From NCBI GenBank assembly GCA_964448235.1, contig CAYUWD010000003.1:17664-81663 (forward strand): a stretch of 64,000 nucleotides of DNA. The letters run 5' to 3'. The translations under genes and the position numbers were made by a program. Positions 1 to 64,000 of the stretch are shown one piece after another. The notes beneath the pieces are model-generated. The model was not told the DNA's origin. It searched no databases and worked only from the letters and a program-made list of their open reading frames with translations. Numbering within the stretch: the first letter of the stretch is position 1; every line of letters starts with the position of its first letter. This stretch comes from an uncultured Bacteroidales bacterium. Lineage in GTDB: Bacteria > Bacteroidota > Bacteroidia > Bacteroidales > ML635J-15.

Positions 1-3000
1 GGGGATTTTACCAACAATGCTACTGCCGGTGGAGACGGTTACTACAGAGTTACTGGTGACTGGATCAACAACAACACATTTAATGCCGGAACTGGTACTG
101 TGTTTCTCGAAGGAGTTACGCAATTACTTGATGGATCTGTTTCTACTTATTTTTATAATCTTGATTTAAGTGGAACAGGCGCCAAAACCCAAACAATAGA
201 TCAATATTGTACTGGAGTTTTAAGCCTTAATGACATTGAATTAAAGACTGAGACCTATGGTTTCTATGTACAAAACACTAGTACTAGTGCAATTACTCTG
301 ACAACGGGTTTTGTATCCAGTTTAAATGGTGGATTCCTTTCAAGAAGAACAAATGTTTCTGACGTTTACTTATTCCCTGTTGGCTCTAGTGTGGGAACAA
401 CAAGGTATCGTCCTGTTGAACTTACACCTAATGCTGTAACTGCAAATACTTATACTGTAAGGCTTGGTAATGCAGATGCAACAACAGAAGGGTATGACAG
501 AAGTTTAATGGCTACCGGTGTTTGTGAAATCAATCCTTTATTTTATCATCAAATAAACAGAACAAACGGAACTGCTGCAGTAGATTTAGATATTTATTAC
601 GACAATGTTGCAGACGGAGATTGGGAAGGTATTTCCAATTGGACTACAGGACCCAACTTATGGGATATTATTGCCGGTAGCTCAACTACCAGCGGAGCAC
701 CACTATATGTTGCCAGTGCTTCTACATGGAATGATTTCTCTGAAATTCCATATGCTCTTTATTCTCCAATTCCAGTTGCTGAGATAAATGCAAATTCTCC
801 AGTTTGTGAAGGAGGAAATGTTGTATTACAAGAAATTGGTGGTGATGCTGTAAGTTGGGACTGGGATGGTCCAAATGGATTTACTTCTACCGACCAAAAT
901 CCAATAATTAGCACAGTTGATCCTGCTGCTAACGGAACATATACTGTAACGGTTACAAATATTTATGGATGTACTGCAACAGACTCTGAAAATGTAAAAG
1001 TTGACGCAGCTGTTGATGCAACAATTACTCCTGACGGACCATTCTGTGTGACAGATGCTGCTGTAACACTAGTAGCAGCTTCAACAGGAGGAACCTGGAC
1101 TGGAAACGGAGTTTCCGGGAACACTTTTGACCCTGCTGTTGCTGGCCCTGGTGATCATACAATTCAGTATGATGTTTCAAACGGTTCTTGCTCTGATATG
1201 GATACAGAAGTTTTTCACGTAGATGATATTGTTGATGCAACAATAACACCAGTTGCTGACCTTTGTGAAACTGAAAGTGCCGTTGCACTTACTGCTGTAG
1301 ATGGTGGAGGAACATGGTCAGGTACTGGAGTATCTGGAAACACATTTAACCCAACTACTGCAGGACCTGGTGACCATATTGTTCAATACGATATTTCAAA
1401 TGGTGCTTGCTCAGACTCAGATACAGAAACCATCCATGTTGATGCTGATGTAGATGCTACAATTGACCCAATTGCAGATCTTTGTATTTCTGAAAGTGCA
1501 ATTACATTAACTGCTGCTGATGCAGGTGGAACTTGGTCTGGTACCGGAGTTTCCGGAGATACATTTGACCCAGCAGTTGCCGGAGCCGGAGATTTTGTTA
1601 TACAATACGATATTACAAATGGAGCTTGTTCAGATTCTGATACCGAAACTGTACATGTTGATACAGATGTTGACGCTACAATTACACCTATTGGTCCATT
1701 TTGTGATAGCGAAGCTGCTGTTGCTTTAACTGCTGTAGATGGCGGTGGAACATGGTCAGGTGATGGTGTTGTTGGAAACAACTTCGATCCTGGATCTGCT
1801 ATTATTGGCTCTAACAATGTTCAATATGAGATTACTAATGGAGCTTGTTCTGATTCAGACAATATTACTGTTACTGTTAATGCTGCTCCCGCAACTCCTG
1901 TTACAAGTATCGATTGTACCGGTGGTGTAGATGCAGGTATTATTACAATAACAGCACCGGTTGGTGCTGATTATGAATACTCAATTGGTGGCCCATATCA
2001 GGCAAGTCCTGTTTTTGGCCCATTAACAAACGGTTCTTATACGGTTACAGTTCAGAATATAACATCTAGCTGTACTACGGTCGGAACACCAATAAATCTT
2101 GATTGTGGATGTTCAAACCCAACATCTCTGACATTATCTGCAACAACAGGAAGCACATGTGGATTAGCTGCTTCTGATGTTACTGCGAATACATTTGGTG
2201 GAAGTGCAACTGAAGTTACCCTCGGACATGATGGAAATGGAACTCTTAACCAAACACTTATAACAACAAGTCCATTCGACTTCACATACACACCCGATGC
2301 TACTGATATTGGAAATACAGTAACAATTACGGTTACTACTGATAACCCTGAAGGAGCTCCATGTAATCCATCTGTACAAACATACGTACTTACTGTACAC
2401 GACCTACCAACTGCTACTGCCGGTAATTCAACTCCTGTTTGTGATGGTGGAGACCTTACTTTAAATGAAACAGGAGGCGATGCTATTTCATGGTCTTGGG
2501 ATGGTCCAAATGCATTCTCTTCTAGTGATCATAATCCTGTATTAAATGGGATTTCAAGTACAGAAGACGGAACTTATAATGTTACAATTCAAGACATTTT
2601 TGGTTGTACAGCAACTGATAATGTTCTAATAACAGTTAATCCTGTTCCGGCAATCATAATTGGAAGTAACTCACCTATTTGCGAAGGTTCAGATCTTAAT
2701 CTTACCGAAACTGGTGGAGATGCAACAATATGGGCATGGTCAGGACCAAGCTCATTTGGAACAGGAACTCACAATCCGGTAATTGTTGCTGCAACCCCTG
2801 CTGCAACAGGATTATACACACTTATTGTAACGGATGTCAACGGATGTACTGCAACTGATAATACTTTAGTCCAGGTAGACACTGACGTTGACGCTACAAT
2901 TACAACTGCAGGTCCGTTCTGTATTTCTGAAACAAGTATTACTCTTGTAGCAAATAGTGCTGGCGGAACTTGGTCAGGTAGTGGTGTTACAGGAGATGTT

Positions 3001-5589
3001 TTTAATCCTTCAACTGCAGGTGCAGGAGACCACATTATACAATATGATGTCACAAACGGTGCTTGCTCTGATACAGATACTGAAACATTGCATGTTGACA
3101 CTGATGTTGATGCTACAATTACTCCTGTTGGCCCATTCTGCGAATCAGAAGCTGCAATAACTTTAACAGCTGTAAATGGGGGTGGAACATGGACAGGAAC
3201 AGGTGTTACTGGTAACCAATTTGACCCTGCAACTGCCGAAGATGGTACGCATAACATTCAATATAATATTACAAATGGTGCTTGCTCCGATTCTGACAAT
3301 ATCGATATTACAGTTAATGCAAATCCAGTAGTACCAACAACCAGTATTGACTGTACAGGTGGTGAAGATGCAGGTATTATTTCTGTTACTGCTCCATTAG
3401 GTGTAGATTATGAATATAATATTGGTTCCGGATATCAAGCTTCTGTTGACTTTGGGCCTTTAACCAACGGAACTTACACTATAACCGTTCAGGATGTAAA
3501 TACAAGTTGTACGACTGAAGGAACTCAAATAAACTTAAATTGTGGTTGTATCAACCCTCCTACACTTAATTTAACAAGTAACACAGGAGCAACTTGCGGA
3601 ACAGATGCAATTACAGTCGAATCAAATAGTTTTGGTGGCAGCGCAACTCAAATAGCAACACTTGATCATAATGGTTATGGTGAGTTAACATCAAGTCCAC
3701 TTACAACAAGTCCGTTTAGTTTTACTTATACCCCAAGTTCAGATGATTTCGGTTCTAATATTATAATAACAATAATAACCGATAATCCAGATGGAGCACC
3801 ATGTATATCCGCTGAAGACACATACACTTTAACAGTATATTCATTACCGGATTTAACTATTGACAGTAATTCTCCAATATGTGAAGGTGGTGATATTACT
3901 CTTTCTGAAACAGGTGGTGATGCTATCTCATGGGATTGGACAGGTCCGGATTTATTTACTTCCGGTGATCAACACCCATCAATTTTAGGAGCGAGCACTG
4001 ATGCTTCTGGCACATATACTGTCGTGATTGAAGATGCTAACTTGTGTACAAATACTGCTGATATTGAAGTAACGGTTAATGAAAATCCAACAATACCAAC
4101 AGCATCTGTAGATTGTTCCGGAGGAACAGATAATGGAATTATTACTGTAACAGCTCCATTGGGTGCTGAATATGAATACTCTATTGGTGGACCATTCCAA
4201 TCTGAGGTAACATTTGGATCGCTTTCAAATGGAAACTACACATTAACCGTAACAGACGTAAACACAAGCTGTACATCGGTAAGTGATTTAATAAATGTAG
4301 ATTGCGGATGTATTGATCCTCCAACAATAACATTAGATGCTAATACCGCTTCTGCTTGTAGTACAGACGACGTTACTGTAACCGGAAATGAATTTGGTGG
4401 TAGTGCAACAGAAGTAAGCCTTGCTCATGATGGTAATGGGACATTAGACCAAACAACAATATCAACAAGTCCGTTTAACTTCACTTACACACCTGATGCA
4501 AGTGATATTGGAACAGATGTAACCGTTACAATAACAACCGACAATCCAAATGGTTCTCCTTGTAGTGTTGCTGTGGAAACTGTTGTAATAACAATTTACG
4601 ACGCACCAACAGTAAATACAGGAAATAACTCTCCGGTTTGTGAAGGCGATGATGTTACACTAAATGAAACAGGTGGTGATGCAATCGATTGGTTCTGGGA
4701 AGGTCCAAACAGTTTTGCATCAACAGATCAAAATCCAACAATAACAGCTGCTACAACTTCTGCGATTGGATCATATACAGTTACCATTACAGATGCAAAT
4801 GGTTGTTCAGCATCAGACAATGTAAGTGTTCTTGTAATAGTTTCTTCAGATGCTAGCATTACAGAACCAGGAAATATTTGTTCGGGTACTCTGCCATTCG
4901 ATTTAGTTGCTGCAACAGCAGGTGGAACCTGGAGTGGAGACGGCGTTGATCCTGAAACTGGTGAATTTGATCCTGAAACTGCAGGTGTTGGCACACATGA
5001 AATTATCTATACAATTAGCGGTTCATGTGGAGATGCAGATACAATATATCTAAGTATTATTCAACAAGCTGATGCATCAATAACAATTACGAGCGATCTT
5101 GATACAATGTTTTTATCCAATCCTGCTGTAATTTTAACTGCAAGTGACTTGGGTGGAATCTGGACTGGTGATGGCACAGATCCAATAACAGGAGAGTTTA
5201 CCCCATCAATTGCTGATTTAGGTTCACATAATATTTATTATGAAATAGATGATCCATGTGGAGATATTGATAGCATTTTAATTGTAGTTATTCCTGATCC
5301 TATTCCTGATCTTGTTATTCCTGATGTATTAACTCCAAATAATGATGGATATAATGATACATGGAGAATCCAGGGAATAAGAGCATTTGAAAATGTAACC
5401 ATTGTAATATTTAACCGTTGGGGAGACGAAGTCTTTGAGTTCTCAGGAACAGGTGATGCTTATTTTGAATTGCAAAATCAATTCGATGGTATCAGAAACG
5501 ATAAAGAACTACCATTCGGCACATATGTATATCTGCTCGAACTGGATAATGAAGAAGTTTATAAAGGAACCCTAACAATCATTCGTTAA
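1..5589 (+). CDS. Giant modular cell-surface repeat protein with a T9SS type-B (gliding-motility-associated, CHU_C-like) C-terminal sorting domain; 5' end lies outside the window
   Basis: Frame 1 has no stop from nt 1 to the GTG at 100 used by the ORF track, so the gene is 5'-truncated. The body is built of Ig-like modules. The last ~90 aa (VLTPNNDGYNDTWRI...FNRWGDEVFE...GTYVYLLEL...GTLTIIR) fit the type-B CTD pattern. Confidence 0.85.
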   Translation, partial: GDFTNNATAGGDGYYRVTGDWINNNTFNAGTGTVFLEGVTQLLDGSVSTYFYNLDLSGTGAKTQTIDQYCTGVLSLNDIELKTETYGFYVQNTSTSAITLTTGFVSSLNGGFLSRRTNVSDVYLFPVGSSVGTTRYRPVELTPNAVTANTYTVRLGNADATTEGYDRSLMATGVCEINPLFYHQINRTNGTAAVDLDIYYDNVADGDWEGISNWTTGPNLWDIIAGSSTTSGAPLYVASASTWNDFSEIPYALYSPIPVAEINANSPVCEGGNVVLQEIGGDAVSWDWDGPNGFTSTDQNPIISTVDPAANGTYTVTVTNIYGCTATDSENVKVDAAVDATITPDGPFCVTDAAVTLVAASTGGTWTGNGVSGNTFDPAVAGPGDHTIQYDVSNGSCSDMDTEVFHVDDIVDATITPVADLCETESAVALTAVDGGGTWSGTGVSGNTFNPTTAGPGDHIVQYDISNGACSDSDTETIHVDADVDATIDPIADLCISESAITLTAADAGGTWSGTGVSGDTFDPAVAGAGDFVIQYDITNGACSDSDTETVHVDTDVDATITPIGPFCDSEAAVALTAVDGGGTWSGDGVVGNNFDPGSAIIGSNNVQYEITNGACSDSDNITVTVNAAPATPVTSIDCTGGVDAGIITITAPVGADYEYSIGGPYQASPVFGPLTNGSYTVTVQNITSSCTTVGTPINLDCGCSNPTSLTLSATTGSTCGLAASDVTANTFGGSATEVTLGHDGNGTLNQTLITTSPFDFTYTPDATDIGNTVTITVTTDNPEGAPCNPSVQTYVLTVHDLPTATAGNSTPVCDGGDLTLNETGGDAISWSWDGPNAFSSSDHNPVLNGISSTEDGTYNVTIQDIFGCTATDNVLITVNPVPAIIIGSNSPICEGSDLNLTETGGDATIWAWSGPSSFGTGTHNPVIVAATPAATGLYTLIVTDVNGCTATDNTLVQVDTDVDATITTAGPFCISETSITLVANSAGGTWSGSGVTGDVFNPSTAGAGDHIIQYDVTNGACSDTDTETLHVDTDVDATITPVGPFCESEAAITLTAVNGGGTWTGTGVTGNQFDPATAEDGTHNIQYNITNGACSDSDNIDITVNANPVVPTTSIDCTGGEDAGIISVTAPLGVDYEYNIGSGYQASVDFGPLTNGTYTITVQDVNTSCTTEGTQINLNCGCINPPTLNLTSNTGATCGTDAITVESNSFGGSATQIATLDHNGYGELTSSPLTTSPFSFTYTPSSDDFGSNIIITIITDNPDGAPCISAEDTYTLTVYSLPDLTIDSNSPICEGGDITLSETGGDAISWDWTGPDLFTSGDQHPSILGASTDASGTYTVVIEDANLCTNTADIEVTVNENPTIPTASVDCSGGTDNGIITVTAPLGAEYEYSIGGPFQSEVTFGSLSNGNYTLTVTDVNTSCTSVSDLINVDCGCIDPPTITLDANTASACSTDDVTVTGNEFGGSATEVSLAHDGNGTLDQTTISTSPFNFTYTPDASDIGTDVTVTITTDNPNGSPCSVAVETVVITIYDAPTVNTGNNSPVCEGDDVTLNETGGDAIDWFWEGPNSFASTDQNPTITAATTSAIGSYTVTITDANGCSASDNVSVLVIVSSDASITEPGNICSGTLPFDLVAATAGGTWSGDGVDPETGEFDPETAGVGTHEIIYTISGSCGDADTIYLSIIQQADASITITSDLDTMFLSNPAVILTASDLGGIWTGDGTDPITGEFTPSIADLGSHNIYYEIDDPCGDIDSILIVVIPDPIPDLVIPDVLTPNNDGYNDTWRIQGIRAFENVTIVIFNRWGDEVFEFSGTGDAYFELQNQFDGIRNDKELPFGTYVYLLELDNEEVYKGTLTIIR
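1012..1887 (+). repeat. Four tandem in-frame 219-nt (73-aa) coding repeats inside the adhesin gene
   Basis: Unit starts read at 1012, 1231, 1450 and 1669 (gttgatgca / gtagatgct / gttgacgct). Each encodes VDATI(T/D)P..(PF/DL)C....GGTW(S/T)G.GV.GN.F(D/N)P..AG.GD..IQYD..NG(A/S)CSD.D. Confidence 0.85.
2887..3324 (+). repeat. Two more copies of the 219-nt coding repeat
   Basis: Units start at 2887 (gttgacgct) and 3106 (gttgatgct), with the same 73-aa VDATITP...NGACSD pattern. Confidence 0.8.
3319..4842 (+). repeat. Two directly tandem 762-nt (254-aa) super-repeats; a third copy lies at 1882..2640
   Basis: Copies start at 3319 (ANPVVPTTSIDCTGG) and 4081 (ENPTIPTASVDCSGG); the earlier copy starts at 1882 (AAPATPVTSIDCTGG). 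Each holds three sub-modules: IDCTGG...CGC, then FGGSAT...TTDNP.G.PC, then SP.C.G.D..L.ETGGDAISW.W.GP..F. Confidence 0.8.
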
Positions 5590-5600
5590 AATATATAGAC

Positions 5601-6515
5601 ATGAAGAAAGTATTAATATCAATAATCGCATTAGTTTGTTTGTCTACAACAGGTTTTTCACAGCAATTACCTTTGTATAGTCAGTACATGTTTAACAGAC
5701 TATTATTGAACCCTGGTGTTACAGGTAGTACTAATGCTATAGAAATAAGACTTACTGCCCGACAACAATGGGTTGGCATTGATAAAGCCCCTAGCACTCA
5801 GATAATTAGCGGTCACTTAAAGTTAAAAAATGAAACGATGGGAGTTGGAGGTGTAATATTTGCCGATAGATTTGGACCTGAATCCAGAATTGGCTTTCAG
5901 GGAAATTACGCATATATTTTACCTGTTTTTAACGAAGATGCCCGTTTAGCATTCGGTTTATCATTTCAGGTATTTCAATATCAAATGGATTACTCAAATT
6001 TTACATCTCTGGATGCTGATGATCCGGTTTTGATATACAATGTTGAAAATGCATGGTTACCGGAAAGTGATTTTGGACTATATCTATATAGTGATAAGTA
6101 TTTTGCGGGGATTTCAGCCAATCAAATGATAGAACTACCAGTAAAAATAGGTGGAGAAGAAATTGAAATGAATTCACTAATTAGACATTATCACCTTATC
6201 GGTGGATATAAATTTGCCCTTAGTGGAGATTTCGAACTAGAACCATCAACATTATTAAAAGGAACTTTCATTACTCCTTTCCAAGCTGACATTAATTTTA
6301 AAGGTATTTATAAAAAAGATTATTGGCTTGCACTTTCTTACAGAACATCAGGTGATATTATCACAATGGTTGGCTTAACATACAAAGATTTTGTTTTCGG
6401 CTTTGCGTATGATATAGTAACATCGAAGTTATCAAATTACCAAAGTGGAACTTTCGAACTAATGTTAGGATATGACATTCCGTTTGGTGACGATTCAGGA
6501 AGAAGTAGATTTTAA
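5601..6515 (+). CDS. PorP/SprF-family type IX secretion system membrane protein
   Basis: Signal peptide, then the family-typical N-terminus QQLPLYSQYMFNRLLLNPGVTG. About 300 aa of beta-barrel-like sequence. It sits 12 nt downstream of a type-B CTD cargo gene, the usual cargo/PorP pairing. Confidence 0.85.
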   Translation: MKKVLISIIALVCLSTTGFSQQLPLYSQYMFNRLLLNPGVTGSTNAIEIRLTARQQWVGIDKAPSTQIISGHLKLKNETMGVGGVIFADRFGPESRIGFQGNYAYILPVFNEDARLAFGLSFQVFQYQMDYSNFTSLDADDPVLIYNVENAWLPESDFGLYLYSDKYFAGISANQMIELPVKIGGEEIEMNSLIRHYHLIGGYKFALSGDFELEPSTLLKGTFITPFQADINFKGIYKKDYWLALSYRTSGDIITMVGLTYKDFVFGFAYDIVTSKLSNYQSGTFELMLGYDIPFGDDSGRSRF

Positions 6516-6556
6516 TTAGAATAAACAATTTGAAATAAAATAAAAACCTTATAATT

Positions 6557-8599
6557 ATGAGAAACAAATTAAACAATTCAGGATTCCCATTTGAAAAGCT
6601 TTCTAAAGGAATGCACAATATCATTTGGATTTTTAGCCTAGTAACGTTAATCGTATTTTCTAATATGACACAGGCTCAAAATGTTGGTGTAAATACTACT
6701 ACTCCTGATGCATCTGCAATGCTAGATGTAGTATCAACAACTTCAGGTATGTTGGTTCCAAGAATGACTATGGCTCAAAGAGATGCTATTACATTACCAG
6801 CAACCAGTTTATTAATTTATCAATCAGACAACACTCCTGGTTTTTACTATAACTCAGGAACCCCTGCTGCTCCTGTATGGGTAATGATTGGTGGTGGAGC
6901 TGCAGGTGAATGGACAGATGCAGGCGATTACCTTCATCCTAACGAAAACACAGATGCTCAGGTTTGGGAAGATAATGACATTTATGGATTTTACTATTCC
7001 GGTTTAGCAGATAATGCAGGTTACTTCGAAAGTACTGAAACATCTGTTGACAATACTGGTGTTTATGGAGCTTGCGACAATACGAGTGGATATGGCTTTG
7101 GAGGAATTTTTTCTGGCGGATATCTTGGAGTTGCCGGTCTTGGCGACACATTAGGTGTAAATGGTATAGTTAATAATCCTAAAGGATACGCTATTTATGG
7201 AACAAACTCTGATGCTGTTGGAACAGCAATTTTTGGAATAGGTAACGGAATAAATGGTAGCTATTTGACAAATGGTAGTGGTGTCGCAGGAAGTAGCAAT
7301 AATGTAGGTGTTTATGGATATGGAGATGCAACAGCCGAATCAAATGGCGTTTACGGCACATCTGAAGCTACTGATGGGATTGGTACTACTGGCGTAAGTG
7401 AAAATATTGGAGTTTTAGGATTAGGCGGAACAACATCCGGCTCAATTGGTGTTTATGCAAAAAGTAAAGCTTCTGACGGTATTGGAATCTTTTCGATAGG
7501 AAACAACGCAACATCATATACTGCTACTAACGGTGCTGGCGCTGTTTTTAATGGAAATGACGGCGCACATGCTTATGGAAATATTAGTACTGGAACTGGA
7601 CTAATTGCTGTTGGTAATGATGCTCCAACTATTTCTAATCTAACCGCAGGCACGGGCGTTGCCGGAACAAGTACAGTTGCTGGAGTTTATGGCTTTGGAG
7701 ATAATACCGGTGTTGAGCCCAAAGGAGTCTATGGATCTACAAACGCACTTGACGGAATAGCTGTTTTCGGAGTTAATGGTTCGATAGGTGCAAATGCTTA
7801 TGCTATATACGGACAGGTTGGTGATGGAAATGCAAACTTAGTCGATGCTGTGGCTGTAATGGGTTTTAACCGAGAACAAGATCCATTTTATGGTTTTGGT
7901 GGATATTTTTCGGCTGAATGGAGCGGTATTTATGCCGAAAGTAGAACAGGAAGCGGATATGCAGCGTCTTTTTCTGGTGACACCTATTCAACTGGTGATG
8001 TTGGAGGAGCATCTAAAAGTTTTGTAATTGACAATCCCGAAAATCCTGAAAACGAAGTACTCAGACACACTTCAATCGAATCACCTGAAGCATTAGTTGT
8101 ATATCGTGGAAAAATCAAACTTAATAACAACGGAGAAGGGATTGTAGAAATGCCTTCTTACTTCAAATCACTCACTAAAGAAAACGAAGCAACTGTTCAA
8201 ATCACTTGCGTTGGACATCCGTTTGGTATTGGTTATGAGTGGAACAACGACTTTAACTCTTTTGTTGTTTATGGTGAGGGAAATCGCGAAATCTCCTGGA
8301 TGGTTATGGCAGACAGAGATGATCCCTATATGAAAGAAAATAGAAAACCCGTAATTATTCAAAAAAATGGTGGTGATAAAGGATATAAAGTGGGCTACTA
8401 TATTCATCCCGAAGCTTATGGCAAACCAAAAGAAATGGGATATAACTACCTATGGAATCAGAAAAACAGAAATTTCCCTGCTGCGAATAAAACAACAACA
8501 TCATCAAGAACTATATATGAAGATAATAGCGAAATAATAAAAGATACTAAACGCAATCAACTCTCTAAACAAAAAACAATTCCAAATAAAAACAAATAA
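6557..8599 (+). CDS. Secreted Gly-rich fibre / beta-solenoid-like protein (tail-fibre-like architecture), function unknown
   Basis: Signal peptide MHNIIWIFSLVTLIVFSNMTQAQ; an alternative ATG at 6611 would place it at the N-terminus. N-terminal SAMLDVVSTTSGMLVPRMTMAQRDAI motif. About 330 aa of irregular G(V/I)(Y/F)G repeats. C-terminal SFVIDNPENPENEVLRHTSIESPE module. No T9SS CTD. Confidence 0.6.
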   Translation: MRNKLNNSGFPFEKLSKGMHNIIWIFSLVTLIVFSNMTQAQNVGVNTTTPDASAMLDVVSTTSGMLVPRMTMAQRDAITLPATSLLIYQSDNTPGFYYNSGTPAAPVWVMIGGGAAGEWTDAGDYLHPNENTDAQVWEDNDIYGFYYSGLADNAGYFESTETSVDNTGVYGACDNTSGYGFGGIFSGGYLGVAGLGDTLGVNGIVNNPKGYAIYGTNSDAVGTAIFGIGNGINGSYLTNGSGVAGSSNNVGVYGYGDATAESNGVYGTSEATDGIGTTGVSENIGVLGLGGTTSGSIGVYAKSKASDGIGIFSIGNNATSYTATNGAGAVFNGNDGAHAYGNISTGTGLIAVGNDAPTISNLTAGTGVAGTSTVAGVYGFGDNTGVEPKGVYGSTNALDGIAVFGVNGSIGANAYAIYGQVGDGNANLVDAVAVMGFNREQDPFYGFGGYFSAEWSGIYAESRTGSGYAASFSGDTYSTGDVGGASKSFVIDNPENPENEVLRHTSIESPEALVVYRGKIKLNNNGEGIVEMPSYFKSLTKENEATVQITCVGHPFGIGYEWNNDFNSFVVYGEGNREISWMVMADRDDPYMKENRKPVIIQKNGGDKGYKVGYYIHPEAYGKPKEMGYNYLWNQKNRNFPAANKTTTSSRTIYEDNSEIIKDTKRNQLSKQKTIPNKNK

Positions 8600-8610
8600 T
8601 TAAAACATAA

Positions 8611-8637
8611 AGTGGGACACTTTGTCCCACTTTTTTT
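8611..8637 (+). terminator. Rho-independent terminator
   Basis: agtgggac-acttt-gtcccact (8-bp GC-containing stem) followed by a T7 run, 12 nt after the stop at 8599. Confidence 0.8.
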
Positions 8638-8681
8638 AAACAATAATCTCACTCTTCTGTTATTCATTTAGAATAAAACCT

Positions 8682-8689
8682 TAATTTTG
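8682..8689 (+). promoter_or_regulatory. Candidate Bacteroidetes sigma-A -7 box (TAATTTTG)
   Basis: Matches the TAnnTTTG consensus. It lies only 5 nt upstream of the GTG at 8694, implying a near-leaderless mRNA or a slightly different start. Confidence 0.3.
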
Positions 8690-8693
8690 CAAA

Positions 8694-9155
8694 GTGAAAT
8701 TGATAAAAACCATATTTGCTATTCTAGCCTCATTATTAACTTTAATGGGGACTAATGGTTTTATTCTTGAAAAATACTTCTGTACAGGATGTCATCAAGA
8801 AAGACAAGAGGTACAGTTTTTCGAGTTTGGAGAGATAAATCATAATCATGTGCATTGTGAAGACTGTCACGATTCTCACCATACTTGTAATTGCCATTTA
8901 GATGACCACTTAAATAATTCTGAAATTTCATATATTTCATTTGATGTATTATTTAGTAATAGTGAGAAACCTGAAGTAAATAAGACTACACAATTCACGC
9001 AATTAAACAAGTTGTTTAAAAATCTTATCTTAAATGCTGATATTGATTTTAATGGATTTGTTAAAAATAAATACTTAATAAAAATCCCCCCTTTATTATT
9101 TAAAAATATTTCAAGTACAAACTTTTGTGCTTCAACATCCTATTTCCGTTTATGA
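8694..9155 (+). CDS. Small membrane-anchored Cys/His-rich protein (putative metal-binding), function unknown
   Basis: GTG start. N-terminal hydrophobic helix, then FCTGCHQ...HNHVHCEDCHDSHHTCNCHLDDH. Directly upstream of a TonB-dependent receptor. Confidence 0.5.
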   Translation: MKLIKTIFAILASLLTLMGTNGFILEKYFCTGCHQERQEVQFFEFGEINHNHVHCEDCHDSHHTCNCHLDDHLNNSEISYISFDVLFSNSEKPEVNKTTQFTQLNKLFKNLILNADIDFNGFVKNKYLIKIPPLLFKNISSTNFCASTSYFRL

Positions 9156-9200
9156 TAAATTATGTGATTATAATTTATTAATTCATTAAATTTTAAAGAA

Positions 9201-11411
9201 ATGAAAACAGTAATTAGCATTATTGTTTTTATGCTTGCTGTTATAAATATTTCATTTGCTCAGGTAAAAGGAACTGTATATGAACAGTCTGGTGATATGC
9301 AAAAATCACCACTATTTGGAGTAAATATTTATTGGGAAGGTACTAACCTAGGAACAACAAGCGATAAAAACGGAAATTTTAAAATAAATACCAGCAATAG
9401 TACAAATAATCTGATATTCAGCTTTGTTGGTTATCGAACAGATACGATTCTAGTTATAGATATTTCTGAACCTTTAGAAATAACTTTAAAAGACAGTAAA
9501 ATCTTAGATGAAGTTACTATAGGAGGAAGAAATCCCGGAACCCATTATGATAGAATGGAAGTCGGAAGCGTACAAAACATTACTGGTGAAGAATTATGTA
9601 AAGCTGCATGCTGTAATTTATCTGAAAGCTTTGAAACAAATGCATCAGTAGATGCATCATATAGCGATGCAACAACAGGAGCAAAACAAATCAAGCTTTT
9701 AGGATTAGCTGGTAAGTACGTCCAAATGATGACAGAGAACATTCCTAATCTATATGGAGTATCCCAGCCTTATGCTTTAGGATATATTCCGGGACCTTGG
9801 ATGGAGTCTATACAAGTTTCAAAAGGAACATCCGAAGTAATTAATGGATACGATGCTTTAACAGGACAGATAAATGTTGAATATAAGAAACCTAAGAAGT
9901 CAGACATTCTGTTTTTTAACCAATTAGTAAGTTCTGCCGGCAAAGTTGAGACAAATTTAGATGCGTCAGTAATTGTATCACCAAAGCTTAGCACAAGTAT
10001 ATTTGCTCACACCCAGTTTGATGTCTTAAGCATAGATGAAAACAATGATGGTTTTTCAGATATGCCATTAATCAATCAATATAACTTCTTTAACAGATGG
10101 GATTATTTTGGTAAAGACTTGACAATTAGATTCGGGGTTAAATATATTGATGAAACAAGAACAAGTGGTCAACTTTCGGGAATAAATAGCGAATCGCTTA
10201 TTAATCCATATAAAATTAATATTGGAACAAAACGTTTCGAAGCATTTTACAAAATGGGTTATGTGTTCCCTGAAAGTAAATATCAAAGTATTGCCATGAT
10301 TGCAAACTACACACATCATGAACAAAATTCATTTTATGGATTAAATACTTTTGATGCCAATCAGCAATCTTTGTATTACAATTTAATTTGGCAATCTGCT
10401 TTTAATGGAAATCATAATCATAAATACAATGCCGGGTTTAGTGTAAAGCATGAAGATCTTGACCAATCTTTAAATGATAGCTTAATTGCAGATCTGGAGT
10501 TTGTACCCGGGGCATTTTTTCAATATACCGGCAAACCAACAGAAAAACTCAGTGTTATTTTTGGTTTCAGAGCAGACCATCATAATTCATTTGGAATGCT
10601 TTATACACCAAGATTAAATGTAAAATACAATTTATCAGGTAATATCGTCCTAAGAGCTAGTGCAGGGAAAGGATATAGAAAAGCAAATATTCTTGCTGAA
10701 AACAGTTTCCTTCTTGCATCTTCCAGATTATTTATAATTGATACTGATTTAGAACTGGAAGAAGCCTGGAATTATGGATCGAACATTACGTTTTATATTC
10801 CAATAAAGAATCGAGATATCGCTCTAAATGCTGAATATTACCGAACTGATTTTGTAAATCAGATTATTGCAGATTTTGAGGATGTAAATAAAGTTCTATT
10901 TTACAATTTGAACGGAAAATCGTATTCTAATACATATCAACTCGAAGCAAGCTATGAATTAATAAAAGGTCTTGATGCCACTCTTGCTTTTCGATATAAT
11001 GATGTGAAACAAACAATAGGTGGAAGTCTATTAGAAGCACCTTTAACCAATAGATTTAAAGGACTTACAACATTTTCTTATAAAACACCATTAGAAAAAT
11101 GGCAATTTGATTTCACTACTCAATTTAATGGCGGAGGTCGTATTCCATCTACAATTGAGAACCCTATTGAATACAGATTAAATGATGAATTCCCTTCTTA
11201 TACTGTGCTTAACGCTCAAATCACAAAATTCTTTAAACACTGGGAGATTTATGCGGGAGTTGAGAACCTATTGAACTTTACACAGCAAAACCCAATTATA
11301 GCAGCTGAAGATCCTTATGGTAATTATTTTGATTCATCATTAATTTGGGGATCAATCCATGGACGGAAGTACTTTTTAGGGATTAGATTTGCAATTGAAC
11401 GAGAAGAATAA
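9201..11411 (+). CDS. TonB-dependent outer-membrane receptor with an N-terminal carboxypeptidase-regulatory-like domain
   Basis: Signal peptide. VKGTVYE...GVNIYWEGTNLGTTSDKNGNFKI (CarbopepD_reg-like). Plug region with SIQVSKGTSEVINGYDALTGQINV. About 500 aa barrel ending in an aromatic-rich C-terminus (YFLGIRF). Confidence 0.85.
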   Translation: MKTVISIIVFMLAVINISFAQVKGTVYEQSGDMQKSPLFGVNIYWEGTNLGTTSDKNGNFKINTSNSTNNLIFSFVGYRTDTILVIDISEPLEITLKDSKILDEVTIGGRNPGTHYDRMEVGSVQNITGEELCKAACCNLSESFETNASVDASYSDATTGAKQIKLLGLAGKYVQMMTENIPNLYGVSQPYALGYIPGPWMESIQVSKGTSEVINGYDALTGQINVEYKKPKKSDILFFNQLVSSAGKVETNLDASVIVSPKLSTSIFAHTQFDVLSIDENNDGFSDMPLINQYNFFNRWDYFGKDLTIRFGVKYIDETRTSGQLSGINSESLINPYKINIGTKRFEAFYKMGYVFPESKYQSIAMIANYTHHEQNSFYGLNTFDANQQSLYYNLIWQSAFNGNHNHKYNAGFSVKHEDLDQSLNDSLIADLEFVPGAFFQYTGKPTEKLSVIFGFRADHHNSFGMLYTPRLNVKYNLSGNIVLRASAGKGYRKANILAENSFLLASSRLFIIDTDLELEEAWNYGSNITFYIPIKNRDIALNAEYYRTDFVNQIIADFEDVNKVLFYNLNGKSYSNTYQLEASYELIKGLDATLAFRYNDVKQTIGGSLLEAPLTNRFKGLTTFSYKTPLEKWQFDFTTQFNGGGRIPSTIENPIEYRLNDEFPSYTVLNAQITKFFKHWEIYAGVENLLNFTQQNPIIAAEDPYGNYFDSSLIWGSIHGRKYFLGIRFAIEREE

Positions 11412-11440
11412 TTAAGTAATAACTATTTAAACTAAAAATT

Positions 11441-11827
11441 ATGAAGAGATCGATTTTAATTTTAACAATTTTAATTCTAGCAGGTGCATCAAGTGTATTT
11501 GCACAAGAAGGATCAAGTGAAAAACAAATCAAGAAAGACAGTAAGTTTACAGAAGTACAATTTAGCTGTAAAATGAATTGCGATAATTGTGCAAACAAAG
11601 TAAAAAAACAACTGGCATTTACTAAAGGTGTAAAATACGTAGAAACAGATTACGAAAAAGATATCGTAACTGTAAAATATCGTACTGGTAAAACAGATAA
11701 CGAAAAGATTATTGAATCACTTGATGAAATTGGCTATAAAGCAAGTGTTGTAAAGCCTTGCTCAAGCACTAAAACCGGATGCGGACAAAAAACTTCCGGA
11801 TGTGGTGGATGCAATCACAATCACTAG
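11441..11827 (+). CDS. Exported heavy-metal-associated (HMA) domain protein with a Cys/His-rich tail
   Basis: Signal peptide. CxxC in ...SCKMNCDNCANKVKK within a ferredoxin-like HMA-sized fold. C-terminal PCSSTKTGCGQKTSGCGGCNHNH. Confidence 0.75.
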   Translation: MKRSILILTILILAGASSVFAQEGSSEKQIKKDSKFTEVQFSCKMNCDNCANKVKKQLAFTKGVKYVETDYEKDIVTVKYRTGKTDNEKIIESLDEIGYKASVVKPCSSTKTGCGQKTSGCGGCNHNH

Positions 11828-11847
11828 AATAATTGATTCATAAAGAT

Positions 11848-11880
11848 AAAAGCTGAGCAAATTGTTCAGCTTTTCTTTTT
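11848..11880 (+). terminator. Hairpin plus T-tract terminator after the HMA gene; overlaps the 3' end of the convergent AraC gene
   Basis: aaaagctga-gcaaattgt-tcagctttt (9-bp stem) followed by cttttttt. Confidence 0.55.
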
Positions 11881-13035
11881 TTGCTTGGTAATAAATTTGA
11901 TGTAGTCGGAAGGGGTAATTCCTGTTTCAGCTCTAAACACTCTAAAGAAAGTGCTATATGAACTAAAGCCGGCATTTGTTGAAATATTCTCTAAGTCAAA
12001 GTCAATATTATTTGCAACATTTTCGTCAATAGCCTTCTTGGCATCTTCAGTTCTATAATGATTTATCAGACCTCTAAAATTGGTGTTAAAATTAAGCTTT
12101 ATCGCATCTGAAAGGTAGGTTCTGTTTGTATGAAAATGGTAACACATATCAAAAACTGATATATTTTGATTTTGATATGCTTTTGTTCGTAAAAGATAGT
12201 TCTCTATTTTAGACTTACTTATTTTTGCTTCAGCTTTAAATTCATCAGCCTGGGCTACTTCAGAGACATTATATACCTCCTTTTGCCTAAAACCATTTAA
12301 GCCCAAATACCAAAAAAACAATCCAAAAGTTAAATATGATATTCCTATTAATCCATTTTGTGCTTCAACCTGATTATTCTCTAAAATATGAATAATAACA
12401 AAGAAAACAATCATTACAATAAAAATTACACCTATCCCTTTTATCCATCTTAATTCACTTTTATCATCTTCCGAAAATAAATCTCTTACTTTTATATAAT
12501 GTTTTCTAACTATATTGGCTTGAGCAACAACATATATCATTGAAATAATTATAAATAATTTTTTATATATATCATAAACAGTTTTACCTATCACAAAATT
12601 ACTTCTAATCTCAACATCTTTATCTAATAGGAATCTAACAAAATCTATTTCATATTCTTTTTGAACCATAATTCTTTGCATAACAAGTACAGTAACAAAA
12701 ACAAAAATTGACGGAATAAAATGTAAATATATTGCCATCTTTTTTATCTCTTTTTCTGATGTTAACGATTTGACATAACAATACATCAAAGGGAATAAAG
12801 AAAACACAGTTCCTGCTTGATAAGGAAATAAATTAGCATAAATATTTATATAACCTTCAAATTTAAAAAATGTCATCATATATGCAAACGATGCCACAAT
12901 CATTAAAAAAAACAAATACACTCTCGAGCTTTGATTTTTTAATCCACTCAATAAAAAAGTTATTCCCCACATAAATGGAAAAATGAATGCAATTGTTAAA
13001 GAAATCGTTTTTAAATCATGTAACATAGTTATCAA
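11866..13035 (-). CDS. Membrane-anchored AraC-family transcriptional regulator
   Basis: About 250 aa with multiple hydrophobic helices, then a C-terminal AraC HTH (YLSDAIKLNFNTNFRGLINHYR...NAGFSSYSTFFRVFRAETGITPSDY). Confidence 0.8.
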   Translation of the reverse strand: MITMLHDLKTISLTIAFIFPFMWGITFLLSGLKNQSSRVYLFFLMIVASFAYMMTFFKFEGYINIYANLFPYQAGTVFSLFPLMYCYVKSLTSEKEIKKMAIYLHFIPSIFVFVTVLVMQRIMVQKEYEIDFVRFLLDKDVEIRSNFVIGKTVYDIYKKLFIIISMIYVVAQANIVRKHYIKVRDLFSEDDKSELRWIKGIGVIFIVMIVFFVIIHILENNQVEAQNGLIGISYLTFGLFFWYLGLNGFRQKEVYNVSEVAQADEFKAEAKISKSKIENYLLRTKAYQNQNISVFDMCYHFHTNRTYLSDAIKLNFNTNFRGLINHYRTEDAKKAIDENVANNIDFDLENISTNAGFSSYSTFFRVFRAETGITPSDYIKFITKQKKKS

Positions 13036-13236
13036 AAATACAAATTAATTGATCAAATTACAAAAACAGCACACATATATTCTTATCTATCTGGCATTTA
13101 TAAAAATTGTTAAAATGCAAACATCTTTTTATTATTAAATCCAATTTCAAATATGATTCTTACTATATTTGAATTAGAAAATTGAAGAGAGTATTATTTA
13201 GGTTTAAACTCTTCAATAAATAACAATTAAAAACTT

Positions 13237-13264
13237 TGATTTCTGCCTCCCCTGTCAGAAATCA
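13237..13264 (-). terminator. Second hairpin downstream of polA, with a C-rich loop
   Basis: tgatttctg / cagaaatca perfect 9-bp stem with a 10-nt loop cctcccctgt. On the minus strand it is followed by aagttttt. Confidence 0.4.
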
Positions 13265-13280
13265 TTTTAGCAATCGAATA

Positions 13281-13311
13281 AAAAAGTTGTTTTTCCCAGA
13301 AGCAACTTTTT
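13281..13311 (-). terminator. Rho-independent terminator of polA
   Basis: aaaaagttg / caacttttt 9-bp stem. A-runs and T-runs on both sides. Begins 5 nt after the polA stop. Confidence 0.65.
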
Positions 13312-13315
13312 TTAA

Positions 13316-16123
13316 TTAATGTGCTTCAAGCCAATTTTCGCCAACACCACTTTCAACTTCTAATGGTACTTTAAGCTTAATAACACTTGTCATTTCCTGA
13401 TTAACAATATTTTTCACCTGCTCAAGTTCATCTTTATGTACATCGAAGTTTAATTCATCATGAACTTGTAATATCATCTTGGATTTAATTTCTTCTTCAT
13501 TAAATCGACGATAAACATTTACCATCGCTAGCTTAATAATATCAGCTGCAGAACCCTGAATTGGGGCATTTATTGCATTCCTCTCTGCAAAGCCTCTCAC
13601 TACTGCATTTCTGCTATTAATATCCGGCAAATACCTTCTTCGACCAAACAGTGTTTCTACATATTCTTTATCTCTCGCAATTTCTATACTCTTATCCATA
13701 AAACTCTTTACTTCTGGAAAAGTTTCGAAATAACTATCTATAAGCTCTTTTGCTTCTTTTCTACTTATATTTAATCGCTGGCTTAATCCAAAAGCAGATA
13801 TTCCATAGATGATTCCAAAGTTTGCGGTCTTAGCTTTTGACCTCATTTCTCTGGTAACCTCATCCTCCGGTACTTTAAATATTTTTGCAGCAGTAGCAGT
13901 ATGAATATCCAAACTAAACTTATTAAAAGCCTCGAGCATATTCTTATCTTCACTTAAATGAGCCATTAACCGAAGTTCTATTTGAGAATAATCCGCAGAT
14001 AAAAACACATTATCTCCACTTGCAATAAAAGATTGTCGTATTCTTCTACCTCTTTCTTCACGAATTGGTATGTTTTGTAAGTTAGGATTATTTGAACTTA
14101 ATCGTCCGGTAGAGGTAATAGTCTGATTAAAACTTGTATGAATTCTTCCTGTATTTTCATTTACCAAACCGGGTAATACATCAACATAAGTATTAATAAG
14201 CTTATTTACCGACCTGAATTCAAGGATTTCGTTGATGATTGGATGTTTATCAACCAGCTTTACCAATTCTTCTTCACCCGTACTATACTGTTTTGTTTTT
14301 GTGCGTTTTGGATTTGATGTTACTTTTAATTTCTCAAATAATATTACACCCAACTGCTTTGGTGAATCAATATTAAATTCTTCACCGGCATGCTCATATA
14401 TTCTTTGTTCAATCTCTTTTAATTCAAGTTTTAATTCTTCCGAATAATTAGTAATTGATTCCGAGTCAATTACTACTCCGCTTCTTTCCATAGAAACCAA
14501 CACGTTCACAAGTGGCATCTCTATTTCATAAAAAAGATTTTCAAGATTTTTATCCTTGAGGCCTTTAGCAAAGATATTTTTCAATCTAAATGTAATGTCA
14601 GCATCTTCACAAGCATAATCAGATACGATATTAACATCAATATCCTTCATGTTTTTTTGATTCTTTCCTTTTGGTCCGATTAGCTCTTCAATAGAAACCA
14701 TTTTATATGATAAATATTTAGATGCCAAAAAATCAAGATTATGCTTTTGTTCAGGTTCAATAAGGTAGTGGGCGATCATTGTGTCAAATAATTTACTCCT
14801 TATTGAAATCCCATAGTTAAGCAAGATAGAAATATCATATTTTAAATTCTGACCAATTATTAACTTATTTTCATCATCAAAAATCTTTGAAAATCTTTTC
14901 AAGATACTTATAATCGATTCTCTATTGTCAGGCATAACAAGATAAAATGCTTTTTTTTCCTTTACAGAAAATGAAATCCCGAGTAAATCAGATTCCATTG
15001 GATCTAAACCGGTAGTTTCGGTATCAAAACAAATCTCATCATGCTCTTCGAGAATCGTCAGTAAATTCTCAATCTCATAAGGCGTTTCAATCATTTTATA
15101 TTCAAGATTATCAGAATCTTTCTCGAAACTGTCTCTTGAATCCTCAGGAACATTAGTTCCGCCACCTCCAAAAAGGTCAAACTGCAACTGTGATTGGTCA
15201 TCATTAGACTTTTTATCACTTGATCCGGTATTAGTAGTTTGCTGACTTACATTTCCACCTATTATTCTGGCTTTTAGTGTATTGAATTCAAGCTCGTCAA
15301 ATATTTCATTCAACTTCTCATAATCGGGTTGTTCGCGAACAAGATCCTCAAGTTTAATTTCAACAGGCACATCTGTTTTTATTGTAACCAAAGTTCTTGA
15401 CAGATATAATTGCTCCTTATTGTTTTCGACATTTTCTTTTTGTTTTCCAACAAGCTTATTGATATTTTCGTAAATATTATCAATTGTGCCAAACTTTGAT
15501 ATCAGCTTAGCTGCTGTTTTCTCACCAACTCCGGGAACTCCGGGAACATTGTCTGAGGCATCACCCCATAATGCAAGAATATCTATTACTTTTAACGGGC
15601 TATCGATGCGGAATTTCTCGTTTACTTCGTTAATCCCAAGTATCTCAGCAGAATTCCCTGAGCGGGCAGGCTTATACATAAAAATATTTTCGTCTACCAG
15701 CTGCGCATAATCCTTATCTGGAGTCATCATATAAACTTCAGACGTTTCATTTCCAAACATCTTTGCAAGAGTACCAATTACATCATCAGCTTCATAGCCC
15801 TTAACTTCAATTACTGGAATATTATAAGCATCCAAAATTTGTTTGATATAAGGTACTGCAAGTTTTATATCCTCAGGAGTCGCATCCCGGTTTGCTTTGT
15901 ATTCTTTGTACATTTCGTGTCTGAAATTTGGTCCGGGAGGATCAAATGCAACACCAATATGTGTAGGAAGCTCTTTTTTAAGTATTTCTTCGAGTGTATT
16001 TATAAAACCAAATATTGCGGATGTATTTAATCCTTTAGAATTAACTCTTGGGTTTTTAATAAAAGCATAATATGCTCTGAAAATCAGAGCATAAGCATCA
16101 AGAAAGAATATTTTATTTTTCAT
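13316..16123 (-). CDS. polA: DNA polymerase I
   Basis: 5'-nuclease N-terminus (FLDAYALIFRAYYA), 3'-5' exo region, and pol domain motifs (DYSQIELR, RSKAKTANFGIIYG, QVHDEL). ATG at 16123; the ORF track starts at the TTG one codon upstream (16126). Confidence 0.97.
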   Translation of the reverse strand: MKNKIFFLDAYALIFRAYYAFIKNPRVNSKGLNTSAIFGFINTLEEILKKELPTHIGVAFDPPGPNFRHEMYKEYKANRDATPEDIKLAVPYIKQILDAYNIPVIEVKGYEADDVIGTLAKMFGNETSEVYMMTPDKDYAQLVDENIFMYKPARSGNSAEILGINEVNEKFRIDSPLKVIDILALWGDASDNVPGVPGVGEKTAAKLISKFGTIDNIYENINKLVGKQKENVENNKEQLYLSRTLVTIKTDVPVEIKLEDLVREQPDYEKLNEIFDELEFNTLKARIIGGNVSQQTTNTGSSDKKSNDDQSQLQFDLFGGGGTNVPEDSRDSFEKDSDNLEYKMIETPYEIENLLTILEEHDEICFDTETTGLDPMESDLLGISFSVKEKKAFYLVMPDNRESIISILKRFSKIFDDENKLIIGQNLKYDISILLNYGISIRSKLFDTMIAHYLIEPEQKHNLDFLASKYLSYKMVSIEELIGPKGKNQKNMKDIDVNIVSDYACEDADITFRLKNIFAKGLKDKNLENLFYEIEMPLVNVLVSMERSGVVIDSESITNYSEELKLELKEIEQRIYEHAGEEFNIDSPKQLGVILFEKLKVTSNPKRTKTKQYSTGEEELVKLVDKHPIINEILEFRSVNKLINTYVDVLPGLVNENTGRIHTSFNQTITSTGRLSSNNPNLQNIPIREERGRRIRQSFIASGDNVFLSADYSQIELRLMAHLSEDKNMLEAFNKFSLDIHTATAAKIFKVPEDEVTREMRSKAKTANFGIIYGISAFGLSQRLNISRKEAKELIDSYFETFPEVKSFMDKSIEIARDKEYVETLFGRRRYLPDINSRNAVVRGFAERNAINAPIQGSAADIIKLAMVNVYRRFNEEEIKSKMILQVHDELNFDVHKDELEQVKNIVNQEMTSVIKLKVPLEVESGVGENWLEAH

Positions 16124-16139
16124 CAAACTAAGTTTTGCT

Positions 16140-16147
16140 CAAAGTTA
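16140..16147 (-). promoter_or_regulatory. Candidate -7 box (TAACTTTG on the minus strand) for polA
   Basis: Plus-strand caaagtta is the reverse complement of TAnnTTTG. It lies 17 nt upstream of the polA ATG. Confidence 0.35.
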
Positions 16148-16245
16148 AGAATTATTTCATCATTTAAAAACCTCTTAATTTATGTCAGAAGTTCTTTCAA
16201 TCATCAGATTATTTCGCTAATTTTCCACTGTAAATAATATCGACA

Positions 16246-16980
16246 ATGAAAACTATTGAAGAAGCTGCAAAACTGATAAAAAACTCGAAAAGCTTAAGCA
16301 CTTTTACCGGTGCCGGGATATCTGTTGAAAGCGGAATTCCTGTTTTTCGCGGAAAAGAAGGAGTTTACTCAAAGTATGAGCATAAAATACTTGAAATAAA
16401 TTACTATAAAAACTACACTGAGGAATCATGGAGAGCAATTCTGGACATTTTCTATGATAGGTTTGCCTCTGCCAGACCAAATACAGCACATAAAATCCTT
16501 GCTAAATGGGAAAAACAGGGAATCTTAAAATATATTATCACTCAAAATATTGATAACCTTCACCGTGAAGCAGGAAGTGAAAACATAGTCGAATATCATG
16601 GTAATAAAGAGTTCTTTATCTGTTTTGAATGTAGCTCTAAATTCTCGCATGCAGAGATTAAACTAAGCAAAGCCCCTCCAATATGTCCAAAATGCGGAGG
16701 ATTATTAAAACCTGATTTCGTGTTTTTTGGTGAACCTATTCCTTCAGATGCAGCATATTTATCTCATGATATTGCTAAAACTACAGATGTTCATCTAATA
16801 ATTGGAACAACGGGTGAAGTACAACCGGCTTCGTATATTCCTGTTTATGCAAAAAAGGCAGGAGCCAAAATTATTGAGATAAACCCAAAACCATCAAAAT
16901 TCACAGATAAAATAACAGATATTTTCATTGAAATGAAAGCATCAGAAGCATTAACCGCAATTAACGAAACAATCAATTAA
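16246..16980 (+). CDS. cobB: NAD-dependent protein deacylase, Sir2 family (CobB-like)
   Basis: GAGISVESGIPVFRG, QNIDNLH, a Zn ribbon (CFEC...CPKCGG) and a GTTGEV segment (family motif GTS..V); 244 aa. Confidence 0.9.
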   Translation: MKTIEEAAKLIKNSKSLSTFTGAGISVESGIPVFRGKEGVYSKYEHKILEINYYKNYTEESWRAILDIFYDRFASARPNTAHKILAKWEKQGILKYIITQNIDNLHREAGSENIVEYHGNKEFFICFECSSKFSHAEIKLSKAPPICPKCGGLLKPDFVFFGEPIPSDAAYLSHDIAKTTDVHLIIGTTGEVQPASYIPVYAKKAGAKIIEINPKPSKFTDKITDIFIEMKASEALTAINETIN

Positions 16981-16982
16981 TT

Positions 16983-17927
16983 ATGAAAATAGTATTTGCA
17001 GAACCTCTTGGTGTATCAATTACAGAACTTGAAAAGACTAAAGCATATTTTGAAAACAAAGGACATTCTTTTGTTTATTATTCAGATAGAAATGATGATC
17101 ATAAAGAAATCGCAAAAAGAACAAATGATGCTGATATATTAACCATTAGCAATATCCCAGTTGGCAAAGAGGTAATCTCAAAATGTCCAAATCTCAAATT
17201 GATTAATGTTGCTTTTACCGGTTATGAACATATAGACATTGAGTATTGCAAAAAACAAGGCATCTCTGCATGTAATGCGGCCGGATATTCAACTCCTGCA
17301 GTTGCAGAACTAAGTTTATCAATGGCTATAAATCTTTATCGCAAGATTTTAGATATGGATAAAAACACAAGAATTCCAGCAGACAGAAAAGGCTTTCTTG
17401 GTCAGGAATTATTTGGAAAAACCGTTGGCATTGTCGGCACTGGAGCTATCGGTCTTGCTACTGCTAAATTATTCCACGCCTTTGGTTGCAAAATAATTGC
17501 ATACAGCCATACAGTAAAATTTATTGATTGGATTGAATATGTCAATATCGAAAATTTGCTTCAAAATGCTGACATTGTAAGCTTACATATACCATCAAAT
17601 GCAGAGACATCGAACTTTATCAATCAGGAAAAGCTAAAGCTTATGAAAAAATCTGCAATTCTAATAAATACAGCTAGAGGAGCAATTATTGACAGTTTAG
17701 CTCTTTCAAACGCACTTAAAAATAATGAAATTGCAGGTGCTGCCATCGATGTTTATGAAAAAGAGCCACCTTTACAAAAAGATCACCCACTACTTAATGC
17801 TCCAAACACATTATTACTGCCTCACATTGCATATGCAACACAAGAATCAATGCTTCGCAGATTAGAAATTGTCAAATCTAATATTGATAGTTTCTTGTCA
17901 GGAGATTTAAATAACAGAATAGTCTAA
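16983..17927 (+). CDS. D-isomer-specific 2-hydroxyacid dehydrogenase (NAD-binding)
   Basis: GIVGTGAIGLATAKL (GxGxxG), NTARGAIID, AAIDVYEKEP and PHIAYAT motifs. Starts 2 nt after the cobB stop. Confidence 0.85.
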   Translation: MKIVFAEPLGVSITELEKTKAYFENKGHSFVYYSDRNDDHKEIAKRTNDADILTISNIPVGKEVISKCPNLKLINVAFTGYEHIDIEYCKKQGISACNAAGYSTPAVAELSLSMAINLYRKILDMDKNTRIPADRKGFLGQELFGKTVGIVGTGAIGLATAKLFHAFGCKIIAYSHTVKFIDWIEYVNIENLLQNADIVSLHIPSNAETSNFINQEKLKLMKKSAILINTARGAIIDSLALSNALKNNEIAGAAIDVYEKEPPLQKDHPLLNAPNTLLLPHIAYATQESMLRRLEIVKSNIDSFLSGDLNNRIV

Positions 17928-17938
17928 AAAACAATCAT

Positions 17939-17982
17939 ATTCGTGAATTCGTGGCAATTTATTTGGCCACTAATGCACGAAT
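17939..17982. repeat. Imperfect inverted repeat (REP-like hairpin) between convergent genes
   Basis: attcgtgaattcgtggc ... gccactaatgcacgaat. The outer 7 nt and inner 5 nt of each arm are perfectly complementary and the central 5 nt are mismatched. Confidence 0.6.
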
Positions 17983-17987
17983 AAAAA

Positions 17988-18749
17988 TCAATCTATTTCC
18001 AAAACTAAAGGACAATGATCCGACATATAAATTTGATTCAGAATCTCAACCCCTTTTAATCGATTCCTAATTGGTTCGGATGCCATATGATAATCGATTC
18101 TCCAGCCAAGATTCTTAGCTCTTGCACCTGCTCTGTAAGACCACCATGTATATTTATCGCCGGATTGATCAAACACTCTAAATGTGTCTATAAAACCACT
18201 ATCTAAAAATTGAGTCACCCACTCTCTTTCTTCCGGAAGGAAACCTGACACTCCTTTTTTCTTTTCAGGTTTACTAATATCTATTGGTTTATGACAAATA
18301 TTGTAATCTCCTGATAAAATAATATTAGGCCTCTCCTTTTTTAATTCATCAACAAATTTCTGCACCTCTGCCAGATAATCCATTTTTACCTCTTGTCTAA
18401 TATCTCCAGTGGTTCCTGAGGGGAAATATGAATTCAATATCGTTAGATTACCAAAATCTGCTCTTAACATTCGCCCCTCCGAGTCAAACTTCCTGATACC
18501 AATACCCGGTTTAACATAATCAGGTTCTATTTTTGAAAATATAGCAACACCACTATAACCCTTTTTCTCGGCGGAATGTATATATGAAAAATATCCCAAC
18601 TCTTTAAATCTCAATGTGTCAATTTGATCGGACTGTGCTTTGGTTTCCTGAACACATAAAATATCAGGAGACTCTTTCTCCAGCCACTCAAAAAAACCTT
18701 TATTAATTACCGATCTTATTCCATTTAAATTGAACGTAATTATTTTCAT
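17988..18749 (-). CDS. xth: Exodeoxyribonuclease III
   Basis: MKIITFNLNGIRS, CVQETK, and a WRIDY...SDHCP C-terminus; 253 aa. Confidence 0.95.
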   Translation of the reverse strand: MKIITFNLNGIRSVINKGFFEWLEKESPDILCVQETKAQSDQIDTLRFKELGYFSYIHSAEKKGYSGVAIFSKIEPDYVKPGIGIRKFDSEGRMLRADFGNLTILNSYFPSGTTGDIRQEVKMDYLAEVQKFVDELKKERPNIILSGDYNICHKPIDISKPEKKKGVSGFLPEEREWVTQFLDSGFIDTFRVFDQSGDKYTWWSYRAGARAKNLGWRIDYHMASEPIRNRLKGVEILNQIYMSDHCPLVLEID

Positions 18750-18783
18750 TTTACTTGTTTTATAATTTAGAACTTAAAAATAC

Positions 18784-18791
18784 TAATTTTG
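18784..18791 (+). promoter_or_regulatory. Candidate -7 box (TAATTTTG) for hemW
   Basis: TAnnTTTG match 26 nt upstream of the ATG at 18817. Confidence 0.35.
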
Positions 18792-18816
18792 TTTGTAAAA
18801 CTAAAATCCATTTTTA

Positions 18817-19929
18817 ATGTCAGGCATATATATTCATATTCCTTTTTGTAATTCAAAATGCAGCTATTGTGACTTTTATTCTGTTGCACGAAAAGAAATG
18901 ATTCCGGAATTTATAACTGCTTTACAAACAGAAATTGATTCTAAATCTAAAATATTTAAAAATAAGACTATAAAAACTATCTATTTTGGTGGTGGGACTC
19001 CTTCTTTACTTAGTATTCAGCAAATAAAAATTCTACTAACCTATATAGCAAAAAATTTCAATATTTCACAACATGTCGAAATTACTTTTGAAGCAAATCC
19101 AGATAACTTAACCTTCGAATATCTACAAAAGTTAAAGGATACAGAGATAAATAGAATAAGCATAGGCATACAAAGTCTAAATGACAAAATATTAAAATTC
19201 CTTCGAAGAAAACACTCTTCAAAGACAGCATTAAAATGCATAGAAAATGCTACAAGATTAGGCTTTAATAATATAAGCATAGATCTTATTTATGGAATTC
19301 CCGGACTAACAAATCAAACCTGGATAAATAATTTACACAATGTACTATCTTTACCTGTTCAACACTTGTCAGCATATCATTTAGGAATTGAAAAAGGAAC
19401 TTTATTATTTAAACAATTTCAAAATAATTTATTTCAAAACATTGATGAAGATAAGAGTTTCCAACAGTATTTAAGTTTAATAGAGATTTCAAACAAAATG
19501 GGATTTTTACAATATGAAATCTCAAACTTTTCAAAACCGAGTATGGAATCTAAACACAATTCTGCATATTGGAAACATATTGATTATCTGGGCTTTGGCC
19601 CTTCTGCACATTCATTTTACGATAATTCCAGATCATATAATGTAAATAATTTATCAGAATATATAAAAAACCCAAAAAACAATTTTGAAAAGGAGCATTC
19701 ATCAAAAACGGATCTTCATAATGAAGTAATAATGCTATCATTACGAACAAAACTAGGATTAAATCTATCTAATTATGAACATGTATTTGGACAAATGAAT
19801 CTAATTACATTAAAAAAGAAAATCAGTAAATTTAATAATAGCTTATACAATATTACAGAAAATCAACTAAATTTAACAGATAAAGGAATGTTTATTTCTG
19901 ATGGAATTATTGAAAAACTCTTTTTATAA
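18817..19929 (+). CDS. hemW: Radical SAM heme chaperone HemW (oxygen-independent coproporphyrinogen-III oxidase-like)
   Basis: IYIHIPFCNSKCSYCDF (CxxxCxxC), FGGGTPS and a HemN_C-like tail; 370 aa. Confidence 0.9.
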   Translation: MSGIYIHIPFCNSKCSYCDFYSVARKEMIPEFITALQTEIDSKSKIFKNKTIKTIYFGGGTPSLLSIQQIKILLTYIAKNFNISQHVEITFEANPDNLTFEYLQKLKDTEINRISIGIQSLNDKILKFLRRKHSSKTALKCIENATRLGFNNISIDLIYGIPGLTNQTWINNLHNVLSLPVQHLSAYHLGIEKGTLLFKQFQNNLFQNIDEDKSFQQYLSLIEISNKMGFLQYEISNFSKPSMESKHNSAYWKHIDYLGFGPSAHSFYDNSRSYNVNNLSEYIKNPKNNFEKEHSSKTDLHNEVIMLSLRTKLGLNLSNYEHVFGQMNLITLKKKISKFNNSLYNITENQLNLTDKGMFISDGIIEKLFL

Positions 19930-19943
19930 AATGGTTATTATTT

Positions 19944-20963
19944 TTAATTTATTGTGTCGTTTTGAAATTCTTCTTGAAGAATGTTAAATACTACATTATA
20001 TATTTCTTTTGCTATTATTTGATTTCCTTTAACCTTAACATGACATTCATCAATGAAAAGATTTTCATTTTCAATTAAAATTTTTTCAAGTGAAAAATAA
20101 AAATCAAGATTTTTTAGCTTATTGTCCATACAATTATATATCTGTCTTAAACACACTTCTCTATCTGAATTAGGATTTAAATTTAATGGCTGCAAAAAAT
20201 GTAAATAATCAATCTCTTTACCCTGACAAAAAGCATTAATATCAAGAACTCTATTCTTATATGTTTCAGCAATTTCCTCCTTTTGATTGCTAATTAATGA
20301 ATAATTATTCTTTTTGTCTAAAAACCCTCTATGTATAAAGTCTTTTAGCCTACCCAAGTTTGGAAGTGCTCCAAAAAATCTTCCTTGCAATGTTCTAACC
20401 TGACTCTGGTGTTTTATTGGTCTAAAGTCTTTCCAATTATGAGGAGCTAAAATATCCGGACATGGATAAAACCTATTAATCTCTGTAGAAATCAAATCAT
20501 TATATCCATCCAACGAAATAATCATATCAGGATTATAATATTGCAAAACCAACTGAATAAGTATGAATTCCTGTTCAATTACATATGCCGGCACTCCTGC
20601 GTTTAAAACTTGTATTTGGGAATTCATTAAACTGTCATTAAGCATCTGTTCCAAATTTGCAGAAATTGAATTCTCCAACTCTAAACCATATACAACACTA
20701 CCACCAGAAATTATTATTCTATAAACACTATCAGATTTATGTTTATCTCTAACAATTTTTAATCCGTCTTGATTTCTAGATCCAGCATCTTTAGTCAATT
20801 TATAATACAAATAGGGATAATCTGTTGTTTCTGCATCAATTAACTTTCTATCTTTAATTTTAAAATAAATTCCAAGAGAAAGCTCAAACAAAACAAGTGT
20901 AATAAATAGTATTAAGAATATTTGAAAAACCTTTTTCGAAATATTCTTAATACTATTTTTCAA
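19944..20963 (-). CDS. Membrane-anchored SGNH/GDSL-like hydrolase (putative)
   Basis: N-terminal TM helix. Candidate SGNH blocks: I ISGGSVVYG, II NAGVPAY, III SLDGYND, V DECH (DxxH). Confidence 0.45.
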   Translation of the reverse strand: MKNSIKNISKKVFQIFLILFITLVLFELSLGIYFKIKDRKLIDAETTDYPYLYYKLTKDAGSRNQDGLKIVRDKHKSDSVYRIIISGGSVVYGLELENSISANLEQMLNDSLMNSQIQVLNAGVPAYVIEQEFILIQLVLQYYNPDMIISLDGYNDLISTEINRFYPCPDILAPHNWKDFRPIKHQSQVRTLQGRFFGALPNLGRLKDFIHRGFLDKKNNYSLISNQKEEIAETYKNRVLDINAFCQGKEIDYLHFLQPLNLNPNSDREVCLRQIYNCMDNKLKNLDFYFSLEKILIENENLFIDECHVKVKGNQIIAKEIYNVVFNILQEEFQNDTIN

Positions 20964-20976
20964 AGTTCCTAACGGA

Positions 20977-22188
20977 TTATTCTTGTTCAGTTTCTTCTTG
21001 ACTAACTTCGATATCTTTTCTCACGTATAGCATCCAATTTTGGTTGCCACTTCTCCAATGATATCCTAAAGAAAAATCAAGAGGTTTAACTTCTTCATTC
21101 AAATAAGCTTCATTCAAATCTTTTTGAAATAAGTATGTTGATTTAAAATCTGCTATTGGTTTTTCATATACTCCATATAGGTAGTAATCAAAGTCATCCA
21201 GAAAATATCTAAATGGAATTCCTGTATCATCCTCTAGAACCGCATCAGCATTTGCTAATACAGTATTTCGAATACTAGAAAATGTTTCATAATGGCTTAA
21301 ATAAGATGCAGATTTAATAAAAGTATTATTTGTTCTAACGCCTTGCAAATATTGCAAAAACACAGGATTTTGCTCAAACCCATCATCAGAAATATTTGCA
21401 TAAAAATATGTTAATTCTTTAAGTTTATCATCCCCTTCTTTACGAATTTTAAATTTAATACACTCTGACACATCAAGAGAATTTGTTGGTTCTTGAATTT
21501 CTGTAAAACTCACACCATCATTTTCTAGCCTATAATATCCAAAATCATAAATCTCATGTCCTGTTCTGTGTAAAAACACATAAAGTAATGGCAATACTCC
21601 ATTTACCTTTTGTTTTCTTAAATCCTGATCCATATTACCAGTAATAAAATAACTACGTTTGTAAATATCTCTCAAAGCAAAATTTACAGCATCAAGATAC
21701 CCTTTCAATTCTTCTTCATCAAGAGAATACAAATCAGGAATAGTTCCCAATTTTTCCATAGCAATTAAAATATATTCATTTGAATTAGGAAACAAATGAA
21801 ATGCATTTAAGAAATCAGGACCAGAAAACGGATAAAACAATAACAATGTATCATTTATTTTAGGACTTAATTCATCTACTGACCAAATGTCCATTTTAGC
21901 AAGACGCTCATTTGTAATCCTTATCCAAGGCGTATCAATCGACATTTTATAATCATCCCAAAATCCCATATCATCAGTAAAAACATCTGCAAAAGCATCT
22001 GCTTTATCTCCTCCCAAAAGAGCTGCAATTTGATCAAGAGTGGTATCTTTAGGATATGCAATTACATTCTCATTATTTACAGTGTCTTTTTCAGCATCAC
22101 TATTTTTATTTTTTCCTCCTGAATTACAGGATAATATTAAAGAAAAAGTAAATACACAAAATATTATTATTACTTGTTTTTTCATCAT
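20977..22188 (-). CDS. Hypothetical lipoprotein
   Basis: Start set at MMKKQVIIIFCVFTFSLILSC (lipobox-like LSC); the ORF track starts 10 codons upstream. I recognised no family. It ends 13 nt upstream of the SGNH-like gene. Confidence 0.6.
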   Translation of the reverse strand: MMKKQVIIIFCVFTFSLILSCNSGGKNKNSDAEKDTVNNENVIAYPKDTTLDQIAALLGGDKADAFADVFTDDMGFWDDYKMSIDTPWIRITNERLAKMDIWSVDELSPKINDTLLLFYPFSGPDFLNAFHLFPNSNEYILIAMEKLGTIPDLYSLDEEELKGYLDAVNFALRDIYKRSYFITGNMDQDLRKQKVNGVLPLLYVFLHRTGHEIYDFGYYRLENDGVSFTEIQEPTNSLDVSECIKFKIRKEGDDKLKELTYFYANISDDGFEQNPVFLQYLQGVRTNNTFIKSASYLSHYETFSSIRNTVLANADAVLEDDTGIPFRYFLDDFDYYLYGVYEKPIADFKSTYLFQKDLNEAYLNEEVKPLDFSLGYHWRSGNQNWMLYVRKDIEVSQEETEQE

Positions 22189-22338
22189 AAATAATTTAAA
22201 TTTTCCGTAAAAATACATTTATTTGTTAAATCAGACAACCAAATGAAAGGGTTTTCGTCAATATTTTGATTTATATTAAAATTTTATCGTATATTTACAG
22301 TTCTTATTTGGGCTATTTTATTAAAAAAGAGGATAACA

Positions 22339-22851
22339 ATGAAATATTTTATTTCTTTAACTTTTGTCTTATTTACTTTGTTAGGATTTGGACAATTAGA
22401 AGTTAATCAATCTGGGATAAACACTTCCTATACAGAAGGAGAACCAGTAATAATACCTGGAACAAACATACTGATGACTCCACCAGAGCATTTTTTGGTA
22501 AGCGAATCTATTCCGGGGTTAATACATCCAGGCTCGTCAACAACAGTACAAGTACAAGAAATTATCGGAACATCATATATTATGATTCAACAAGCTATGA
22601 CACCTGAACATTTTGAAACACAAAATGTAAATTTAATTTCTGAAGAAGAAGTTAAATTAAAAAATGGAATGAATGGTGTTTTATATCTTGTTGGATTTAC
22701 CGTAAAAGGATATGACTATGAAAGGCTTATGCTTTTTGCAGGAGATTATAATAATACTATTTGGATAAATGCAAATTATCCAAAATCTGCAAAATCATTA
22801 TTGCACGATATTTTAGTAGAAAGTTTATTAACCGCACAACACATCAAATAG
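22339..22851 (+). CDS. Hypothetical secreted protein
   Basis: Signal peptide MKYFISLTFVLFTLLGFGQ; 170 aa. The stop lies 2 nt before the start of the next giant gene. Confidence 0.6.
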   Translation: MKYFISLTFVLFTLLGFGQLEVNQSGINTSYTEGEPVIIPGTNILMTPPEHFLVSESIPGLIHPGSSTTVQVQEIIGTSYIMIQQAMTPEHFETQNVNLISEEEVKLKNGMNGVLYLVGFTVKGYDYERLMLFAGDYNNTIWINANYPKSAKSLLHDILVESLLTAQHIK

Positions 22852-22853
22852 AA

Positions 22854-25800
22854 ATGATAAAAAAGTTACTAATATTTTGTTTGTTTCTTGCCATTTGGGG
22901 GATACCGGGAATATTCTCCCAAAATATTTTAGTGCATGAAATACCATATAGCACTCACGATCAGGATATGTGGGGAGCAGGAGACGCATTTAGTCTGGAT
23001 TTTGACTATGATTTATTTAATGTACAGGTAGATGAAAACTTTTCTGAAGGATGGATAGAAGAAATCCTTGGAACACAATGGGGTATAGGTGTTGAAATGG
23101 GAATGTGGATGTTTTTACGTTCTACATTTAGTATGCACGGCTTTACACTCGGTTCTGTTGATGTTGACTATCCTGTCGAAATTACTCTGGATTTTCCCGA
23201 TGATTACACTTTCGACCATGGTGAAACAGTTCCAATTCATTCTTCTTATGAAGTCCTTGATGGTTGGGCTCTTGAAACTCATTTCCCAACTGCCGGTATT
23301 ATTGCCCTTGACTTAGAATATGGTTTTGGATTAAATTTTGACATTATTGTTTGTATGGTTGATTGTGAAACAATTCCAATTATTCCAACAATTAGTATTC
23401 CTGTAGATCCATTATATACTGACCCATTGCCTCACGATTCTATTGCTATATTTTATTTAAACGGAATTACAGGCGATTGTGTATACCCATGCCTTGATGA
23501 AACAACAGGATTGCCAACTATATGCGAAGATGATTTACTTCCAATCGTTATCCCTGATTGGTTTGGAATAGGATTAACTGGAGAAATTGATATCCCATAT
23601 GTTGAAACTGACGATTGGCTTGATACAGACACTCAATGCCTACACGCACACGGACAAGACGAATGGCTTTGGTTTAATCTGAACATTATGGATTTCCTTG
23701 GATTTATTTGTGGTTTTATCCCTCCTCCTGAAGGACCAGCAATCCAAGAAGCTATAGATTTTCTCGAAGGAGGAACAATAGAATATGAAATTATTTCAGG
23801 AGTTAATGCTGTTATTGAATATTTTATTTTACACATGGATCTTCATATGTCAAGTTACATGACTCAGGATTTCTCCTTTTGCCCAACAATATTAGCAACC
23901 TTAGCTTTTGAAACGGACTTACCTTATTCCGAAACAGATCCGGAAAATGGAGATGCTATAATAGCCGAAGGGGTATCAGACACTATTACTTTTGCAATAA
24001 ATAACGACCTAAATATTACTTACCCATGTTATGAATGGGATTCAATGGAAGTATTAAGCGTAACATACAATATTACATCCGGATTTTATAATCACACTTG
24101 GGATTCAATTACTTTTGACTTTATTTTAGAAGCAATTTTCTTTTCTGTATCTATTCCATTTGACGATATTATTCCAGTTGCAGAAATGCCGGAATTTTGT
24201 ATTCCTGAAATAATTGTTGACAATGCCGATTTAGGTATTACTCAAACAATAAATGCTTGCTCACCAGCAATCCCTACTCCTGCTATAAGTATGGAAGAAT
24301 ATATGCCTGTTGGATACCAAGAAAGCTTGTCTAAAGGTGGAGGTTCTAGTGAAAATCAAGCTAAAGATCTCGAATTCTGTTTTCCTACAAACTGTGAACC
24401 ACTAATTTCAGAAACTTTCCCATTAGGATATATTCCACTCACATGGTATGATCAAGAATGGGATTTACAAGGATTTGTACAAGACACTGTATTTTCAGGA
24501 ACTTGGTTATTTCCATTACCTGAGTTAGATATAGAAATTACCGGACAAGATGTTTTATGTTTTGGTGACACAAGCGGTATTGTTTCTGTAACAGCAATAA
24601 ATAGCTCCCCGGACTTCACATGGGAATATTCTTGGGGAACAATTAATACTCATGCTGGACCAACAGACGAAATAACAGTCCCATCAGGATATTATTATGT
24701 TACTTTAACAGATACTTACGGATGTAAAGTTTTTGGAGAAATGAATATTGCTGATGAAAATCCACCTTTATTATCTAATTTATATGCTGACGATGTTCTC
24801 TGTGCAGGAGAACCAACAGGAAATTTATATTCATATGTATCAGGAGGAGTACCTCCATATTCCTATTTATGGGAACCCAGTAATAGCACAGACCCCAATC
24901 CCACAGGAGTATATGCAGGCATGCATGTACTAACAATTACAGATGCTGTAGGTTGTGAACATATTGACTCTGTTTTTATTGACGAACCAGACGCACCAAT
25001 ATCTATGCCTTTTAACGATATCGGACATGTTTCTTGTTATGGATTAAGTGATGGACATATTGATATTGAAATTGATGGTGGAACTCCTCCATATTATTAT
25101 ATTTGGTCAAATGGACAATTAACACAAGATCTTTTAAATATTCCTGCCGGACTATACTCCGGAACAGTAATAGATTCTCATGACTGTCTATTTGAATATG
25201 AATTTGAAGTCACACAACCAGAACCATTAGAATTAACAACATATACTCAAGATGTGCTCTGTTATGGTCAAAATACCGGAACAATTGATCTTGTTGTACA
25301 AGGAGGAACCCCTCCATATGAATATGAATGGAATAATGGTGATGAAACACAAGACCTATTAGGCGTTTTTGCAGGAATCTATATAGTTACTGTTACTGAT
25401 GCTCATGGTTGTATAAATTATACAATGGTTCAAATCGACCAACCTAATTTACCTCTTCATGGAGATATCACTCCTACTCATGTAAGATGTTTTGGAGAAG
25501 GAAATGGAATTGCAGACTTAAATGTATTTGGAGGTACCCCTCCATATTATTTCAGTTGGAGTAACGGAGAAATATCAGAAGATATTTACAACTTGATCCC
25601 TGGTATTTATAGTGTTACTATTAATGATGGCCATGGATGTATTGCCGGAGATACAGTTCAAATATTCCAACCTGACTCACCAATGTTTGGAACAATAACT
25701 GGAAATAATATTACTTGTAATGGAGGGGATGATGGAAATATATATATTGATGTAACCGGAGGAATTCCACCATATCATTATGAATGGAATACCGGAAGCT

Positions 25801-27152
25801 GGCAAGAAGATCTTATTGGTGTAGAAGCAGGCTCTTATTATGTTACTGTTACCGATGAAAATTATTGTCATTACAATATGAATATTGAACTAACAGAGCC
25901 TGAAGAGTTTTATATTCAACCTATGGATAATCCAACAATTTGCTACGGACAAAATGCAGAAATAGGAATTGGAATAATTACAGGTAGCATCCCTCCATAT
26001 ACCATAGAGTGGAGTAACAACGATGTGGGAATGACAACTACTGTCACCCCAACTGAAACTACAACCTATTCTGCAGTTGTTATTGATGCTATGAATTGCA
26101 TTTCCGAAGAAATAGAAGTAACGGTTAAAGTACTTGATTCTATCACAATGAAAGTTTTTGCTTCTGAAGACACTGTATGTCCAGGAGAAATCGTTGACTT
26201 TGATGTTATAATTGAAGGTGGAGGTGTTTCTGGTAATCAAGTTAGAGTAAATGATTCTATTATGGATTTACCTCTTTCAGTTAATGTATTTAACGACACA
26301 ATATTTGAATTTTTAATTTATGACGCTTGTAATTTCGATAGTGTCAAAATAGAATATCCTTTATATACTTATCCTTTACCTCCTGTTGACATTACTGCAG
26401 ACAAAACAAATGGATGTACACCTCTTACTGTTCAGTTTTACGAAAACAGTCAAGACATTGGACAAAGATATATTTGGAATTTTGATGATGGCGATTTTGA
26501 AAATCTTTCATTTGATAAAAACCCAATTCATACTTTTTATAATGCTAGAACTTATCACGTTGGTCTCGAAATCATTTCAGCAGAACAGTGTAGCATTGAT
26601 ACAACTATTGCTATTACTGTATTTCCTATCCCAACAGCTGAGTTTAGAGCAAATGAAACCAATGTTACAATGGCAACACCTGTAGTATATTTTACAAATT
26701 ATACTGAAGGAGGATTCTTTTATAATTGGAATTTTGGAGATGGAAGTGCAAGTACTGCTCCTAATCCAAGTCATACTTTTTCTCTACCAGGAACTTATCA
26801 CGTAAATATGGTAACAACTTCTCTTTATGGTTGTGTTGATTCTACTGGTGTTGATATTTTTGTCTCTAATGAATTAGCAGTATATGCCCCTACAGCATTT
26901 ACTCCAAATCATGATGAACTCAATGAAACATTTAAAGTTATTGTAGATGGTGTAGATTCTGAAACATATTCATTATCTATTTATAATCGATGGGGAGAAA
27001 CCGTATTCTTCTCTGAAAACTACGAAGAAGAATGGAATGGTAGACGAGAAGAAGAAGAATGCCCAGAAGGTGTTTATGTATGGATACTTACTTTCGTTGA
27101 CCTATACGGAAATGAACATTATGAAACAGGACAGGTTACTCTTATAAGATAA
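22854..27152 (+). CDS. Giant T9SS cargo: unknown N-terminal region, SprB-type repeats, two PKD-like domains, type-B C-terminal sorting domain
   Basis: Start placed at the ATG at 22854 (MIKKLLIFCLFLAIWGIPGIFSQ signal peptide). SprB repeats have the form C(F/Y/A)G...G......GG.PPY.Y.W. PKD-like NFDDGD and NFGDGS...HTF..PGTY segments. CTD: FTPNHDELNETFKV...YNRWGETVF...GVYVWILT...GQVTLIR. Confidence 0.85.
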   Translation: MIKKLLIFCLFLAIWGIPGIFSQNILVHEIPYSTHDQDMWGAGDAFSLDFDYDLFNVQVDENFSEGWIEEILGTQWGIGVEMGMWMFLRSTFSMHGFTLGSVDVDYPVEITLDFPDDYTFDHGETVPIHSSYEVLDGWALETHFPTAGIIALDLEYGFGLNFDIIVCMVDCETIPIIPTISIPVDPLYTDPLPHDSIAIFYLNGITGDCVYPCLDETTGLPTICEDDLLPIVIPDWFGIGLTGEIDIPYVETDDWLDTDTQCLHAHGQDEWLWFNLNIMDFLGFICGFIPPPEGPAIQEAIDFLEGGTIEYEIISGVNAVIEYFILHMDLHMSSYMTQDFSFCPTILATLAFETDLPYSETDPENGDAIIAEGVSDTITFAINNDLNITYPCYEWDSMEVLSVTYNITSGFYNHTWDSITFDFILEAIFFSVSIPFDDIIPVAEMPEFCIPEIIVDNADLGITQTINACSPAIPTPAISMEEYMPVGYQESLSKGGGSSENQAKDLEFCFPTNCEPLISETFPLGYIPLTWYDQEWDLQGFVQDTVFSGTWLFPLPELDIEITGQDVLCFGDTSGIVSVTAINSSPDFTWEYSWGTINTHAGPTDEITVPSGYYYVTLTDTYGCKVFGEMNIADENPPLLSNLYADDVLCAGEPTGNLYSYVSGGVPPYSYLWEPSNSTDPNPTGVYAGMHVLTITDAVGCEHIDSVFIDEPDAPISMPFNDIGHVSCYGLSDGHIDIEIDGGTPPYYYIWSNGQLTQDLLNIPAGLYSGTVIDSHDCLFEYEFEVTQPEPLELTTYTQDVLCYGQNTGTIDLVVQGGTPPYEYEWNNGDETQDLLGVFAGIYIVTVTDAHGCINYTMVQIDQPNLPLHGDITPTHVRCFGEGNGIADLNVFGGTPPYYFSWSNGEISEDIYNLIPGIYSVTINDGHGCIAGDTVQIFQPDSPMFGTITGNNITCNGGDDGNIYIDVTGGIPPYHYEWNTGSWQEDLIGVEAGSYYVTVTDENYCHYNMNIELTEPEEFYIQPMDNPTICYGQNAEIGIGIITGSIPPYTIEWSNNDVGMTTTVTPTETTTYSAVVIDAMNCISEEIEVTVKVLDSITMKVFASEDTVCPGEIVDFDVIIEGGGVSGNQVRVNDSIMDLPLSVNVFNDTIFEFLIYDACNFDSVKIEYPLYTYPLPPVDITADKTNGCTPLTVQFYENSQDIGQRYIWNFDDGDFENLSFDKNPIHTFYNARTYHVGLEIISAEQCSIDTTIAITVFPIPTAEFRANETNVTMATPVVYFTNYTEGGFFYNWNFGDGSASTAPNPSHTFSLPGTYHVNMVTTSLYGCVDSTGVDIFVSNELAVYAPTAFTPNHDELNETFKVIVDGVDSETYSLSIYNRWGETVFFSENYEEEWNGRREEEECPEGVYVWILTFVDLYGNEHYETGQVTLIR
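24525..26132 (+). repeat. About seven tandem ~76-aa SprB-type coding repeats
   Basis: Successive units start DIEITGQDVLCFGD, LYADDVLCAGE, IGHVSCYGL, YTQDVLCYGQ, PTHVRCFGE, GNNITCNGG and NPTICYGQ. Each has GG(T/V/I)PPY and a late conserved Cys. Confidence 0.75.
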
Positions 27153-27174
27153 CTCCTTTGAGTAATTTTCACCT

Positions 27175-27221
27175 AAAAAAACACTATAATTAAACGTAAA
27201 AGAAAATTATAGTGTTTTTTT
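27175..27221 (+). terminator. Rho-independent terminator
   Basis: acactataatt / aattatagtgt 11-bp stem, flanked by an A6 run upstream and a T6 run downstream. Confidence 0.8.
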
Positions 27222-27223
27222 AT

Positions 27224-27231
27224 TAATTTTG
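27224..27231 (+). promoter_or_regulatory. Candidate -7 box (TAATTTTG) for the PGK-like gene
   Basis: TAnnTTTG match 20 nt upstream of the ATG at 27251. Confidence 0.35.
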
Positions 27232-27250
27232 TTCTGTAAATATTACTATT

Positions 27251-28543
27251 ATGAAAAATAATTTACCACTCATCCAATATGCTAATCTAAAAGACAAAGT
27301 AGTTTTAGTCAGAGTAGATCATAATGTTGTTAAATCAGGATTAATTCATGACCCTTATAGAATAGATGCTACAATAGGAACACTATTTCACATATTAGCA
27401 AAAGGAGGAAAGATTATTCTCATGACACATGTGGGACGTCCAAAAAACAAAAATACAGGTGAAATAACAATAGATAATAAAACATCTGTAATGCCTATTG
27501 TAAAATATCTAAGCAATAAATTACATATCAATATTGAAGTTCCTGAATTTTACTCACATGAGAATAAAGGTTATCTTAGTATTGAAACAAATATTAACCA
27601 CTCAATAAAAAAGCTTAAAAATAGCGAAATTGATGCTATTTACTTACCAAATACCAGATGGTTTATGGGAGAAGAAGCTGAAGCTGAAGAAATGGATAGG
27701 TTTGCTAACCAACTTGCTGGATTAGCAGATATCTACATTAATGATGCTTTTGGAAGTTGGCAACCTCATGCTTCAACAATCGGAATAAACAAGTATCTTC
27801 CTTCGTATGCTGGATTTTTAATGCAAAAGGAAATAAAGAATCTGGAAAGGCTATACAATGCTGATAAACCTTTTCTTGCTGTTGTTGCCGGTAGTAAATT
27901 TGACACAAAAATTGAACCGCTGTATGCTTTACTGAAAAAAGCAGATAATCTTATATTGGGGGGAGTAATGTATAATGCATATTTATGTGCAAAATATGGA
28001 ATTTCTATTAAAGGTGTAGGTGAAAAAGATATTAAACTTGCCGGTGAATTCGTTGAATTTGCAAAAAAATATCCAAATAAGATTGTAGAGCTACCATTTA
28101 TTGTAGAATCTGATGTCTTAGGTTCAAAAGAAACCGGAAAATATCGGGTTCATGATATCAGAAAACTAAAATCGGGATATTCTTTAAATTATATTCTTGA
28201 TGTATCCCCAGAATCTTTTGAAGATGATCATGTAAAGGACGTATTTCATAGTGCCAAAACGGTATTCGTTAATGCTGTAATGGGATTTACACCACATTTT
28301 AATGATGGAACAATCGCTTTAGATACTTTAATTGATGAGAATCCTGAAGCTGTAAAATTATATGGAGGAGGAGATACAATGCAGGAGTTAAAACGACTTT
28401 TACCAGGATTATATATCATGGCACTGGATAGCCCAAAATACTATATTTTTACAGGTGGTGGAGCCGTATTAAAAGCAATCGAACAGAATACTCATCTTGG
28501 AATTGAACCTATTGCGGAATTAATAAAAAGAAAAGGAGACTAA
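27251..28543 (+). CDS. Divergent phosphoglycerate-kinase-family protein (PGK-like paralog with altered substrate-site motif)
   Basis: PGK-like VLVRVDHNVV...DPYRI...ILMTHVGRPK, AGSKFDTKI, GGGDT and FTGGGAVL. The canonical FGTAHR is replaced by FGSWQPH, and GVFE by GFTPHF. Confidence 0.7.
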   Translation: MKNNLPLIQYANLKDKVVLVRVDHNVVKSGLIHDPYRIDATIGTLFHILAKGGKIILMTHVGRPKNKNTGEITIDNKTSVMPIVKYLSNKLHINIEVPEFYSHENKGYLSIETNINHSIKKLKNSEIDAIYLPNTRWFMGEEAEAEEMDRFANQLAGLADIYINDAFGSWQPHASTIGINKYLPSYAGFLMQKEIKNLERLYNADKPFLAVVAGSKFDTKIEPLYALLKKADNLILGGVMYNAYLCAKYGISIKGVGEKDIKLAGEFVEFAKKYPNKIVELPFIVESDVLGSKETGKYRVHDIRKLKSGYSLNYILDVSPESFEDDHVKDVFHSAKTVFVNAVMGFTPHFNDGTIALDTLIDENPEAVKLYGGGDTMQELKRLLPGLYIMALDSPKYYIFTGGGAVLKAIEQNTHLGIEPIAELIKRKGD

Positions 28544-28577
28544 AAGCCTCCTTTTTTCTTTATTCTCTCAACATTCG

Positions 28578-29552
28578 TTATTTTATAGTAATGCTCTTAG
28601 TAACTTCACCATTAACAGTTTGAATCTTAACAAAATAATTTGCTTTTCCCAGTTTACTAATATCAATTACTTCTTTTGAGCTATTTGCTTCTGCAGAGTA
28701 AACAACCTTACCCAACATATCTACTATAGAAACCGCTTCTAGACCTTCAGCCTCAACAGTTATCTGATGTGAAGCAGGATTAGGATAAATCTTTACATCT
28801 TCTTGTAATTTTGAATTTATCCCGGTACCATTATCTATTGTTATATAATCATATTTTGTTAATTCATCTGCTCCTCCTTCATTTGACACTACTAATGTAA
28901 CATCATACATACCTTCTTCTGCATAGGTAACAGTTGGATTTTGCTGATCACTAGTTGGAGGAGTTCCTCCTTCAAATGCCCAAGCCCATCCTGTTGGATC
29001 GTTTGTGCTTTGATCTGTAAACTCCACTTCTGTCCCTGTCGTTGTATTTGTAGTATTTGCAGAAAATTCGGCTATTGGAGCAGGGGGTAATACAACAATA
29101 CTTAAAGAAGTATCATCTGTCATTTGTGACATTTCAACAGGATTTCCAAGCACATCAATATATGGAGTAATATACAATGTTAACTGATATTCTCCAACTT
29201 CTGTAGGAGTACCTGTAACCTGAACGCAGTAACGTGTAATAGGATCAGTAACTTCAAACATCTCCTGACTTTTACACCAATCTAATCCTGGAGGTAAATT
29301 CTCAACATCATCAACTCTAATCTGATAAATGACAGGCAAACCTTCATATTCAGCAGGAGGAATAACCGTTACTGTCTCATCATAATACTCATCGACTGTT
29401 GCTGTTGGCATTATTAATGGGCAAATTTCACCTGGATTATTAATCTCTTCACATGTCGGATCTGGAGTACATGCCGGGTCACAAATTTGTGCATTTAATT
29501 GCAACACAAACAAAGTTGCAATAGACATAATAATTAATGTAATTTTTTTCAT
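28578..29552 (-). CDS. Secreted PKD-domain protein with a T9SS type-A C-terminal sorting domain
   Basis: Signal peptide. Cys-rich N-terminus (CDPACTPDPTCEEINNPGEIC). PKD-like FSANTT...VEFTDQS...GMYDVTLVVSN. CTD: KIYPNPASHQITVEAEG...ANYFVKIQTVNGEVTKSITIK. Confidence 0.8.
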   Translation of the reverse strand: MKKITLIIMSIATLFVLQLNAQICDPACTPDPTCEEINNPGEICPLIMPTATVDEYYDETVTVIPPAEYEGLPVIYQIRVDDVENLPPGLDWCKSQEMFEVTDPITRYCVQVTGTPTEVGEYQLTLYITPYIDVLGNPVEMSQMTDDTSLSIVVLPPAPIAEFSANTTNTTTGTEVEFTDQSTNDPTGWAWAFEGGTPPTSDQQNPTVTYAEEGMYDVTLVVSNEGGADELTKYDYITIDNGTGINSKLQEDVKIYPNPASHQITVEAEGLEAVSIVDMLGKVVYSAEANSSKEVIDISKLGKANYFVKIQTVNGEVTKSITIK

Positions 29553-29576
29553 TTTGATTAATATTTGGTTAAACTT

Positions 29577-32045
29577 TTAAATATTTGCACTTAATACAAT
29601 TTCAAATCGTCTTGGAGCATGCATATCTCCTGGTCTTCCCACATATACACGATTAAGTATGTTTTTAACAATAAATGAGGCTCGTAAGTTTTCACTAAAT
29701 TTAAATCCAAAGCGCAAATCAATATTCAAATATTGTCTATTTGCATTTTCTATTCTATAATCCCAATACCCTGGCAAAATCATCCCACTAAATAGCTGAT
29801 AAAAAGCATAATCTCTAGAATTAACTGTTTCTGGATCTCTTTCATCACAAAATAATCTGTCAACGTTGTCCATTGCGCTGCGCCATATAATATTTGCTCC
29901 AAAAGTAATTCTTTTAGTCTCTAGATTTAAATCCGCTTTAATTGTATGTTTAATTCTATATTTTAATATTGGTGACAGACTAGAGGCTGTTGTATCTAAA
30001 CCTTGTCGAGATACAGGATTACTATAGGTATATGCCAACATGCCTGTAAAATAATGTTTTCCGATTTTACCACCAATCGTACCAGATAAATCTAGTCCAG
30101 TTATTCTTACATCACCATAATTTTGCGATTGAAATCCAATTGTTGCAGGAACAGTATCTCCATCTTGCCAAGGCATAAATGTAACCGGATTAAATACTCC
30201 AAAACTAAACTCCATCATATCATTAATATCCTGATTATATATTGCTAAATCAGCAAAACCTCTCCACTTTCCCAATTTATATGCTTGTTTAACACCAACT
30301 TCTGCACTCCAACTACTTTCTGAATTTAATCTAGGATTTGGTAAAATATTTACCATTCCCAAAGATGTAGCAGTATACTTTTCAGCAATTGAAGGAAATC
30401 GGTATCCTTGACCAAAAGATGCCCTTAAAAATGTTCTTTCTGCAACTTGATAATTAGCACCTGCTCTAAATACTGGTCTTATCGGTATCTCAACATAATC
30501 TTCTCCAAATTCAACATTAAATGCAGATTCTGTTTGTGTTGAATCTAATAGGAAATACTCTCCTCTCATCCCCAAATTGACTTTTAACCTACCAAATCTA
30601 GCATCTATCTGTGTATATCCTGATATATTTGTGCTATAATGATCTCCAAACAAATTTGACTCAACAGTACTTGGTGCATATACTGCTCCTGCTGTAAGAT
30701 TCCACCTTTCAGCAATAACTGTTTGATATTGATATTCAACATAATAACTATGTGCAACACTATTTTTTGAAGTATCTTCAGGCATCACGTTTTCTGTAAT
30801 AAAATATCTTGTGCGTAAACTATATTTTGAACCATTTGGTTTATAATAATATATAAATGGATCAATATTCATTCTATAGCCTTGTGTTGCCACACTTGAT
30901 CCCAAAGTTGGATTAGCAAGATATGGTGTTGTGTCTGATTCCCACATAAAAAAATCACTCATATCTAATGCCATAAAATTAGAATTAACACCCAGAGCTA
31001 ATCCATTTATTTTTTTACTCCTATACCTCACATTTGCATTAAACCTACTTCTTTTTTCATATTCTAACTCTCTATATCCTTCATCTATAAAATGATTTCC
31101 TCCTAACGAAAGATCAAGATTTTCGAACTTTTGACTATGTGAAAAGCTAAACCCTCCATACATAGGATTTCTAACAAAATAGAATATTGGTTCTCTTAGA
31201 GGTACTTTAATTTTACTATTTTCTCCACTAAAAAATTCGTTCCCCCACCAGCGAGCTCTTTCATCCTTTGGAGATCCATAAATACCATAAAAATAAGTAA
31301 CCTTTGTTTTGGGTTTATCTGTAGGATATGCCGACCTAACATTTATTACTCCTCCAATAGCAGACGAACCAAACAAAGCCGAACTTGCGCCTTTTACCAC
31401 CTCCACTTGAGAAATGTTTTCTACAGGGATATAATTCCACTTAACATCACCACAATCAGCAGACATAATTGGCAAATCGTCCATTAAAATAACAACTCTA
31501 CTTCCTGCACCATAACTCCAGCCAGTACTAGAACGAATACTTGGCTGCTTATCATTTATGTCTACACCAGCAACTTGATTTATAGCATCTGACATATTAA
31601 AAGAGTTATTATTTTCTATTGTTGTTGGCTTTATTACTTCCATAGAAACAGTAACTTCTGATAATTTTTGCTCATATTTACCAGCACTTACAACAACTTC
31701 ATCAATAATTTCTGCTTTTTGATTAATTTCAACATCTAAAACTATTTGATTCCCAACTCTTAATTCGACTGTCTTTAAAACCTCTTCATATCCAATATAA
31801 ACAAATCTCACATTGTAAGTACCTGGATATAATGCTATTTTATAATTACCATCAAAATCCGTAGTTGTTCCTAATTGAGTTTTATCTGTTAAAAGCTCAT
31901 TTGCATTATCAATAATAATATTGACACCATATAAAGCCTCCTTATTCACTTTGTCTATGACTTTTCCGTTTAATATAACCGTTTGGGAAATTAAAGAAAA
32001 TTGTACAAGCAAGGCAATAATTAATAAAAGAAAACATTTCCTCAT
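29577..32045 (-). CDS. TonB-dependent outer-membrane receptor with an N-terminal carboxypeptidase-regulatory-like domain
   Basis: Start set at MRKCFLLLIIALLVQFSLISQ (ATG at 32045); a -7 box sits 29 nt upstream, inside the longer ORF-track version. LNGKVIDK...GTTTDFDGNYKI. Plug with VEVVKGASSALFGSSAIGGVINV. Barrel ends FEIVLSANI. Confidence 0.85.
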   Translation of the reverse strand: MRKCFLLLIIALLVQFSLISQTVILNGKVIDKVNKEALYGVNIIIDNANELLTDKTQLGTTTDFDGNYKIALYPGTYNVRFVYIGYEEVLKTVELRVGNQIVLDVEINQKAEIIDEVVVSAGKYEQKLSEVTVSMEVIKPTTIENNNSFNMSDAINQVAGVDINDKQPSIRSSTGWSYGAGSRVVILMDDLPIMSADCGDVKWNYIPVENISQVEVVKGASSALFGSSAIGGVINVRSAYPTDKPKTKVTYFYGIYGSPKDERARWWGNEFFSGENSKIKVPLREPIFYFVRNPMYGGFSFSHSQKFENLDLSLGGNHFIDEGYRELEYEKRSRFNANVRYRSKKINGLALGVNSNFMALDMSDFFMWESDTTPYLANPTLGSSVATQGYRMNIDPFIYYYKPNGSKYSLRTRYFITENVMPEDTSKNSVAHSYYVEYQYQTVIAERWNLTAGAVYAPSTVESNLFGDHYSTNISGYTQIDARFGRLKVNLGMRGEYFLLDSTQTESAFNVEFGEDYVEIPIRPVFRAGANYQVAERTFLRASFGQGYRFPSIAEKYTATSLGMVNILPNPRLNSESSWSAEVGVKQAYKLGKWRGFADLAIYNQDINDMMEFSFGVFNPVTFMPWQDGDTVPATIGFQSQNYGDVRITGLDLSGTIGGKIGKHYFTGMLAYTYSNPVSRQGLDTTASSLSPILKYRIKHTIKADLNLETKRITFGANIIWRSAMDNVDRLFCDERDPETVNSRDYAFYQLFSGMILPGYWDYRIENANRQYLNIDLRFGFKFSENLRASFIVKNILNRVYVGRPGDMHAPRRFEIVLSANI

Positions 32046-32073
32046 ACTAATAAATATATTGATTATTTCAAAA

Positions 32074-32081
32074 CAAATGTA
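32074..32081 (-). promoter_or_regulatory. Candidate -7 box (TACATTTG on the minus strand) for the TonB-dependent receptor
   Basis: Plus-strand caaatgta, 29 nt upstream of the ATG at 32045. Confidence 0.35.
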
Positions 32082-32215
32082 TATATATTGTTTGTTATAT
32101 AACAATTTTTATTGCCTGTTTTAGTATTATTTTTGCCATACATTGTATAAATACGTATAAATACGCATTACAATTTATACTAAGAAAAAGCGTAAAAAAA
32201 TAAATACAAATACAC

Positions 32216-34603
32216 TTAAAGTCTAGTTCTTATAGCCTTTAAGCTAGGAAGTTCTTTACCTTCAATATATTCTAACAAAGCCCCTCCGGCAGTTGAGACA
32301 TAACTTATTTTGTGGGCTAGCCCATATTTGTTTAATGCAGCAATACTATCACCTCCTCCAACAAGAGAAAATGCCCCAAAATCTGTAGCTCTGGATACCG
32401 CAAGAGCAATTTTAATTGTTCCATTACAAAAATGATCCATTTCAAAAACTCCCATAGGACCATTCCATAAAAGAGTATTTGATTTTTCTATTATTTTTGC
32501 AAATGTTTCAGCAGTTTTTATTCCTATATCCAATCCCATCCAAGATTTTGGAATCTCATTTATTTTACAATGTTTTATTCTGGCATTATTATCAAATTTG
32601 TCTGCAATAATACAATCTATTGGCAAATATAACTTAACATCTGTTTTCATTGCTTGCTCTAAAATATCTTTTGCAACAGGAATATAATCTTCTTCAACAA
32701 GAGATTCTCCAATATTACCTCCCATAGCTTTAATAAAAGTAAAAGCAATTCCACCACCAATTATTAGGTTATCAACCTTTTCCATCAAAGCTCGAATTAT
32801 ATCTATTTTTGTGGACACTTTTGATCCTCCTATTATTGCAGTAAAGGGTTTCTCTCCTTTATAAAGAACCCGATTAATATTATTTATTTCACTTTCCACA
32901 AGATATCCAAGCATTTTATCTTCCGGAAAATATTTTGCAATCATATAAGTAGATGCATGAGCACGATGTGCGGTTCCAAACGCATTCATAATATATACAT
33001 CCCCTAATTTTGCAAGTTTTGCTGCAAACTCCTCATCATTTTCTGTTTCCATTGAGTTAAACCTCAAATTTTCTAATATCATTACTTCTCCAGGTTGAAG
33101 ACTTTTTGACAATTTATCTGCTTCAGCACCAACACAATCACTGGCAAATTTTACTTCTGTTTCAAGTATTGTCGACAAATAAGGAACAATATGTTTAACA
33201 GAGAATTTTTCAACAACTTTTCCTTTTGGTCTTCCAATATGAGTCATCAATATTACAGCACCACCATCGGTAAGTATTTTTCTTATTGTTGGAATAGCTG
33301 TAACTATTCTTGTATTATCAACAATTTCAAATTTATCGTTTAATGGAACATTAAAGTCTACACGCATCAACACCTTTTTGCCATAAAAATTATAATCATC
33401 TATACTAAATGATTCAATAATTGCTTTTATAGAAGGCAAATTTTTCTTTTCGAAATACTCAAGCAAAGCTCCTCCTGCAGAACTTATATACGATATTTTA
33501 TGTGCAAGACTATATTTATTAATTGCAGCCGTTGTATCACCACCTCCTACAACTGAATAAAGGCCTTTATCTGTTGCTCTTGCAATTGACAAGGCCAATT
33601 TTAGTGTTCCATAAGCAAAATGTGACATTTCATATACCCCAAGAGGGCCATCCCATAATAACGTTTTAGAATTTTCTACAATTTCAGCAAATAAATCAAC
33701 GGTTTTTATTCCAATATCAAGAGCCATCCACTCATCAGGGATTTCAGAAAACTCACAATGTTCTATATTTGCATCATTGCCATTTTTATCTGCAATGATA
33801 CAATCCACAGGTAATTGTATATTCACATTAAATTTTTCTGCGTTTTCTAAAATTCTCTTTGCAACAGAAACATACTCATCTTCCACCAATGAATTACCCA
33901 CATTATATCCTTTTGCCTTAGCAAATGTATAGGCAATTCCTCCTCCAATAAGCAAATTATCTATTTTAGGCATCAATGCTTCAACAATTCCAATCTTAGT
34001 AGTAACCTTATCTCCCCCTATCATTAGAGTAAATGGAGATTCTGAGCCTTTAACTAACTTATCAAGTTTTTTAATTTCACTTTCAAAAACATATCCAAAC
34101 ATTTTATCGTAAGGAAAGTACTTTGCTATAGCAGAAGTCGAAGAATGATTTCTATGTGCTGTTCCAAAAGAGTTATTTACATAACAATCTCCAAGTTTAG
34201 ACAACTTTTCTGCAAAAATTTCATCAGCCTCAAGTTCTCCTTTATAAAATCGAAGGTTCTCAAGTAACATAATATCTCCTGGTTTTAAGTCTTGAGCCTT
34301 CTTATATGTTTCTTCTGATAGAGGATCTTCGCAAAAATTTATTTTGCGTCCTATGAGTTTTTCTACATATGGTAAAATATTTTTTAATGATCTCTTTTCT
34401 ATGTACCTACCTTTGGGTCGCCCCCAATGAGTTAATAATATAATTGATCCATTTTCAGATAAGATTTTTTGAATTGTAGGTAATGATAGCCTTATTCTTG
34501 TATCATCAACCAAATCATATTCATCACTTGTTATTGGAATATTAAAATCCACTCTCAATAAAACCCTTTTGCTATCAAAATTATAAGAATCTAAGTTATT
34601 CAT
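32216..34603 (-). CDS. pgk: Tandem-duplicated phosphoglycerate kinase (two complete PGK modules fused in one ORF)
   Basis: aa 1-398 and 399-795 each carry RVDFN(I/V)P, TH(W/I)GRPKG, ENLRF, FGTAHR, GG(D/S)KV(T/S)TKI, LW(D/N)GP(L/M)GV(Y/F)EM, GGGD and AGGALLEY. The junction ...LPSIKAIIES|FSIDDYNFYGKK... (nt 33409/33410) has no stop and no Met. Confidence 0.9.
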   Translation of the reverse strand: MNNLDSYNFDSKRVLLRVDFNIPITSDEYDLVDDTRIRLSLPTIQKILSENGSIILLTHWGRPKGRYIEKRSLKNILPYVEKLIGRKINFCEDPLSEETYKKAQDLKPGDIMLLENLRFYKGELEADEIFAEKLSKLGDCYVNNSFGTAHRNHSSTSAIAKYFPYDKMFGYVFESEIKKLDKLVKGSESPFTLMIGGDKVTTKIGIVEALMPKIDNLLIGGGIAYTFAKAKGYNVGNSLVEDEYVSVAKRILENAEKFNVNIQLPVDCIIADKNGNDANIEHCEFSEIPDEWMALDIGIKTVDLFAEIVENSKTLLWDGPLGVYEMSHFAYGTLKLALSIARATDKGLYSVVGGGDTTAAINKYSLAHKISYISSAGGALLEYFEKKNLPSIKAIIESFSIDDYNFYGKKVLMRVDFNVPLNDKFEIVDNTRIVTAIPTIRKILTDGGAVILMTHIGRPKGKVVEKFSVKHIVPYLSTILETEVKFASDCVGAEADKLSKSLQPGEVMILENLRFNSMETENDEEFAAKLAKLGDVYIMNAFGTAHRAHASTYMIAKYFPEDKMLGYLVESEINNINRVLYKGEKPFTAIIGGSKVSTKIDIIRALMEKVDNLIIGGGIAFTFIKAMGGNIGESLVEEDYIPVAKDILEQAMKTDVKLYLPIDCIIADKFDNNARIKHCKINEIPKSWMGLDIGIKTAETFAKIIEKSNTLLWNGPMGVFEMDHFCNGTIKIALAVSRATDFGAFSLVGGGDSIAALNKYGLAHKISYVSTAGGALLEYIEGKELPSLKAIRTRL

Positions 34604-34642
34604 ATGCAGATTATTCTATAAATACATTTTATTATAATTCAA

Positions 34643-34650
34643 CAAACTTA
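34643..34650 (-). promoter_or_regulatory. Candidate -7 box (TAAGTTTG on the minus strand) for the tandem PGK gene
   Basis: Plus-strand caaactta, 40 nt upstream of the ATG at 34603. Confidence 0.3.
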
Positions 34651-34809
34651 GCACCTTTAAATAAAAAATCAATGATTTTTTTATGTTTTTTTAGCATATT
34701 CAAAAATATTTATTATCATTTTCTCTTATCTTAATTATTTTAAAGTTTTACATATTTTATTCTTTTTAAATGCTTTAAAAAAATAGCTTTAATTCTCTAA
34801 GACTTTTAC

Positions 34810-34817
34810 TATTTTTG
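34810..34817 (+). promoter_or_regulatory. Candidate -7 box (TATTTTTG) for holB
   Basis: TAnnTTTG match 17 nt upstream of the ATG at 34834. Confidence 0.35.
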
Positions 34818-34833
34818 TAATATATTAGGTGAT

Positions 34834-35958
34834 ATGAAATTTAACAAGATAATAGGACACTCTAACATAAAAGAAAATCTCATCAGAGCATTTAATAACA
34901 ATCGGATGAGTCATTCTTATCTCTTTTATGGAAATCCGGGTATTGGAAAACTTGCACTAGCTATTGCATTTGCTCAATATGTTTCTTGTAAAAACAGAAC
35001 ATCCACTGATAGTTGCGGAATATGTGCTAGTTGCAAAAAATATGAGAAGCTCATTCATCCCGATTTGCATTTTGTATTTCCAGTAATTACCCAAAGCGGC
35101 AAAAAATCTATTAGCGACACTTATATTGAAACATGGAGAGAAAGAATTCTATCTAACCCATATTTTTCTTATCACGATTGGTTATTTTCTCTTGATAGTA
35201 AAAACAAACAAGGCAGCATTCACAAAGATGAATCTTCAGAAATATTACGAAAACTAAATCTAAAAACTTTTGAATCAGACTATAAATTTATGATTATCTG
35301 GTTACCAGAGATGATGAATAGTACAAGTGCTAATAAATTATTAAAAATTTTAGAAGAACCACCACAAAATACTATTTTTATATTGGTAAGTGATTGCCGC
35401 GAAAATGTATTATCTACCATTATTTCACGCACTCAACCCATCAAAATACTAGGAATTAATGACGATTGCCTAAAAAATGCAATTATTGATGAATATAATA
35501 TTGGAGATAAAATGGCATCTGACATTGTTAGAATAAGTAATGGCAGTCTTATTGAAGCAAGAAAACAGATAGTTTTAAACGAAGAAACAGAATATAACCT
35601 ATCAAAATTTACAGAACTAATGAGAGTGTGTTATGCAAGAAAAATTCAAGAAGCAATTTATTTTGCAGAAACAATGGCAAAAACATCTCGAGAAAAACAA
35701 AAGAGTTTTCTTTATTATTGTTTAGTATTACTGCGTGAAAATTTTATTTATAATACTAACTTAAGCGAAGTAGTTTATTTAACAACTAAAGAATTTGAAT
35801 TTTCAAGAAATTTTTCAAAATTTATTAATTTCTCAAACGTTACTGAACTTACTGAAATATTTGAAAAAGCTCATTTTCATATAGAAAGGAACGGAAATGC
35901 AAAAATTATTTTTGTTGATATTGCATTTAAAATAATGAAAAACATAAGAAAAAAATAA
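34834..35958 (+). CDS. holB: DNA polymerase III delta-prime subunit
   Basis: HSYLFYGNPGIGK P-loop-like motif, a Cys cluster (C...CGICASC), and KLLKILEEPP. Confidence 0.85.
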   Translation: MKFNKIIGHSNIKENLIRAFNNNRMSHSYLFYGNPGIGKLALAIAFAQYVSCKNRTSTDSCGICASCKKYEKLIHPDLHFVFPVITQSGKKSISDTYIETWRERILSNPYFSYHDWLFSLDSKNKQGSIHKDESSEILRKLNLKTFESDYKFMIIWLPEMMNSTSANKLLKILEEPPQNTIFILVSDCRENVLSTIISRTQPIKILGINDDCLKNAIIDEYNIGDKMASDIVRISNGSLIEARKQIVLNEETEYNLSKFTELMRVCYARKIQEAIYFAETMAKTSREKQKSFLYYCLVLLRENFIYNTNLSEVVYLTTKEFEFSRNFSKFINFSNVTELTEIFEKAHFHIERNGNAKIIFVDIAFKIMKNIRKK

Positions 35959-35963
35959 AAACT

Positions 35964-37109
35964 ATGACAGACCGAGAATACGAAAGAGGTTGTGCGACAT
36001 CATGTGTAGATGAAAACGGTTGCAATATAAGTAGTGTAGAATGTTGTAACAAGTTAAACGTTTACGATTGGACTTCTGACATTAATGACCCCCAAGAACA
36101 AAATAGATTTTTTGAAGTGCGTTTTAAAAACACCCGAAAAGGAATATATGAAAACACCTCTGGACTAAATCTAAAAAATGGTGATATCGTTGCTGTAGAA
36201 TCATCCCCAGGACATGATATAGGTATAATATCAGCAAAAGGACGAATTGCAATTTTACAAATGTCAAAACATAAACCCTCAAAAGATAATACTTTTAAGA
36301 AAATTTACAGAAAAGCTCGATCATCAGACATCCAAAAATGGCAAGAAGCAATAAGCAAAGAAATTCCTACAATGCTAAGAACAAGAGAACTTGCAGATAT
36401 GCTAAATTTATCTATGAAAATTGGAGATGTCGAATTCCAAGGAGATAAAACAAAAGCAATATTCTATTATATAGCAGAAGAAAGAGTCGATTTTCGTGAA
36501 TTAATAAAAAAAATGGCAGAAGAATTTCGAATAAGAATCGAGATGAAACAAATAGGAGCTCGTCAAGAAGCCGGAAGAATCGGAGGGATTGGACCATGCG
36601 GAAGAGAATTATGCTGCACAACATGGATATCGGACTTTAATTCAGTTTCAACGAACTCTGCAAGATTGCAAGAACTATCTTTAAATCCACAAAAACTTGC
36701 AGGACAATGTAGCAAACTAAAATGTTGTCTTAATTATGAATTGCCCTTATATTTAGATGCAAGAAAATTATTTCCAGAGAAAATTAAATGTATCAAAACA
36801 AAAATTGGCAATGCATATCACATTAAAAACGATATTTTTAAACAGACAATGTATTTCGAAATCAAACTAAACGAAATCCCTGTTATCAGAGCTTTACACG
36901 TCAACAAAGTTAAACAAATAATGGAATTAAATGAAAAAGGCATTTTCCCTGATGAAATATTTGAAATAGAAAAACCGGGAGGCAGAGGCAATTCCTATAA
37001 AGAAGAACTAAACTCTGAAAGTTTAACCCGATTTGACAAAACAGAAAGATCACATAACAAAAAGAAAAAAAGAAAAAAGAATTTTAAATCAAAAAATCAT
37101 GAAAAATAA
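35964..37109 (+). CDS. PSP1 domain protein (RicT/YaaT-like)
   Basis: GDIVAVESSPGHDIGIIS, GDKTKAIFYYIAEERVDFRELIKKMA, GACGRELCC-type segment (GPCGRELCC) and KLKCCLNYE; basic K-rich tail. Confidence 0.8.
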   Translation: MTDREYERGCATSCVDENGCNISSVECCNKLNVYDWTSDINDPQEQNRFFEVRFKNTRKGIYENTSGLNLKNGDIVAVESSPGHDIGIISAKGRIAILQMSKHKPSKDNTFKKIYRKARSSDIQKWQEAISKEIPTMLRTRELADMLNLSMKIGDVEFQGDKTKAIFYYIAEERVDFRELIKKMAEEFRIRIEMKQIGARQEAGRIGGIGPCGRELCCTTWISDFNSVSTNSARLQELSLNPQKLAGQCSKLKCCLNYELPLYLDARKLFPEKIKCIKTKIGNAYHIKNDIFKQTMYFEIKLNEIPVIRALHVNKVKQIMELNEKGIFPDEIFEIEKPGGRGNSYKEELNSESLTRFDKTERSHNKKKKRKKNFKSKNHEK

Positions 37110-37575
37110 ATTTATTATTCTAACAACATTTCTAATCACATCTTGTTTATTTTCATGTGATAATAATAAAGTGTTTGAAAATTATGTAGAAATAGAAAAC
37201 AACATTTGGTCAAACAAAAACATAATCAATTTTGAATTTGAAATAAATGATACAAACTCATTACACAATGTATTCATAAACATTCGTCATGCTAGTTTAT
37301 ATCAATATAATAACCTATGGATATTTATCGAATCTTCGGCTCCAAATGGAACAAAAGAAACAGACACTGTTGAATGTGTCCTTGTAGATAAAAACAACAA
37401 GTGGATTGGTGATGGATTAGGCGATATTTGGGATGTTCAAATTCCCTGGAAAACTAATGTGAGATTTAGTCATCAAGGTTTGTACCGTGTAAAATTCGAA
37501 CAAGCAATGAGAGTAGAATTACTACCCGGAATTATGGATATGGGATTAAGAGTTGAAAAGGTTCCGTCAAAATAA
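37099..37575 (+). CDS. gldH: Gliding motility lipoprotein GldH
   Basis: Start set at the ATG at 37099 (MKNKFIILTTFLITSCLFSCDNNKVFENY, lipoprotein signal). About 158 aa with YNNLW and the C-terminal GIMDMGLRVEK pattern typical of GldH. Overlaps the PSP1 gene by 11 nt. Confidence 0.75.
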   Translation: MKNKFIILTTFLITSCLFSCDNNKVFENYVEIENNIWSNKNIINFEFEINDTNSLHNVFINIRHASLYQYNNLWIFIESSAPNGTKETDTVECVLVDKNNKWIGDGLGDIWDVQIPWKTNVRFSHQGLYRVKFEQAMRVELLPGIMDMGLRVEKVPSK

Positions 37576-37582
37576 CACCAAG

Positions 37583-38299
37583 ATGTCACAAAAAAACAAA
37601 CTGTCAAAATTTGCAGAAAATAAAACATTTCCTCATTTCTTCGAACCTGAGTTACATTATTCAATGCATACTGATTATGAATTAAAATCAAAATGGAAAA
37701 GTGACTTTTTTAAAAACGATAATCCTATAATTCTCGAAATAGGATGTGGCAAAGGAGAATATGCCGTTGAACTTGCACAACAAAATTTAAACATTAATTA
37801 TATTGGAATAGATATTAAAGGAGCTAGAATGTGGCGTGGAGCTAAAGACTCTTTTACCATGAGTCTCAAAAACATAGCTTTTATTCGAACTCGTGTTGAG
37901 TTTACTCCATTGTGCTTTTCAAAAAACGAAGTTAATGAAATATGGATTACATTTCCAGACCCACAACTTGGTCCTAAAAAAAGAATTAAAAAACGTCTTA
38001 CTTCATCCCTATTTTTATCTAAATATCAAAACTTTCTTGTTAATAATGGCATTATACACCTTAAAACAGATGATAACACTCTTTATGAATATACAAAAGA
38101 AGTTCTTTTATTAAATAATATAGAAATCATAAAAGATATTTATGATCTATATAATTCTGATTTCTATACAGGAATTATGAAAGTAAAGACACATTATGAA
38201 AAAATATGGACAAAAAAAGAAAGGACTATAAAATATTTGAAATTTAGATTACCATCCAATTTAAAATTAATTGAACCTATTATTGAAAATGACGAATAG
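37583..38299 (+). CDS. trmB: tRNA (guanine-N7)-methyltransferase
   Basis: KLSKFAENKTFPHFFEP, ILEIGCGKGEY and WITFPDPQ motifs. Start chosen at the ATG at 37583, after the gldH stop at 37575. Confidence 0.9.
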   Translation: MSQKNKLSKFAENKTFPHFFEPELHYSMHTDYELKSKWKSDFFKNDNPIILEIGCGKGEYAVELAQQNLNINYIGIDIKGARMWRGAKDSFTMSLKNIAFIRTRVEFTPLCFSKNEVNEIWITFPDPQLGPKKRIKKRLTSSLFLSKYQNFLVNNGIIHLKTDDNTLYEYTKEVLLLNNIEIIKDIYDLYNSDFYTGIMKVKTHYEKIWTKKERTIKYLKFRLPSNLKLIEPIIENDE

Positions 38300-38618
38300 T
38301 AGTTTTTTTGAAAAAGTTTATGAGGTTGTAAGACAAATCCCTGTTGGCAAAGTTACATCTTATGGTGCAATTGCTAAAGCAATAGGAAGCCCTCAGGCAT
38401 CAAGAATGGTGGGTTGGGCTATGAATAATGCACACAATAAACAAGAATGGATACCTGCTCACCGAGTTGTAAATAAAAATGGATTACTTACCGGGAAACA
38501 TCACTTTGGCGGAACTAATACTATGCAGGAATTACTTGAAAGTGAAGGAATTATTGTTCATAATAACAAAATAGAAAATTTTCACAACGTATTCTGGAAA
38601 CCTATATTCATAAAGTAA
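38289..38618 (+). CDS. Alkyltransferase-like (ATL) / MGMT-family DNA-binding protein lacking the acceptor cysteine
   Basis: VPVGKVTSYGAIAKAIGSPQASRMVGWAM...IPAHRVV: the MGMT helix-turn-helix and P-C-H-R-V box, with Ala in place of Cys. About 109 aa, with no N-terminal Ogt domain. Overlaps trmB by 11 nt. Confidence 0.75.
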   Translation: MTNSSFFEKVYEVVRQIPVGKVTSYGAIAKAIGSPQASRMVGWAMNNAHNKQEWIPAHRVVNKNGLLTGKHHFGGTNTMQELLESEGIIVHNNKIENFHNVFWKPIFIK

Positions 38619-38709
38619 ATATTCTCAAATCTTTTTGAGTTATAGTTAATTCTTTTTGCAACAATAGATATCAAAGTTCGTAAAACCAAAAAGAACAATA
38701 ATTATCATA

Positions 38710-41226
38710 ATGACTTACAATAAAATTGATACAATAAAGAACTTTATTAAAATCTCCGACAATCCTATTATTGTTATTAATAAAAAGGATGATATTTTAT
38801 ATGCGAGCAATAAATTCCTTGAGATTCTAAACCTCAAACTTACTGATGTTTTAAACATTAAATACAAAAACATATTAAAATTCGACATTCTATATAATAC
38901 ATTTTATATTTCTCATAAAAACAATAGATTATACTTAACAGAATTATCTGTTGACGTAAACAATTTTCATCATAAAGTTTTTATTTTTTGCAAGCGTATA
39001 TCTGAAAACTTTCATAGTGATTTTATTCATAATTCAAACTCAAACATTTTGTTTGTCTATAACTTAAATCATCAAATAATAGATTATAATAATGTAGCAT
39101 ATAAATTCCTCAATCTAAAAAAAGAAAGCGTCATTAACAAAGAGTGCTTTAAGATATTTGGCAAAACAGAAATATGTCATGACTGTCCAATATCTCAAAG
39201 TTTAGTTACTGGTAAAATCACACAAAGCATTAAATATTTTTCGGAAATTGACAAATGGTTTGACATAATAGCATATCCTATTAAAAACGAAACGGGCAAC
39301 ACTACTCACATAATTGAACAACTAAAAGATATTTCAAAACAAAGACAAATTGAACAAAAGTTAATAGACAATCGATTAAAAATAAATCAACTAATTGAAA
39401 ATATACCTGGAATAGTTTATCAATGCAAGAATGACATAAATTGGACTATGCTTTTTATGTCCCATGAAACACAACGACTAACCGGGTATTGTCCCGAAGA
39501 CTTTATTCAAAATAAAAACCTTACATACGAAAAGATAATACATCCTAATGATAAAGTAAGAGTTCGAAATACAATAAAACAAAGTATTTTAAAGAATAAA
39601 AGCTTTATAGTTGAATATCGAATAGTCACAAAGCAAAAAGAGATTAAATATGTTTGGGAAAAAGGAAAATTAATAACATTAAATCAAGATACATGTATTG
39701 ATGGGATTATTCTAGACATCTCTGAAAGAAAAAAAATTGAAACAGAATTACGAGATAGTGAAGAAAAACATCGATTAATAATCGAAAACCAAAACGAACT
39801 TATTATTAAATTAGATAAATATGGAAGATTTATATATGCAAACAAAGCATATTGCAATTATTTTGCTAAAAAAGAAGATGAAATAATTTCAAATAGTTTT
39901 ATGCCAAACATACATGATGATGATAAAGAAAAGACCAACAAATCGATGATGCAATTAAAACAATATCCGCATTCATGTTATCTAGAACATAGAGCAATGA
40001 CCATAAATGGATGGAAATGGATAGCTTGGAGTAATAAAGCTGTTTTAAACAATAATAATGAAATAATGGAAATAATATGTGTAGGGAGAGATATTACAGA
40101 TAACAAAATAATGGAGTTCGAAATTATTAACGCTAAAGAAAATGCAGAAAGAAATAACTTTTTAAAAACAATTTTTCTAAATAATGTAATCCAAAAAATT
40201 CAAAATCCACTTACCAAGCTATCAAATATAATAAATAATTCAACCAATATTTCTTTTTCTGAAATATCCAAAAATGAAACAACAAATATTATTAATAATT
40301 TACTAAATTATATAAATAATTTATCTGAAATTGCAATCATTGAAGCAGGTAAATTAAAGACTAACTATGAAGCATTTGATTTATGCATACTCTTAGAGAA
40401 TATTTATAATAAATTTAAAAAAGCGAATGAATTATCTAATATCAATTTTTTTCTTAAAAAAAATATCCAAGAGCCATACATAATCAAAAATGATAAAACT
40501 AAAATCGCACAAATACTTACACATTTATTATCAAATGCTTTTAATTATACAAATAAAGGAAAAATAGAATTAGAATGTCAAACATTTGACAATTCTATTA
40601 TTTTCAAAATCAAAGATACTGGTATTGGAATCTCCAAGTATAAATTAGATGCTCTTTTTGATTTAAATGAAATATCTAAATTAAATGATAACGAAACATT
40701 TGGTTTTGGACTTCAAATTTCAAAAGCATATGTCAATTTATTAGGAGGAAATATGAATATTGATTCTCATAAAGACATAGGAACTTCAATAAAAATAGAA
40801 ATTCCTATTAAGCACAAATTAGATTCTAGTACAAACATCAATAATGCTATTCCAGATTTAAACTCACATCAAGTTTTAGTTGCTGAAGATGAAAAAATAA
40901 ATTTTCAACTAATAAAAACAATACTCACAAAAGCCGGCGCAACAGTTTTATGGGCTCAAACAGGTAAAGAGGCAATAGAAATAATAAAAAACAATAAAAA
41001 CATATCTTTGGTACTAATGGATATAAAAATGCCTAATCTCAGTGGAAGTGATGCATTAATTGAAATTCGTAAAATTAATAAAGATTTAAAAATAATTGCA
41101 TGTACTGCATTTTCACAATCTGATGATTCATGTAATTTTTCTATAAATAAATTTGATGAATTCCTTCCTAAACCAATAAAAAGAAAAGATTTATTTAAAA
41201 AAATAAATAAGCTACTATGCTTTTAA
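38710..41226 (+). CDS. Hybrid sensor histidine kinase / response regulator with multiple PAS domains
   Basis: PAS-like segments, a HATPase region (THLLSNAFNYTNKG...DTGIGIS...GFGLQISK), and a C-terminal receiver (VLVAEDEKINF...LMDIKMP). Confidence 0.85.
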   Translation: MTYNKIDTIKNFIKISDNPIIVINKKDDILYASNKFLEILNLKLTDVLNIKYKNILKFDILYNTFYISHKNNRLYLTELSVDVNNFHHKVFIFCKRISENFHSDFIHNSNSNILFVYNLNHQIIDYNNVAYKFLNLKKESVINKECFKIFGKTEICHDCPISQSLVTGKITQSIKYFSEIDKWFDIIAYPIKNETGNTTHIIEQLKDISKQRQIEQKLIDNRLKINQLIENIPGIVYQCKNDINWTMLFMSHETQRLTGYCPEDFIQNKNLTYEKIIHPNDKVRVRNTIKQSILKNKSFIVEYRIVTKQKEIKYVWEKGKLITLNQDTCIDGIILDISERKKIETELRDSEEKHRLIIENQNELIIKLDKYGRFIYANKAYCNYFAKKEDEIISNSFMPNIHDDDKEKTNKSMMQLKQYPHSCYLEHRAMTINGWKWIAWSNKAVLNNNNEIMEIICVGRDITDNKIMEFEIINAKENAERNNFLKTIFLNNVIQKIQNPLTKLSNIINNSTNISFSEISKNETTNIINNLLNYINNLSEIAIIEAGKLKTNYEAFDLCILLENIYNKFKKANELSNINFFLKKNIQEPYIIKNDKTKIAQILTHLLSNAFNYTNKGKIELECQTFDNSIIFKIKDTGIGISKYKLDALFDLNEISKLNDNETFGFGLQISKAYVNLLGGNMNIDSHKDIGTSIKIEIPIKHKLDSSTNINNAIPDLNSHQVLVAEDEKINFQLIKTILTKAGATVLWAQTGKEAIEIIKNNKNISLVLMDIKMPNLSGSDALIEIRKINKDLKIIACTAFSQSDDSCNFSINKFDEFLPKPIKRKDLFKKINKLLCF

Positions 41227-42087
41227 CGCATTTGCACCACTTGTTATTTCAAGTATTTCGTTTGTAATTGCAGCTTGTCTTGCCTTATTATACATTAAAG
41301 TAAGATCTTTAATTAATGATGTTGCATTATCTGTTGCCTGATGCATTGCTGTCATTCGTGCTCCATGCTCTGCAGCATTACTATCAAGTACCACTTTATA
41401 AAATTGTATTCGTAAAGCTTTAGGGATCATTTCCTCAACAATAGCTTGCATATCCGGTTCAAATATGTATTCCGATGGATTATCTCTTTCTTCTACATCA
41501 ATTTCCATTGGTAAAAAAGTCTCTGCTATTTGGTATTGTACTGCAGCATTCTTAAAGCTATTATATACTAATTCTATCTTATCAAATGTTCCTTTTTTAA
41601 ATTCAGACATAAGATACTTAGACAATTTAACCGTATTGGCAAATGTTAAATCATCGAATATTTGATTTCCCGTTTTCACGACACTATACCCTTGTTTTTT
41701 TACATAATCATTTGCTTTCTTTCCTACACAAAAGTAATGTATGTTTTCTTTTGATAAATGCGAATAATTCTGCTCTATTAAACTTTTAGTTTTCTTACAA
41801 ATATTTGCGTTAAATGCACCACATAAACCTCTGTTAGATGTCAATAAGACTATTAAAACATTCTCAACTGGTCTCTGAGTATTATATACTCCCTTATGAT
41901 TTTTATCTATGCTGGAACACACTTCAACCAAGACCTCTTTAAGTTTATTTGCATAAGGTCGAATTTGGACAATCCTATCTTGAGCTTTCTTTAATTTTGC
42001 CGCTGAAACCATTTTCATGGCAGATGTTATTTGTCGTGTCGACTTTACAGATGAAATTCTGCTTCGTATATCTTTAAGTCCTGCCAT
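41215..42087 (-). CDS. atpG: F0F1 ATP synthase subunit gamma
   Basis: MAGLKDIRSRISSVKSTRQITSAMKMVSAAKL...ITNEILEI; 290 aa. Confidence 0.95.
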   Translation of the reverse strand: MAGLKDIRSRISSVKSTRQITSAMKMVSAAKLKKAQDRIVQIRPYANKLKEVLVEVCSSIDKNHKGVYNTQRPVENVLIVLLTSNRGLCGAFNANICKKTKSLIEQNYSHLSKENIHYFCVGKKANDYVKKQGYSVVKTGNQIFDDLTFANTVKLSKYLMSEFKKGTFDKIELVYNSFKNAAVQYQIAETFLPMEIDVEERDNPSEYIFEPDMQAIVEEMIPKALRIQFYKVVLDSNAAEHGARMTAMHQATDNATSLIKDLTLMYNKARQAAITNEILEITSGANALKA

Positions 42088-42095
42088 TTAATCAA

Positions 42096-43676
42096 TTATT
42101 TTTTATACTTTTCTACAAATTGCATAGCAACTTCTTCAAGAACATTTGTAATATCATCACTCAATTCTCCTTTTGACAAACGAGTCATAATATCTTTATG
42201 ATTTAAATTCAAAAAGTTGACATATTCTATTTCAAAGTCCTTTACTTTTTCTATTGAAATACCTTTTAATAAGCCTTTAGTTCCGCAATAAATAATCGCA
42301 GCTTGATTTTCTACTAAAACAGGACTATGTTCTTTTTGCTTGAGTATTTCAACATTTTTTCGTCCTTTATCAATTACAGATAAAGTTACTGCATCAAGAT
42401 CAGAACCAAATTTGGCAAATGCTTCAAGTTCTCTAAATTGCGCTTGATCAATTTTAAGTGTTCCGGCAATTTTCTTCATACATTTAATTTGCGCATTACC
42501 TCCAACTCTCGAAACTGATACTCCTACATTTATTGCAGGACGTACTCCAGCATTAAACAATCCAGATTCAAGAAATATTTGACCATCAGTAATAGAAATA
42601 ACATTTGTTGGAATATAGGCAGAAATATCTCCTGCTTGAGTCTCAATAATTGGTAGTGCTGTTAAGGAACCTCCTCCTTTTACTTTATGCTTTAGACAAC
42701 TTGGCAAATCATTCATTTTTGAAGCAATTTCATCAGACTTAATTATTTTAGCTGATCTTTCTAAAAGTCTTGAGTGTAAGTAAAACACATCTCCCGGATA
42801 AGCCTCTCGTCCTGGAGGTCTTCTTAACAATAAAGACACTTCGCGGTATGATACCGCTTGTTTTGAAAGATCGTCATAAATAATTAGTGCAGGGCGTCCT
42901 GTATCTCTAAAATATTCTCCAATAGCACATCCTGCAAAAGGAGCATAAAATTGCATTGCTGCAGGATCAGATGCAGATGCAGTTACAATTACAGTATAAT
43001 CTAAAGCTCCATAATTTGCAAGAGTCTTTGCAATATTTGCAACTGTTGAACCTTTTTGTCCAATTGCAACATAGATACAATATACGGGTTCTCCTTGTTC
43101 GTAAAAATGTTTTTGATTTATAATTGTATCAATAGCAATCGCTGTTTTCCCTGTTTGTCTGTCTCCAATAATTAATTCTCTTTGACCTCTACCAATTGGA
43201 ATCATTGAATCAATTGCCTTAATCCCTGTTTGTAACGGCTCATTTACGGGTTGACGATAAATAACTCCTGGAGCTATTCTTTCTAGAGGCATTTCAAATA
43301 GTTCTCCTCCTATTGGTCCCTTACCATCTAAAGGATCCCCCATTGTATTCACAACACGTCCTAACATTTCTTCGCCAACCATAATTGAAGCGATTCTTTG
43401 CAATCGACGTACAACATCATCTTCTTTTATTTCTTCACCCGGCCCCAATAATACTGCCCCAACATTATCTTCTTCAAGATTTAAAACAATCCCTTTTGTG
43501 CCATTTTCAAATTCTATGAGTTCATTGGCTTGAACATTATCTAGACCATGTATTCTGGCAATACCATCTCCTACTTGGAGAACAGTTCCTACCTCTTCTA
43601 AATTTGTTTTCCCGGATAAACCTTCCAATTCTTGCTTTAAAATTTCTGATACTTCTGATGGTTTAATATCTGCCAT
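42096..43676 (-). CDS. atpA: F0F1 ATP synthase subunit alpha
   Basis: [19 protein letters not shown]-loop; 526 aa with alpha-type N- and C-termini. Confidence 0.97.
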
Positions 43677-43695
43677 AGCTATACTCTATTATTTG

Positions 43696-44253
43696 TTATA
43701 TTAATTTTTGATACGATTTGCTTGCCAATTTCTTTTTAATCTCTTGTAATTGGGTTTTTACACTAAGATCAAGTTGTTCATTATCTATCCTGATAATTAT
43801 TCCCCCAATCATATCGCTCATTATCTTATTTTTAATTTCAACATTTGATTTATATGCATCTTTAACAATCTCACTTATTCTTGCTTCTGCTTTTGAAGTT
43901 ATATCCTGATGAGTTGTAACAATAACTTGTTTTATATTTTTTTCTTTCCTGTATTGTGTTTCAAAATTTCTTGCAATGTCCAAAATGTATGATTCTCTAT
44001 TTTTTTCAATTATAAAAAAAATAAATCTCATTGTAAGCTCATTTACAACTTTCTCAAATACGTTTCGTAAAACTTCTTTTTTATCTACTGAGGAAACAAC
44101 TGGACTTGAAATTATCTCAGTAAATTCAGGAACATTTTGTATACTTTCTCTTACTATATTAAAATCTAGATATAATTCTTCTAAAATATCTTTTTCCTTA
44201 GCTAATAAGAAAATAGCTTTAGCATATCTAACTGATATTTTATTTAAATTCAT
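43696..44253 (-). CDS. atpH: F0F1 ATP synthase subunit delta (OSCP)
   Basis: YAKAIFLLAKEK start, 185 aa, positioned between atpF and atpA. Confidence 0.85.
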   Translation of the reverse strand: MNLNKISVRYAKAIFLLAKEKDILEELYLDFNIVRESIQNVPEFTEIISSPVVSSVDKKEVLRNVFEKVVNELTMRFIFFIIEKNRESYILDIARNFETQYRKEKNIKQVIVTTHQDITSKAEARISEIVKDAYKSNVEIKNKIMSDMIGGIIIRIDNEQLDLSVKTQLQEIKKKLASKSYQKLI

Positions 44254-44255
44254 AA

Positions 44256-44750
44256 TTAGTTAAGTTTAACATCTTTTAACAAATTATCTACTAATCTTTT
44301 ATGATCATCTTCTGATTTAAGCTCTTTTCTAATAACTTTTTCTGCAACAACAATAGATAAATCCAATACTTGATTTCTAATTTCTTCCATTGCAGCCGAT
44401 TTTTGTGCTTCTATTTCAGAAGTAGCTAATTTCTTAATCTTTTCTACTTCTTTTTTTGCTTCACCTTTTGCCTGATCAATAATATCTTCTTTTATCCCTT
44501 TTGCTTCTTGAAGCATTTTATCTCTTTCTAATCTTGCTTCTGCTAACAAATTTTCGTTATCTGACTGCAATTTTTTCATCTCTTCACGAGCTAGCTCAGC
44601 AGAATTTAAAGCATTTTCAATACTTTGATTACGCTCTGTAATCATTTTATTGATTGGTTTCCATGCATATTTACCTAATATAAGTAATAATATAATGAAT
44701 ATTATACCTGTCCAAAATATTAATCCAATTCCCGGTGTTACAAGATCCAT
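44256..44750 (-). CDS. atpF: F0F1 ATP synthase subunit b
   Basis: One N-terminal TM helix, then a long charged coiled-coil (PINKMITERNQSIENAL...); 164 aa. Confidence 0.9.
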   Translation of the reverse strand: MDLVTPGIGLIFWTGIIFIILLLILGKYAWKPINKMITERNQSIENALNSAELAREEMKKLQSDNENLLAEARLERDKMLQEAKGIKEDIIDQAKGEAKKEVEKIKKLATSEIEAQKSAAMEEIRNQVLDLSIVVAEKVIRKELKSEDDHKRLVDNLLKDVKLN

Positions 44751-44770
44751 ATTATTTTTTTTTAATTGTT

Positions 44771-44810
44771 AAAAAAACATTTCCCGGAGCCAATCGCTCA
44801 TCGGGAAATG
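44771..44810 (-). terminator. Intra-operon hairpin plus T7 tract immediately after atpE (attenuator or mRNA-stabiliser candidate)
   Basis: catttcccg / cgggaaatg perfect 9-bp stem with a 15-nt loop. On the minus strand it is followed by ttttttt. It lies between atpE (ends 44820) and atpF (starts 44750). Confidence 0.55.
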
Positions 44811-44819
44811 TAAGTCCTT

Positions 44820-45029
44820 TTAAGCTGAAAGAGCCATTAGTGCAACAACTACTCCAAACAATGCAACACCTTCAACAAGTGCAGCAACAATAATCATTGC
44901 AGACTGAATGTTTTTTGCAGCCTCTGGTTGTCTTGCAATTGCATCCATTGCAGAGCTACCAATTTTTCCGATACCATAACTAGCACCAATTACTGCTAAT
45001 GCAGCGCCAATAGCTGGAATTCCTGTCAT
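44820..45029 (-). CDS. atpE: F0F1 ATP synthase subunit c
   Basis: Two-helix hairpin with ARQPE loop and the ion-binding VEG(V)ALF helix; 69 aa. An in-frame stop lies 7 codons upstream of the ATG, so the short N-terminus is real. Confidence 0.9.
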   Translation of the reverse strand: MTGIPAIGAALAVIGASYGIGKIGSSAMDAIARQPEAAKNIQSAMIIVAALVEGVALFGVVVALMALSA

Positions 45030-45069
45030 AATAATATATATTAAAAGTTAAACATAAAAAATTCTATCT

Positions 45070-46161
45070 CTAATGATGTTCTTCAACCGCCATACCAATA
45101 AACAAAGCCGAAAGCATCGTAAAAATATATGCTTGTAAAAATGCTACTAAAATTTCTAAACAATTCATAAATAGAACAAATATCATAGAAACTGGCGACA
45201 TAACAAATGACTCATAAATAAAAATCAAAGAAACAAGACTTAATATAATAATATGGCCTGCTGTTATATTTGCAAACAAACGAATAGTTAATGCAACTGG
45301 CTTAACAATCATACCCATCATTTCAACAATTGCCAAAATTGGTTTAACAAAAACCGGTACTCCTGGCATCCAAAATGTGTGTTTCCAATAATGTTTATTA
45401 CCATTAAAATTTATAGCAAAAAACGTAAATATTGCCAATGTCATTGTAACAGCAATATTTCCTGTGACATTTGCATTTCCAGGAAAAATAGGAATGATAC
45501 CCATTAAGTTATTAAACAATATAAAGAAAAATATTGTCAACAAAAAAGGTAAAAATTTCTCAGTCTTCTTGCCTAAATTTGGATATACTATTTCATCTTT
45601 TACATATAAAATAACCGGTTCAAAAAGAGCTTGTATACCTTTTGGTCTACCGGGATTTTTTTTATAAGATCTTGCAATACTAATAAATACAAGCAATAAA
45701 ATAAAAGCAACAATCATCATTGCTAAAACATTTTTTGTTATTGAGAAGTCTAATGGTTTATCATTTAAAACAACATGCTTACCGTCTTCTTCTTTCACAC
45801 TAATCTCTCCATACTCATCAGCAAGATAAATTTTGTTATGATGTAGAATGTATGTATTTTCTCCTTTCACTACCTTATTATTCTCATGCTCGAATTCAGA
45901 GGACATGAAAATATCCAAATTCCCGTTACAAAAAAGTATTACTGGCAATGGAATAGAGACGACAACTTTTTCATTATTCTTATTAGTATAATCTAAAATA
46001 TGCCATTCGTATGAATCTTTAATGTGATGCATTATCATTTCGCTAACATCAAACTTCTGCTCTTCTTCTGCCTGATCATTTGCTGATTCTGATGCAAAAA
46101 CAACATTACCAAAAATAAAACTAAAAGAAAACACTACCAATAAAACAAAACGCTTCAACAT
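45070..46161 (-). CDS. atpB: F0F1 ATP synthase subunit a (long Bacteroidetes-type form with N-terminal extension)
   Basis: C-terminal half carries LTIRLFANITAGHII and multiple TM helices; signal-like N-terminus. Confidence 0.9.
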   Translation of the reverse strand: MLKRFVLLVVFSFSFIFGNVVFASESANDQAEEEQKFDVSEMIMHHIKDSYEWHILDYTNKNNEKVVVSIPLPVILFCNGNLDIFMSSEFEHENNKVVKGENTYILHHNKIYLADEYGEISVKEEDGKHVVLNDKPLDFSITKNVLAMMIVAFILLLVFISIARSYKKNPGRPKGIQALFEPVILYVKDEIVYPNLGKKTEKFLPFLLTIFFFILFNNLMGIIPIFPGNANVTGNIAVTMTLAIFTFFAINFNGNKHYWKHTFWMPGVPVFVKPILAIVEMMGMIVKPVALTIRLFANITAGHIIILSLVSLIFIYESFVMSPVSMIFVLFMNCLEILVAFLQAYIFTMLSALFIGMAVEEHH

Positions 46162-46230
46162 AAATCACTGAATTAATGTGTCACTACAAATTTACATTTT
46201 CAAAATCAATTTCCAATAAAAAAATTGTTT

Positions 46231-46629
46231 TTATTTATTCTTACTTTTAAAATCACGCACAAGATAATAAACTTCAATTATCAAATAAATGAAATATGTC
46301 ATAAAAAACTGTAAAACATATTCTTTTCTAAAAGCATGAGAACCTTGCAATACAGGAAATAAAAATGCTATAGATAAAGCCATCTTTATCAAGCTACTAC
46401 TCATAAAAAGAAATCCAAATATTTGCCTTTTTGACTTTTTAATAATTATTTTTATTGCAACTACAGCCAAGATAGTGATTGACAACAAAAATGGATGTAT
46501 ATAAAAAATATTTGGCGTATATAATTGTCTATGAAAACATTTAAACAATAAATAATGAAAACAGAATATTATTATTCCAGAAAATACAAATTTTAATAAT
46601 AATTTAAGATCCTTACGATTTATTAACAT
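46231..46629 (-). CDS. Hypothetical small membrane protein in the atp operon leader region
   Basis: 132 aa with 3-4 hydrophobic helices. Overlaps the upstream AtpZ-like gene by 17 nt. Confidence 0.55.
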   Translation of the reverse strand: MLINRKDLKLLLKFVFSGIIIFCFHYLLFKCFHRQLYTPNIFYIHPFLLSITILAVVAIKIIIKKSKRQIFGFLFMSSSLIKMALSIAFLFPVLQGSHAFRKEYVLQFFMTYFIYLIIEVYYLVRDFKSKNK

Positions 46630-46855
46630 TATTTACTTGTTTAATCACAAGATATAAGGCTGCAAAAATTGAAAAAAGAGATAAAACTATTGTAAAAACA
46701 GGTGTGTTCAAATCCAAATAATCATCAAGCCATGCACCGCCAAAACTCCCACATGCAATAATAATCCCCATCTCGAATGCAATTGTAGAAAACCTCACAA
46801 ACTTATTAAATCCACCCTTAATTTCTTTGTTTCTATTGCTATTTTTTAACTCCAT
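46613..46855 (-). CDS. AtpZ/AtpI-family small membrane protein
   Basis: 80 aa with two TM helices (FEMGIIIACGSFGGAWLD...FTIVLSLFSIFAALYLVI), positioned upstream of atpB. Confidence 0.65.
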   Translation of the reverse strand: MELKNSNRNKEIKGGFNKFVRFSTIAFEMGIIIACGSFGGAWLDDYLDLNTPVFTIVLSLFSIFAALYLVIKQVNNVNKS

Positions 46856-47234
46856 TTTCCGGTTTTGTGTCTACCGGCTCTTGTGCCTTAATATTGCCTC
46901 CCATATTACAAGTACCTGTAAAAACTGCTCCAGGTTCTATCGACAATTTTGATGCAATAATATCTCCGGTAATCTTGGCTGTAGATTTTAAGATAAGTAA
47001 TTCTTCTACAGTAATTTTTCCTTCAATATTTCCTGATATCTCAGAATTTTTACAAAACACCTCTCCAATTAATTTTCCTGTGGCTCCAAGTACAAGTTTT
47101 GACTTAGAATTTAAATTCCCCTGTAATTTACCATCTACACGTATATCTCCATTTGAAACAACATCACCAGTAACAGATGTTCCATTACCAATAATATTTA
47201 AACTATTCATTTCTTCTTCGTAACTCCTTGCCAT
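46839..47234 (-). CDS. Bactofilin (polymer-forming cytoskeletal protein)
   Basis: Beta-helical repeat pattern: IIGNGTSVTGDVVSNGDIRVDGKLQGNL...GKLIGEV...ISGNIEGKI...ITGDIIASKLSIEPGAVFTG. Confidence 0.85.
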   Translation of the reverse strand: MARSYEEEMNSLNIIGNGTSVTGDVVSNGDIRVDGKLQGNLNSKSKLVLGATGKLIGEVFCKNSEISGNIEGKITVEELLILKSTAKITGDIIASKLSIEPGAVFTGTCNMGGNIKAQEPVDTKPENGVKK

Positions 47235-47261
47235 ATGTAATGATTTTAAATATTTTGTTTA

Positions 47262-47269
47262 CAAATATA
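47262..47269 (-). promoter_or_regulatory. Candidate -7 box (TATATTTG on the minus strand) for the bactofilin-atp operon
   Basis: Plus-strand caaatata, 28 nt upstream of the ATG at 47234. Confidence 0.35.
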
Positions 47270-47313
47270 ATAAAATAAATTCTCTTTTTTTTCTTTTTTC
47301 AAGAAACTATATA

Positions 47314-47321
47314 TATTTTTG
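47314..47321 (+). promoter_or_regulatory. Candidate -7 box (TATTTTTG) for metK
   Basis: TAnnTTTG match 117 nt upstream of the metK ATG. This is much farther than the 17-40 nt seen for the other candidate boxes here, so it predicts a long leader. Confidence 0.35.
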
Positions 47322-47327
47322 TACAGT

Positions 47328-47380
47328 TTTGTGGATGGATTTGGATGCTTGCAACCACGAATAAAAAATTGCTAAAAGTC
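47328..47380 (+). promoter_or_regulatory. Candidate SAM-II/SAM-V-class pseudoknot riboswitch in the metK leader
   Basis: P1: uuuGUGG (47328-34) pairs with CCACgaa (47355-61). Hairpin loop contains GGAUUUGG and GCUUGCAA. The 3' tail AAAAAAUUGCUAAAAGU pairs UUGC with GCAA and AAGU with GCUU, giving an H-type pseudoknot. As I recall it, this resembles the SAM-II consensus GAUUU...GCUU...AAAGCUAAAA. Confidence 0.45.
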
Positions 47381-47437
47381 GTCTGGCCAATATCTAATAA
47401 GTCCACAACTATTTATAACATTATAAAATTTATTAAT

Positions 47438-48700
47438 ATGAACTATTTTTTTACATCAGAATCCGTATCTGAAGGACATCCAGATAAAGTTTCTGATCAA
47501 ATCTCAGATGCTATTTTAGACGAATTTATGGCATTTGATTCACATTCAAAAGTTGCTTGTGAAACAATGGTTACAACAGGTCTTGTTGTAGTTGCAGGAG
47601 AAGTTAAATCGACATCTTATGTTGATGTCCAAGAAGTTACACGTAAAGTCGTAAACGAAATAGGCTATACAAAAGGAGAATATCGTTTTGATGGAAATTC
47701 TTGTGGTGTTCTTTCTGCTATTCATGAGCAATCTCCTGACATTAATCAGGGTGTTGTTAAAGGAGAAGGCCTACACAAAGAACAAGGCGCAGGCGATCAA
47801 GGGATGATGTTTGGGTATGCTTGTAAAGATACTGACGATTACATGCCATTACCTCTTGATTTGTCACATAGAATCCTTCAAGTTCTTGCAGATATCAGAA
47901 AAGAAGGCAAAGAAATGACTTATTTACGCCCTGATTCAAAATCACAAGTAACAATAGAATATAATGCAAATAATATTCCCGTAAGAATCGACACTATCGT
48001 TGTTTCTACTCAACATGATGATTTTGACAACGATGAAATAAGAATGTTAAATAAAATCAAAGAAGATATTAAAAAGATTTTATTACCAAGAGTAATTAAT
48101 GATTTACCTAAAAGAATAAAATCATTGTTCAAAGATGATTACATATTACATGTAAATCCGACAGGAAAATTCGTTATTGGAGGACCTCATGGAGATACCG
48201 GATTAACTGGTCGCAAAATCATCGTTGACACATATGGTGGAAAAGGGGCTCATGGTGGAGGTGCTTTTAGTGGGAAAGATCCTTCAAAAGTTGACAGATC
48301 TGCTGCTTATGCAGCAAGACATATTGCAAAAAATCTTGTTGCTGCTGGAGTTGCGAATGAAATACTCATCCAACTTGCATATGCAATTGGAGTTGCCGAA
48401 CCTGTAGGTGTATATACAAACACTTATGGATCTGCAAACATAGATATAACCGATTCGCAAATAGCAGATAAAATAAAGTCTATCTTTGACCTTAAACCTG
48501 CCGGGATAGAAGACAGACTAAAACTCAGAAATCCAATATATAAAGAAACTGCTTCTTATGGACACTTTGGAAGAAGTCCAAAATTTGTAAAAAAACACTT
48601 CGACTCTCCATATCAAGGTTCTAAAAACATTGAAGTAGAATTATTTACTTGGGAAAAACTCGATTATGTAGATATTATAAAAAAAGAATTCGGGATTTAG
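47438..48700 (+). CDS. metK: S-adenosylmethionine synthetase
   Basis: Start at the ATG at 47438 ([25 protein letters not shown]). [12 protein letters not shown] and [19 protein letters not shown] motifs. Confidence 0.97.
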
Positions 48701-48719
48701 TTTCTAAACCCTTTTTTTA

Positions 48720-48762
48720 AACCTCCTATTTTATTTAATAAACAGATTAGGAGGTTTTTTTT
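48720..48762 (+). terminator. Rho-independent terminator of metK
   Basis: aacctccta / taggaggtt 9-bp stem with a 19-nt loop, followed by a T8 run. Confidence 0.75.
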
Positions 48763-48796
48763 ATCAATTTTACGTATTTTCGTAAAAAATTAATCA

Positions 48797-50005
48797 ATGG
48801 AAAAGTATAGAAAATATATTGTTGGATTTATTGGAATTGTACTTTTATTACTTTTTGTAATATACTTTACAAATATTATCGGTTGGATTTTAATCGCTGC
48901 TTTTGTTGCAGCAATAGGAAATCCCATCGTTGAAGGAATTCGTAAATTCCGAATTAAAAAAATTGTCACACCTAAATGGTTAGCTGCTCTTTTAACAATA
49001 ATCATAATGTGGTTTATTGTTATTATTGCATTTAGATTATTAGTTCCTCTTGTAATTGATCAAATAAGCGACTTTCAGGCAGTTGACATTGAAACAGTCT
49101 CTGAAGGGCTCGAAAAACCAATAAATAATGTTGACGAATTCATTCAACAAACCCCTATTTTAAATCAACCAGATTTTTCAACTGAAGATTTTATTATTGA
49201 AAAAATTACTTCTATTGTAAATTTTGGTTCTGTAGGATCATTAGTAAATGACTTAGGTGGAACAGCTGCGAATTTATTCTTATCATTGTTTTCTATTACT
49301 TTTATTAGCTTTTTCTTTCTCAAAGACAAACATCTTTTCGACAAAGGCGTATTAGCATTAGTTCCCAACAAATATGAAACAAAAACTCAAAAAGTTTTAA
49401 AATCTGTTCGCAATCTTATTGCTAGATATCTTTTAGGAGTAATATTAGAAACAATATTTATGATGACATTACTGACTTTAGGCCTTTATCTCATAGGTGT
49501 TGAGTTTCATCTTGCATTACTAGTTGGCATGATTGGAGGAACATTAAATATAATCCCGTACATCGGACCTTGGATTGGCGCAGCAATAGGAATCATTCTA
49601 ATTACAACTGCAAATATTAATCTCGACTTCTATAATGAAATAATGCCTTTAATTTTTAAGATACTTGGTGTCGTTGTTGTCGCTCAATTAACAGACAATA
49701 TTTTATTTCAACCACTAATTTACTCTAAAAGTGTCAAAGCTCATCCATTAGAAATATTTATAGTAATTATAGTAGCTGGAAGTCTATATGGCGTGCTTGG
49801 AATGATGTTAGCCATACCAAGTTATACTGTCATTAGAGTTATTGCTAAAGAGTTCTTAGACGAATATAAATTTGTGCACACCTTAACACATAATATGGAT
49901 AAAATAGAAAAATCCAGAGTACATATTAAGCATAAAAAAAACAAATCTAAAGAACACGATAAAAAGTCTAATTCAGAAAACGAAGACAATAATGCAGATA
50001 TTTAA
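48797..50005 (+). CDS. AI-2E family transporter (PerM-like permease)
   Basis: Multi-TM protein with a NIIPYIGPWIGAAIG motif and a charged K/E/N-rich tail; 402 aa. Confidence 0.8.
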   Translation: MEKYRKYIVGFIGIVLLLLFVIYFTNIIGWILIAAFVAAIGNPIVEGIRKFRIKKIVTPKWLAALLTIIIMWFIVIIAFRLLVPLVIDQISDFQAVDIETVSEGLEKPINNVDEFIQQTPILNQPDFSTEDFIIEKITSIVNFGSVGSLVNDLGGTAANLFLSLFSITFISFFFLKDKHLFDKGVLALVPNKYETKTQKVLKSVRNLIARYLLGVILETIFMMTLLTLGLYLIGVEFHLALLVGMIGGTLNIIPYIGPWIGAAIGIILITTANINLDFYNEIMPLIFKILGVVVVAQLTDNILFQPLIYSKSVKAHPLEIFIVIIVAGSLYGVLGMMLAIPSYTVIRVIAKEFLDEYKFVHTLTHNMDKIEKSRVHIKHKKNKSKEHDKKSNSENEDNNADI

Positions 50006-51236
50006 ATTTGGTGGAGCATCAATAAAAACGCCAGATGCTTTAGATAATATTCAAAAAATTGTAATGAACCAAAACGATTTGGTAATTGTAGTTTCTGCTA
50101 TTGACAAAACGACAAACAAACTCGAGTCTCTTGTAGATAGTTATGTTAATGATGATAATAATACTTATAATATTTTTAATCAAATAAAAGATTTTCATTT
50201 AAGCTTTGCTAAAATTGCTTTAGGTAAAAATTATAGCAATATTCAAAATCCCATTTTAACAATTTTTGATTCTCTGAAAAAGATAATTATAAATAAATCT
50301 CCTTATACATATGACAAACTTTATGATGAAATTGTATCACATGGCGAATTATTAAGTTCTCTTATCTTATCAGAATTTTTATCCACTAAAGGAATCATAA
50401 ATCAGCTTATTGATATTAGATTTCACATTATTACGGATTCGAATAATCGAGATGCAAAAATATTATGGGATAAGTCTAAAGACAATATTAAAAATGTTTT
50501 TTTAAAAAATCAAATATATGTTACTCAAGGATTTATAGGAAGAGATCAATATGGTGTTAATACTACTCTTGGTAGAGAAGGTTCAGACTACACTGCATCT
50601 GCACTAGCATATATTTTAAATGCAAAAAGTGTTACTATTTGGAAAAATGTCCCAGGAATAATGAATGCCGATCCAGCTTGGTGTAGTTTTGCCGAAAAGA
50701 TTGACTATCTTTCGTTTAGGGAAGCTATAGAATTAGCATTTTATGGAGCAAAAATCATTCACCCTAAAACCATAAAACCTTTAGAGAATAAAGAAATCCC
50801 ACTATATGTAAAGCCCTTTTTAAATCCGGACAAAAAAGGTACAGAAATAAAAAAACTAGACTACAAGCTTAAACTAATGCCTATTTATATTTTGAAAGAG
50901 AATCAGATCTTACTTTCGGTTTCACCAAGAGATTTTTCATTTATAGTAGAAGAGAACATTAGTAAATTATTTGGATTATTTTCTAAATACAAAATGAAAG
51001 TTAACATTACTCAAAACTCTGCAATAAGTTTTTCAGCATCATTAGATGGTAATAATAGAAATTTTGACAAACTGATCGAAGATTTAAATGTTGAGTATTT
51101 TGTTAAGTATAATACTGATTTAGAACTTATTACAATACGTTATTACAATGATGACTCTATTAGAAAAATGACAATGCATCGTCACGTTCTTGTATCTCAA
51201 AAGAGCAGGACAACAGCACGTTTTGTTTTATCGTAA
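49992..51236 (+). CDS. lysC: Aspartate kinase
   Basis: MQIFKFGGASI, TLGREGSDYTA, and two ACT-like C-terminal segments; 414 aa. Overlaps the upstream gene by 14 nt. Confidence 0.9.
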   Translation: MQIFKFGGASIKTPDALDNIQKIVMNQNDLVIVVSAIDKTTNKLESLVDSYVNDDNNTYNIFNQIKDFHLSFAKIALGKNYSNIQNPILTIFDSLKKIIINKSPYTYDKLYDEIVSHGELLSSLILSEFLSTKGIINQLIDIRFHIITDSNNRDAKILWDKSKDNIKNVFLKNQIYVTQGFIGRDQYGVNTTLGREGSDYTASALAYILNAKSVTIWKNVPGIMNADPAWCSFAEKIDYLSFREAIELAFYGAKIIHPKTIKPLENKEIPLYVKPFLNPDKKGTEIKKLDYKLKLMPIYILKENQILLSVSPRDFSFIVEENISKLFGLFSKYKMKVNITQNSAISFSASLDGNNRNFDKLIEDLNVEYFVKYNTDLELITIRYYNDDSIRKMTMHRHVLVSQKSRTTARFVLS

Positions 51237-51237
51237 T

Positions 51238-51891
51238 TTATACTTTTCTACCATATGCTAAATCTCCTGCATCTCCTAAACCGGGAACAATATAAGATTT
51301 AACTGTTAATTCATCGTCAATTGCTCCAACCCAAATACTTATTTCATTTTCAGGTAATACTCTTTCAATATAATCTAGTCCCTCCTGACTTGCAATAATA
51401 GCAGCAACATGTACATGTTTTGGTTTACCATAATCCAATAATCCTTTATATGCTAGTTCAATACTTCCGCCACTAGCTAACATAGGATCATTTATAATTA
51501 CAATTCTATCTTCAACTGGCGGTGAAGATATATAGTCTATTTTTATCTCAAATTGACCACTCTTATCATATTTTCTATAACCTGCAATAAAAGCACTATC
51601 TGCATGGTCAAAGTAATTAATAAATCCCTGATGAAATGGCAATCCTGCACGCAATATTGTTGCCACAACTGGTTGTTCTTGTAATATTGGAACTTGAGCT
51701 ATTCCAAGGGGAGTTGTAATATCCTCATCTGAAAATGGGAATTCCTTGCTCATTTCATACGCAATAACTTCGCCCATACGAGCAAGATTCTTTCTAAATC
51801 TTGCTCGATCAAGTTGTATTTCATGATCTCGTATTTCTGAAACAAATTGATCTAATAATGTTCCTTTTCCACCTAAATTACAAATCCTCAT
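51238..51891 (-). CDS. upp: Uracil phosphoribosyltransferase
   Basis: ILRAGLPF, a PRPP loop (IINDPMLASGGS), and a C-terminal YIVPGLGDAGD; 217 aa. Confidence 0.93.
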   Translation of the reverse strand: MRICNLGGKGTLLDQFVSEIRDHEIQLDRARFRKNLARMGEVIAYEMSKEFPFSDEDITTPLGIAQVPILQEQPVVATILRAGLPFHQGFINYFDHADSAFIAGYRKYDKSGQFEIKIDYISSPPVEDRIVIINDPMLASGGSIELAYKGLLDYGKPKHVHVAAIIASQEGLDYIERVLPENEISIWVGAIDDELTVKSYIVPGLGDAGDLAYGRKV

Positions 51892-52018
51892 TATAAAAAA
51901 CTTTAATAACTATTACAATTAATGCTAAACCACAATAAACTAACCTTACATTTTATTAAATCTTTAAAGTGTAATATTAATAATTATATATGTAAAATAC
52001 TAAAATAAATTATGTTTT

Positions 52019-53203
52019 TTAAATTGTATTGTATGGATATCTTTCAAAATGAATTTTGCGTACCATATTAAATAATAACTTTTTAAATTCATCAATATTT
52101 TCTTTTTCCTTTGCTGAAACAAACACACAAGGAAATGTACTTTTGGCAAAATATACATTTTTTAAATCCTCTAAGGAAAAATTTCTTTTAGTTTTAGGTG
52201 TAAGATCATCATTTTCTTTTGGAATAAAAGTAAATTGGTCAATTTTATTAAAAACAACTAAGACAGGTTTATCAAGAACATTAAGCTCTTTCAAAGTTTC
52301 ATTCACAATAAGCATATGTTCATCAAAAGAAGGATGAGATATGTCAACAATATGTATAATTAAATCTGATTCACGAGTTTCATCAAGTGTAGATTTAAAA
52401 CTTTCGATTAATTTATGTGGTAATTTTCGTATAAAGCCAACGGTATCACTCAATAAAAAAGGTAAATTATCAATTACTACTTTACGCACAGTAGTATCTA
52501 AAGTTGCAAAAAGTTTATTTTCGGCCAACACATCAGATTTACTTAACAAATTCATTATTGTTGATTTACCAACATTTGTATATCCAACCAAAGCAATTCG
52601 GACCATTTGGCCTCTATTTTTTCTTTGTTGAAACATTTGTTTATCAATTTTAATAAGATCCTTTTTTAACTTTGAGATTTTATCTAAGATAATTCGTCTA
52701 TCTGTTTCTATCTGAGATTCACCCGGTCCCCTCATACCGATCCCCCCTCTTTGTCTTTCCAAATGCGTCCACATTCTTGTAAGTCGTGGTAAGATATATT
52801 GATATTGTGCTAATTCTACTTGAGTTTTTGCATGTGCAGTTCTTGCTCTTTGAGCAAAAATGTCGAGAATAAGATTTGTTCTATCAATAATTTTTATTTT
52901 CAAGAACTTTTCAATATTTCTTAATTGAGTCGGGCTTAATTCATCATCAAAAATTACTAAATCAATATTAGTTTGAACAATATAATTTTTTACTTCTGTT
53001 AATTTCCCTTTACCAACATAATACTTTGGGTTTGGAACAGGAATACTTTGAATAAAATTTTTCTTCGGTTCGACACCGGCTGTTTTTGCAAGAAAATCCA
53101 ATTCATTAAGATATTCGATAACTTGTTCTCGCTTTTGATCTTTATTTATCACGCCTACTAAAACTGCTTTTTCCAAATATTCCTTACTAATCATAGTGCC
53201 CAT
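52019..53203 (-). CDS. hflX: GTPase HflX
   Basis: HflX N-domain (ILDIFAQRARTAHAKTQVELAQ), G1 motif GYTNVGKST, DTVGF, and NKID. Confidence 0.95.
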   Translation of the reverse strand: MGTMISKEYLEKAVLVGVINKDQKREQVIEYLNELDFLAKTAGVEPKKNFIQSIPVPNPKYYVGKGKLTEVKNYIVQTNIDLVIFDDELSPTQLRNIEKFLKIKIIDRTNLILDIFAQRARTAHAKTQVELAQYQYILPRLTRMWTHLERQRGGIGMRGPGESQIETDRRIILDKISKLKKDLIKIDKQMFQQRKNRGQMVRIALVGYTNVGKSTIMNLLSKSDVLAENKLFATLDTTVRKVVIDNLPFLLSDTVGFIRKLPHKLIESFKSTLDETRESDLIIHIVDISHPSFDEHMLIVNETLKELNVLDKPVLVVFNKIDQFTFIPKENDDLTPKTKRNFSLEDLKNVYFAKSTFPCVFVSAKEKENIDEFKKLLFNMVRKIHFERYPYNTI

Positions 53204-53220
53204 ATTCCCTTAATTGTATA

Positions 53221-53250
53221 TAAAAAGACCCTGTCCAAAAAGACAGGGTC
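53221..53250 (-). terminator. Rho-independent terminator of tonB paralog 1
   Basis: gaccctgtc / gacagggtc 9-bp GC-rich stem with a 6-nt loop. On the minus strand it is followed by ttttta. Confidence 0.8.
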
Positions 53251-53273
53251 ACACATATCTAATGTATATATTT

Positions 53274-53969
53274 TTAATATAATTTAAAATTAATTGGTAC
53301 AACAAAAGTAACAGGAACTGCTTTCCCTCTTTGTTTTCCTGGTGTCCAATTAGGTAACATTGCCACAACTCTTTTTGCTTCTGCATCCAAATATGGATCA
53401 ACACCTTTAGCAACTTGCACCTTAGTAACACGCCCTGTCTTATCTATAACAAACTGAATAAATACTCTTCCTTGAATACCATTTTCTTTTGCTATTTCAG
53501 GATATTTAGTGTTATCTGCAATAAATTTCATTAAAGCAGCATCTCCACCCGGAAATACAGGCTTATCTTCAACTACAGCAAAAGCAATTGGCTCAATTTC
53601 CTCTTCAACTTCAACTTCTTCAGTTGTAATAATATTTGTATTTGTACTTGTATTCTCATCAGCTTCAGAATCTATATTTATATCATCAACTTCCACATCA
53701 TCTTCTACAACTACAAGTTCTTCAATAACTTGTTCAGGTTCTTCAATCTCTTGTTCAACTTCTTCGGGTTGTTCTTCCTCAAAAGTGTTTTCAATCTCTT
53801 CTTCAAATACCTCATCCATATTTAAGTCTCCAAGATTACTTTGAGAAACTTCTTCTGTTGTCCATTCAAATGCTACTAAACAAATTGCAAGAGCAATTGC
53901 TAAACCGATTTCAAGAAAAATCATTTTTTTCTTTTCCAAATCTACTTTTGGTGATTTTTTTATTTGCAT
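53274..53969 (-). CDS. tonB: Energy transducer TonB (paralog 1, acidic Glu-rich linker)
   Basis: N-terminal anchor FLEIGLAIALAICLVAFEW, an E/D-rich linker, and a TonB_C domain (PVFPGGDAALMKFI...YPEIAKENGIQGRVFIQFVIDKTGRV...PGKQRGKAV). Confidence 0.9.
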   Translation of the reverse strand: MQIKKSPKVDLEKKKMIFLEIGLAIALAICLVAFEWTTEEVSQSNLGDLNMDEVFEEEIENTFEEEQPEEVEQEIEEPEQVIEELVVVEDDVEVDDINIDSEADENTSTNTNIITTEEVEVEEEIEPIAFAVVEDKPVFPGGDAALMKFIADNTKYPEIAKENGIQGRVFIQFVIDKTGRVTKVQVAKGVDPYLDAEAKRVVAMLPNWTPGKQRGKAVPVTFVVPINFKLY

Positions 53970-54123
53970 TTTTTTAAATTTTAATTGTGTAAAATTAGTG
54001 ATTTTCTATTTTTCTGCCAAACATTAACAGCATTTTTTCTACTAAATGATACAAAACAGAACATTATTCCATAAAAACGTCCATTTTTTTTTATTTAAAA
54101 CAATAAAACTAAAAATATTTCTA

Positions 54124-54144
54124 CCACAAACGGCTTTAGCCCTC
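54124..54144. repeat. Conserved 21-mer ccacaaacggctttagccctc (copy 1), 155 nt upstream of tonB paralog 1
   Basis: Identical to 56254..56274. It is a GC-rich island in an AT-rich 487-nt intergenic region. Confidence 0.8.
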
Positions 54145-54426
54145 GCTACAACAAATTACTCAACGCATTTCAACTAATTCAGTTTTATGCAATAATTATC
54201 AACTTACATCTCATAATATTTATCCAAATTTTTAATATAATCTAGTTTATATTTAATAAGTATTAGAAAAGTATTATCTATCAAAATAATGGTAGAAACC
54301 TAAAAAATAATTGTATAAATTTTATAACATAATTATTTACTATATCGTGTATTGATTTATTAGAGTCCTAAATCCCCCTTTGTTATAATCCATTAATTTC
54401 ATTTACTAAATATCTTCTCATTATAT

Positions 54427-54434
54427 TACTTTTG
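54427..54434 (+). promoter_or_regulatory. Candidate -7 box (TACTTTTG) for the EamA transporter gene
   Basis: TAnnTTTG match 23 nt upstream of the ATG at 54457. Confidence 0.35.
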
Positions 54435-54456
54435 TAAAATTAAGTTTAATAAACAC

Positions 54457-55365
54457 ATGGGAAACTACACAGGTGAAATTTTTGCAGTTGCAACCTCTTT
54501 TATGTGGACAATAAGTGCATTAGCATTTGAATCAGGAGGGAAAAAAATTGGATCCCTTCCATTAAACTTTATTCGTCTATTATTTGCTTTTGTTTTTATT
54601 TCTATTTACTCATATTTTTCAAGGGGCTTGCCTTTTGCAACAGATGCTAGTCTAACCACATGGGCCTGGTTAATATTATCTGGTTTAGTTGGATTAGTAA
54701 TTGGTGATTTAATGCTTTTTAAAGCATATGTTTTAATAGGCTCCAGAATTTCTATGTTAATTTTATCCTTAGTCCCTCCCATAACAGCTTTTTTCGGATG
54801 GTTAATTTTAGACGAAACTCTAAAAGGGCAACAAATTATTGCCATGTTAGTTACATTAATCGGAATTTGTATTGTATTGCTTTCAAAGAAACAACCTGAT
54901 GCATTACAACAAAACAAAAAAAAGCAACGAAAAAACATTATTGGATATTTTTTAGCTTTTGGCGGTGCAATTGGTCAATCAGGTGGTTTAGTTTTAAGTA
55001 AAAAAGGAATGGGAAACTATGATGCTTTTGCATCTACTCAAATTCGAATAATTGCAGGAATTATTGGTTTTGCAATAATTATAAGTTTTGCAAAATTATG
55101 GAAAAAGACCTTTATAGGTATGAAAAACGCTTCTGCTATGAAAAGTATTTCTCTTGGAGCTTTTACCGGACCTTTTTTAGGAGTTTCTTTTAGTCTTTTA
55201 GCAGTTCAATTTATTGAAACAGGGATTGCAGCCACTCTTTCTTCTTTAGCTCCTGTAATAATAATTTTACCTTCAATGTTGATTTTTAAAGAAAAAATTC
55301 ATGTGATGGAAATTATTGGAGCAATTATTTCTGTAATTGGTGTTGCAATTTTTTTCTGGAATTAA
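54457..55365 (+). CDS. DMT-superfamily (EamA-like) transporter
   Basis: About 10 TM helices arranged as two EamA-like halves; 302 aa. Confidence 0.8.
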   Translation: MGNYTGEIFAVATSFMWTISALAFESGGKKIGSLPLNFIRLLFAFVFISIYSYFSRGLPFATDASLTTWAWLILSGLVGLVIGDLMLFKAYVLIGSRISMLILSLVPPITAFFGWLILDETLKGQQIIAMLVTLIGICIVLLSKKQPDALQQNKKKQRKNIIGYFLAFGGAIGQSGGLVLSKKGMGNYDAFASTQIRIIAGIIGFAIIISFAKLWKKTFIGMKNASAMKSISLGAFTGPFLGVSFSLLAVQFIETGIAATLSSLAPVIIILPSMLIFKEKIHVMEIIGAIISVIGVAIFFWN

Positions 55366-55389
55366 AAAACCGACATTTCTGTCGGTTTT
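55364..55389. terminator. Bidirectional terminator between the EamA gene and tonB paralog 2
   Basis: accgaca-tttc-tgtcggt 7-bp stem, with an A6 run upstream and a T4 run downstream, between convergent genes. Confidence 0.7.
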
Positions 55390-55397
55390 CACATTTT

Positions 55398-56090
55398 CTA
55401 CTCTAAATTAAAGTTTATCGGCAACACAAAAGTCACGGGTACAGGCATATCTCTTTGTTTTCCTGGTTTCCATCTAGGAAACAAGGATACAATCCTTAAT
55501 GCTTCTGCATCAAGATATGGATCTACTCCTATTGCTATTACAGGATCTACAACTTTGCCAGTTTCGTCTATTACAAATTGCACATATACCTTACCTTCTA
55601 CGCCATTTTCTTTTGGTATCGAAGGATATACAGAAATACTATGAATAAATTTAAACATCTCCTTTTCTCCACCAGGATATTCAGGTTTATCTTTTACTTC
55701 GTAAAAAGGAATAGGCTCCACAGGGTCGTCTATTACTACCGGTTCATCTGAGACAATAATCTTTGGAATACTTTTATTTTTTGCTTCGCTATCGAATTTA
55801 ATTTTATCAACTTTTTTATTATTTTCAACAACTGTTAGCTCTTCAATTATTTTTTCTTCTTCTACTTTCGGTGGTTCCTGTTTTGGTGGTGGTGGCTCTT
55901 CTTTTGTAATAGGTATCATTTCTATTGATTCATCTCCATTAGATAAATTCCCAAGATCTACAGTATTTACATCATCACTTGACCATTCAAAAGCTGCTAA
56001 ACATATCCCTAATGCAATAATAAATCCAATTTCAAGGAATAATCCTCTTTTCCGTTCCAAATCTACTTTGGGTGATTTTTTTGATTTCAT
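55398..56090 (-). CDS. tonB: Energy transducer TonB (paralog 2, Pro/Glu/Lys linker)
   Basis: Same architecture as 53274..53969, but the linker contains KEEPPPPKQEPPKVEEE. TonB_C: PEYPGGEKEMFKFI...YPSIPKENGVEGKVYVQFVIDETGKV...PGKQRDMPV. Confidence 0.9.
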   Translation of the reverse strand: MKSKKSPKVDLERKRGLFLEIGFIIALGICLAAFEWSSDDVNTVDLGNLSNGDESIEMIPITKEEPPPPKQEPPKVEEEKIIEELTVVENNKKVDKIKFDSEAKNKSIPKIIVSDEPVVIDDPVEPIPFYEVKDKPEYPGGEKEMFKFIHSISVYPSIPKENGVEGKVYVQFVIDETGKVVDPVIAIGVDPYLDAEALRIVSLFPRWKPGKQRDMPVPVTFVLPINFNLE

Positions 56091-56253
56091 GTCATTAAAT
56101 TTTAAGTGAATAAAACATTAAATAATTCTTATTTCTTTGTAAATGTTTATTCAATATGATACATATTTAATGACTATTCCACAAATGCTTATAAATATAA
56201 AGCGATAAATTTTAGATTTTATTATGTTTTGGGCAAGATTAATGGAAGAATTG

Positions 56254-56274
56254 CCACAAACGGCTTTAGCCCTC
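56254..56274. repeat. Conserved 21-mer ccacaaacggctttagccctc (copy 2), 164 nt upstream of tonB paralog 2
   Basis: Identical to 54124..54144; lies in a 433-nt AT-rich intergenic region. Confidence 0.8.
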
Positions 56275-56523
56275 AACGAAGTTAAATCACGAAAGCACTA
56301 AAACGAGATTAATTAGATTTTTTTTCCTGTTGTTCATATAGTACTCTATTAAGTAAATTATTCGTTTTTGTCATGATTTTTTCAAAAATCCCGCCAAAAC
56401 CACATTACTTTATCACATAGTCTGATGATATCGCTACACAATAAGGTAGATAATTTAAAATTAAGAAATGAGTGACCTTCCAATAAAATATATCATTAAA
56501 AAAAGTCGATTAACAAATAACTA

Positions 56524-56865
56524 TTAACTTTTAGTCAACAAATCCCAATATTCAATAGCTCTACGAGTATGTGGAATTACAATTGTACCACCAACAACAT
56601 TAGCAACGCCAAAAACATCCATTATTTCATCCGTTGTAATTCCTAGTTTATAGCAGGTTTCGAGATGATATTTAACACAATCATCACATCTTAAAACCAT
56701 AGACGCTACTAAACCTAACATTTCTTTTGTTTTAGAATCCAGAGCTGAATCCTGATAAGTTAAATTATCAAGACTGTAAATTCGTTTAATAATTTTATTG
56801 TCTTTTTCAAGAAGCTTTTCGTTCATCTCAGAACGATACTTACGAAATTCTTCAATTTTGCTCAT
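56524..56865 (-). CDS. Carboxymuconolactone decarboxylase (AhpD-like) family protein
   Basis: KTKEMLGLVASMVLRCDDCVKYHLETCYKLGITTDEI, i.e. the CMD-family CxxC/H helix pattern; 113 aa. Confidence 0.8.
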   Translation of the reverse strand: MSKIEEFRKYRSEMNEKLLEKDNKIIKRIYSLDNLTYQDSALDSKTKEMLGLVASMVLRCDDCVKYHLETCYKLGITTDEIMDVFGVANVVGGTIVIPHTRRAIEYWDLLTKS

Positions 56866-56871
56866 AATCTT

Positions 56872-58194
56872 TTATTTAATCAATGTCCCTTTTAATGTTG
56901 CTGAACTAACCTCATTTATCTTCACTAATACAAAATCACCTTTCTTTACATTTTCTGCAGGAAATACGACAACTTTATTTTGCAATGTTCTGCCAAATAA
57001 AAAATCATTTGAGCGTTTAGAACATCCTTCAACAAGAACTTCATAAGTTTTTCCAATATCAGCACGATTTTTCTTTAAAGATATTTCATTTTGAAGTTTT
57101 ATCATTCTGTTTAAACGTTCTACTTTTACCTTTTCAGATACATCGTCAATTAGTTTTTGAGATGCTGCCGTACCTGGTCGCACAGAATATTTAAACATAA
57201 AAGCAGAATCATACTCAACCATTTTCATCAAATCTAATGTCTCCTGAAAGTCGGTTTCTGTTTCACCAGAAAATCCACAAAAAATATCAGAAGACAATCC
57301 ACAATCAGGAATTGTTTTTTTAATTTTATCCATACGTTCGAGATACCATTCTCTGGTATATTTACGATTCATATTTTTTAATACACTATTACTCCCTGAT
57401 TGAACAGGAAGATGAATATGATTACAAATGTTATCATATTTTGCTATTGCTTCTATCAGTTGATCAGATATATCTTTTGGATGAGAAGTTGTAAATCGTA
57501 CTCGCATATCAGGAACTTTTTCAGCAACCATAGATATCAACTTAGGAAAATCAACTTTAATGTTGTTATTTTGAAAACAATAAGAGTTTACATTTTGTCC
57601 TAAAAGTGTGACTTCTTTAAAACCTTGTTCCTGCAGACTTGCGACTTCTTTTAAAATATCCAAATAAGAGCTACTTCTTTCTCTTCCACGCGTATAAGGT
57701 ACAATACAATAAGAACAAAAATTGTTACAACCACGTGTTATTGAAATAAATCCAGAAATATCATCATTATGAAATTTATGTTGAATAATTCCTGAATATG
57801 TCTCATCAATATTAAAATTCGTATCTATGGTTTTATGATTCTTATATGTTTCGTTAACTATATACGGCAAATTTCTATATGCATCCGGACCTACGACAAA
57901 ATCAACAGCTTCATGTTCCAGTAGTTTTTTTGCTGCCCTTTGAGCCATACAACCAATTATTCCAACTTTAATGTTTTTTTTTCGTCTTTTGAGTCCCTTC
58001 AAAAAATCAAGTCTATTCCAAATTTTTTGCTCCGCATTTTCACGCACAGAACATGTATTTAACATTATTATGTCTGCATCATTAATTTTGATTACAGGCT
58101 CAATTTCTTTTGATTTCATTATAGATGCAACCGTTTCAGAGTCTGCAACATTCATTTGACATCCATAAGTTTCAATATATACTTTCTTATTCAT
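56872..58194 (-). CDS. miaB: tRNA-2-methylthio-N6-dimethylallyladenosine synthase
   Basis: KVYIETYGCQMNVADSE, radical-SAM motif CNNFCSYCIVP, and a TRAM-like C-terminus. ATG at 58194 preferred; the ORF track starts 4 codons upstream at 58206. Confidence 0.93.
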   Translation of the reverse strand: MNKKVYIETYGCQMNVADSETVASIMKSKEIEPVIKINDADIIMLNTCSVRENAEQKIWNRLDFLKGLKRRKKNIKVGIIGCMAQRAAKKLLEHEAVDFVVGPDAYRNLPYIVNETYKNHKTIDTNFNIDETYSGIIQHKFHNDDISGFISITRGCNNFCSYCIVPYTRGRERSSSYLDILKEVASLQEQGFKEVTLLGQNVNSYCFQNNNIKVDFPKLISMVAEKVPDMRVRFTTSHPKDISDQLIEAIAKYDNICNHIHLPVQSGSNSVLKNMNRKYTREWYLERMDKIKKTIPDCGLSSDIFCGFSGETETDFQETLDLMKMVEYDSAFMFKYSVRPGTAASQKLIDDVSEKVKVERLNRMIKLQNEISLKKNRADIGKTYEVLVEGCSKRSNDFLFGRTLQNKVVVFPAENVKKGDFVLVKINEVSSATLKGTLIK

Positions 58195-58217
58195 TAATAA
58201 ATACAAATTACAAGCTC

Positions 58218-58225
58218 CAAAGATA
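58218..58225 (-). promoter_or_regulatory. Candidate -7 box (TATCTTTG on the minus strand) for miaB
   Basis: Plus-strand caaagata, 24 nt upstream of the ATG at 58194. Confidence 0.3.
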
Positions 58226-58376
58226 CTAATAAATCCGCTCCACAGGTTTTCTAAAATATTAAAATATAAGTTTCAATCTTCTAAACATACAAAAAAATAT
58301 CAACCCAAGAAATAGAGTTAAACATTAATGAAATATTATTTTTAAATTAATTTTAATAATATTCCTAATATTTCCT

Positions 58377-58384
58377 TATTTTTG
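58377..58384 (+). promoter_or_regulatory. Candidate -7 box (TATTTTTG)
   Basis: TAnnTTTG match 23 nt upstream of the ATG at 58407. Confidence 0.35.
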
Positions 58385-58406
58385 ATAAAATCTAAAATAA
58401 AAAACT

Positions 58407-59354
58407 ATGAAAAAAACTATTTTATTTTTATTAACAGGAATCACTTTGATTGGAGCTTATGCACAAGGTGCAGGAAACTGGGCTTATCAAAATAAAAAAA
58501 CAAAATCGACAGAATATGATTATGCATATGAGACATTCGGTGGAGTTGAACAAAACAATGCAAACCTATATCAATCAAATCAATATTATAATTATTATAC
58601 AGCTAACGACACTGTCATTCATATTGAAGTAAAAGCCTTAATGAATGTTAAACCTGACACATATATTTTAATTCTAGGCTTATCTCAAATATCAGAAAAT
58701 CTGGAAACATGTTTTGAGCTTATTGATCAACGAATTGCAAGTTTTGTTAGTGAAGGTAATATTGGCTCTGAAAATGTATATATTGATTTTGTTTCACAAA
58801 CGCCAATTTTTGCGAGAGAAAAAGAGAAAAAGATTTTTAGTAAAAAATACGTAGAAGTACCAAAGGGTTTTGAAATCAAGAAAAACATACACATAAAATT
58901 TTCTGAAAGAGAATTAGCCGATAAGTATTTAAAACTTGCTGCTAAAAATGAAATATACGATATAATTCGTGTTGATTACATTGTAAATGATCATAAATCA
59001 GTTTACGACACCTTACGTAACGAATGCATCAATTTAATAAATAAATATATTACAGATTACAAAAAAATGGGAATTACTTTTGAAGCTATATACAAATCTA
59101 TGGAAGAGTCTAACTCATGTACTTATCCAATATCAAGATATTCATCCTTTTCTTCGTATATGCCAACAAATTATGACCCCCTTAAAGGTGGTGAAGAAGA
59201 TATGAATCTTGTAAACCCAAACGAACAAATTAATCTTTTTTATAATCGTTTACCCTATAATTATTATGATATAATTCTTAATGCTGATATTGTAGAGCCT
59301 GTTGTACAATTTTCACAAAGCGTAAAAATTAAGTTTGTATTAAAGAAAAACTAG
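58407..59354 (+). CDS. Hypothetical secreted protein (possibly SIMPL/DUF541-like)
   Basis: Signal peptide MKKTILFLLTGITLIGAYAQ. The segment IHIEVKALMNVKPDTYILILGLSQ weakly resembles SIMPL-type domains. I recognised no firm family. Confidence 0.55.
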   Translation: MKKTILFLLTGITLIGAYAQGAGNWAYQNKKTKSTEYDYAYETFGGVEQNNANLYQSNQYYNYYTANDTVIHIEVKALMNVKPDTYILILGLSQISENLETCFELIDQRIASFVSEGNIGSENVYIDFVSQTPIFAREKEKKIFSKKYVEVPKGFEIKKNIHIKFSERELADKYLKLAAKNEIYDIIRVDYIVNDHKSVYDTLRNECINLINKYITDYKKMGITFEAIYKSMEESNSCTYPISRYSSFSSYMPTNYDPLKGGEEDMNLVNPNEQINLFYNRLPYNYYDIILNADIVEPVVQFSQSVKIKFVLKKN

Positions 59355-59394
59355 TAAAAATAAGATGTTTTTGCATATATAAATTAATATTGTA

Positions 59395-60372
59395 ATGATT
59401 GAAATAAGCACTATAAAAAAATATATCAAAGAATTTAAGAATAAAAAAGTTCTAATCATTGGCGATGTAATGGTTGATGCATACATGTGGGGCAAAGTAA
59501 ATCGAATATCTCCTGAAGCACCTATCCCAATAGTTTCTGTTAGAGAGCGTGATTATCGTCTGGGAGGAGCAGCAAATGTTGCTCTTAATGTTTCTGCCTT
59601 AGGTGCCGAGGCTATTTTATGCTCAGTTATTGGTAAAGATGAAAAAGGAGAAGTGTTTTGTTCTCTTCTTAAAAATCAAAATCTTAGTTCAGAAGGAATT
59701 ATTAAATCCAACAATCGTAGAACTACAGTAAAAACCCGAATTATAAGCAACGGACAACATCTTTTAAGAGTTGATGAGGAAGATTCACATACTCTTGACT
59801 CTAAACATAATTCTTATTTATTAGAAAAAATAACTTATTTAGTTAACAAATATGAGTTTGATGTCATTATTTTTGAAGACTATGATAAAGGAGTACTAAA
59901 TAAAGTTTTAATAAATCAAATTACAAAGCTTGCAAAAGATAAAAAGATCTTTACAGCTGTTGATCCAAAAAGAAACAACTTTCTTGATTATAAAAATTGC
60001 AACTTGTTTAAACCAAACCTAAAAGAATTTAGCGAAGGGATTAATGCAAACATTAAAAATAGTAATATTACCAAATTAGAAAGTTCTGCTAGTCAATTTA
60101 TTTCTGAGCAAAACATTGATATTTTATTGATTACATTATCTGAAAAAGGCGTATTTATTGCAGATAAGAAAGAAATGTTACACTTTCCAGCTGAAATAAG
60201 AGACATATCAGATGTTTCAGGAGCAGGAGACACTGTAATTAGCATCGCTAGTCTGCTTTTAGCATCAGGGGCAAATTTATCTGAAATTGCTCAAATAGCG
60301 AATATAGCAGGAGGTATAGTGTGTGAAAAAACAGGAGTAGTTCCTATAAATCCAAACGAGTTGTTTTTTTAA
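59395..60372 (+). CDS. PfkB-family sugar kinase, RfaE domain-I-like (D-glycero-beta-D-manno-heptose-7-phosphate kinase)
   Basis: VLIIGDVMVDAYMWGKVNRISPEAPIPIV, RLGGAANVA, and DVSGAGDT motifs. 325 aa, with no adenylyltransferase domain. Confidence 0.8.
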   Translation: MIEISTIKKYIKEFKNKKVLIIGDVMVDAYMWGKVNRISPEAPIPIVSVRERDYRLGGAANVALNVSALGAEAILCSVIGKDEKGEVFCSLLKNQNLSSEGIIKSNNRRTTVKTRIISNGQHLLRVDEEDSHTLDSKHNSYLLEKITYLVNKYEFDVIIFEDYDKGVLNKVLINQITKLAKDKKIFTAVDPKRNNFLDYKNCNLFKPNLKEFSEGINANIKNSNITKLESSASQFISEQNIDILLITLSEKGVFIADKKEMLHFPAEIRDISDVSGAGDTVISIASLLLASGANLSEIAQIANIAGGIVCEKTGVVPINPNELFF

Positions 60373-60376
60373 ACAC

Positions 60377-61096
60377 TTAATTTTTTGATTTTAATATTTG
60401 TCTAAAATAATCTAAATCTTCTGTGAATGTAATTTTTATATTATTTATATCTCCTTCAACAATATAAATAGGTTGTTCCGGATAAACTCTATTAATTATA
60501 CTACAATCGTCTGTCTGTTTAAATCTATTTACTTTTTCTAATTTCTGATAGGCAGAATATATTAAGTCAAAATCAAATCCTTGAGGTGTTTGTGCCTTAT
60601 AGAGTTTTTTTCTATCTGGGATAGAAATTAGTTGATTATATCCATCAGTAATATATATCGTATCCGTTGTTGACAATGCCACAGAAACAGCTTTACTATT
60701 CTGCAGTTCATCAATAACATTATCAATAATTTTTGATTTTGTATTTGGTCTTACTGCATCTTGAATCAAGACTTTAATATTATTACAATCTTTTTCAAGA
60801 TTTGCAATTTGCTTTAATCCAATAAAAGATGATTCTCCTCTACTATTTCCACCTTCGATAACTGAAATAACTTTTTTAAATTTAGTCGATTTTGCAATTT
60901 GCATAGTCCTTTGAATATGTTCAGGATTACTTACAATTATAATTTTATCAATTGCTTCATGCTTATCAAAATTTGTAATACAATAATCCAAGATTGTTTT
61001 TCCATACACATCAGCAAATTGTTTTGGCAAATTATTTCCAAATCTATTTCCTGTGCCCCCAGATAATATTAATGCATAAACTATGCTTTCTTTCAT
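60377..61096 (-). CDS. ispD: 2-C-methyl-D-erythritol 4-phosphate cytidylyltransferase (IspD-family)
   Basis: ALILSGGTGNRFGNNLPKQF, VLIQDAVRP, and QTPQGF motifs; 239 aa. Confidence 0.8.
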   Translation of the reverse strand: MKESIVYALILSGGTGNRFGNNLPKQFADVYGKTILDYCITNFDKHEAIDKIIIVSNPEHIQRTMQIAKSTKFKKVISVIEGGNSRGESSFIGLKQIANLEKDCNNIKVLIQDAVRPNTKSKIIDNVIDELQNSKAVSVALSTTDTIYITDGYNQLISIPDRKKLYKAQTPQGFDFDLIYSAYQKLEKVNRFKQTDDCSIINRVYPEQPIYIVEGDINNIKITFTEDLDYFRQILKSKN

Positions 61097-61123
61097 AAAT
61101 TTATGATAAAGTATAAGAAAAAG

Positions 61124-61144
61124 AAAGCTCCTTCACAGAGCTTT
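61124..61144 (-). terminator. Terminator of gcvH
   Basis: aaagctc / gagcttt 7-bp stem with a 7-nt loop. On the minus strand it is followed by ctttttctt. Confidence 0.55.
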
Positions 61145-61167
61145 TCTATAATATTTTTTAGAATTGA

Positions 61168-61548
61168 TTAATCTTTTGCAATTTCAGTATATGCAGCATT
61201 ATTTAATAATGCATTTACTTCATCAGGATTTACTAATTTTATTTTAATAAGCCATCCCTCACCATAACAATCCTTATTTACTAAAGCAGGATCATCAAGT
61301 ACTGCTTCGTTTACTTCAATTACTTCACCCTCAACAGGCATATAAGAATCTGATACGGTTTTAACTGCTTCAATTGTTCCAAAAGATTCTCCTTTTTCAA
61401 GAGTTTCTCCTTCTGTCTCAATTTCGACAAAAACAATATCTCCAAGATGAGTTGCTGCAAATTCAGTAATTCCTACAAAAGCCTCACCTCCTTCAACACG
61501 TAACCACTCATGTGATTCTGTGTACTTTAAATTTTCTGGAAAATTCAT
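61168..61548 (-). CDS. gcvH: Glycine cleavage system protein H
   Basis: YTESHEWLRVEG, the lipoyl-lysine motif IEAVKTVSD, and GEGWLIKI; 126 aa. Confidence 0.95.
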   Translation of the reverse strand: MNFPENLKYTESHEWLRVEGGEAFVGITEFAATHLGDIVFVEIETEGETLEKGESFGTIEAVKTVSDSYMPVEGEVIEVNEAVLDDPALVNKDCYGEGWLIKIKLVNPDEVNALLNNAAYTEIAKD

Positions 61549-61607
61549 TGCAAATATTTTTAGTTTTATTTATTATTATTAAACACTCAAAGTAAACAAT
61601 TTTTTCT

Positions 61608-64000
61608 TTAAGATGCAAGAGTAAATCTCAGGCTAACTCCAAAATTTGTATTAGATGTTGGATAAGTAATATTTAATGTTGGTCGATTTATTACCTGATC
61701 ATAAAAAAGTCTCAAATTAAATCTATTGCTTAACACATAGTCTGCAGAGGTTTTAATAGTAAATGTTTTTTGTCCGGCAGTTGGTTGATTAAATCCTTCT
61801 TCAAGTTTCCTGATTACCGTTAAACTATTCCTTATTGAGAAATCGAATCTAACATTAAGATCACTTTTAAAATTTCTTTGTCTACCTCCGGTTTTTATAG
61901 TTATTTCGACGTCTTTAAATCGATATCCTGTACCAATAATAAACTCATCATTTTTCAACTCTGTAAGCTGATTATTACTAAAGCTCATATTTAAGTTTCT
62001 ATTCTTTTTTATTTCTACTTTTGCTATATAACTATTTATCATAGTCATGTCAATAGAAATAAGTGGTGAGAATTGTTCGGTAATACTAATACCATTAATT
62101 TGATATTTTGAATAATAATTTTCCAATTCATCACGTACTATATTAAAGCCATCTCGTTCGTCATATTCATTAGACAATCTTGTCTGATATGAACCAATAT
62201 TAAATGTTGATCTATATACATGATTTAAATTAACAGATCGAAATATTTTAGCCAGTTTTGGTATTTTTGATAATCCATCATAAGTAATACGCCAATTTGG
62301 TAAAGCACTTAAAATAGATGGGAATGTTTCTAAACTAACATCTGAAGCAGATTTATTTGTATATGCAGCAAGGAATGCAGGAATAAGAACATCCTGAGAA
62401 GTTTTACCATATCCTGATGGGAATCCATAAGTATCAACATTTGCAGGATCATAATCTGGCCGCTGAGAAGCTAATCTATTAGCTACAACTAACCTATTCT
62501 CATCAAACTTTGTAAATGTTGCCGAGGAATAATCTCCATCTCCCTTCATTGGCTCAAATGCTGTCCCCCAAGAAATAATGGACATAGAGAAACTACCATT
62601 GATTGTTGGATTCATTTCCATAAATCTATCATCTCCATATATTGTATCATATCCATATCTATAATATAGATTTTTATTTTCACTAAACGTATGAGTAAGA
62701 TTTAAATCGACTCTTAAATCTCTTACCGGTTCTAATGAAGCACGAACATTCCAACTACGATTATGGGTTTGCATAAATGGTTGAACATTCGTAGTATCTC
62801 TGGTAACAACATTATTTGCAATTGCCCAATCTCCAAAACCAATATCCTGCCATCCCATAACAAATGGTATTGTTGGTGTTTGAACAGTTGATTGAGGTCC
62901 AAACATATCAGCATCAGCTGTATAGTTTGTCATACCCATAATATATGTTGAAGGCATATATCCAGGTAATAATGTTCCATTTGTTTCGGTAAAACCAATC
63001 GAAATATTTTTAACACTCATAACAGCAACAAGAGTATTATCAACAATAATTTTCGCAATAGACTCTTTCTTTTCTCTTTTTCCTGTAACTAACAGTACTA
63101 CATCTTCTGCACTTTCTTTTGGTGTAAAAGCTGCTCTATCCTCATCAATAACTCTAATTTCGCCCTGAATATCTTTACCTTCTAATGTTGTTGCAGTAAT
63201 TGTAACGTCTTCTGTTTTCAGTTTATGGGTTATTTTCTTTTCTTTATCTGCTTTGATATTCGACACCTGTTTTTCAAAAGTAACGGTTTCGATTTCTTTC
63301 TTTGGCTTCCTTCTGGATCTTCGTCCTCTATATTTTTTATTTACTTTTTCAAGATAATCTATTTTATTATATAAATTTAACAAATTAAATTGAGTATTTA
63401 AAGACATAGAATTACCATTTTGCAAAGTATTTCCCAACTTCAAAGTATCTGCCGTAATTGGACCTGCAGTCCAGTCATATGTTCCTGAATATCTTGCATT
63501 CGCAGTAATCCAATTAAGTAAAGGGATTTTATTAATTGGCAAATTATATGTTGCATTCCACTGATGATGATATTGAGTATTCCGTCCAAAACTTCTCAAA
63601 TTATCTAAAATAGTATCTCTTTTTTGTTCGTAAAGTGGGTCTTCTTTATATATACGTCCCTGAGGCTCATCAATACGAGCATTATTTGTTGCTGAAAAAT
63701 CAAATTTTAAATTTTTAGATAAATTATATTTAAAATCATATTGACGAATCCAATTAAAATCTTTCCTAACACTAACTGGTAAGGGTAAAGATGTATTATA
63801 AATATTTCGAAGTTGAGTCTCTCCGTATTGACGATTAATATTTGTTCGAAATGACAACTGGGAAGGCAAAAAATAGAAATTAAAATCCTTTAGTATTTTA
63901 AATGCTTTTTTATTAAACAATTTAACCTTTTTAAATGGCTCAACCATTTTTGGTGTTGCATTATAATTATAAAAGACAGCACCGGTATATATTTTATTTG
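61608..64000 (-). CDS. sprA: SprA/Sov-like T9SS outer-membrane translocon, C-terminal part (5' end outside the window)
   Basis: The frame stays open upstream of the ATG at 63947 to the window edge, so the gene is partial. About 780 aa of beta-rich sequence with SprA-like segments (YHHQWNATYNLPINKIPLLNWITANARYSGTYDWTAGP). Family assignment is from memory only. Confidence 0.6.
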   Translation of the reverse strand, partial: NKIYTGAVFYNYNATPKMVEPFKKVKLFNKKAFKILKDFNFYFLPSQLSFRTNINRQYGETQLRNIYNTSLPLPVSVRKDFNWIRQYDFKYNLSKNLKFDFSATNNARIDEPQGRIYKEDPLYEQKRDTILDNLRSFGRNTQYHHQWNATYNLPINKIPLLNWITANARYSGTYDWTAGPITADTLKLGNTLQNGNSMSLNTQFNLLNLYNKIDYLEKVNKKYRGRRSRRKPKKEIETVTFEKQVSNIKADKEKKITHKLKTEDVTITATTLEGKDIQGEIRVIDEDRAAFTPKESAEDVVLLVTGKREKKESIAKIIVDNTLVAVMSVKNISIGFTETNGTLLPGYMPSTYIMGMTNYTADADMFGPQSTVQTPTIPFVMGWQDIGFGDWAIANNVVTRDTTNVQPFMQTHNRSWNVRASLEPVRDLRVDLNLTHTFSENKNLYYRYGYDTIYGDDRFMEMNPTINGSFSMSIISWGTAFEPMKGDGDYSSATFTKFDENRLVVANRLASQRPDYDPANVDTYGFPSGYGKTSQDVLIPAFLAAYTNKSASDVSLETFPSILSALPNWRITYDGLSKIPKLAKIFRSVNLNHVYRSTFNIGSYQTRLSNEYDERDGFNIVRDELENYYSKYQINGISITEQFSPLISIDMTMINSYIAKVEIKKNRNLNMSFSNNQLTELKNDEFIIGTGYRFKDVEITIKTGGRQRNFKSDLNVRFDFSIRNSLTVIRKLEEGFNQPTAGQKTFTIKTSADYVLSNRFNLRLFYDQVINRPTLNITYPTSNTNFGVSLRFTLAS

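What the first reader, a model, noticed from the sequence alone, without database searches (positions are those of the whole stretch)
27251..28543. Third PGK-family paralog with a rewritten 3-phosphoglycerate-binding motif
This 430-aa protein is recognisably PGK-fold. It has VLVRVDHNVV, D.YRI, THVGRPK, AGSKFDTKI, GGGDT and TGGGAVL. However, the near-invariant FGTAHR(A)HAS segment is FGSWQPHAS, so the Arg that contacts the 3-PG phosphate is absent. The hinge-proximal GP.GVFE is replaced by VMGFTPHF. It also carries insertions absent from the neighbouring canonical modules, for example NKNTGEITIDNKTS and EFYSHENKGYLSIETNINHSIKKLKNSE. This pattern, with the nucleotide lobe broadly kept and the acceptor site remodelled, is what a kinase with a new phospho-acceptor would look like. 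The gene has its own candidate promoter box and terminator-like hairpin.
Basis: partly seen in the sequence, partly recalled or inferred. Interest (0 to 1): 0.6.

Follow-up and report, generated by a model that had tools for sequence, protein, structure and literature searches.

The report
PGK4-type non-canonical phosphoglycerate kinase
This gene encodes an intact member of a very strongly conserved, biochemically untested second kind of phosphoglycerate kinase (called PGK4 in algae and plants); some gut and sediment Bacteroidales keep it as their only such enzyme, so it probably still does the glycolytic reaction with a rebuilt cofactor pocket.

Summary
Window 27251-28543(+) encodes a 430-aa PGK-fold protein (PF00162 283 bits; AlphaFold pLDDT 92.8). 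It reads FGSWQPHAS where canonical PGK reads FGTAHRAHAS, and NAVMGFTPHF where it reads NGPxGVFE.

It is not a decaying paralog. It belongs to a deep, well-separated clade found in at least 595 species genomes, mostly uncultured Bacteroidales. The clade also occurs in Desulfobacterota, green algae and streptophyte plants, at 52-55% identity with the same signature. A 2020 paper named this clade PGK4 and gave no function.

- Six of seven 3-PG ligands are kept, and a few clade members carry Arg again at position 170.
- The nucleoside pocket is the part most rewritten, while the phosphate and Mg ligands are kept.
- In 9 of 51 paralog-bearing Bacteroidales genomes, including a whole genus, it is the only PGK-family gene. 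GAPDH is present in 11 of 12 such genomes.
- It evolves more slowly than the neighbouring canonical double PGK.

Best reading: it is an active 1,3-BPG/3-PG phosphotransferase that can replace PGK. Its phosphoryl partner (ATP, another nucleotide, or PPi/polyP) is untested.

The parts
27176..27222 (+). Inverted repeat (aaaaaaacactataatt ... aattatagtgttttttt) just after the stop of the upstream SprB-like gene. It is a likely terminator that isolates the PGK-like gene from upstream transcription.
   Evidence: Read directly from the sequence. The upstream ORF ends at 27152.
27224..27231 (+). Candidate Bacteroidetes-type -7 promoter box, TAATTTTG (consensus TAnnTTTG, recalled from memory), about 20 nt upstream of the ATG.
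   Evidence: Sequence. The sigma-70 scan found nothing better than chance, as expected for Bacteroidota. This is a consensus match only.
27251..28543 (+). CDS of the 430-aa PGK4-type non-canonical phosphoglycerate kinase (P0001).
27311..27331 (+). RVDHNVV (residues 21-27). It keeps Asp23 and Asn25, the ligands of the 3-PG 2-OH. Phe24 is replaced by His and the final Pro by Val; both changes are clade-invariant.
27428..27487 (+). THVGRPK, which keeps His62 and Arg65 (human numbering) of the basic patch, followed by the clade-specific insert NKNTGEITIDNKTS (residues 66-79).
27641..27664 (+). YLPNTRWF (residues 131-138). Arg136 corresponds to the phosphate ligand Arg122. The canonical Glu of LEN is Pro here, and the canonical Phe after the Arg is Trp137.
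   Evidence: P133 against canonical E (96%), W137 against canonical F (94%).
27749..27775 (+). FGSWQPHAS (residues 167-175). It is one residue shorter than FGTAHRAHAS, with His169 replaced by Trp170 and Arg170 by Gln171.
   Evidence: canonical H 99% and R 98%.
27887..27913 (+). AGSKFDTKI (residues 213-221). The catalytic and alpha-phosphate lysines Lys216 and Lys220 (human Lys215 and Lys219) are kept. The first Gly of the canonical GGxK is Ala.
27959..27982 (+). GGVMYNAY (residues 237-244), replacing GGGxAxTF. The Gly238 position that contacts the base is Val.
   Evidence: Residue roles are from PMC2441801.
28271..28300 (+). NAVMGFTPHF (residues 341-350), replacing NGPxGVFE. Asn336 and Gly340 are kept. 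Gly337 is Ala, Pro338 is Val, Val341 is Phe, and Phe342-Glu343 are deleted.
   Evidence: canonical G 99%, P 92%, E 98%.
28364..28414 (+). GGGDT, the phosphate and Mg-binding loop, is kept. It is followed by the clade-specific insert LKRLLPGLYIM.
28448..28465 (+). FTGGGA (residues 400-405). The hinge and phosphate loop TGGG is kept. The canonical Ser392 is Phe.
   Evidence: F400 against canonical S (98%).
28531..28555 (.). GC-containing hairpin flanked by A- and T-runs. It overlaps the stop codon and lies between two convergent genes, so it is a likely bidirectional terminator.
32216..34603 (-). Fused double canonical PGK (795 aa; both modules carry FGTAHR.H.S and GP.GV[FY]E). In related genomes it lies directly upstream of the PGK4-type gene on the same strand. 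Here the two genes are separated by a TonB-dependent receptor gene and a T9SS cargo gene.

Best explanation
The gene encodes a catalytically competent PGK-family phosphotransferase of the non-canonical PGK4 clade.

It folds as a two-lobed PGK. The N-lobe still binds 3-phosphoglycerate/1,3-bisphosphoglycerate through Asp23, Asn25, Arg38, His62, Arg65 and Arg122. Gln171 and Trp170 stand where Arg170 and His169 stand in canonical PGK. The C-lobe keeps everything that handles the transferred phosphate and the Mg-diphosphate: Lys215, Lys219, Asn336, GGGD-T and TGGG. So hinge-closure phosphoryl transfer to and from the C1 carboxylate of 3-PG is the most likely chemistry. In vivo the protein can serve as the cell's PGK.

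What differs from housekeeping PGK is the pocket that holds the nucleoside part of the phosphoryl partner, together with one phosphate-gripping arginine. I infer that this gives a different cofactor preference or different kinetics or regulation.
- Shown here: the fold, the kept and lost residues, clade membership, the distribution, the sole-PGK genomes, and the slower evolution.
- Inferred: the activity on 3-PG/1,3-BPG.
- Unknown: the identity of the partner. My odds are about 45% an adenine nucleotide, 15% another nucleotide and 10-12% PPi/polyP.
For: 1. Fold and catalytic residues. PF00162 scores 283 bits. The AlphaFold model has pLDDT 92.8 and pTM 0.88. All top Foldseek hits are PGKs, with TM 0.77-0.86. 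Positions conserved identically in 98 clade members and 125 canonical modules include D23, N25, R37, H60, R63, R136, K216, K220, N341, G372-374 and T401-G404.

2. Sole PGK. In an even sample of 301 genomes of the order, 51 carry the gene. Nine of those 51 have no canonical PGK, against 1 of the 250 genomes without the gene (Fisher p=5e-7).
- A protein-level search of 12 such genomes finds only this gene, and its signature is unchanged there.
- GAPDH is present in 11 of the 12.
- In family f73 the gene is in 22 of 23 genomes. In genus g73 all 6 genomes with any PGK hit have only this one.

3. Constraint. Across 231 pairs of genomes that carry both genes, this protein averages 80% identity against 71% for either module of the canonical double PGK. 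It is the more conserved of the two in 98-99% of pairs.

4. Partners.
- It lies directly downstream of the canonical double PGK in 20 of 94 loci, with a median gap of 57 bp.
- Algal clade members lie next to GAPDH and an MFS transporter.

5. Arg170 is not uniformly lost. FGSWR[VA]HAS occurs in two clade members.

6. Published PGK structures show that nucleoside binding relies on a non-specific hydrophobic clamp and that the sugar hydrogen bonds are dispensable (PMC2441801). A rebuilt pocket is therefore compatible with activity.
Against: - No enzyme assay exists for any member of the clade. No paper giving a function was found.
- Glu343, reported as essential for domain closure in human PGK (cited in PMC3900376), is deleted. 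Arg170, one of three ligands of the 3-phosphate, is Gln.
- Most carriers (42 of 51 Bacteroidales genomes, and all plants) also keep a canonical PGK. That argues for a non-redundant role rather than plain PGK activity.
- The sole-PGK genomes are draft MAGs (91-98% complete), so some absences could be assembly gaps.
- Two new Trp residues beside the phosphate site could signal a bulkier ligand.
Confidence: 0.62

Rival explanations
1. The acceptor is the same but the partner differs. The enzyme interconverts 1,3-BPG and 3-PG, and its phosphoryl partner is not an adenine nucleotide. Candidates are GDP/GTP (as in Entamoeba histolytica PGK, EC 2.7.2.10), Pi/PPi, or polyphosphate (the orphan activity EC 2.7.4.17). 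This overlaps the best explanation on the acceptor and differs only on the C-lobe ligand.
For: The nucleoside-contact positions are the ones most rewritten. The phosphate and Mg ligands are invariant (residue roles from PMC2441801).
- Changed or lost: Ala214, Gly238, Gly312-region, Pro338, Val341 and Glu343.

Carriers are mostly anaerobes (rumen, gut, digesters, sediments). From general knowledge, PPi-linked glycolysis is common in such organisms.

There is a precedent for a PGK with non-adenine preference in an anaerobe that uses PPi-dependent glycolysis (PMC7729029).

Retention beside a canonical PGK in most genomes and in plants fits a non-redundant cofactor.
Against: - There is no direct evidence.
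- PGK's base clamp is non-specific, so a rebuilt pocket need not change specificity.
- The hydrophobic and aromatic residues kept at the clamp (Phe/Tyr346, Val256) still look suited to a base.
- I could not obtain model coordinates to test whether the pocket is occluded.
- No paper reporting a PPi-dependent PGK was found.
Confidence: 0.25
2. One reading: a kinase with a new phospho-acceptor. This would be some other carboxylate or phospho-sugar acid bound in a remodelled N-lobe. One variant is transfer from 1,3-BPG to a sugar phosphate, for example hexose-1,6-bisphosphate synthesis for the neighbouring phosphohexomutase.
For: - Arg170 is Gln, His169 is Trp and Phe123 is Trp. An insert follows the His62-Arg65 loop.
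- Trp residues often stack on sugars (general knowledge).
- A PMM/PGM-type phosphohexomutase lies directly downstream on the same strand in 17 of 94 loci. Such mutases need a hexose-1,6-bisphosphate activator (general knowledge).
- The protein coexists with canonical PGK in most carriers.
Against: - Six of seven 3-PG ligands are invariant across a clade that spans bacteria to plants.
- Arg reappears at position 170 in some members.
- The protein is the only PGK-family gene in lineages that keep GAPDH. With a new acceptor, those lineages would have no enzyme for 1,3-BPG.
- Algal members neighbour GAPDH.
Confidence: 0.1
3. A non-catalytic or regulatory PGK-like protein, for example a partner or sensor that binds 3-PG and modulates the fused double PGK.
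For: - It is frequently adjacent to the double PGK.
- All 19 genomes with three PGK modules carry this gene.
- Glu343 and Arg170, both implicated in domain closure, are lost.
Against: - Every residue that touches the transferred phosphate is invariant.
- The gene persists alone where the canonical PGK is lost.
- It also occurs with single canonical PGKs and in plants that have no double PGK.
Confidence: 0.03

Closest known systems
PGK4 (PGK4A/PGK4B) non-canonical PGK-like subfamily of green algae and streptophytes (Mol Biol Evol 2020, PMC7826186)
   Same: - Named Klebsormidium nitens, Sphagnum, Ceratodon, Adiantum, Ginkgo and Mesotaenium proteins are 52-55% identical to the window protein over about 420 residues. 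They carry the same signature: RVDHNVV, LPNTRWF, FGSWQPHAS, AGxKYDTK, GGVxYNxY, NAVMGxxPxF and FTGGG.
- Algal members on eukaryotic contigs sit next to GAPDH and an MFS transporter, as the paper describes for PGK4A.
- All fall in one clade apart from canonical PGK.
- The function is unknown in both cases.
   Different: - The paper describes only eukaryotic members and proposes an arsenic-detoxification link. The Bacteroidales genes have no ars neighbours. They sit beside canonical PGK and a phosphohexomutase, lack the transit-peptide-like N-extensions, and are not fused to a TrmB-like domain.
- I could not compare against the paper's own labelled sequences.
Canonical phosphoglycerate kinase, EC 2.7.2.3 (e.g. 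T. maritima 1VPE, G. stearothermophilus 1PHP, human PGK1)
   Same: - It has the same two-lobe fold (TM 0.77-0.86).
- It has the same catalytic and phosphate-binding residues and most of the 3-PG basic patch.
- It probably catalyses the same reaction.
   Different: - Identity is only 25-36%.
- A long branch separates the two clades (0.63+0.54 and 0.73+0.50 substitutions per site, SH-aLRT 100).
- Arg170, His169, Glu343, Pro338 and Gly238 are lost.
- There are three clade-specific inserts.
- No NCBIfam equivalog reaches its cut-off (206 bits against a cut-off of 883).
Entamoeba histolytica GTP-preferring PGK (EC 2.7.2.10)
   Same: It is a PGK with altered phosphoryl-partner preference in an anaerobe that uses PPi-linked glycolysis (PMC7729029). 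This makes it a functional precedent for a rebuilt nucleotide pocket.
   Different: The Entamoeba enzyme is described as having a canonical structure. I could not test its specificity determinants here. There is no evidence that the window protein prefers GTP.
Chlamydomonas PGK3 (arsenate-sensitivity phenotype, PMC7826186)
   Same: It is a non-canonical PGK paralog kept beside the housekeeping enzyme and linked to a GAPDH gene.
   Different: According to the paper it is a different subfamily, related to actinobacterial, chlamydial and deinococcal PGKs. A Deinococcus PGK falls among the canonical sequences in my tree.

Membership tests
PGK superfamily (Pfam PF00162) | Profile match above the gathering score over the full domain | tested here: met
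   283.2 bits against a cut-off of 27, covering profile positions 2-377 of 379.
PGK superfamily (Pfam PF00162) | Two-lobed PGK fold | tested here: met
   The AlphaFold2 model has pLDDT 92.8 and pTM 0.88. The top 50 Foldseek PDB hits are all PGKs, with probability 1.00 and TM 0.69-0.86.
PGK superfamily (Pfam PF00162) | Phosphoryl-transfer residues: Arg38, Lys215, Lys219, Asn336, Asp374/Thr375, and the GGG and TGGG loops | tested here: met
   All are conserved in 98 clade members and 125 canonical modules (alignments).
Canonical PGK, EC 2.7.2.3 | Complete 3-PG basic patch (His62, Arg65, Arg122, Arg170) | tested here: not met
   Arg170 is Gln171 and His169 is Trp170. The other three residues are present.
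Canonical PGK, EC 2.7.2.3 | Nucleoside pocket and ribose ligands (Gly238, Pro338, Val341, Glu343; motifs GGG and NGPxGVFE) | tested here: not met
   The protein reads GGV and NAVMGF--TP, and Glu343 is deleted. Residue roles are from PMC2441801.
Canonical PGK, EC 2.7.2.3 | Curated equivalog model reaches its cut-off | tested here: not met
   The only NCBIfam hit is PRK13962, at 205.9 bits against a cut-off of 883. The neighbouring double PGK scores 943.7.
Canonical PGK, EC 2.7.2.3 | Catalyses 1,3-BPG + ADP = 3-PG + ATP | not testable with these tools
   This needs an enzyme assay. Indirect support: it is the sole PGK-family gene in GAPDH-containing genomes.
PGK4 subfamily (PMC7826186) | Clade separate from canonical PGK that contains Mamiellophyceae and early streptophyte (K. 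nitens) homologs | tested here: met
   The trees give one clade with SH-aLRT 100. Named K. nitens and other streptophyte proteins share 52-55% identity and the full signature.
PGK4 subfamily (PMC7826186) | Algal members adjacent to GAPDH3 and/or ArsJ-like MFS transporter genes | tested here: met
   L103-L105 carry PGK-like, GAPDH and MFS genes on eukaryotic contigs. L106-L107 carry an MFS gene adjacent to the PGK-like gene, with a chlorophyll a/b-binding gene nearby. The Bacteroidales loci themselves have no such neighbours.
PGK4 subfamily (PMC7826186) | Identity with the sequences the paper itself labels PGK4A/PGK4B (e.g. rice LOC_Os10g30550, the PGK-TrmB fusion) | not tested
   No labelled sequence was at hand. 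No PF00162+PF02390 fusion appeared among the 120 listed hits.
GTP-dependent PGK, EC 2.7.2.10 | Guanine-nucleotide preference and its determinant residues | not testable with these tools
   The paper on the determinants was not in the library. Only the review's statement was available.

The most novel reading that the evidence does not exclude
PGK4-type enzymes catalyse the PGK step with a phosphoryl partner that is not an adenine nucleotide. The boldest version is Pi/PPi or polyphosphate (the orphan EC 2.7.4.17), giving 1,3-BPG + Pi = 3-PG + PPi. This would be a substrate-level source of PPi for the PPi-dependent glycolysis of anaerobes. It would explain three things: why the phosphate and Mg ligands are invariant while the nucleoside pocket is rebuilt, why the enzyme is kept beside ATP-dependent PGK from Bacteroidales to plants, and why it can be the only PGK in some streamlined anaerobes.
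Probability: 0.1. Interest if true: 0.9.

Novelty: new variant of a known kind. Interest (0 to 1): 0.62.

Why it matters
PGK is treated as a functionally uniform, single-copy glycolytic enzyme. This finding shows a second, deep PGK lineage:
- It is 52-55% identical between Bacteroidales and mosses, ferns and charophytes.
- It has a fixed, different set of substrate-contact residues.
- It evolves more slowly than the canonical enzyme in the same genomes.
- It is the only PGK in some lineages.

Databases annotate it simply as 'phosphoglycerate kinase', and nobody has assayed it.

If it is an ordinary PGK, then Arg170 and Glu343, taken as near-essential from eukaryotic work, are dispensable. If its partner is different, a step of central carbon metabolism in many gut, rumen and sediment anaerobes, and a conserved plant enzyme, is mis-modelled in metabolic reconstructions.

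The question can be settled directly with a recombinant protein and a coupled assay.

Tried and rejected
- Mis-alignment or chance: rejected. Two independent HMMER alignments and MAFFT alignments agree, and the changes are fixed in hundreds of sequences.
- Decaying duplicate of the neighbouring double PGK: rejected. The protein does not group with the double-PGK modules and is more conserved than they are.
- A Bacteroidales-only invention: rejected. The clade also holds Desulfobacterota, WOR-3, Spirochaetales-labelled, algal and plant sequences. Within Bacteroidota, no genome other than the window's own among 400 sampled across the phylum carries the gene.
- Arsenic-resistance context in bacteria: none of the 25 most recurrent neighbour clusters was identified as an ars gene, though most were not annotated.
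- Pocket geometry: structure prediction returns no coordinates, so I could not test whether Val238 or Ile/Val312 occlude the base pocket.
- Taxonomic placement of genomes labelled Spirochaetota, Leptospirales, Cloacimonadota or Lentisphaerae: the genome search gives no kinship for genomes reached through loci. Horizontal transfer and mis-binning therefore remain unresolved.
- Literature: searches for a PPi-dependent PGK, for bacterial PGK paralogs, and for any characterisation of PGK4 or Os10g30550 found nothing beyond PMC7826186.
- Yeast Arg168 mutant data, which I recall showing that this Arg is not essential for catalysis, could not be retrieved. I do not use it as evidence.
Full report
**1. 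What is there**

Window 27251-28543(+) is a clean 430-codon ORF.

The protein matches Pfam PGK over the whole domain at 283 bits. The two modules of the 795-aa fused double PGK at 32216-34603(-) score 438 and 507 bits. These three modules are the only PGK-family sequences in the 3.68-Mb, 98.6%-complete genome.

In NCBIfam the protein reaches only 206 bits on PRK13962, whose cut-off is 883. The double PGK scores 944.

An AlphaFold2 model built on 58 aligned sequences is confident (pLDDT 92.8, pTM 0.88). Its 50 best Foldseek matches in the PDB are all PGKs (TM 0.69-0.86).

The gene looks monocistronic here:
- An inverted repeat follows the upstream SprB-like gene.
- A TAATTTTG box lies about 20 nt before the ATG.
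- A hairpin with a T-run overlaps the stop codon, facing a convergent T9SS-cargo gene.

**2. Residue-level reading**

I use human PGK1 numbering, assigned by motif. Residue roles come from PMC7729029, PMC2441801 and PMC3900376.

HMMER alignments to 1VPE and 1PHP agree with MAFFT alignments.

Kept residues:
- Asp23 and Asn25 (in RVDHNV).
- Arg38 (in DPYRI).
- His62 and Arg65 (in THVGRP).
- Arg122 (in PNTRW).
- Lys215 and Lys219 (in AGSKFDTKI).
- Asn336 and Gly340.
- GGGDT and TGGG.

Changed residues:
- The FGTAHRAHAS block is one residue shorter and reads FGSWQPHAS, so His169 becomes Trp and Arg170 becomes Gln.
- The Glu of LEN becomes Pro.
- The Phe after Arg122 becomes Trp.
- GGG becomes GGV.
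- NGPxGVFE becomes NAVMGF--TP. Gly337 becomes Ala, Pro338 becomes Val, Val341 becomes Phe, and Phe342-Glu343 are deleted.
- Trp335 becomes Val, Gly316 becomes Ala/Ser, Gly212 becomes Ala, and Ser392 becomes Phe.

I compared 98 clade members with 125 canonical modules. Every one of these changes hits a position that is 85-99% conserved in canonical PGK and at least 90% conserved, but different, in the clade.

So the acceptor site loses one of its seven ligands. The nucleoside (base and ribose) pocket is largely rewritten. The phosphate and Mg machinery is untouched.

**3. It is a large, old, tightly constrained clade**

The word-indexed search returned 120 listed homologs at 72% identity or more, all annotated merely 'phosphoglycerate kinase'.

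The exhaustive representative search shows a gap between clade members (266-498 bits) and canonical PGKs. The best canonical matches score 229 and 199 bits (two fused double PGKs), and single-module PGKs score 171 bits or less.

Trees place the clade on its own side of a long branch: 0.63+0.54 and 0.73+0.50 substitutions per site, SH-aLRT 100. All canonical PGKs, including both modules of the neighbouring double PGK, sit on the other side. It is therefore not a recent duplicate of its neighbour.

Nearly all are uncultured Bacteroidales or 'Marinilabiliales' MAGs from rumen, horse and chicken gut, digesters and sediments. The nearest relative is 94% identical, from Marinilabiliales bacterium BM703.

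**4. The PGK4 link**

PMC7826186 describes non-canonical 'PGK4' proteins:
- PGK4A lies next to ArsJ and/or GAPDH3 in Mamiellophyceae and is also present in Klebsormidium nitens.
- PGK4B is a PGK-like plus TrmB-like fusion in land plants.
- The paper gives no function for either.

What I found:
- Two representative clusters, 46-50% identical to the window protein, lie on eukaryotic contigs. These carry Fcf1, ubiquitin hydrolase and chlorophyll a/b-binding genes, and one contig is 1.16 Mb long. The PGK-like genes there sit next to GAPDH and an MFS transporter. They carry the same signature.
- A search from one of them recovered named proteins of K. nitens, Sphagnum, Ceratodon, Adiantum, Ginkgo and Mesotaenium. 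These are 52-55% identical to the window protein over about 420 residues and carry the complete signature.
- Desulfobacterota, WOR-3 and Spirochaetales-labelled proteins belong to the clade too.
- Two Desulfatiglandaceae-type members read FGSWR[VA]HAS, with Arg back at position 170.

I conclude that the window protein is a bacterial member of the PGK4 clade. I could not compare it with the paper's own labelled sequences.

**5. Distribution and what it says about function**

In an even sample of 301 genomes of the order at 90% completeness or better, 51 carry the gene. These span 35 of 199 genera.

Combining this with the PF00162 scan of the same genomes, the 51 carriers divide as follows:
- 19 carry a double PGK plus this gene.
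- 23 carry a single canonical PGK plus this gene.
- 9 carry only this gene.

Among the 250 genomes without the gene, only one lacks a canonical PGK (Fisher p=5e-7).

Further checks on the 'only this gene' genomes:
- A protein-level search of 12 such genomes finds a single hit each, at 58-72% identity.
- The signature is unchanged in them.
- 11 of the 12 have phosphorylating GAPDH.

Within family f73 the gene is in 22 of 23 genomes. In genus g73, all six genomes with any PGK hit have only this one. These genomes are 1.5-2.5 Mb and up to 99% complete.

The loss of canonical pgk is therefore lineage-wide and tolerated only where this gene exists. That is hard to explain unless this protein handles 1,3-BPG/3-PG.

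In 231 genome pairs that carry both genes, this protein is more conserved (mean 80% identity) than either canonical module (71%). This holds in 98-99% of pairs.

All 19 three-module genomes carry this gene. This suggests that the canonical gene became free to fuse, drift or disappear once this enzyme was present.

Outside the order, no genome other than the window's own among 400 sampled across the phylum has the gene.

**6. Neighbourhood**

Across 94 loci the recurrent neighbours are:
- The double PGK directly upstream on the same strand (20 loci, median gap 57 bp).
- A PMM/PGM-type phosphohexomutase directly downstream on the same strand (17 loci).
- A giant SprB-like protein upstream (13 loci, as in this window).

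In this window the block holB-PSP1-gldH-trmB-ATL / double PGK is intact. The PGK4-type gene, however, has been separated from the double PGK by a TonB-dependent receptor gene and a T9SS cargo gene, and it is inverted.

**7. Interpretation**

Best reading (0.62): this is an active phosphotransferase on 1,3-BPG/3-PG that can act as the cell's PGK. Its phosphoryl-partner pocket is rebuilt and its phosphate grip is weakened. The partner is untested.

The case for a non-adenine partner (about 0.25, of which PPi/polyP is about 0.10) rests on two things. The pattern is 'phosphate ligands kept, nucleoside ligands replaced'. And the enzyme is kept alongside canonical PGK from bacteria to plants.

It keeps some support from the two new Trp residues and the downstream phosphohexomutase.

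A non-catalytic role is unlikely (about 0.03).

**8. Limits**

- No assay exists for any clade member.
- All bacterial carriers seen are MAGs.
- The taxonomic labels of some non-Bacteroidota carriers could not be checked.

Noticed in passing
window 32216-34603 (-): Fused double canonical PGK (795 aa). In related species the N-terminal module is reduced to the C-domain only, giving proteins of about 640-650 aa that match profile positions 171-365 plus a full PGK. All 19 sampled genomes with three PGK modules also carry the PGK4-type gene, and both canonical modules evolve faster than it does.
   Followed up: partly
window 37553-38299 (+); L004 1713-2408: A TrmB-type methyltransferase gene (PF02390) lies in the conserved block next to the double PGK: holB-PSP1-gldH-trmB-ATL, diverging from the PGK genes. 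It is about 9 kb from the PGK4-type gene here, about 3 kb from the double PGK in L004, and present in 11 of 94 loci. Land-plant PGK4B is reported as a fusion of a PGK-like domain with a TrmB-like (PF02390) domain. This may be a coincidence of synteny or a real functional link.
   Followed up: no
L004 9390-10727; L045 5446-6804 (17 of 94 loci): A PMM/PGM-type alpha-phosphohexomutase lies directly downstream of the PGK4-type gene on the same strand. It falls below every NCBIfam equivalog cut-off. The resulting array is pgk-pgk / PGK4 / mutase.
   Followed up: partly
L005/L006 8001-15067 (bacterium P3): In this rumen MAG the PGK4-type gene sits 7 bp upstream of the nqrA-F operon (Na+-translocating NADH:quinone reductase). 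It diverges from an ADP-forming acetyl-CoA synthetase-type gene.
   Followed up: no
genomes G349 and G348 (reached through L099 and L094): A MAG labelled Cloacimonadota carries two PGK4-type copies and no canonical PGK. A MAG labelled Leptospirales carries only the PGK4-type gene. Several carriers at about 70% identity are labelled Spirochaetota, Lentisphaerae or Delongbacteria. This could be horizontal transfer or mis-binning.
   Followed up: partly
L101 125-3092: A distant clade member (P0122, 45% identity) lies on a contig with an Rpr2-type RNase P subunit gene, which suggests an archaeal host. It is preceded, 30 bp upstream, by a 417-aa protein with no family match.
   Followed up: no
window 22761-27152 (+) and 28578-32105 (-): The PGK4-type gene is flanked by a 1463-aa SprB/CHU_C-type gliding or T9SS protein upstream. 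Downstream lies a convergent unit of a TonB-dependent receptor and a PKD/T9SS-sorting-domain protein. The SprB-like neighbour recurs in 13 related loci.
   Followed up: partly

What the first reader, a model, noticed from the sequence alone, without database searches (positions are those of the whole stretch)
32216..34603. One ORF encoding two complete phosphoglycerate kinases fused head-to-tail
PGK is normally a ~400-aa monomer whose two lobes close over the substrates. Here a single 795-aa ORF holds two full PGK modules (aa 1-398 and 399-795). Each keeps the 3-PG-site motifs (RVDFN.P, H.GRPKG, ENLRF, FGTAHR) and the nucleotide-site motifs (GG.KV.TKI, GP.GV.EM, GGGD, AGGALLEY). The junction ...LPSIKAIIES|FSIDDYNFYGKK... 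(nt 33409/33410) has no stop, no Met and almost no linker. It is therefore not two adjacent genes. The halves are clearly diverged: I counted 55 identities in the first 117 aligned residues by hand. That argues against an assembly duplication and for an old duplication-fusion with both halves under selection. The first half is the more derived (HWGRPKG, NNSFGTAHRNHSS, SSAGG). I do not know of a described tandem PGK-PGK enzyme; the fusion I do know of is PGK-TIM in Thermotoga.
Basis: partly seen in the sequence, partly recalled or inferred. Interest (0 to 1): 0.75.

Follow-up and report, generated by a model that had tools for sequence, protein, structure and literature searches.

The report
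Conserved fused double phosphoglycerate kinase
One real gene encodes two complete copies of the glycolytic enzyme phosphoglycerate kinase joined end to end; this old fusion is conserved in a group of uncultured Bacteroidales, is not described in the papers I could search, and resembles the duplication-fusion that made 100-kDa hexokinases.

Summary
Window 32216-34603 (minus strand) is one 795-aa ORF with two full PGK modules (aa 1-398 and 399-795). The modules are 58% identical and joined without a linker, stop or Met.

It is not an artefact. An independent assembly is 100% identical in nucleotide sequence. At least 120 protein clusters (60-88% identity) and about 20 GTDB species, nearly all labelled Bacteroidales, Marinilabiliales or Bacteroidota MAGs, share the architecture with an invariant junction length.

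Both modules keep the 3-PG-binding basic patch and the catalytic residues, and both are under strong purifying selection (dN/dS about 0.04-0.11). The N-module evolves about 1.6 times faster. In this subclade it has fixed changes at nucleotide-site and domain-closure positions (N336D, A214D, L63W, F342Y).

Further points:
- The gene sits where single-pgk relatives keep pgk, divergent from holB.
- A second, independent double-PGK lineage exists next to tpiA.
- N and C halves group by sublineage, not by position, so they appear to evolve in concert.
- A divergent third PGK-like gene lies 3.7 kb away.
- NCBI often annotates only the C-half.
- I found no paper describing a PGK-PGK fusion.

Verdict: real, and a new variant of a known enzyme. 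Interest is moderate.

The parts
32216..34603 (-). Complete ORF of the fused double phosphoglycerate kinase (795 aa plus stop codon at 32216-32218)
   Evidence: ORF. (PF00162 twice, 941.5 bits). (100% nucleotide identity in the independent assembly L074). (at least 120 full-length homologous clusters).
33410..34603 (-). N-module (aa 1-398): a complete PGK, and the faster-evolving copy
   Evidence: full-length alignment to 1PHP and 1VPE, 360 bits. R36, H59, R62, R118, R151, K199, K203, E325 and D356 are present; accelerated rate, but dN/dS is only 0.08.
32219..33409 (-). C-module (aa 399-795): a complete PGK, and the conservative copy
   Evidence: about 400 bits to 1VPE and 1PHP. R432, H455, R458, R514, R547, K595, K599, N714, E721 and D752 are present; dN/dS 0.039; nearly all single PGKs align best to this half.
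33392..33427 (-). Junction (aa 393-404, KAIIES|FSIDDY). The C-terminal helix of module 1 runs directly into the N-terminal segment of module 2 with no added linker.
   Evidence: sequence; no stop or Met. (length invariant across the family). (AF2: helix 390-396, about 4 residues of coil, short helix 401-403; pLDDT about 69-84); the N-module aligns to the last residues of 1PHP, and the C-module aligns from residue 4 of 1VPE.
33650..33652 (-). Codon for D318, the N-module equivalent of human PGK1 Asn336 (contacts the ADP beta-phosphate and is needed for domain closure). Here it is Asp.
   Evidence: D in 31 of 38 members of this subclade's N-halves; N in 97-100% of all other PGK groups; role of Asn336 (PMC2441801, PMC3900376).
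34010..34012 (-). Codon for D198, the N-module equivalent of human Ala214 (next to catalytic Lys215; contacts the nucleotide ribose). Here it is Asp.
   Evidence: D or N co-occurs with D318 in this subclade's N-halves. Ala214 contact listed in PMC2441801.
34424..34426 (-). Codon for W60 (motif HWGRPKG), the N-module equivalent of human Leu63 in the 3-PG-binding loop
   Evidence: W or R in most N-halves of this subclade; L in 82-95% of the other groups.
34643..34650 (-). Candidate Bacteroidota-type -7 promoter element (TAnnTTTG), 47 nt upstream of the ATG
   Evidence: motif scan. A second copy lies at 34701-34708 (-105). None occurs in the roughly 500 nt before the junction. This is a motif match only, not evidence of function.
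27251..28543 (+). Linked third PGK-family gene (430 aa). It is a divergent paralog and not part of the fused enzyme.
   Evidence: PF00162, 283 bits; about 30-35% identity to PGKs; a remodelled active site that is invariant in 120 homologs; orthologs lie immediately downstream of the double PGK in L015, L016, L018 and L078.

Best explanation
This is the organism's own pgk gene after an ancient in-frame tandem duplication. It makes a single-chain 'covalent dimer' of about 88 kDa with two complete hinge-bending PGK modules.

**Shown**
- The architecture is real and is conserved across a clade of uncultured Bacteroidales (in the broad sense).
- Both modules are full PGK folds.
- Both modules keep the 3-PG / 1,3-BPG basic patch (R38, H62, R65, R122, R170, D23, N25) and the phosphoryl-transfer residues (K215, K219, D374, T/S375, E343).
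- Both modules are under strong purifying selection.
- All halves form one clade whose nearest relatives are single-domain PGKs; single-domain Bacteroidales PGKs are at most about 55% identical to the query.
- The gene lies divergent from holB, as a single pgk does in a Flavobacteriaceae genome.

**Inferred**
- Each module catalyses 1,3-bisphosphoglycerate + ADP <-> 3-phosphoglycerate + ATP.
- The linker has zero added length, and the C-terminal helix of PGK packs back onto its own N-domain. The two substrate-binding N-domains should therefore be held side by side while the two nucleotide-binding C-domains swing.
- The fusion would be a covalent analogue of the homodimeric PGKs of some archaea and of C. 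glutamicum. It guarantees 1:1 production of two isoforms that can then specialise.
- In the window's subclade the N-module is specialising. It has fixed N336D, A214D/N, L63W/R, F342Y and T393S, which are positions that bind the ADP phosphates or ribose or relay domain closure. Its nucleotide handling or closure behaviour probably differs from that of the conservative C-module.
- Family-wide changes at hinge-pathway residues (G394A and S398L in both modules) suggest altered hinge dynamics.
- The junction equals 'C-terminal tail minus its last residue' followed by 'N-terminus minus Met'. This fits a one-step intragenic tandem duplication from codon 2 to the penultimate codon.
For: **Architecture and reality**.

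**Conservation**
- At least 120 clusters, all about 794-800 aa.
- About 20 GTDB species carry a full 2.4-kb match.
- Invariant junction length.
- Only 4 of 120 members have a Met at the junction.

**Fold**
- AF2 mean pLDDT 86.9.
- Foldseek TM-score to PGK structures up to 0.95, RMSD 1.7 A. No PDB chain covers more than half of the model.

**Residues**. **Selection and rates**.

**Clade structure**: all 240 halves are monophyletic against 116 single-PGK representatives in 50/50 bootstraps. In GTDB there is a clean gap: doubles are at least 62% identical to the query and singles at most about 55%.

**Positional orthology**: holB lies divergent from pgk in the window, L010, L078 and the single-pgk locus L057.

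**Independent parallel**: the P0123 family is also fused without a linker and sits directly upstream of tpiA.

**N-module shift**. Residue roles come from PMC2441801, PMC3900376 and PMC7729029.

**Oligomeric PGK precedents**: PMC7729029.
Against: - No biochemical, transcript or protein evidence is available.
- AF2 gives no confident inter-module arrangement. pTM is 0.59 and the five models range from 72 to 87 in mean pLDDT. The 'side-by-side N-domains' picture is therefore geometric inference only.
- I could not scan the whole genomes. A separate conventional pgk elsewhere in these genomes is not excluded. None is present in the 64-kb window, and no second canonical hit appeared for any double-PGK MAG in the pattern-based GTDB scan. 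That scan is weak negative evidence.
- N336D plus A214D put two acidic residues at the nucleotide-phosphate site of the N-module. This could mean reduced or lost catalysis rather than tuning.
- Two metagenome assemblies carry single G>T nonsense changes in the N-module (L010 codon 378, L073 codon 287). If these are real variants they would hint that the N-module is dispensable.
Confidence: 0.62

Rival explanations
1. Hexokinase-I-like division of labour. The conservative C-module is the only real catalyst. The N-module, at least in this subclade, has become a regulatory or ligand-sensing pseudo-enzyme, or a kinase with altered nucleotide or substrate specificity, that modulates the C-module.
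For: - The N-module evolves 1.6 times faster.
- It is 5 percentage points further from outgroup PGKs.
- N336D, A214D/N, L63W/R, F342Y and T393S are fixed in 31 of 38 members of the subclade. These are positions that bind ADP or relay domain closure.
- Precedent: in 100-kDa hexokinases I and III only the C-half is catalytic, while in HK II both halves are active (PMC2972215).
Against: - The N-module still has every basic-patch and phosphoryl-transfer residue: R36, H59, R62, R118, R151, K199, K203, E325, D356, T357.
- Its dN/dS is only 0.08.
- In the larger part of the family (group A) the N-halves carry none of these changes and are 71-79% identical to their C-halves. The shift is therefore subclade-specific and is not the reason for the fusion.
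Confidence: 0.25
2. The protein is not the housekeeping glycolytic enzyme. It is part of a specialised system together with the linked divergent PGK-like paralog, and in some genomes with a PGM/PMM-family mutase. It would act on another phospho-acid or serve a non-glycolytic role.
For: - The PGK-like gene lies immediately downstream on the same strand in L015, L016, L018 and L078, followed in L078 by a PGM/PMM gene.
- It lies within 7 kb of the double PGK in the window, L001, L002, L004, L010 and L070.
Against: - Both modules keep the exact 3-PG and nucleotide residues of canonical PGK.
- The nearest relatives in the tree are single-domain PGKs.
- The gene occupies the holB-pgk position.
- The PGK-like gene also occurs with no double PGK within 10 kb (L079-L083).
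- Several double-PGK loci with 10-kb flanks lack the PGK-like gene (L005, L014, L017).
Confidence: 0.08
3. Only the C-terminal half is made, from an internal start at the junction as NCBI's ~400-aa gene models imply. The upstream half would be an untranslated remnant, or the two halves would be produced separately.
For: NCBI entries of 395-401 aa start exactly at the junction on contigs where other gene callers predict 794-797 aa. A few members have an ATG at the junction, for example 'KAIMETHSIDD'.
Against: - The N-half is an intact, in-frame, selected PGK (dN/dS 0.08) across at least 120 clusters.
- 116 of 120 members have no Met near the junction.
- In the window the nearest in-frame ATG after the junction is codon 413, inside a conserved beta-strand. 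No TAnnTTTG motif lies in the roughly 500 nt before the junction, while two lie upstream of the true ATG.
- The NCBI models substitute M for an internal Ile codon. This looks like homology-guided start picking.
Confidence: 0.03
4. Assembly or sequencing artefact: a collapsed or chimeric tandem repeat, or two adjacent genes joined by a missed stop codon.
For: Some other database 'double PGKs' do look like artefacts or very recent events. Their halves are 97-100% identical, and three of the four are on ~3-kb contigs (P0442, on a 57.6-kb contig; P0448; P0447; P0471). Plant gene models of 865-909 aa probably merge neighbouring genes.
Against: - The halves are only 63% identical in DNA, with saturated synonymous sites.
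- An independent assembly has the identical sequence.
- The same junction is found in about 20 GTDB species and at least 120 clusters.
- GC content is the same as in the rest of the window (0.32).
Confidence: 0.01

Closest known systems
Canonical monomeric phosphoglycerate kinase (PF00162, EC 2.7.2.3; e.g. G. stearothermophilus 1PHP, T. maritima 1VPE)
   Same: Each module is a full-length PGK, 43-48% identical to 1PHP and 1VPE. The fold matches (TM-score up to 0.95). All substrate-binding and catalytic residues are present, apart from the N-module's N336D and A214D.
   Different: - Two modules sit in one polypeptide with no linker.
- Hinge-pathway residues G394A and S398L, plus D164N and S61T, are changed in both modules family-wide.
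- PGK is described as 'generally monomeric', about 45 kDa (PMC7729029).
PGK-TIM fusion of Thermotoga (fus gene; NCBIfam NF010569 / PRK13962)
   Same: A PGK module is covalently fused at its C-terminus to another glycolytic enzyme module. It is the only bacterial PGK fusion discussed in the PGK review.
   Different: The partner here is a second PGK, not TIM. There is no PF00121 match. The NCBIfam model is matched only over positions 4-391 of 645. It nevertheless passes its cut-off (943.7 against 883 bits) because two PGK copies add up. That is an annotation trap.
Non-covalent oligomeric PGKs (homodimers of Pyrococcus woesei, Methanothermus fervidus, P. horikoshii 2CUN and C. glutamicum; Sulfolobus tetramer)
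   Same: Two or more PGK units work as one particle. Dimerisation has been linked to stability (PMC7729029). The fused protein would be a covalent version of such a dimer.
   Different: The subunits here are covalently joined and have diverged (45-79% identity), so they can specialise. The organisms have about 30% GC and give no sign of thermophily. Whether the inter-module geometry resembles any of those dimers could not be tested.
100-kDa mammalian hexokinases I-III (duplication and fusion of a 50-kDa hexokinase)
   Same: A glycolytic two-lobed kinase was duplicated and fused head to tail, and the halves then diverged. In HK II both halves are active; in HK I and III only the C-half is (PMC2972215). 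In the double PGK the C-half is likewise the conservative copy and the N-half is the diverging one.
   Different: The enzyme family and fold are unrelated, and the organisms are eukaryotic rather than bacterial. No regulatory role has been shown for the PGK N-module. This is an analogy of evolutionary route, not family membership.
Second bacterial double-PGK lineage (P0123 family, 797-799 aa, about 69% GC, locus L077)
   Same: The architecture is the same, with a zero-length linker and the same junction geometry (tail minus last residue plus N-terminus minus Met). Both modules have canonical motifs.
   Different: - It arose independently: it is only 38-43% identical to the Bacteroidales family, and its own halves are 72% identical to each other.
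- Its orthology is clean and position-wise (m1-m1 87% against m1-m2 72%).
- It lies directly upstream of tpiA.
- It is a small family, with 7 clusters.

Membership tests
Phosphoglycerate kinase (PF00162 / EC 2.7.2.3) | Full-length match to the PGK profile above the curated cut-off | tested here: met
   two stretches, each covering about 1-379 of 379 profile positions; 941.5 bits against a cut-off of 27.
Phosphoglycerate kinase (PF00162 / EC 2.7.2.3) | 3-PG / 1,3-BPG binding residues in the N-domain (D23, N25, R38, H62, R65, R122, R170; human numbering) | tested here: met
   present in both modules (D19/D416, N21/N418, R36/R432, H59/H455, R62/R458, R118/R514, R151/R547). They are 97-100% conserved in 120 N-halves and 120 C-halves. 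The residue list is confirmed by PMC3900376.
Phosphoglycerate kinase (PF00162 / EC 2.7.2.3) | Nucleotide-binding and phosphoryl-transfer residues in the C-domain (K215, K219, N336, E343, D374, T375) | tested here: inconclusive
   The C-module has all of them (K595, K599, N714, E721, D752, S753). The N-module has K199, K203, E325, D356 and T357, but position 336 is Asp (D318) and position 214 is Asp (D198). The effect on activity is unknown.
Phosphoglycerate kinase (PF00162 / EC 2.7.2.3) | Two-lobed hinge-bending fold | tested here: met
   AF2 mean pLDDT 86.9. Foldseek TM-score (normalised by target length) 0.88-0.95 to 1PHP, 3Q3V, 1VPE and 2IE8.
Phosphoglycerate kinase (PF00162 / EC 2.7.2.3) | Catalysis of 1,3-BPG + ADP <-> 3-PG + ATP | not testable with these tools
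   Needs an enzyme assay of the full-length protein and of single-module knockouts.
Bifunctional PGK/TIM (NCBIfam NF010569, PRK13962) | A triosephosphate isomerase domain C-terminal to the PGK domain | tested here: not met
   no PF00121 match; the model is matched only over positions 4-391 of 645. The cut-off is passed only because two PGK copies sum.
Duplicated-and-fused kinases with a regulatory half (hexokinase I/III type) | One half has lost catalytic residues or activity and binds a regulator | tested here: inconclusive
   No catalytic residue is lost in either half. The N-half of this subclade has N336D, A214D and related changes. Activity and ligand binding are not testable here.
Oligomeric (dimeric) PGKs | A defined interface between two PGK units | tested here: inconclusive
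   pTM 0.59 and variable models, so no confident inter-module packing. Coordinates and predicted error were not available for contact analysis.

The most novel reading that the evidence does not exclude
The fusion has created a regulated or asymmetric PGK from an enzyme classically regarded as a simple, non-allosteric monomer. In this reading the N-module, with its remodelled ADP-phosphate and domain-closure residues, senses a nucleotide or metabolite, or uses a different phosphoryl donor. It would control the conservative C-module through the rigid zero-linker junction, repeating in bacteria the hexokinase I/II story. The family offers natural 'before' forms (group A, halves 71-79% identical) and 'after' forms (this subclade). 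The two halves also appear to have been repeatedly homogenised by intragenic gene conversion. The linked, highly constrained PGK-like paralog may be a third member of the same functional unit, with a new substrate.
Probability: 0.2. Interest if true: 0.75.

Novelty: new variant of a known kind. Interest (0 to 1): 0.55.

Why it matters
- **Enzymology.** PGK is the textbook monomeric hinge-bending enzyme. Of the fusions covered by the 2020 PGK review, the bacterial one is PGK-TIM. A conserved single-chain double PGK adds a third glycolytic kinase, after hexokinase and phosphofructokinase (the latter from my own knowledge), to the enzymes remodelled by duplication and fusion.
- **A natural test system.** Some members have two near-equivalent modules. 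Others have an N-module carrying specific changes at the ADP and domain-closure residues N336, A214 and T393. This is a ready-made series for asking how specialisation or allostery arises after fusion, and how two hinge-bending units tethered without a linker influence each other.
- **Annotation.** NCBI models often keep only the C-half. The PGK/TIM NCBIfam model passes its cut-off spuriously. Pathway reconstructions for these abundant uncultured anaerobic Bacteroidales may therefore be subtly wrong.
- **Molecular evolution.** The lineage-wise co-clustering of the N and C halves is a possible case of concerted evolution inside a single gene.

Tried and rejected
- **Full-length MAFFT alignment of 118 doubles**. 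It first timed out and then mis-registered about 17 rows by one module because of the internal repeat. I replaced it by explicit splitting at the second RVDFN motif and by alignment A1.
- **Four-taxon informative-site counts** to date the duplication relative to the main split. There were too few sites (2-3 positional against 3-4 lineage), so the deep order is unresolved. Only the G1/G2 comparison gave a signal (8 against 1).
- **Search for recent gene-conversion tracts**. The long exact runs (17-38 nt) all lie on invariant motifs, and third positions are saturated. I found no recent tracts.
- **The faint precomputed PF06962 (rRNA methylase) label** on many family members. It was re-scored at 22.1 bits, below the 22.7 cut-off, over about 40 residues. 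I treat it as spurious.
- **Internal promoter or start at the junction**. Not supported.
- **Other 'double PGKs' as evidence of commonness**. Those with halves 97-100% identical were set aside as probable artefacts or very recent duplications. Plant models were set aside as probable merged neighbouring genes.
- **Inter-module contacts from the AF2 model.** Neither coordinates nor predicted error are exposed. Only pLDDT and pTM were usable.
- **Organism name.** All named sources say only 'Bacteroidales / Marinilabiliales / Bacteroidota bacterium' MAG. I found no cultured representative.
Full report
**1. The observation**

The minus strand of the window carries one ORF at 32216..34603. It has an ATG start and encodes 795 aa, about 88.3 kDa.
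- Pfam finds PF00162 (PGK) twice, each time over essentially the whole profile. Total score is 941.5 bits, E = 4e-284.
- The halves aa 1-398 and 399-795 align over 393 residues with a single gap. They are 58% identical and 79% similar, E = 1e-178.
Overall identity is 228/395.
- The junction ...LPSIKAIIES|FSIDDYNFYGKK... lies at codons 398 and 399 (nt 33410-33412 and 33407-33409). It has no stop and no Met.

**2. It is not an artefact**
- The two halves are only 63% identical in DNA.
- Third codon positions at identical amino acids match in 53% of cases, so synonymous sites are saturated.
- The longest exact shared run is 11 nt, and the gene's GC content equals that of the window.
- The exact protein is in the public collection (P0390).
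- A Logan assembly of a different run (L074) is 100% identical over all 2388 nt.
- An ENA assembly (L073) differs by three substitutions. One of them, GAA>TAA at codon 287, splits its gene call into 286 + 503 aa. That break is inside the N-module and far from the junction.

**3. Distribution**
- A search of 5.8 billion clustered proteins returned 2917 hits with E <= 1e-30. All of the best 120 are double PGKs, almost all 790-810 aa, at 59-88% identity over about 100% of the query.
- In a library of 1.84 billion representatives clustered at 50% identity, the whole family collapses to one representative, P0006. The best single-domain PGKs are 52-54% identical to the C-half.
- Among GTDB species representatives, about 20 MAGs carry a full 2.4-kb match at 62-87% identity. 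Nearly all are labelled Bacteroidales, Marinilabiliales or Bacteroidota. One is labelled Ca. Delongbacteria, but its neighbours look Bacteroidales-like.
- Single-domain pgk genes of other Bacteroidales match at 55% or less. There is a clean gap between the two groups.
- Two closed or near-closed contigs of 4.60 and 3.94 Mb carry the gene.
- The junction has the same length in about 100 correctly registered rows of the 118 aligned. Only 4 of 120 have any Met near it.

**4. Are both modules intact?**
- Both halves align end to end with bacterial PGK structures. The N-half scores 360 bits and the C-half about 400 bits against 1PHP and 1VPE. No PDB chain is longer than 511 aa.
- The AF2 model built on a 51-sequence alignment has mean pLDDT 86.9. 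Its modules superpose on PGK crystal structures with TM-scores up to 0.95 (RMSD 1.7 A). No PDB chain covers more than half of the model.
- Across 120 N-halves and 120 C-halves, the 3-PG / 1,3-BPG residues (D23, N25, R38, H62, R65, R122, R170) and the transfer residues (K215, K219, E343, D374, T/S375) are conserved in 94-100% of sequences (97-100% for all except K215 in the C-halves, 94%).
- Window numbering of these residues:

| Human PGK1 | N-module | C-module |
|---|---|---|
| R38 | R36 | R432 |
| H62 | H59 | H455 |
| R65 | R62 | R458 |
| R122 | R118 | R514 |
| R170 | R151 | R547 |
| K215 | K199 | K595 |
| K219 | K203 | K599 |
| E343 | E325 | E721 |
| D374 | D356 | D752 |

. The human numbering of these positions is confirmed for most of them by PMC3900376, PMC2441801 and PMC7729029.
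- Nei-Gojobori dN/dS among unsaturated pairs is 0.080 for the N-half and 0.039 for the C-half in the query's subclade. In the other group it is 0.106 (N-half) and 0.145 (C-half), on 3 usable pairs.
- Neither half is decaying.

**5. Asymmetry**
- The N-half of the query's subclade is about 46% identical to outgroup PGKs. The C-half, and both halves of the rest of the family, are about 51% identical.
- Its dN is 1.63 times that of the C-half.
- In 31 of 38 members of the subclade the N-half has fixed N336D (D318 here). This co-occurs with A/S214 to D/N (D198), L63 to W/R (W60), F342Y and T393S.
- Asn336 is N in 97-100% of every other group.
- Published structures place Ala214 at the ribose, Lys219 at the alpha-phosphate and Asn336 at the beta-phosphate of ADP (PMC2441801).
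- Asn336, with Arg38, Lys219 and Glu343, is reported as essential for domain closure. It starts the ADP-to-hinge relay through Gly371/372 and Ser392/398 to Gly394. Thr393 relays the BPG signal (PMC3900376).
- The N-module's changes therefore concentrate on nucleotide-phosphate binding and closure signalling, and they are then conserved. I read this as a functional shift rather than decay, but a loss of activity cannot be excluded.
- Family-wide, both modules carry G394A and S398L (STGGGAS to STAGGAL), D164N and S61T. The nearest single-domain PGKs lack these changes.
- Asp218, the partner of the Arg65/Arg170 salt bridges that stabilise the closed form (PMC7729029), is Thr or Ser here. The same is true of about 30% of single PGKs, including the nearest ones.

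**6. Origin**
- In an NJ tree of 240 halves, 116 single-PGK representatives and two PDB sequences, all halves form one clade in 50/50 bootstraps. The sister group consists mainly of single-domain PGKs such as P0126, P0127 and P0129.
- The gene lies divergent from holB, followed by PSP1, gldH and a trmB-like gene, in the window, L010 and L078. A Flavobacteriaceae MAG with a single 395-aa pgk has the same divergent holB-pgk arrangement.
- This supports in-situ duplication of the resident pgk.
- The junction equals the C-terminal tail minus its last residue followed by the N-terminus minus Met. Compare ...KAIRTRL* and MNNLDSYNF with KAI-IES-FSI-DDYNF. A single intragenic tandem duplication from codon 2 to the penultimate codon would produce this. 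That is inference.

**7. An unexpected pattern**
- N and C halves are not reciprocally monophyletic (0/50; 0/200).
- Instead, the N and C halves of the same sublineage group together: G2 in 200/200 bootstraps, G1 in 153/200 and the query's G3 in 87/200.
- Within-protein N/C identity ranges from 45 to 79%, with a median of 71%.
- Informative-site counts give 8 lineage sites against 1 positional site for G1 versus G2. They are uninformative deeper in the tree.
- No recent conversion tracts exist.
- Three explanations are possible:
  - Ancient intragenic gene conversion after a single fusion. I favour this because of the invariant junction and because no single-domain gene appears within the clade.
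  - Repeated re-duplication.
  - Lineage-specific compositional convergence on a star-like tree.
- I could not separate these.

**8. Other double PGKs**
- P0123 (797 aa, 69% GC) and six related clusters form a second, independent lineage. Its halves are 72% identical to each other, orthologous modules are 87% identical, and it is only about 40% identical to the Bacteroidales family.
- It has canonical motifs and the same linker-free junction geometry. It lies directly upstream of tpiA.
- Several other 'doubles' have halves 97-100% identical, three of the four on ~3-kb contigs. I treat them as artefacts or very recent events.
- Plant gene models of 865-909 aa are probably merged neighbouring genes.
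- One 1918-aa protein with testis-type THEG repeats has four PGK-like stretches.

**9. Expression signals**
- Two Bacteroidota-type TAnnTTTG motifs lie 47 and 105 nt upstream of the ATG. None lies in the roughly 500 nt before the junction.
- The nearest in-frame ATG after the junction is codon 413.
- These are motif matches only.

**10. Annotation and literature**
- Sources name these proteins 'phosphoglycerate kinase' or 'hypothetical protein', or leave them unnamed.
- On several contigs NCBI's models are 395-401 aa and begin exactly at the junction. In one case an internal Ile codon is replaced by M (P0399); in others the model starts at a junction Met or replaces a different residue. Other callers predict 794-797 aa on the same contigs. 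Full-length nr entries also exist, for example HKL08832.1 and MEJ5266952.1.
- The NCBIfam PGK/TIM equivalog passes its cut-off (943.7 against 883 bits) although only its PGK part is matched.
- The 2020 PGK review lists PAS-PGK, PGK-CNB and PGK-TIM fusions, and dimeric or tetrameric PGKs, but no PGK-PGK fusion.
- Four further full-text searches found nothing. The library lacks most subscription journals, so this is absence of evidence within that library only.

**11. The third PGK gene**
- Window 27251..28543 (+) encodes a 430-aa PF00162 protein scoring 283 bits. It is 27-35% identical to ordinary PGKs and to either half.
- Its 120 closest homologs are at least 71% identical to it and share invariant, remodelled motifs: RVDHNV, DPYRID, THVGRPK, YLPNTRWF, NDAFGS-WQPHAS, VAGSKFDTKI, VNAVMGF and YGGGDTMQE.
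- It thus keeps R38, H62, R65, R122, K215, K219, N336 and D374/T375. It has lost H169/R170 and the GPxGVFE element, including E343.
- It lies immediately downstream of the double PGK in L015, L016, L018 and L078, and within 7 kb in the window, L001, L002, L004, L010 and L070.
- It also occurs with no double PGK within 10 kb.
- It is not a conventional pgk. The rest of the window is ordinary Bacteroidota chromosome and holds no other glycolytic gene.

**12. Verdict**
- The feature is a genuine, ancient, conserved PGK-PGK fusion. It is most likely the clade's housekeeping PGK, with two competent active sites and a specialising N-module in this subclade.
- It is a new variant of a known enzyme. 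It is present but unrecognised in databases and unreported in the literature I could search.
- Interest is moderate (0.55). It would be higher if the modules prove functionally coupled or differentiated.

Noticed in passing
window 27251-28543 (+): A third PGK-family gene (430 aa; PF00162, 283 bits), 27-35% identical to any ordinary PGK. It belongs to a tightly conserved family: at least 120 clusters, at least 71% identity, invariant motifs FGS-WQPHAS, YLPNTRWF and VNAVMGF. The family has lost H169/R170 and E343 but keeps K215, K219 and GGGDT. It is often adjacent to the double PGK (L015, L016, L018, L078), though not always (L079-L083). It is probably an enzyme with a different substrate.
   Followed up: partly
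protein clusters of P0016, P0055 and P0058 (e.g. HOK38766.1, MDA3910341.1, HOE03591.1, MBP7462700.1): NCBI gene models on double-PGK contigs are often only 395-401 aa. They start at an internal codon exactly at the junction, so the in-frame N-module is left unannotated. Full-length nr entries also exist (HKL08832.1, MEJ5266952.1).
   Followed up: yes
window 32216-34603 versus NCBIfam NF010569: The 'bifunctional PGK/TIM' equivalog model passes its curated cut-off (943.7 against 883 bits) although only model positions 4-391 of 645 are matched and there is no TIM domain. Two PGK copies sum to a false pass.
   Followed up: yes
family-wide: N and C halves cluster by sublineage, not by position (G2 200/200 and G1 153/200 bootstraps; all-N and all-C 0/200). 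Intra-protein N/C identity varies from 45 to 79%. This suggests ancient intragenic gene conversion, repeated re-duplication or compositional convergence.
   Followed up: partly
L077 8001-10394 (ENA ERZ21831019 ctg33840l): An independent double-PGK lineage (P0123 family; 797-799 aa; 69% GC; halves 72% identical). It lies directly upstream of tpiA and has the same linker-free junction geometry.
   Followed up: partly
L010 codon 378 of the double PGK; L073 codon 287: Single in-frame stops in two metagenome assemblies, both G>T changes. In L010, GGA>TGA replaces a conserved Gly in SSAG*ALLEY. In L073, GAA>TAA. They are likely consensus errors or rare variants, and neither is at the junction.
   Followed up: partly
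window 47325-47385 (+): A SAM-II long-loop riboswitch (RF01726, 52.9 bits) lies just upstream of metK. The mechanical ORF call 47345-48700 overlaps it, so the true metK start is probably further downstream.
   Followed up: no
L078 7450-12727: On a 4.6-Mb contig the order is trmB-like, gldH, PSP1 and holB on the minus strand, then double PGK, PGK-like and a PGM/PMM-family mutase on the plus strand. In the window's subclade a TonB-dependent receptor and a PKD/T9SS-tail protein are inserted, and the PGK-like gene is inverted.
   Followed up: partly
P0131 (1918 aa) and P0124 (1031 aa): Other multi-PGK proteins in the representative library. P0131 has four PGK-like stretches plus a THEG (testis haploid-expressed) repeat, so it is presumably a eukaryotic sperm or flagellar protein. 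P0124 has two diverged modules behind a 180-aa leader.
   Followed up: no
L016 (JAQIDD010000218.1, labelled Candidatus Delongbacteria): This locus carries the Bacteroidales-type double PGK, the adjacent PGK-like gene and a Bacteroidales-like TonB receptor. The cause could be mis-binning or horizontal transfer.
   Followed up: no
window 508-8599 and 22339-27152: Two large type IX secretion cargo genes (CHU_C/SprB-repeat proteins of 1693 and 1432 aa) with a PorP/SprF gene. The trio of a 170-aa ORF, SprB and the PGK-like gene is conserved in distant Bacteroidales (L079-L081).
   Followed up: no
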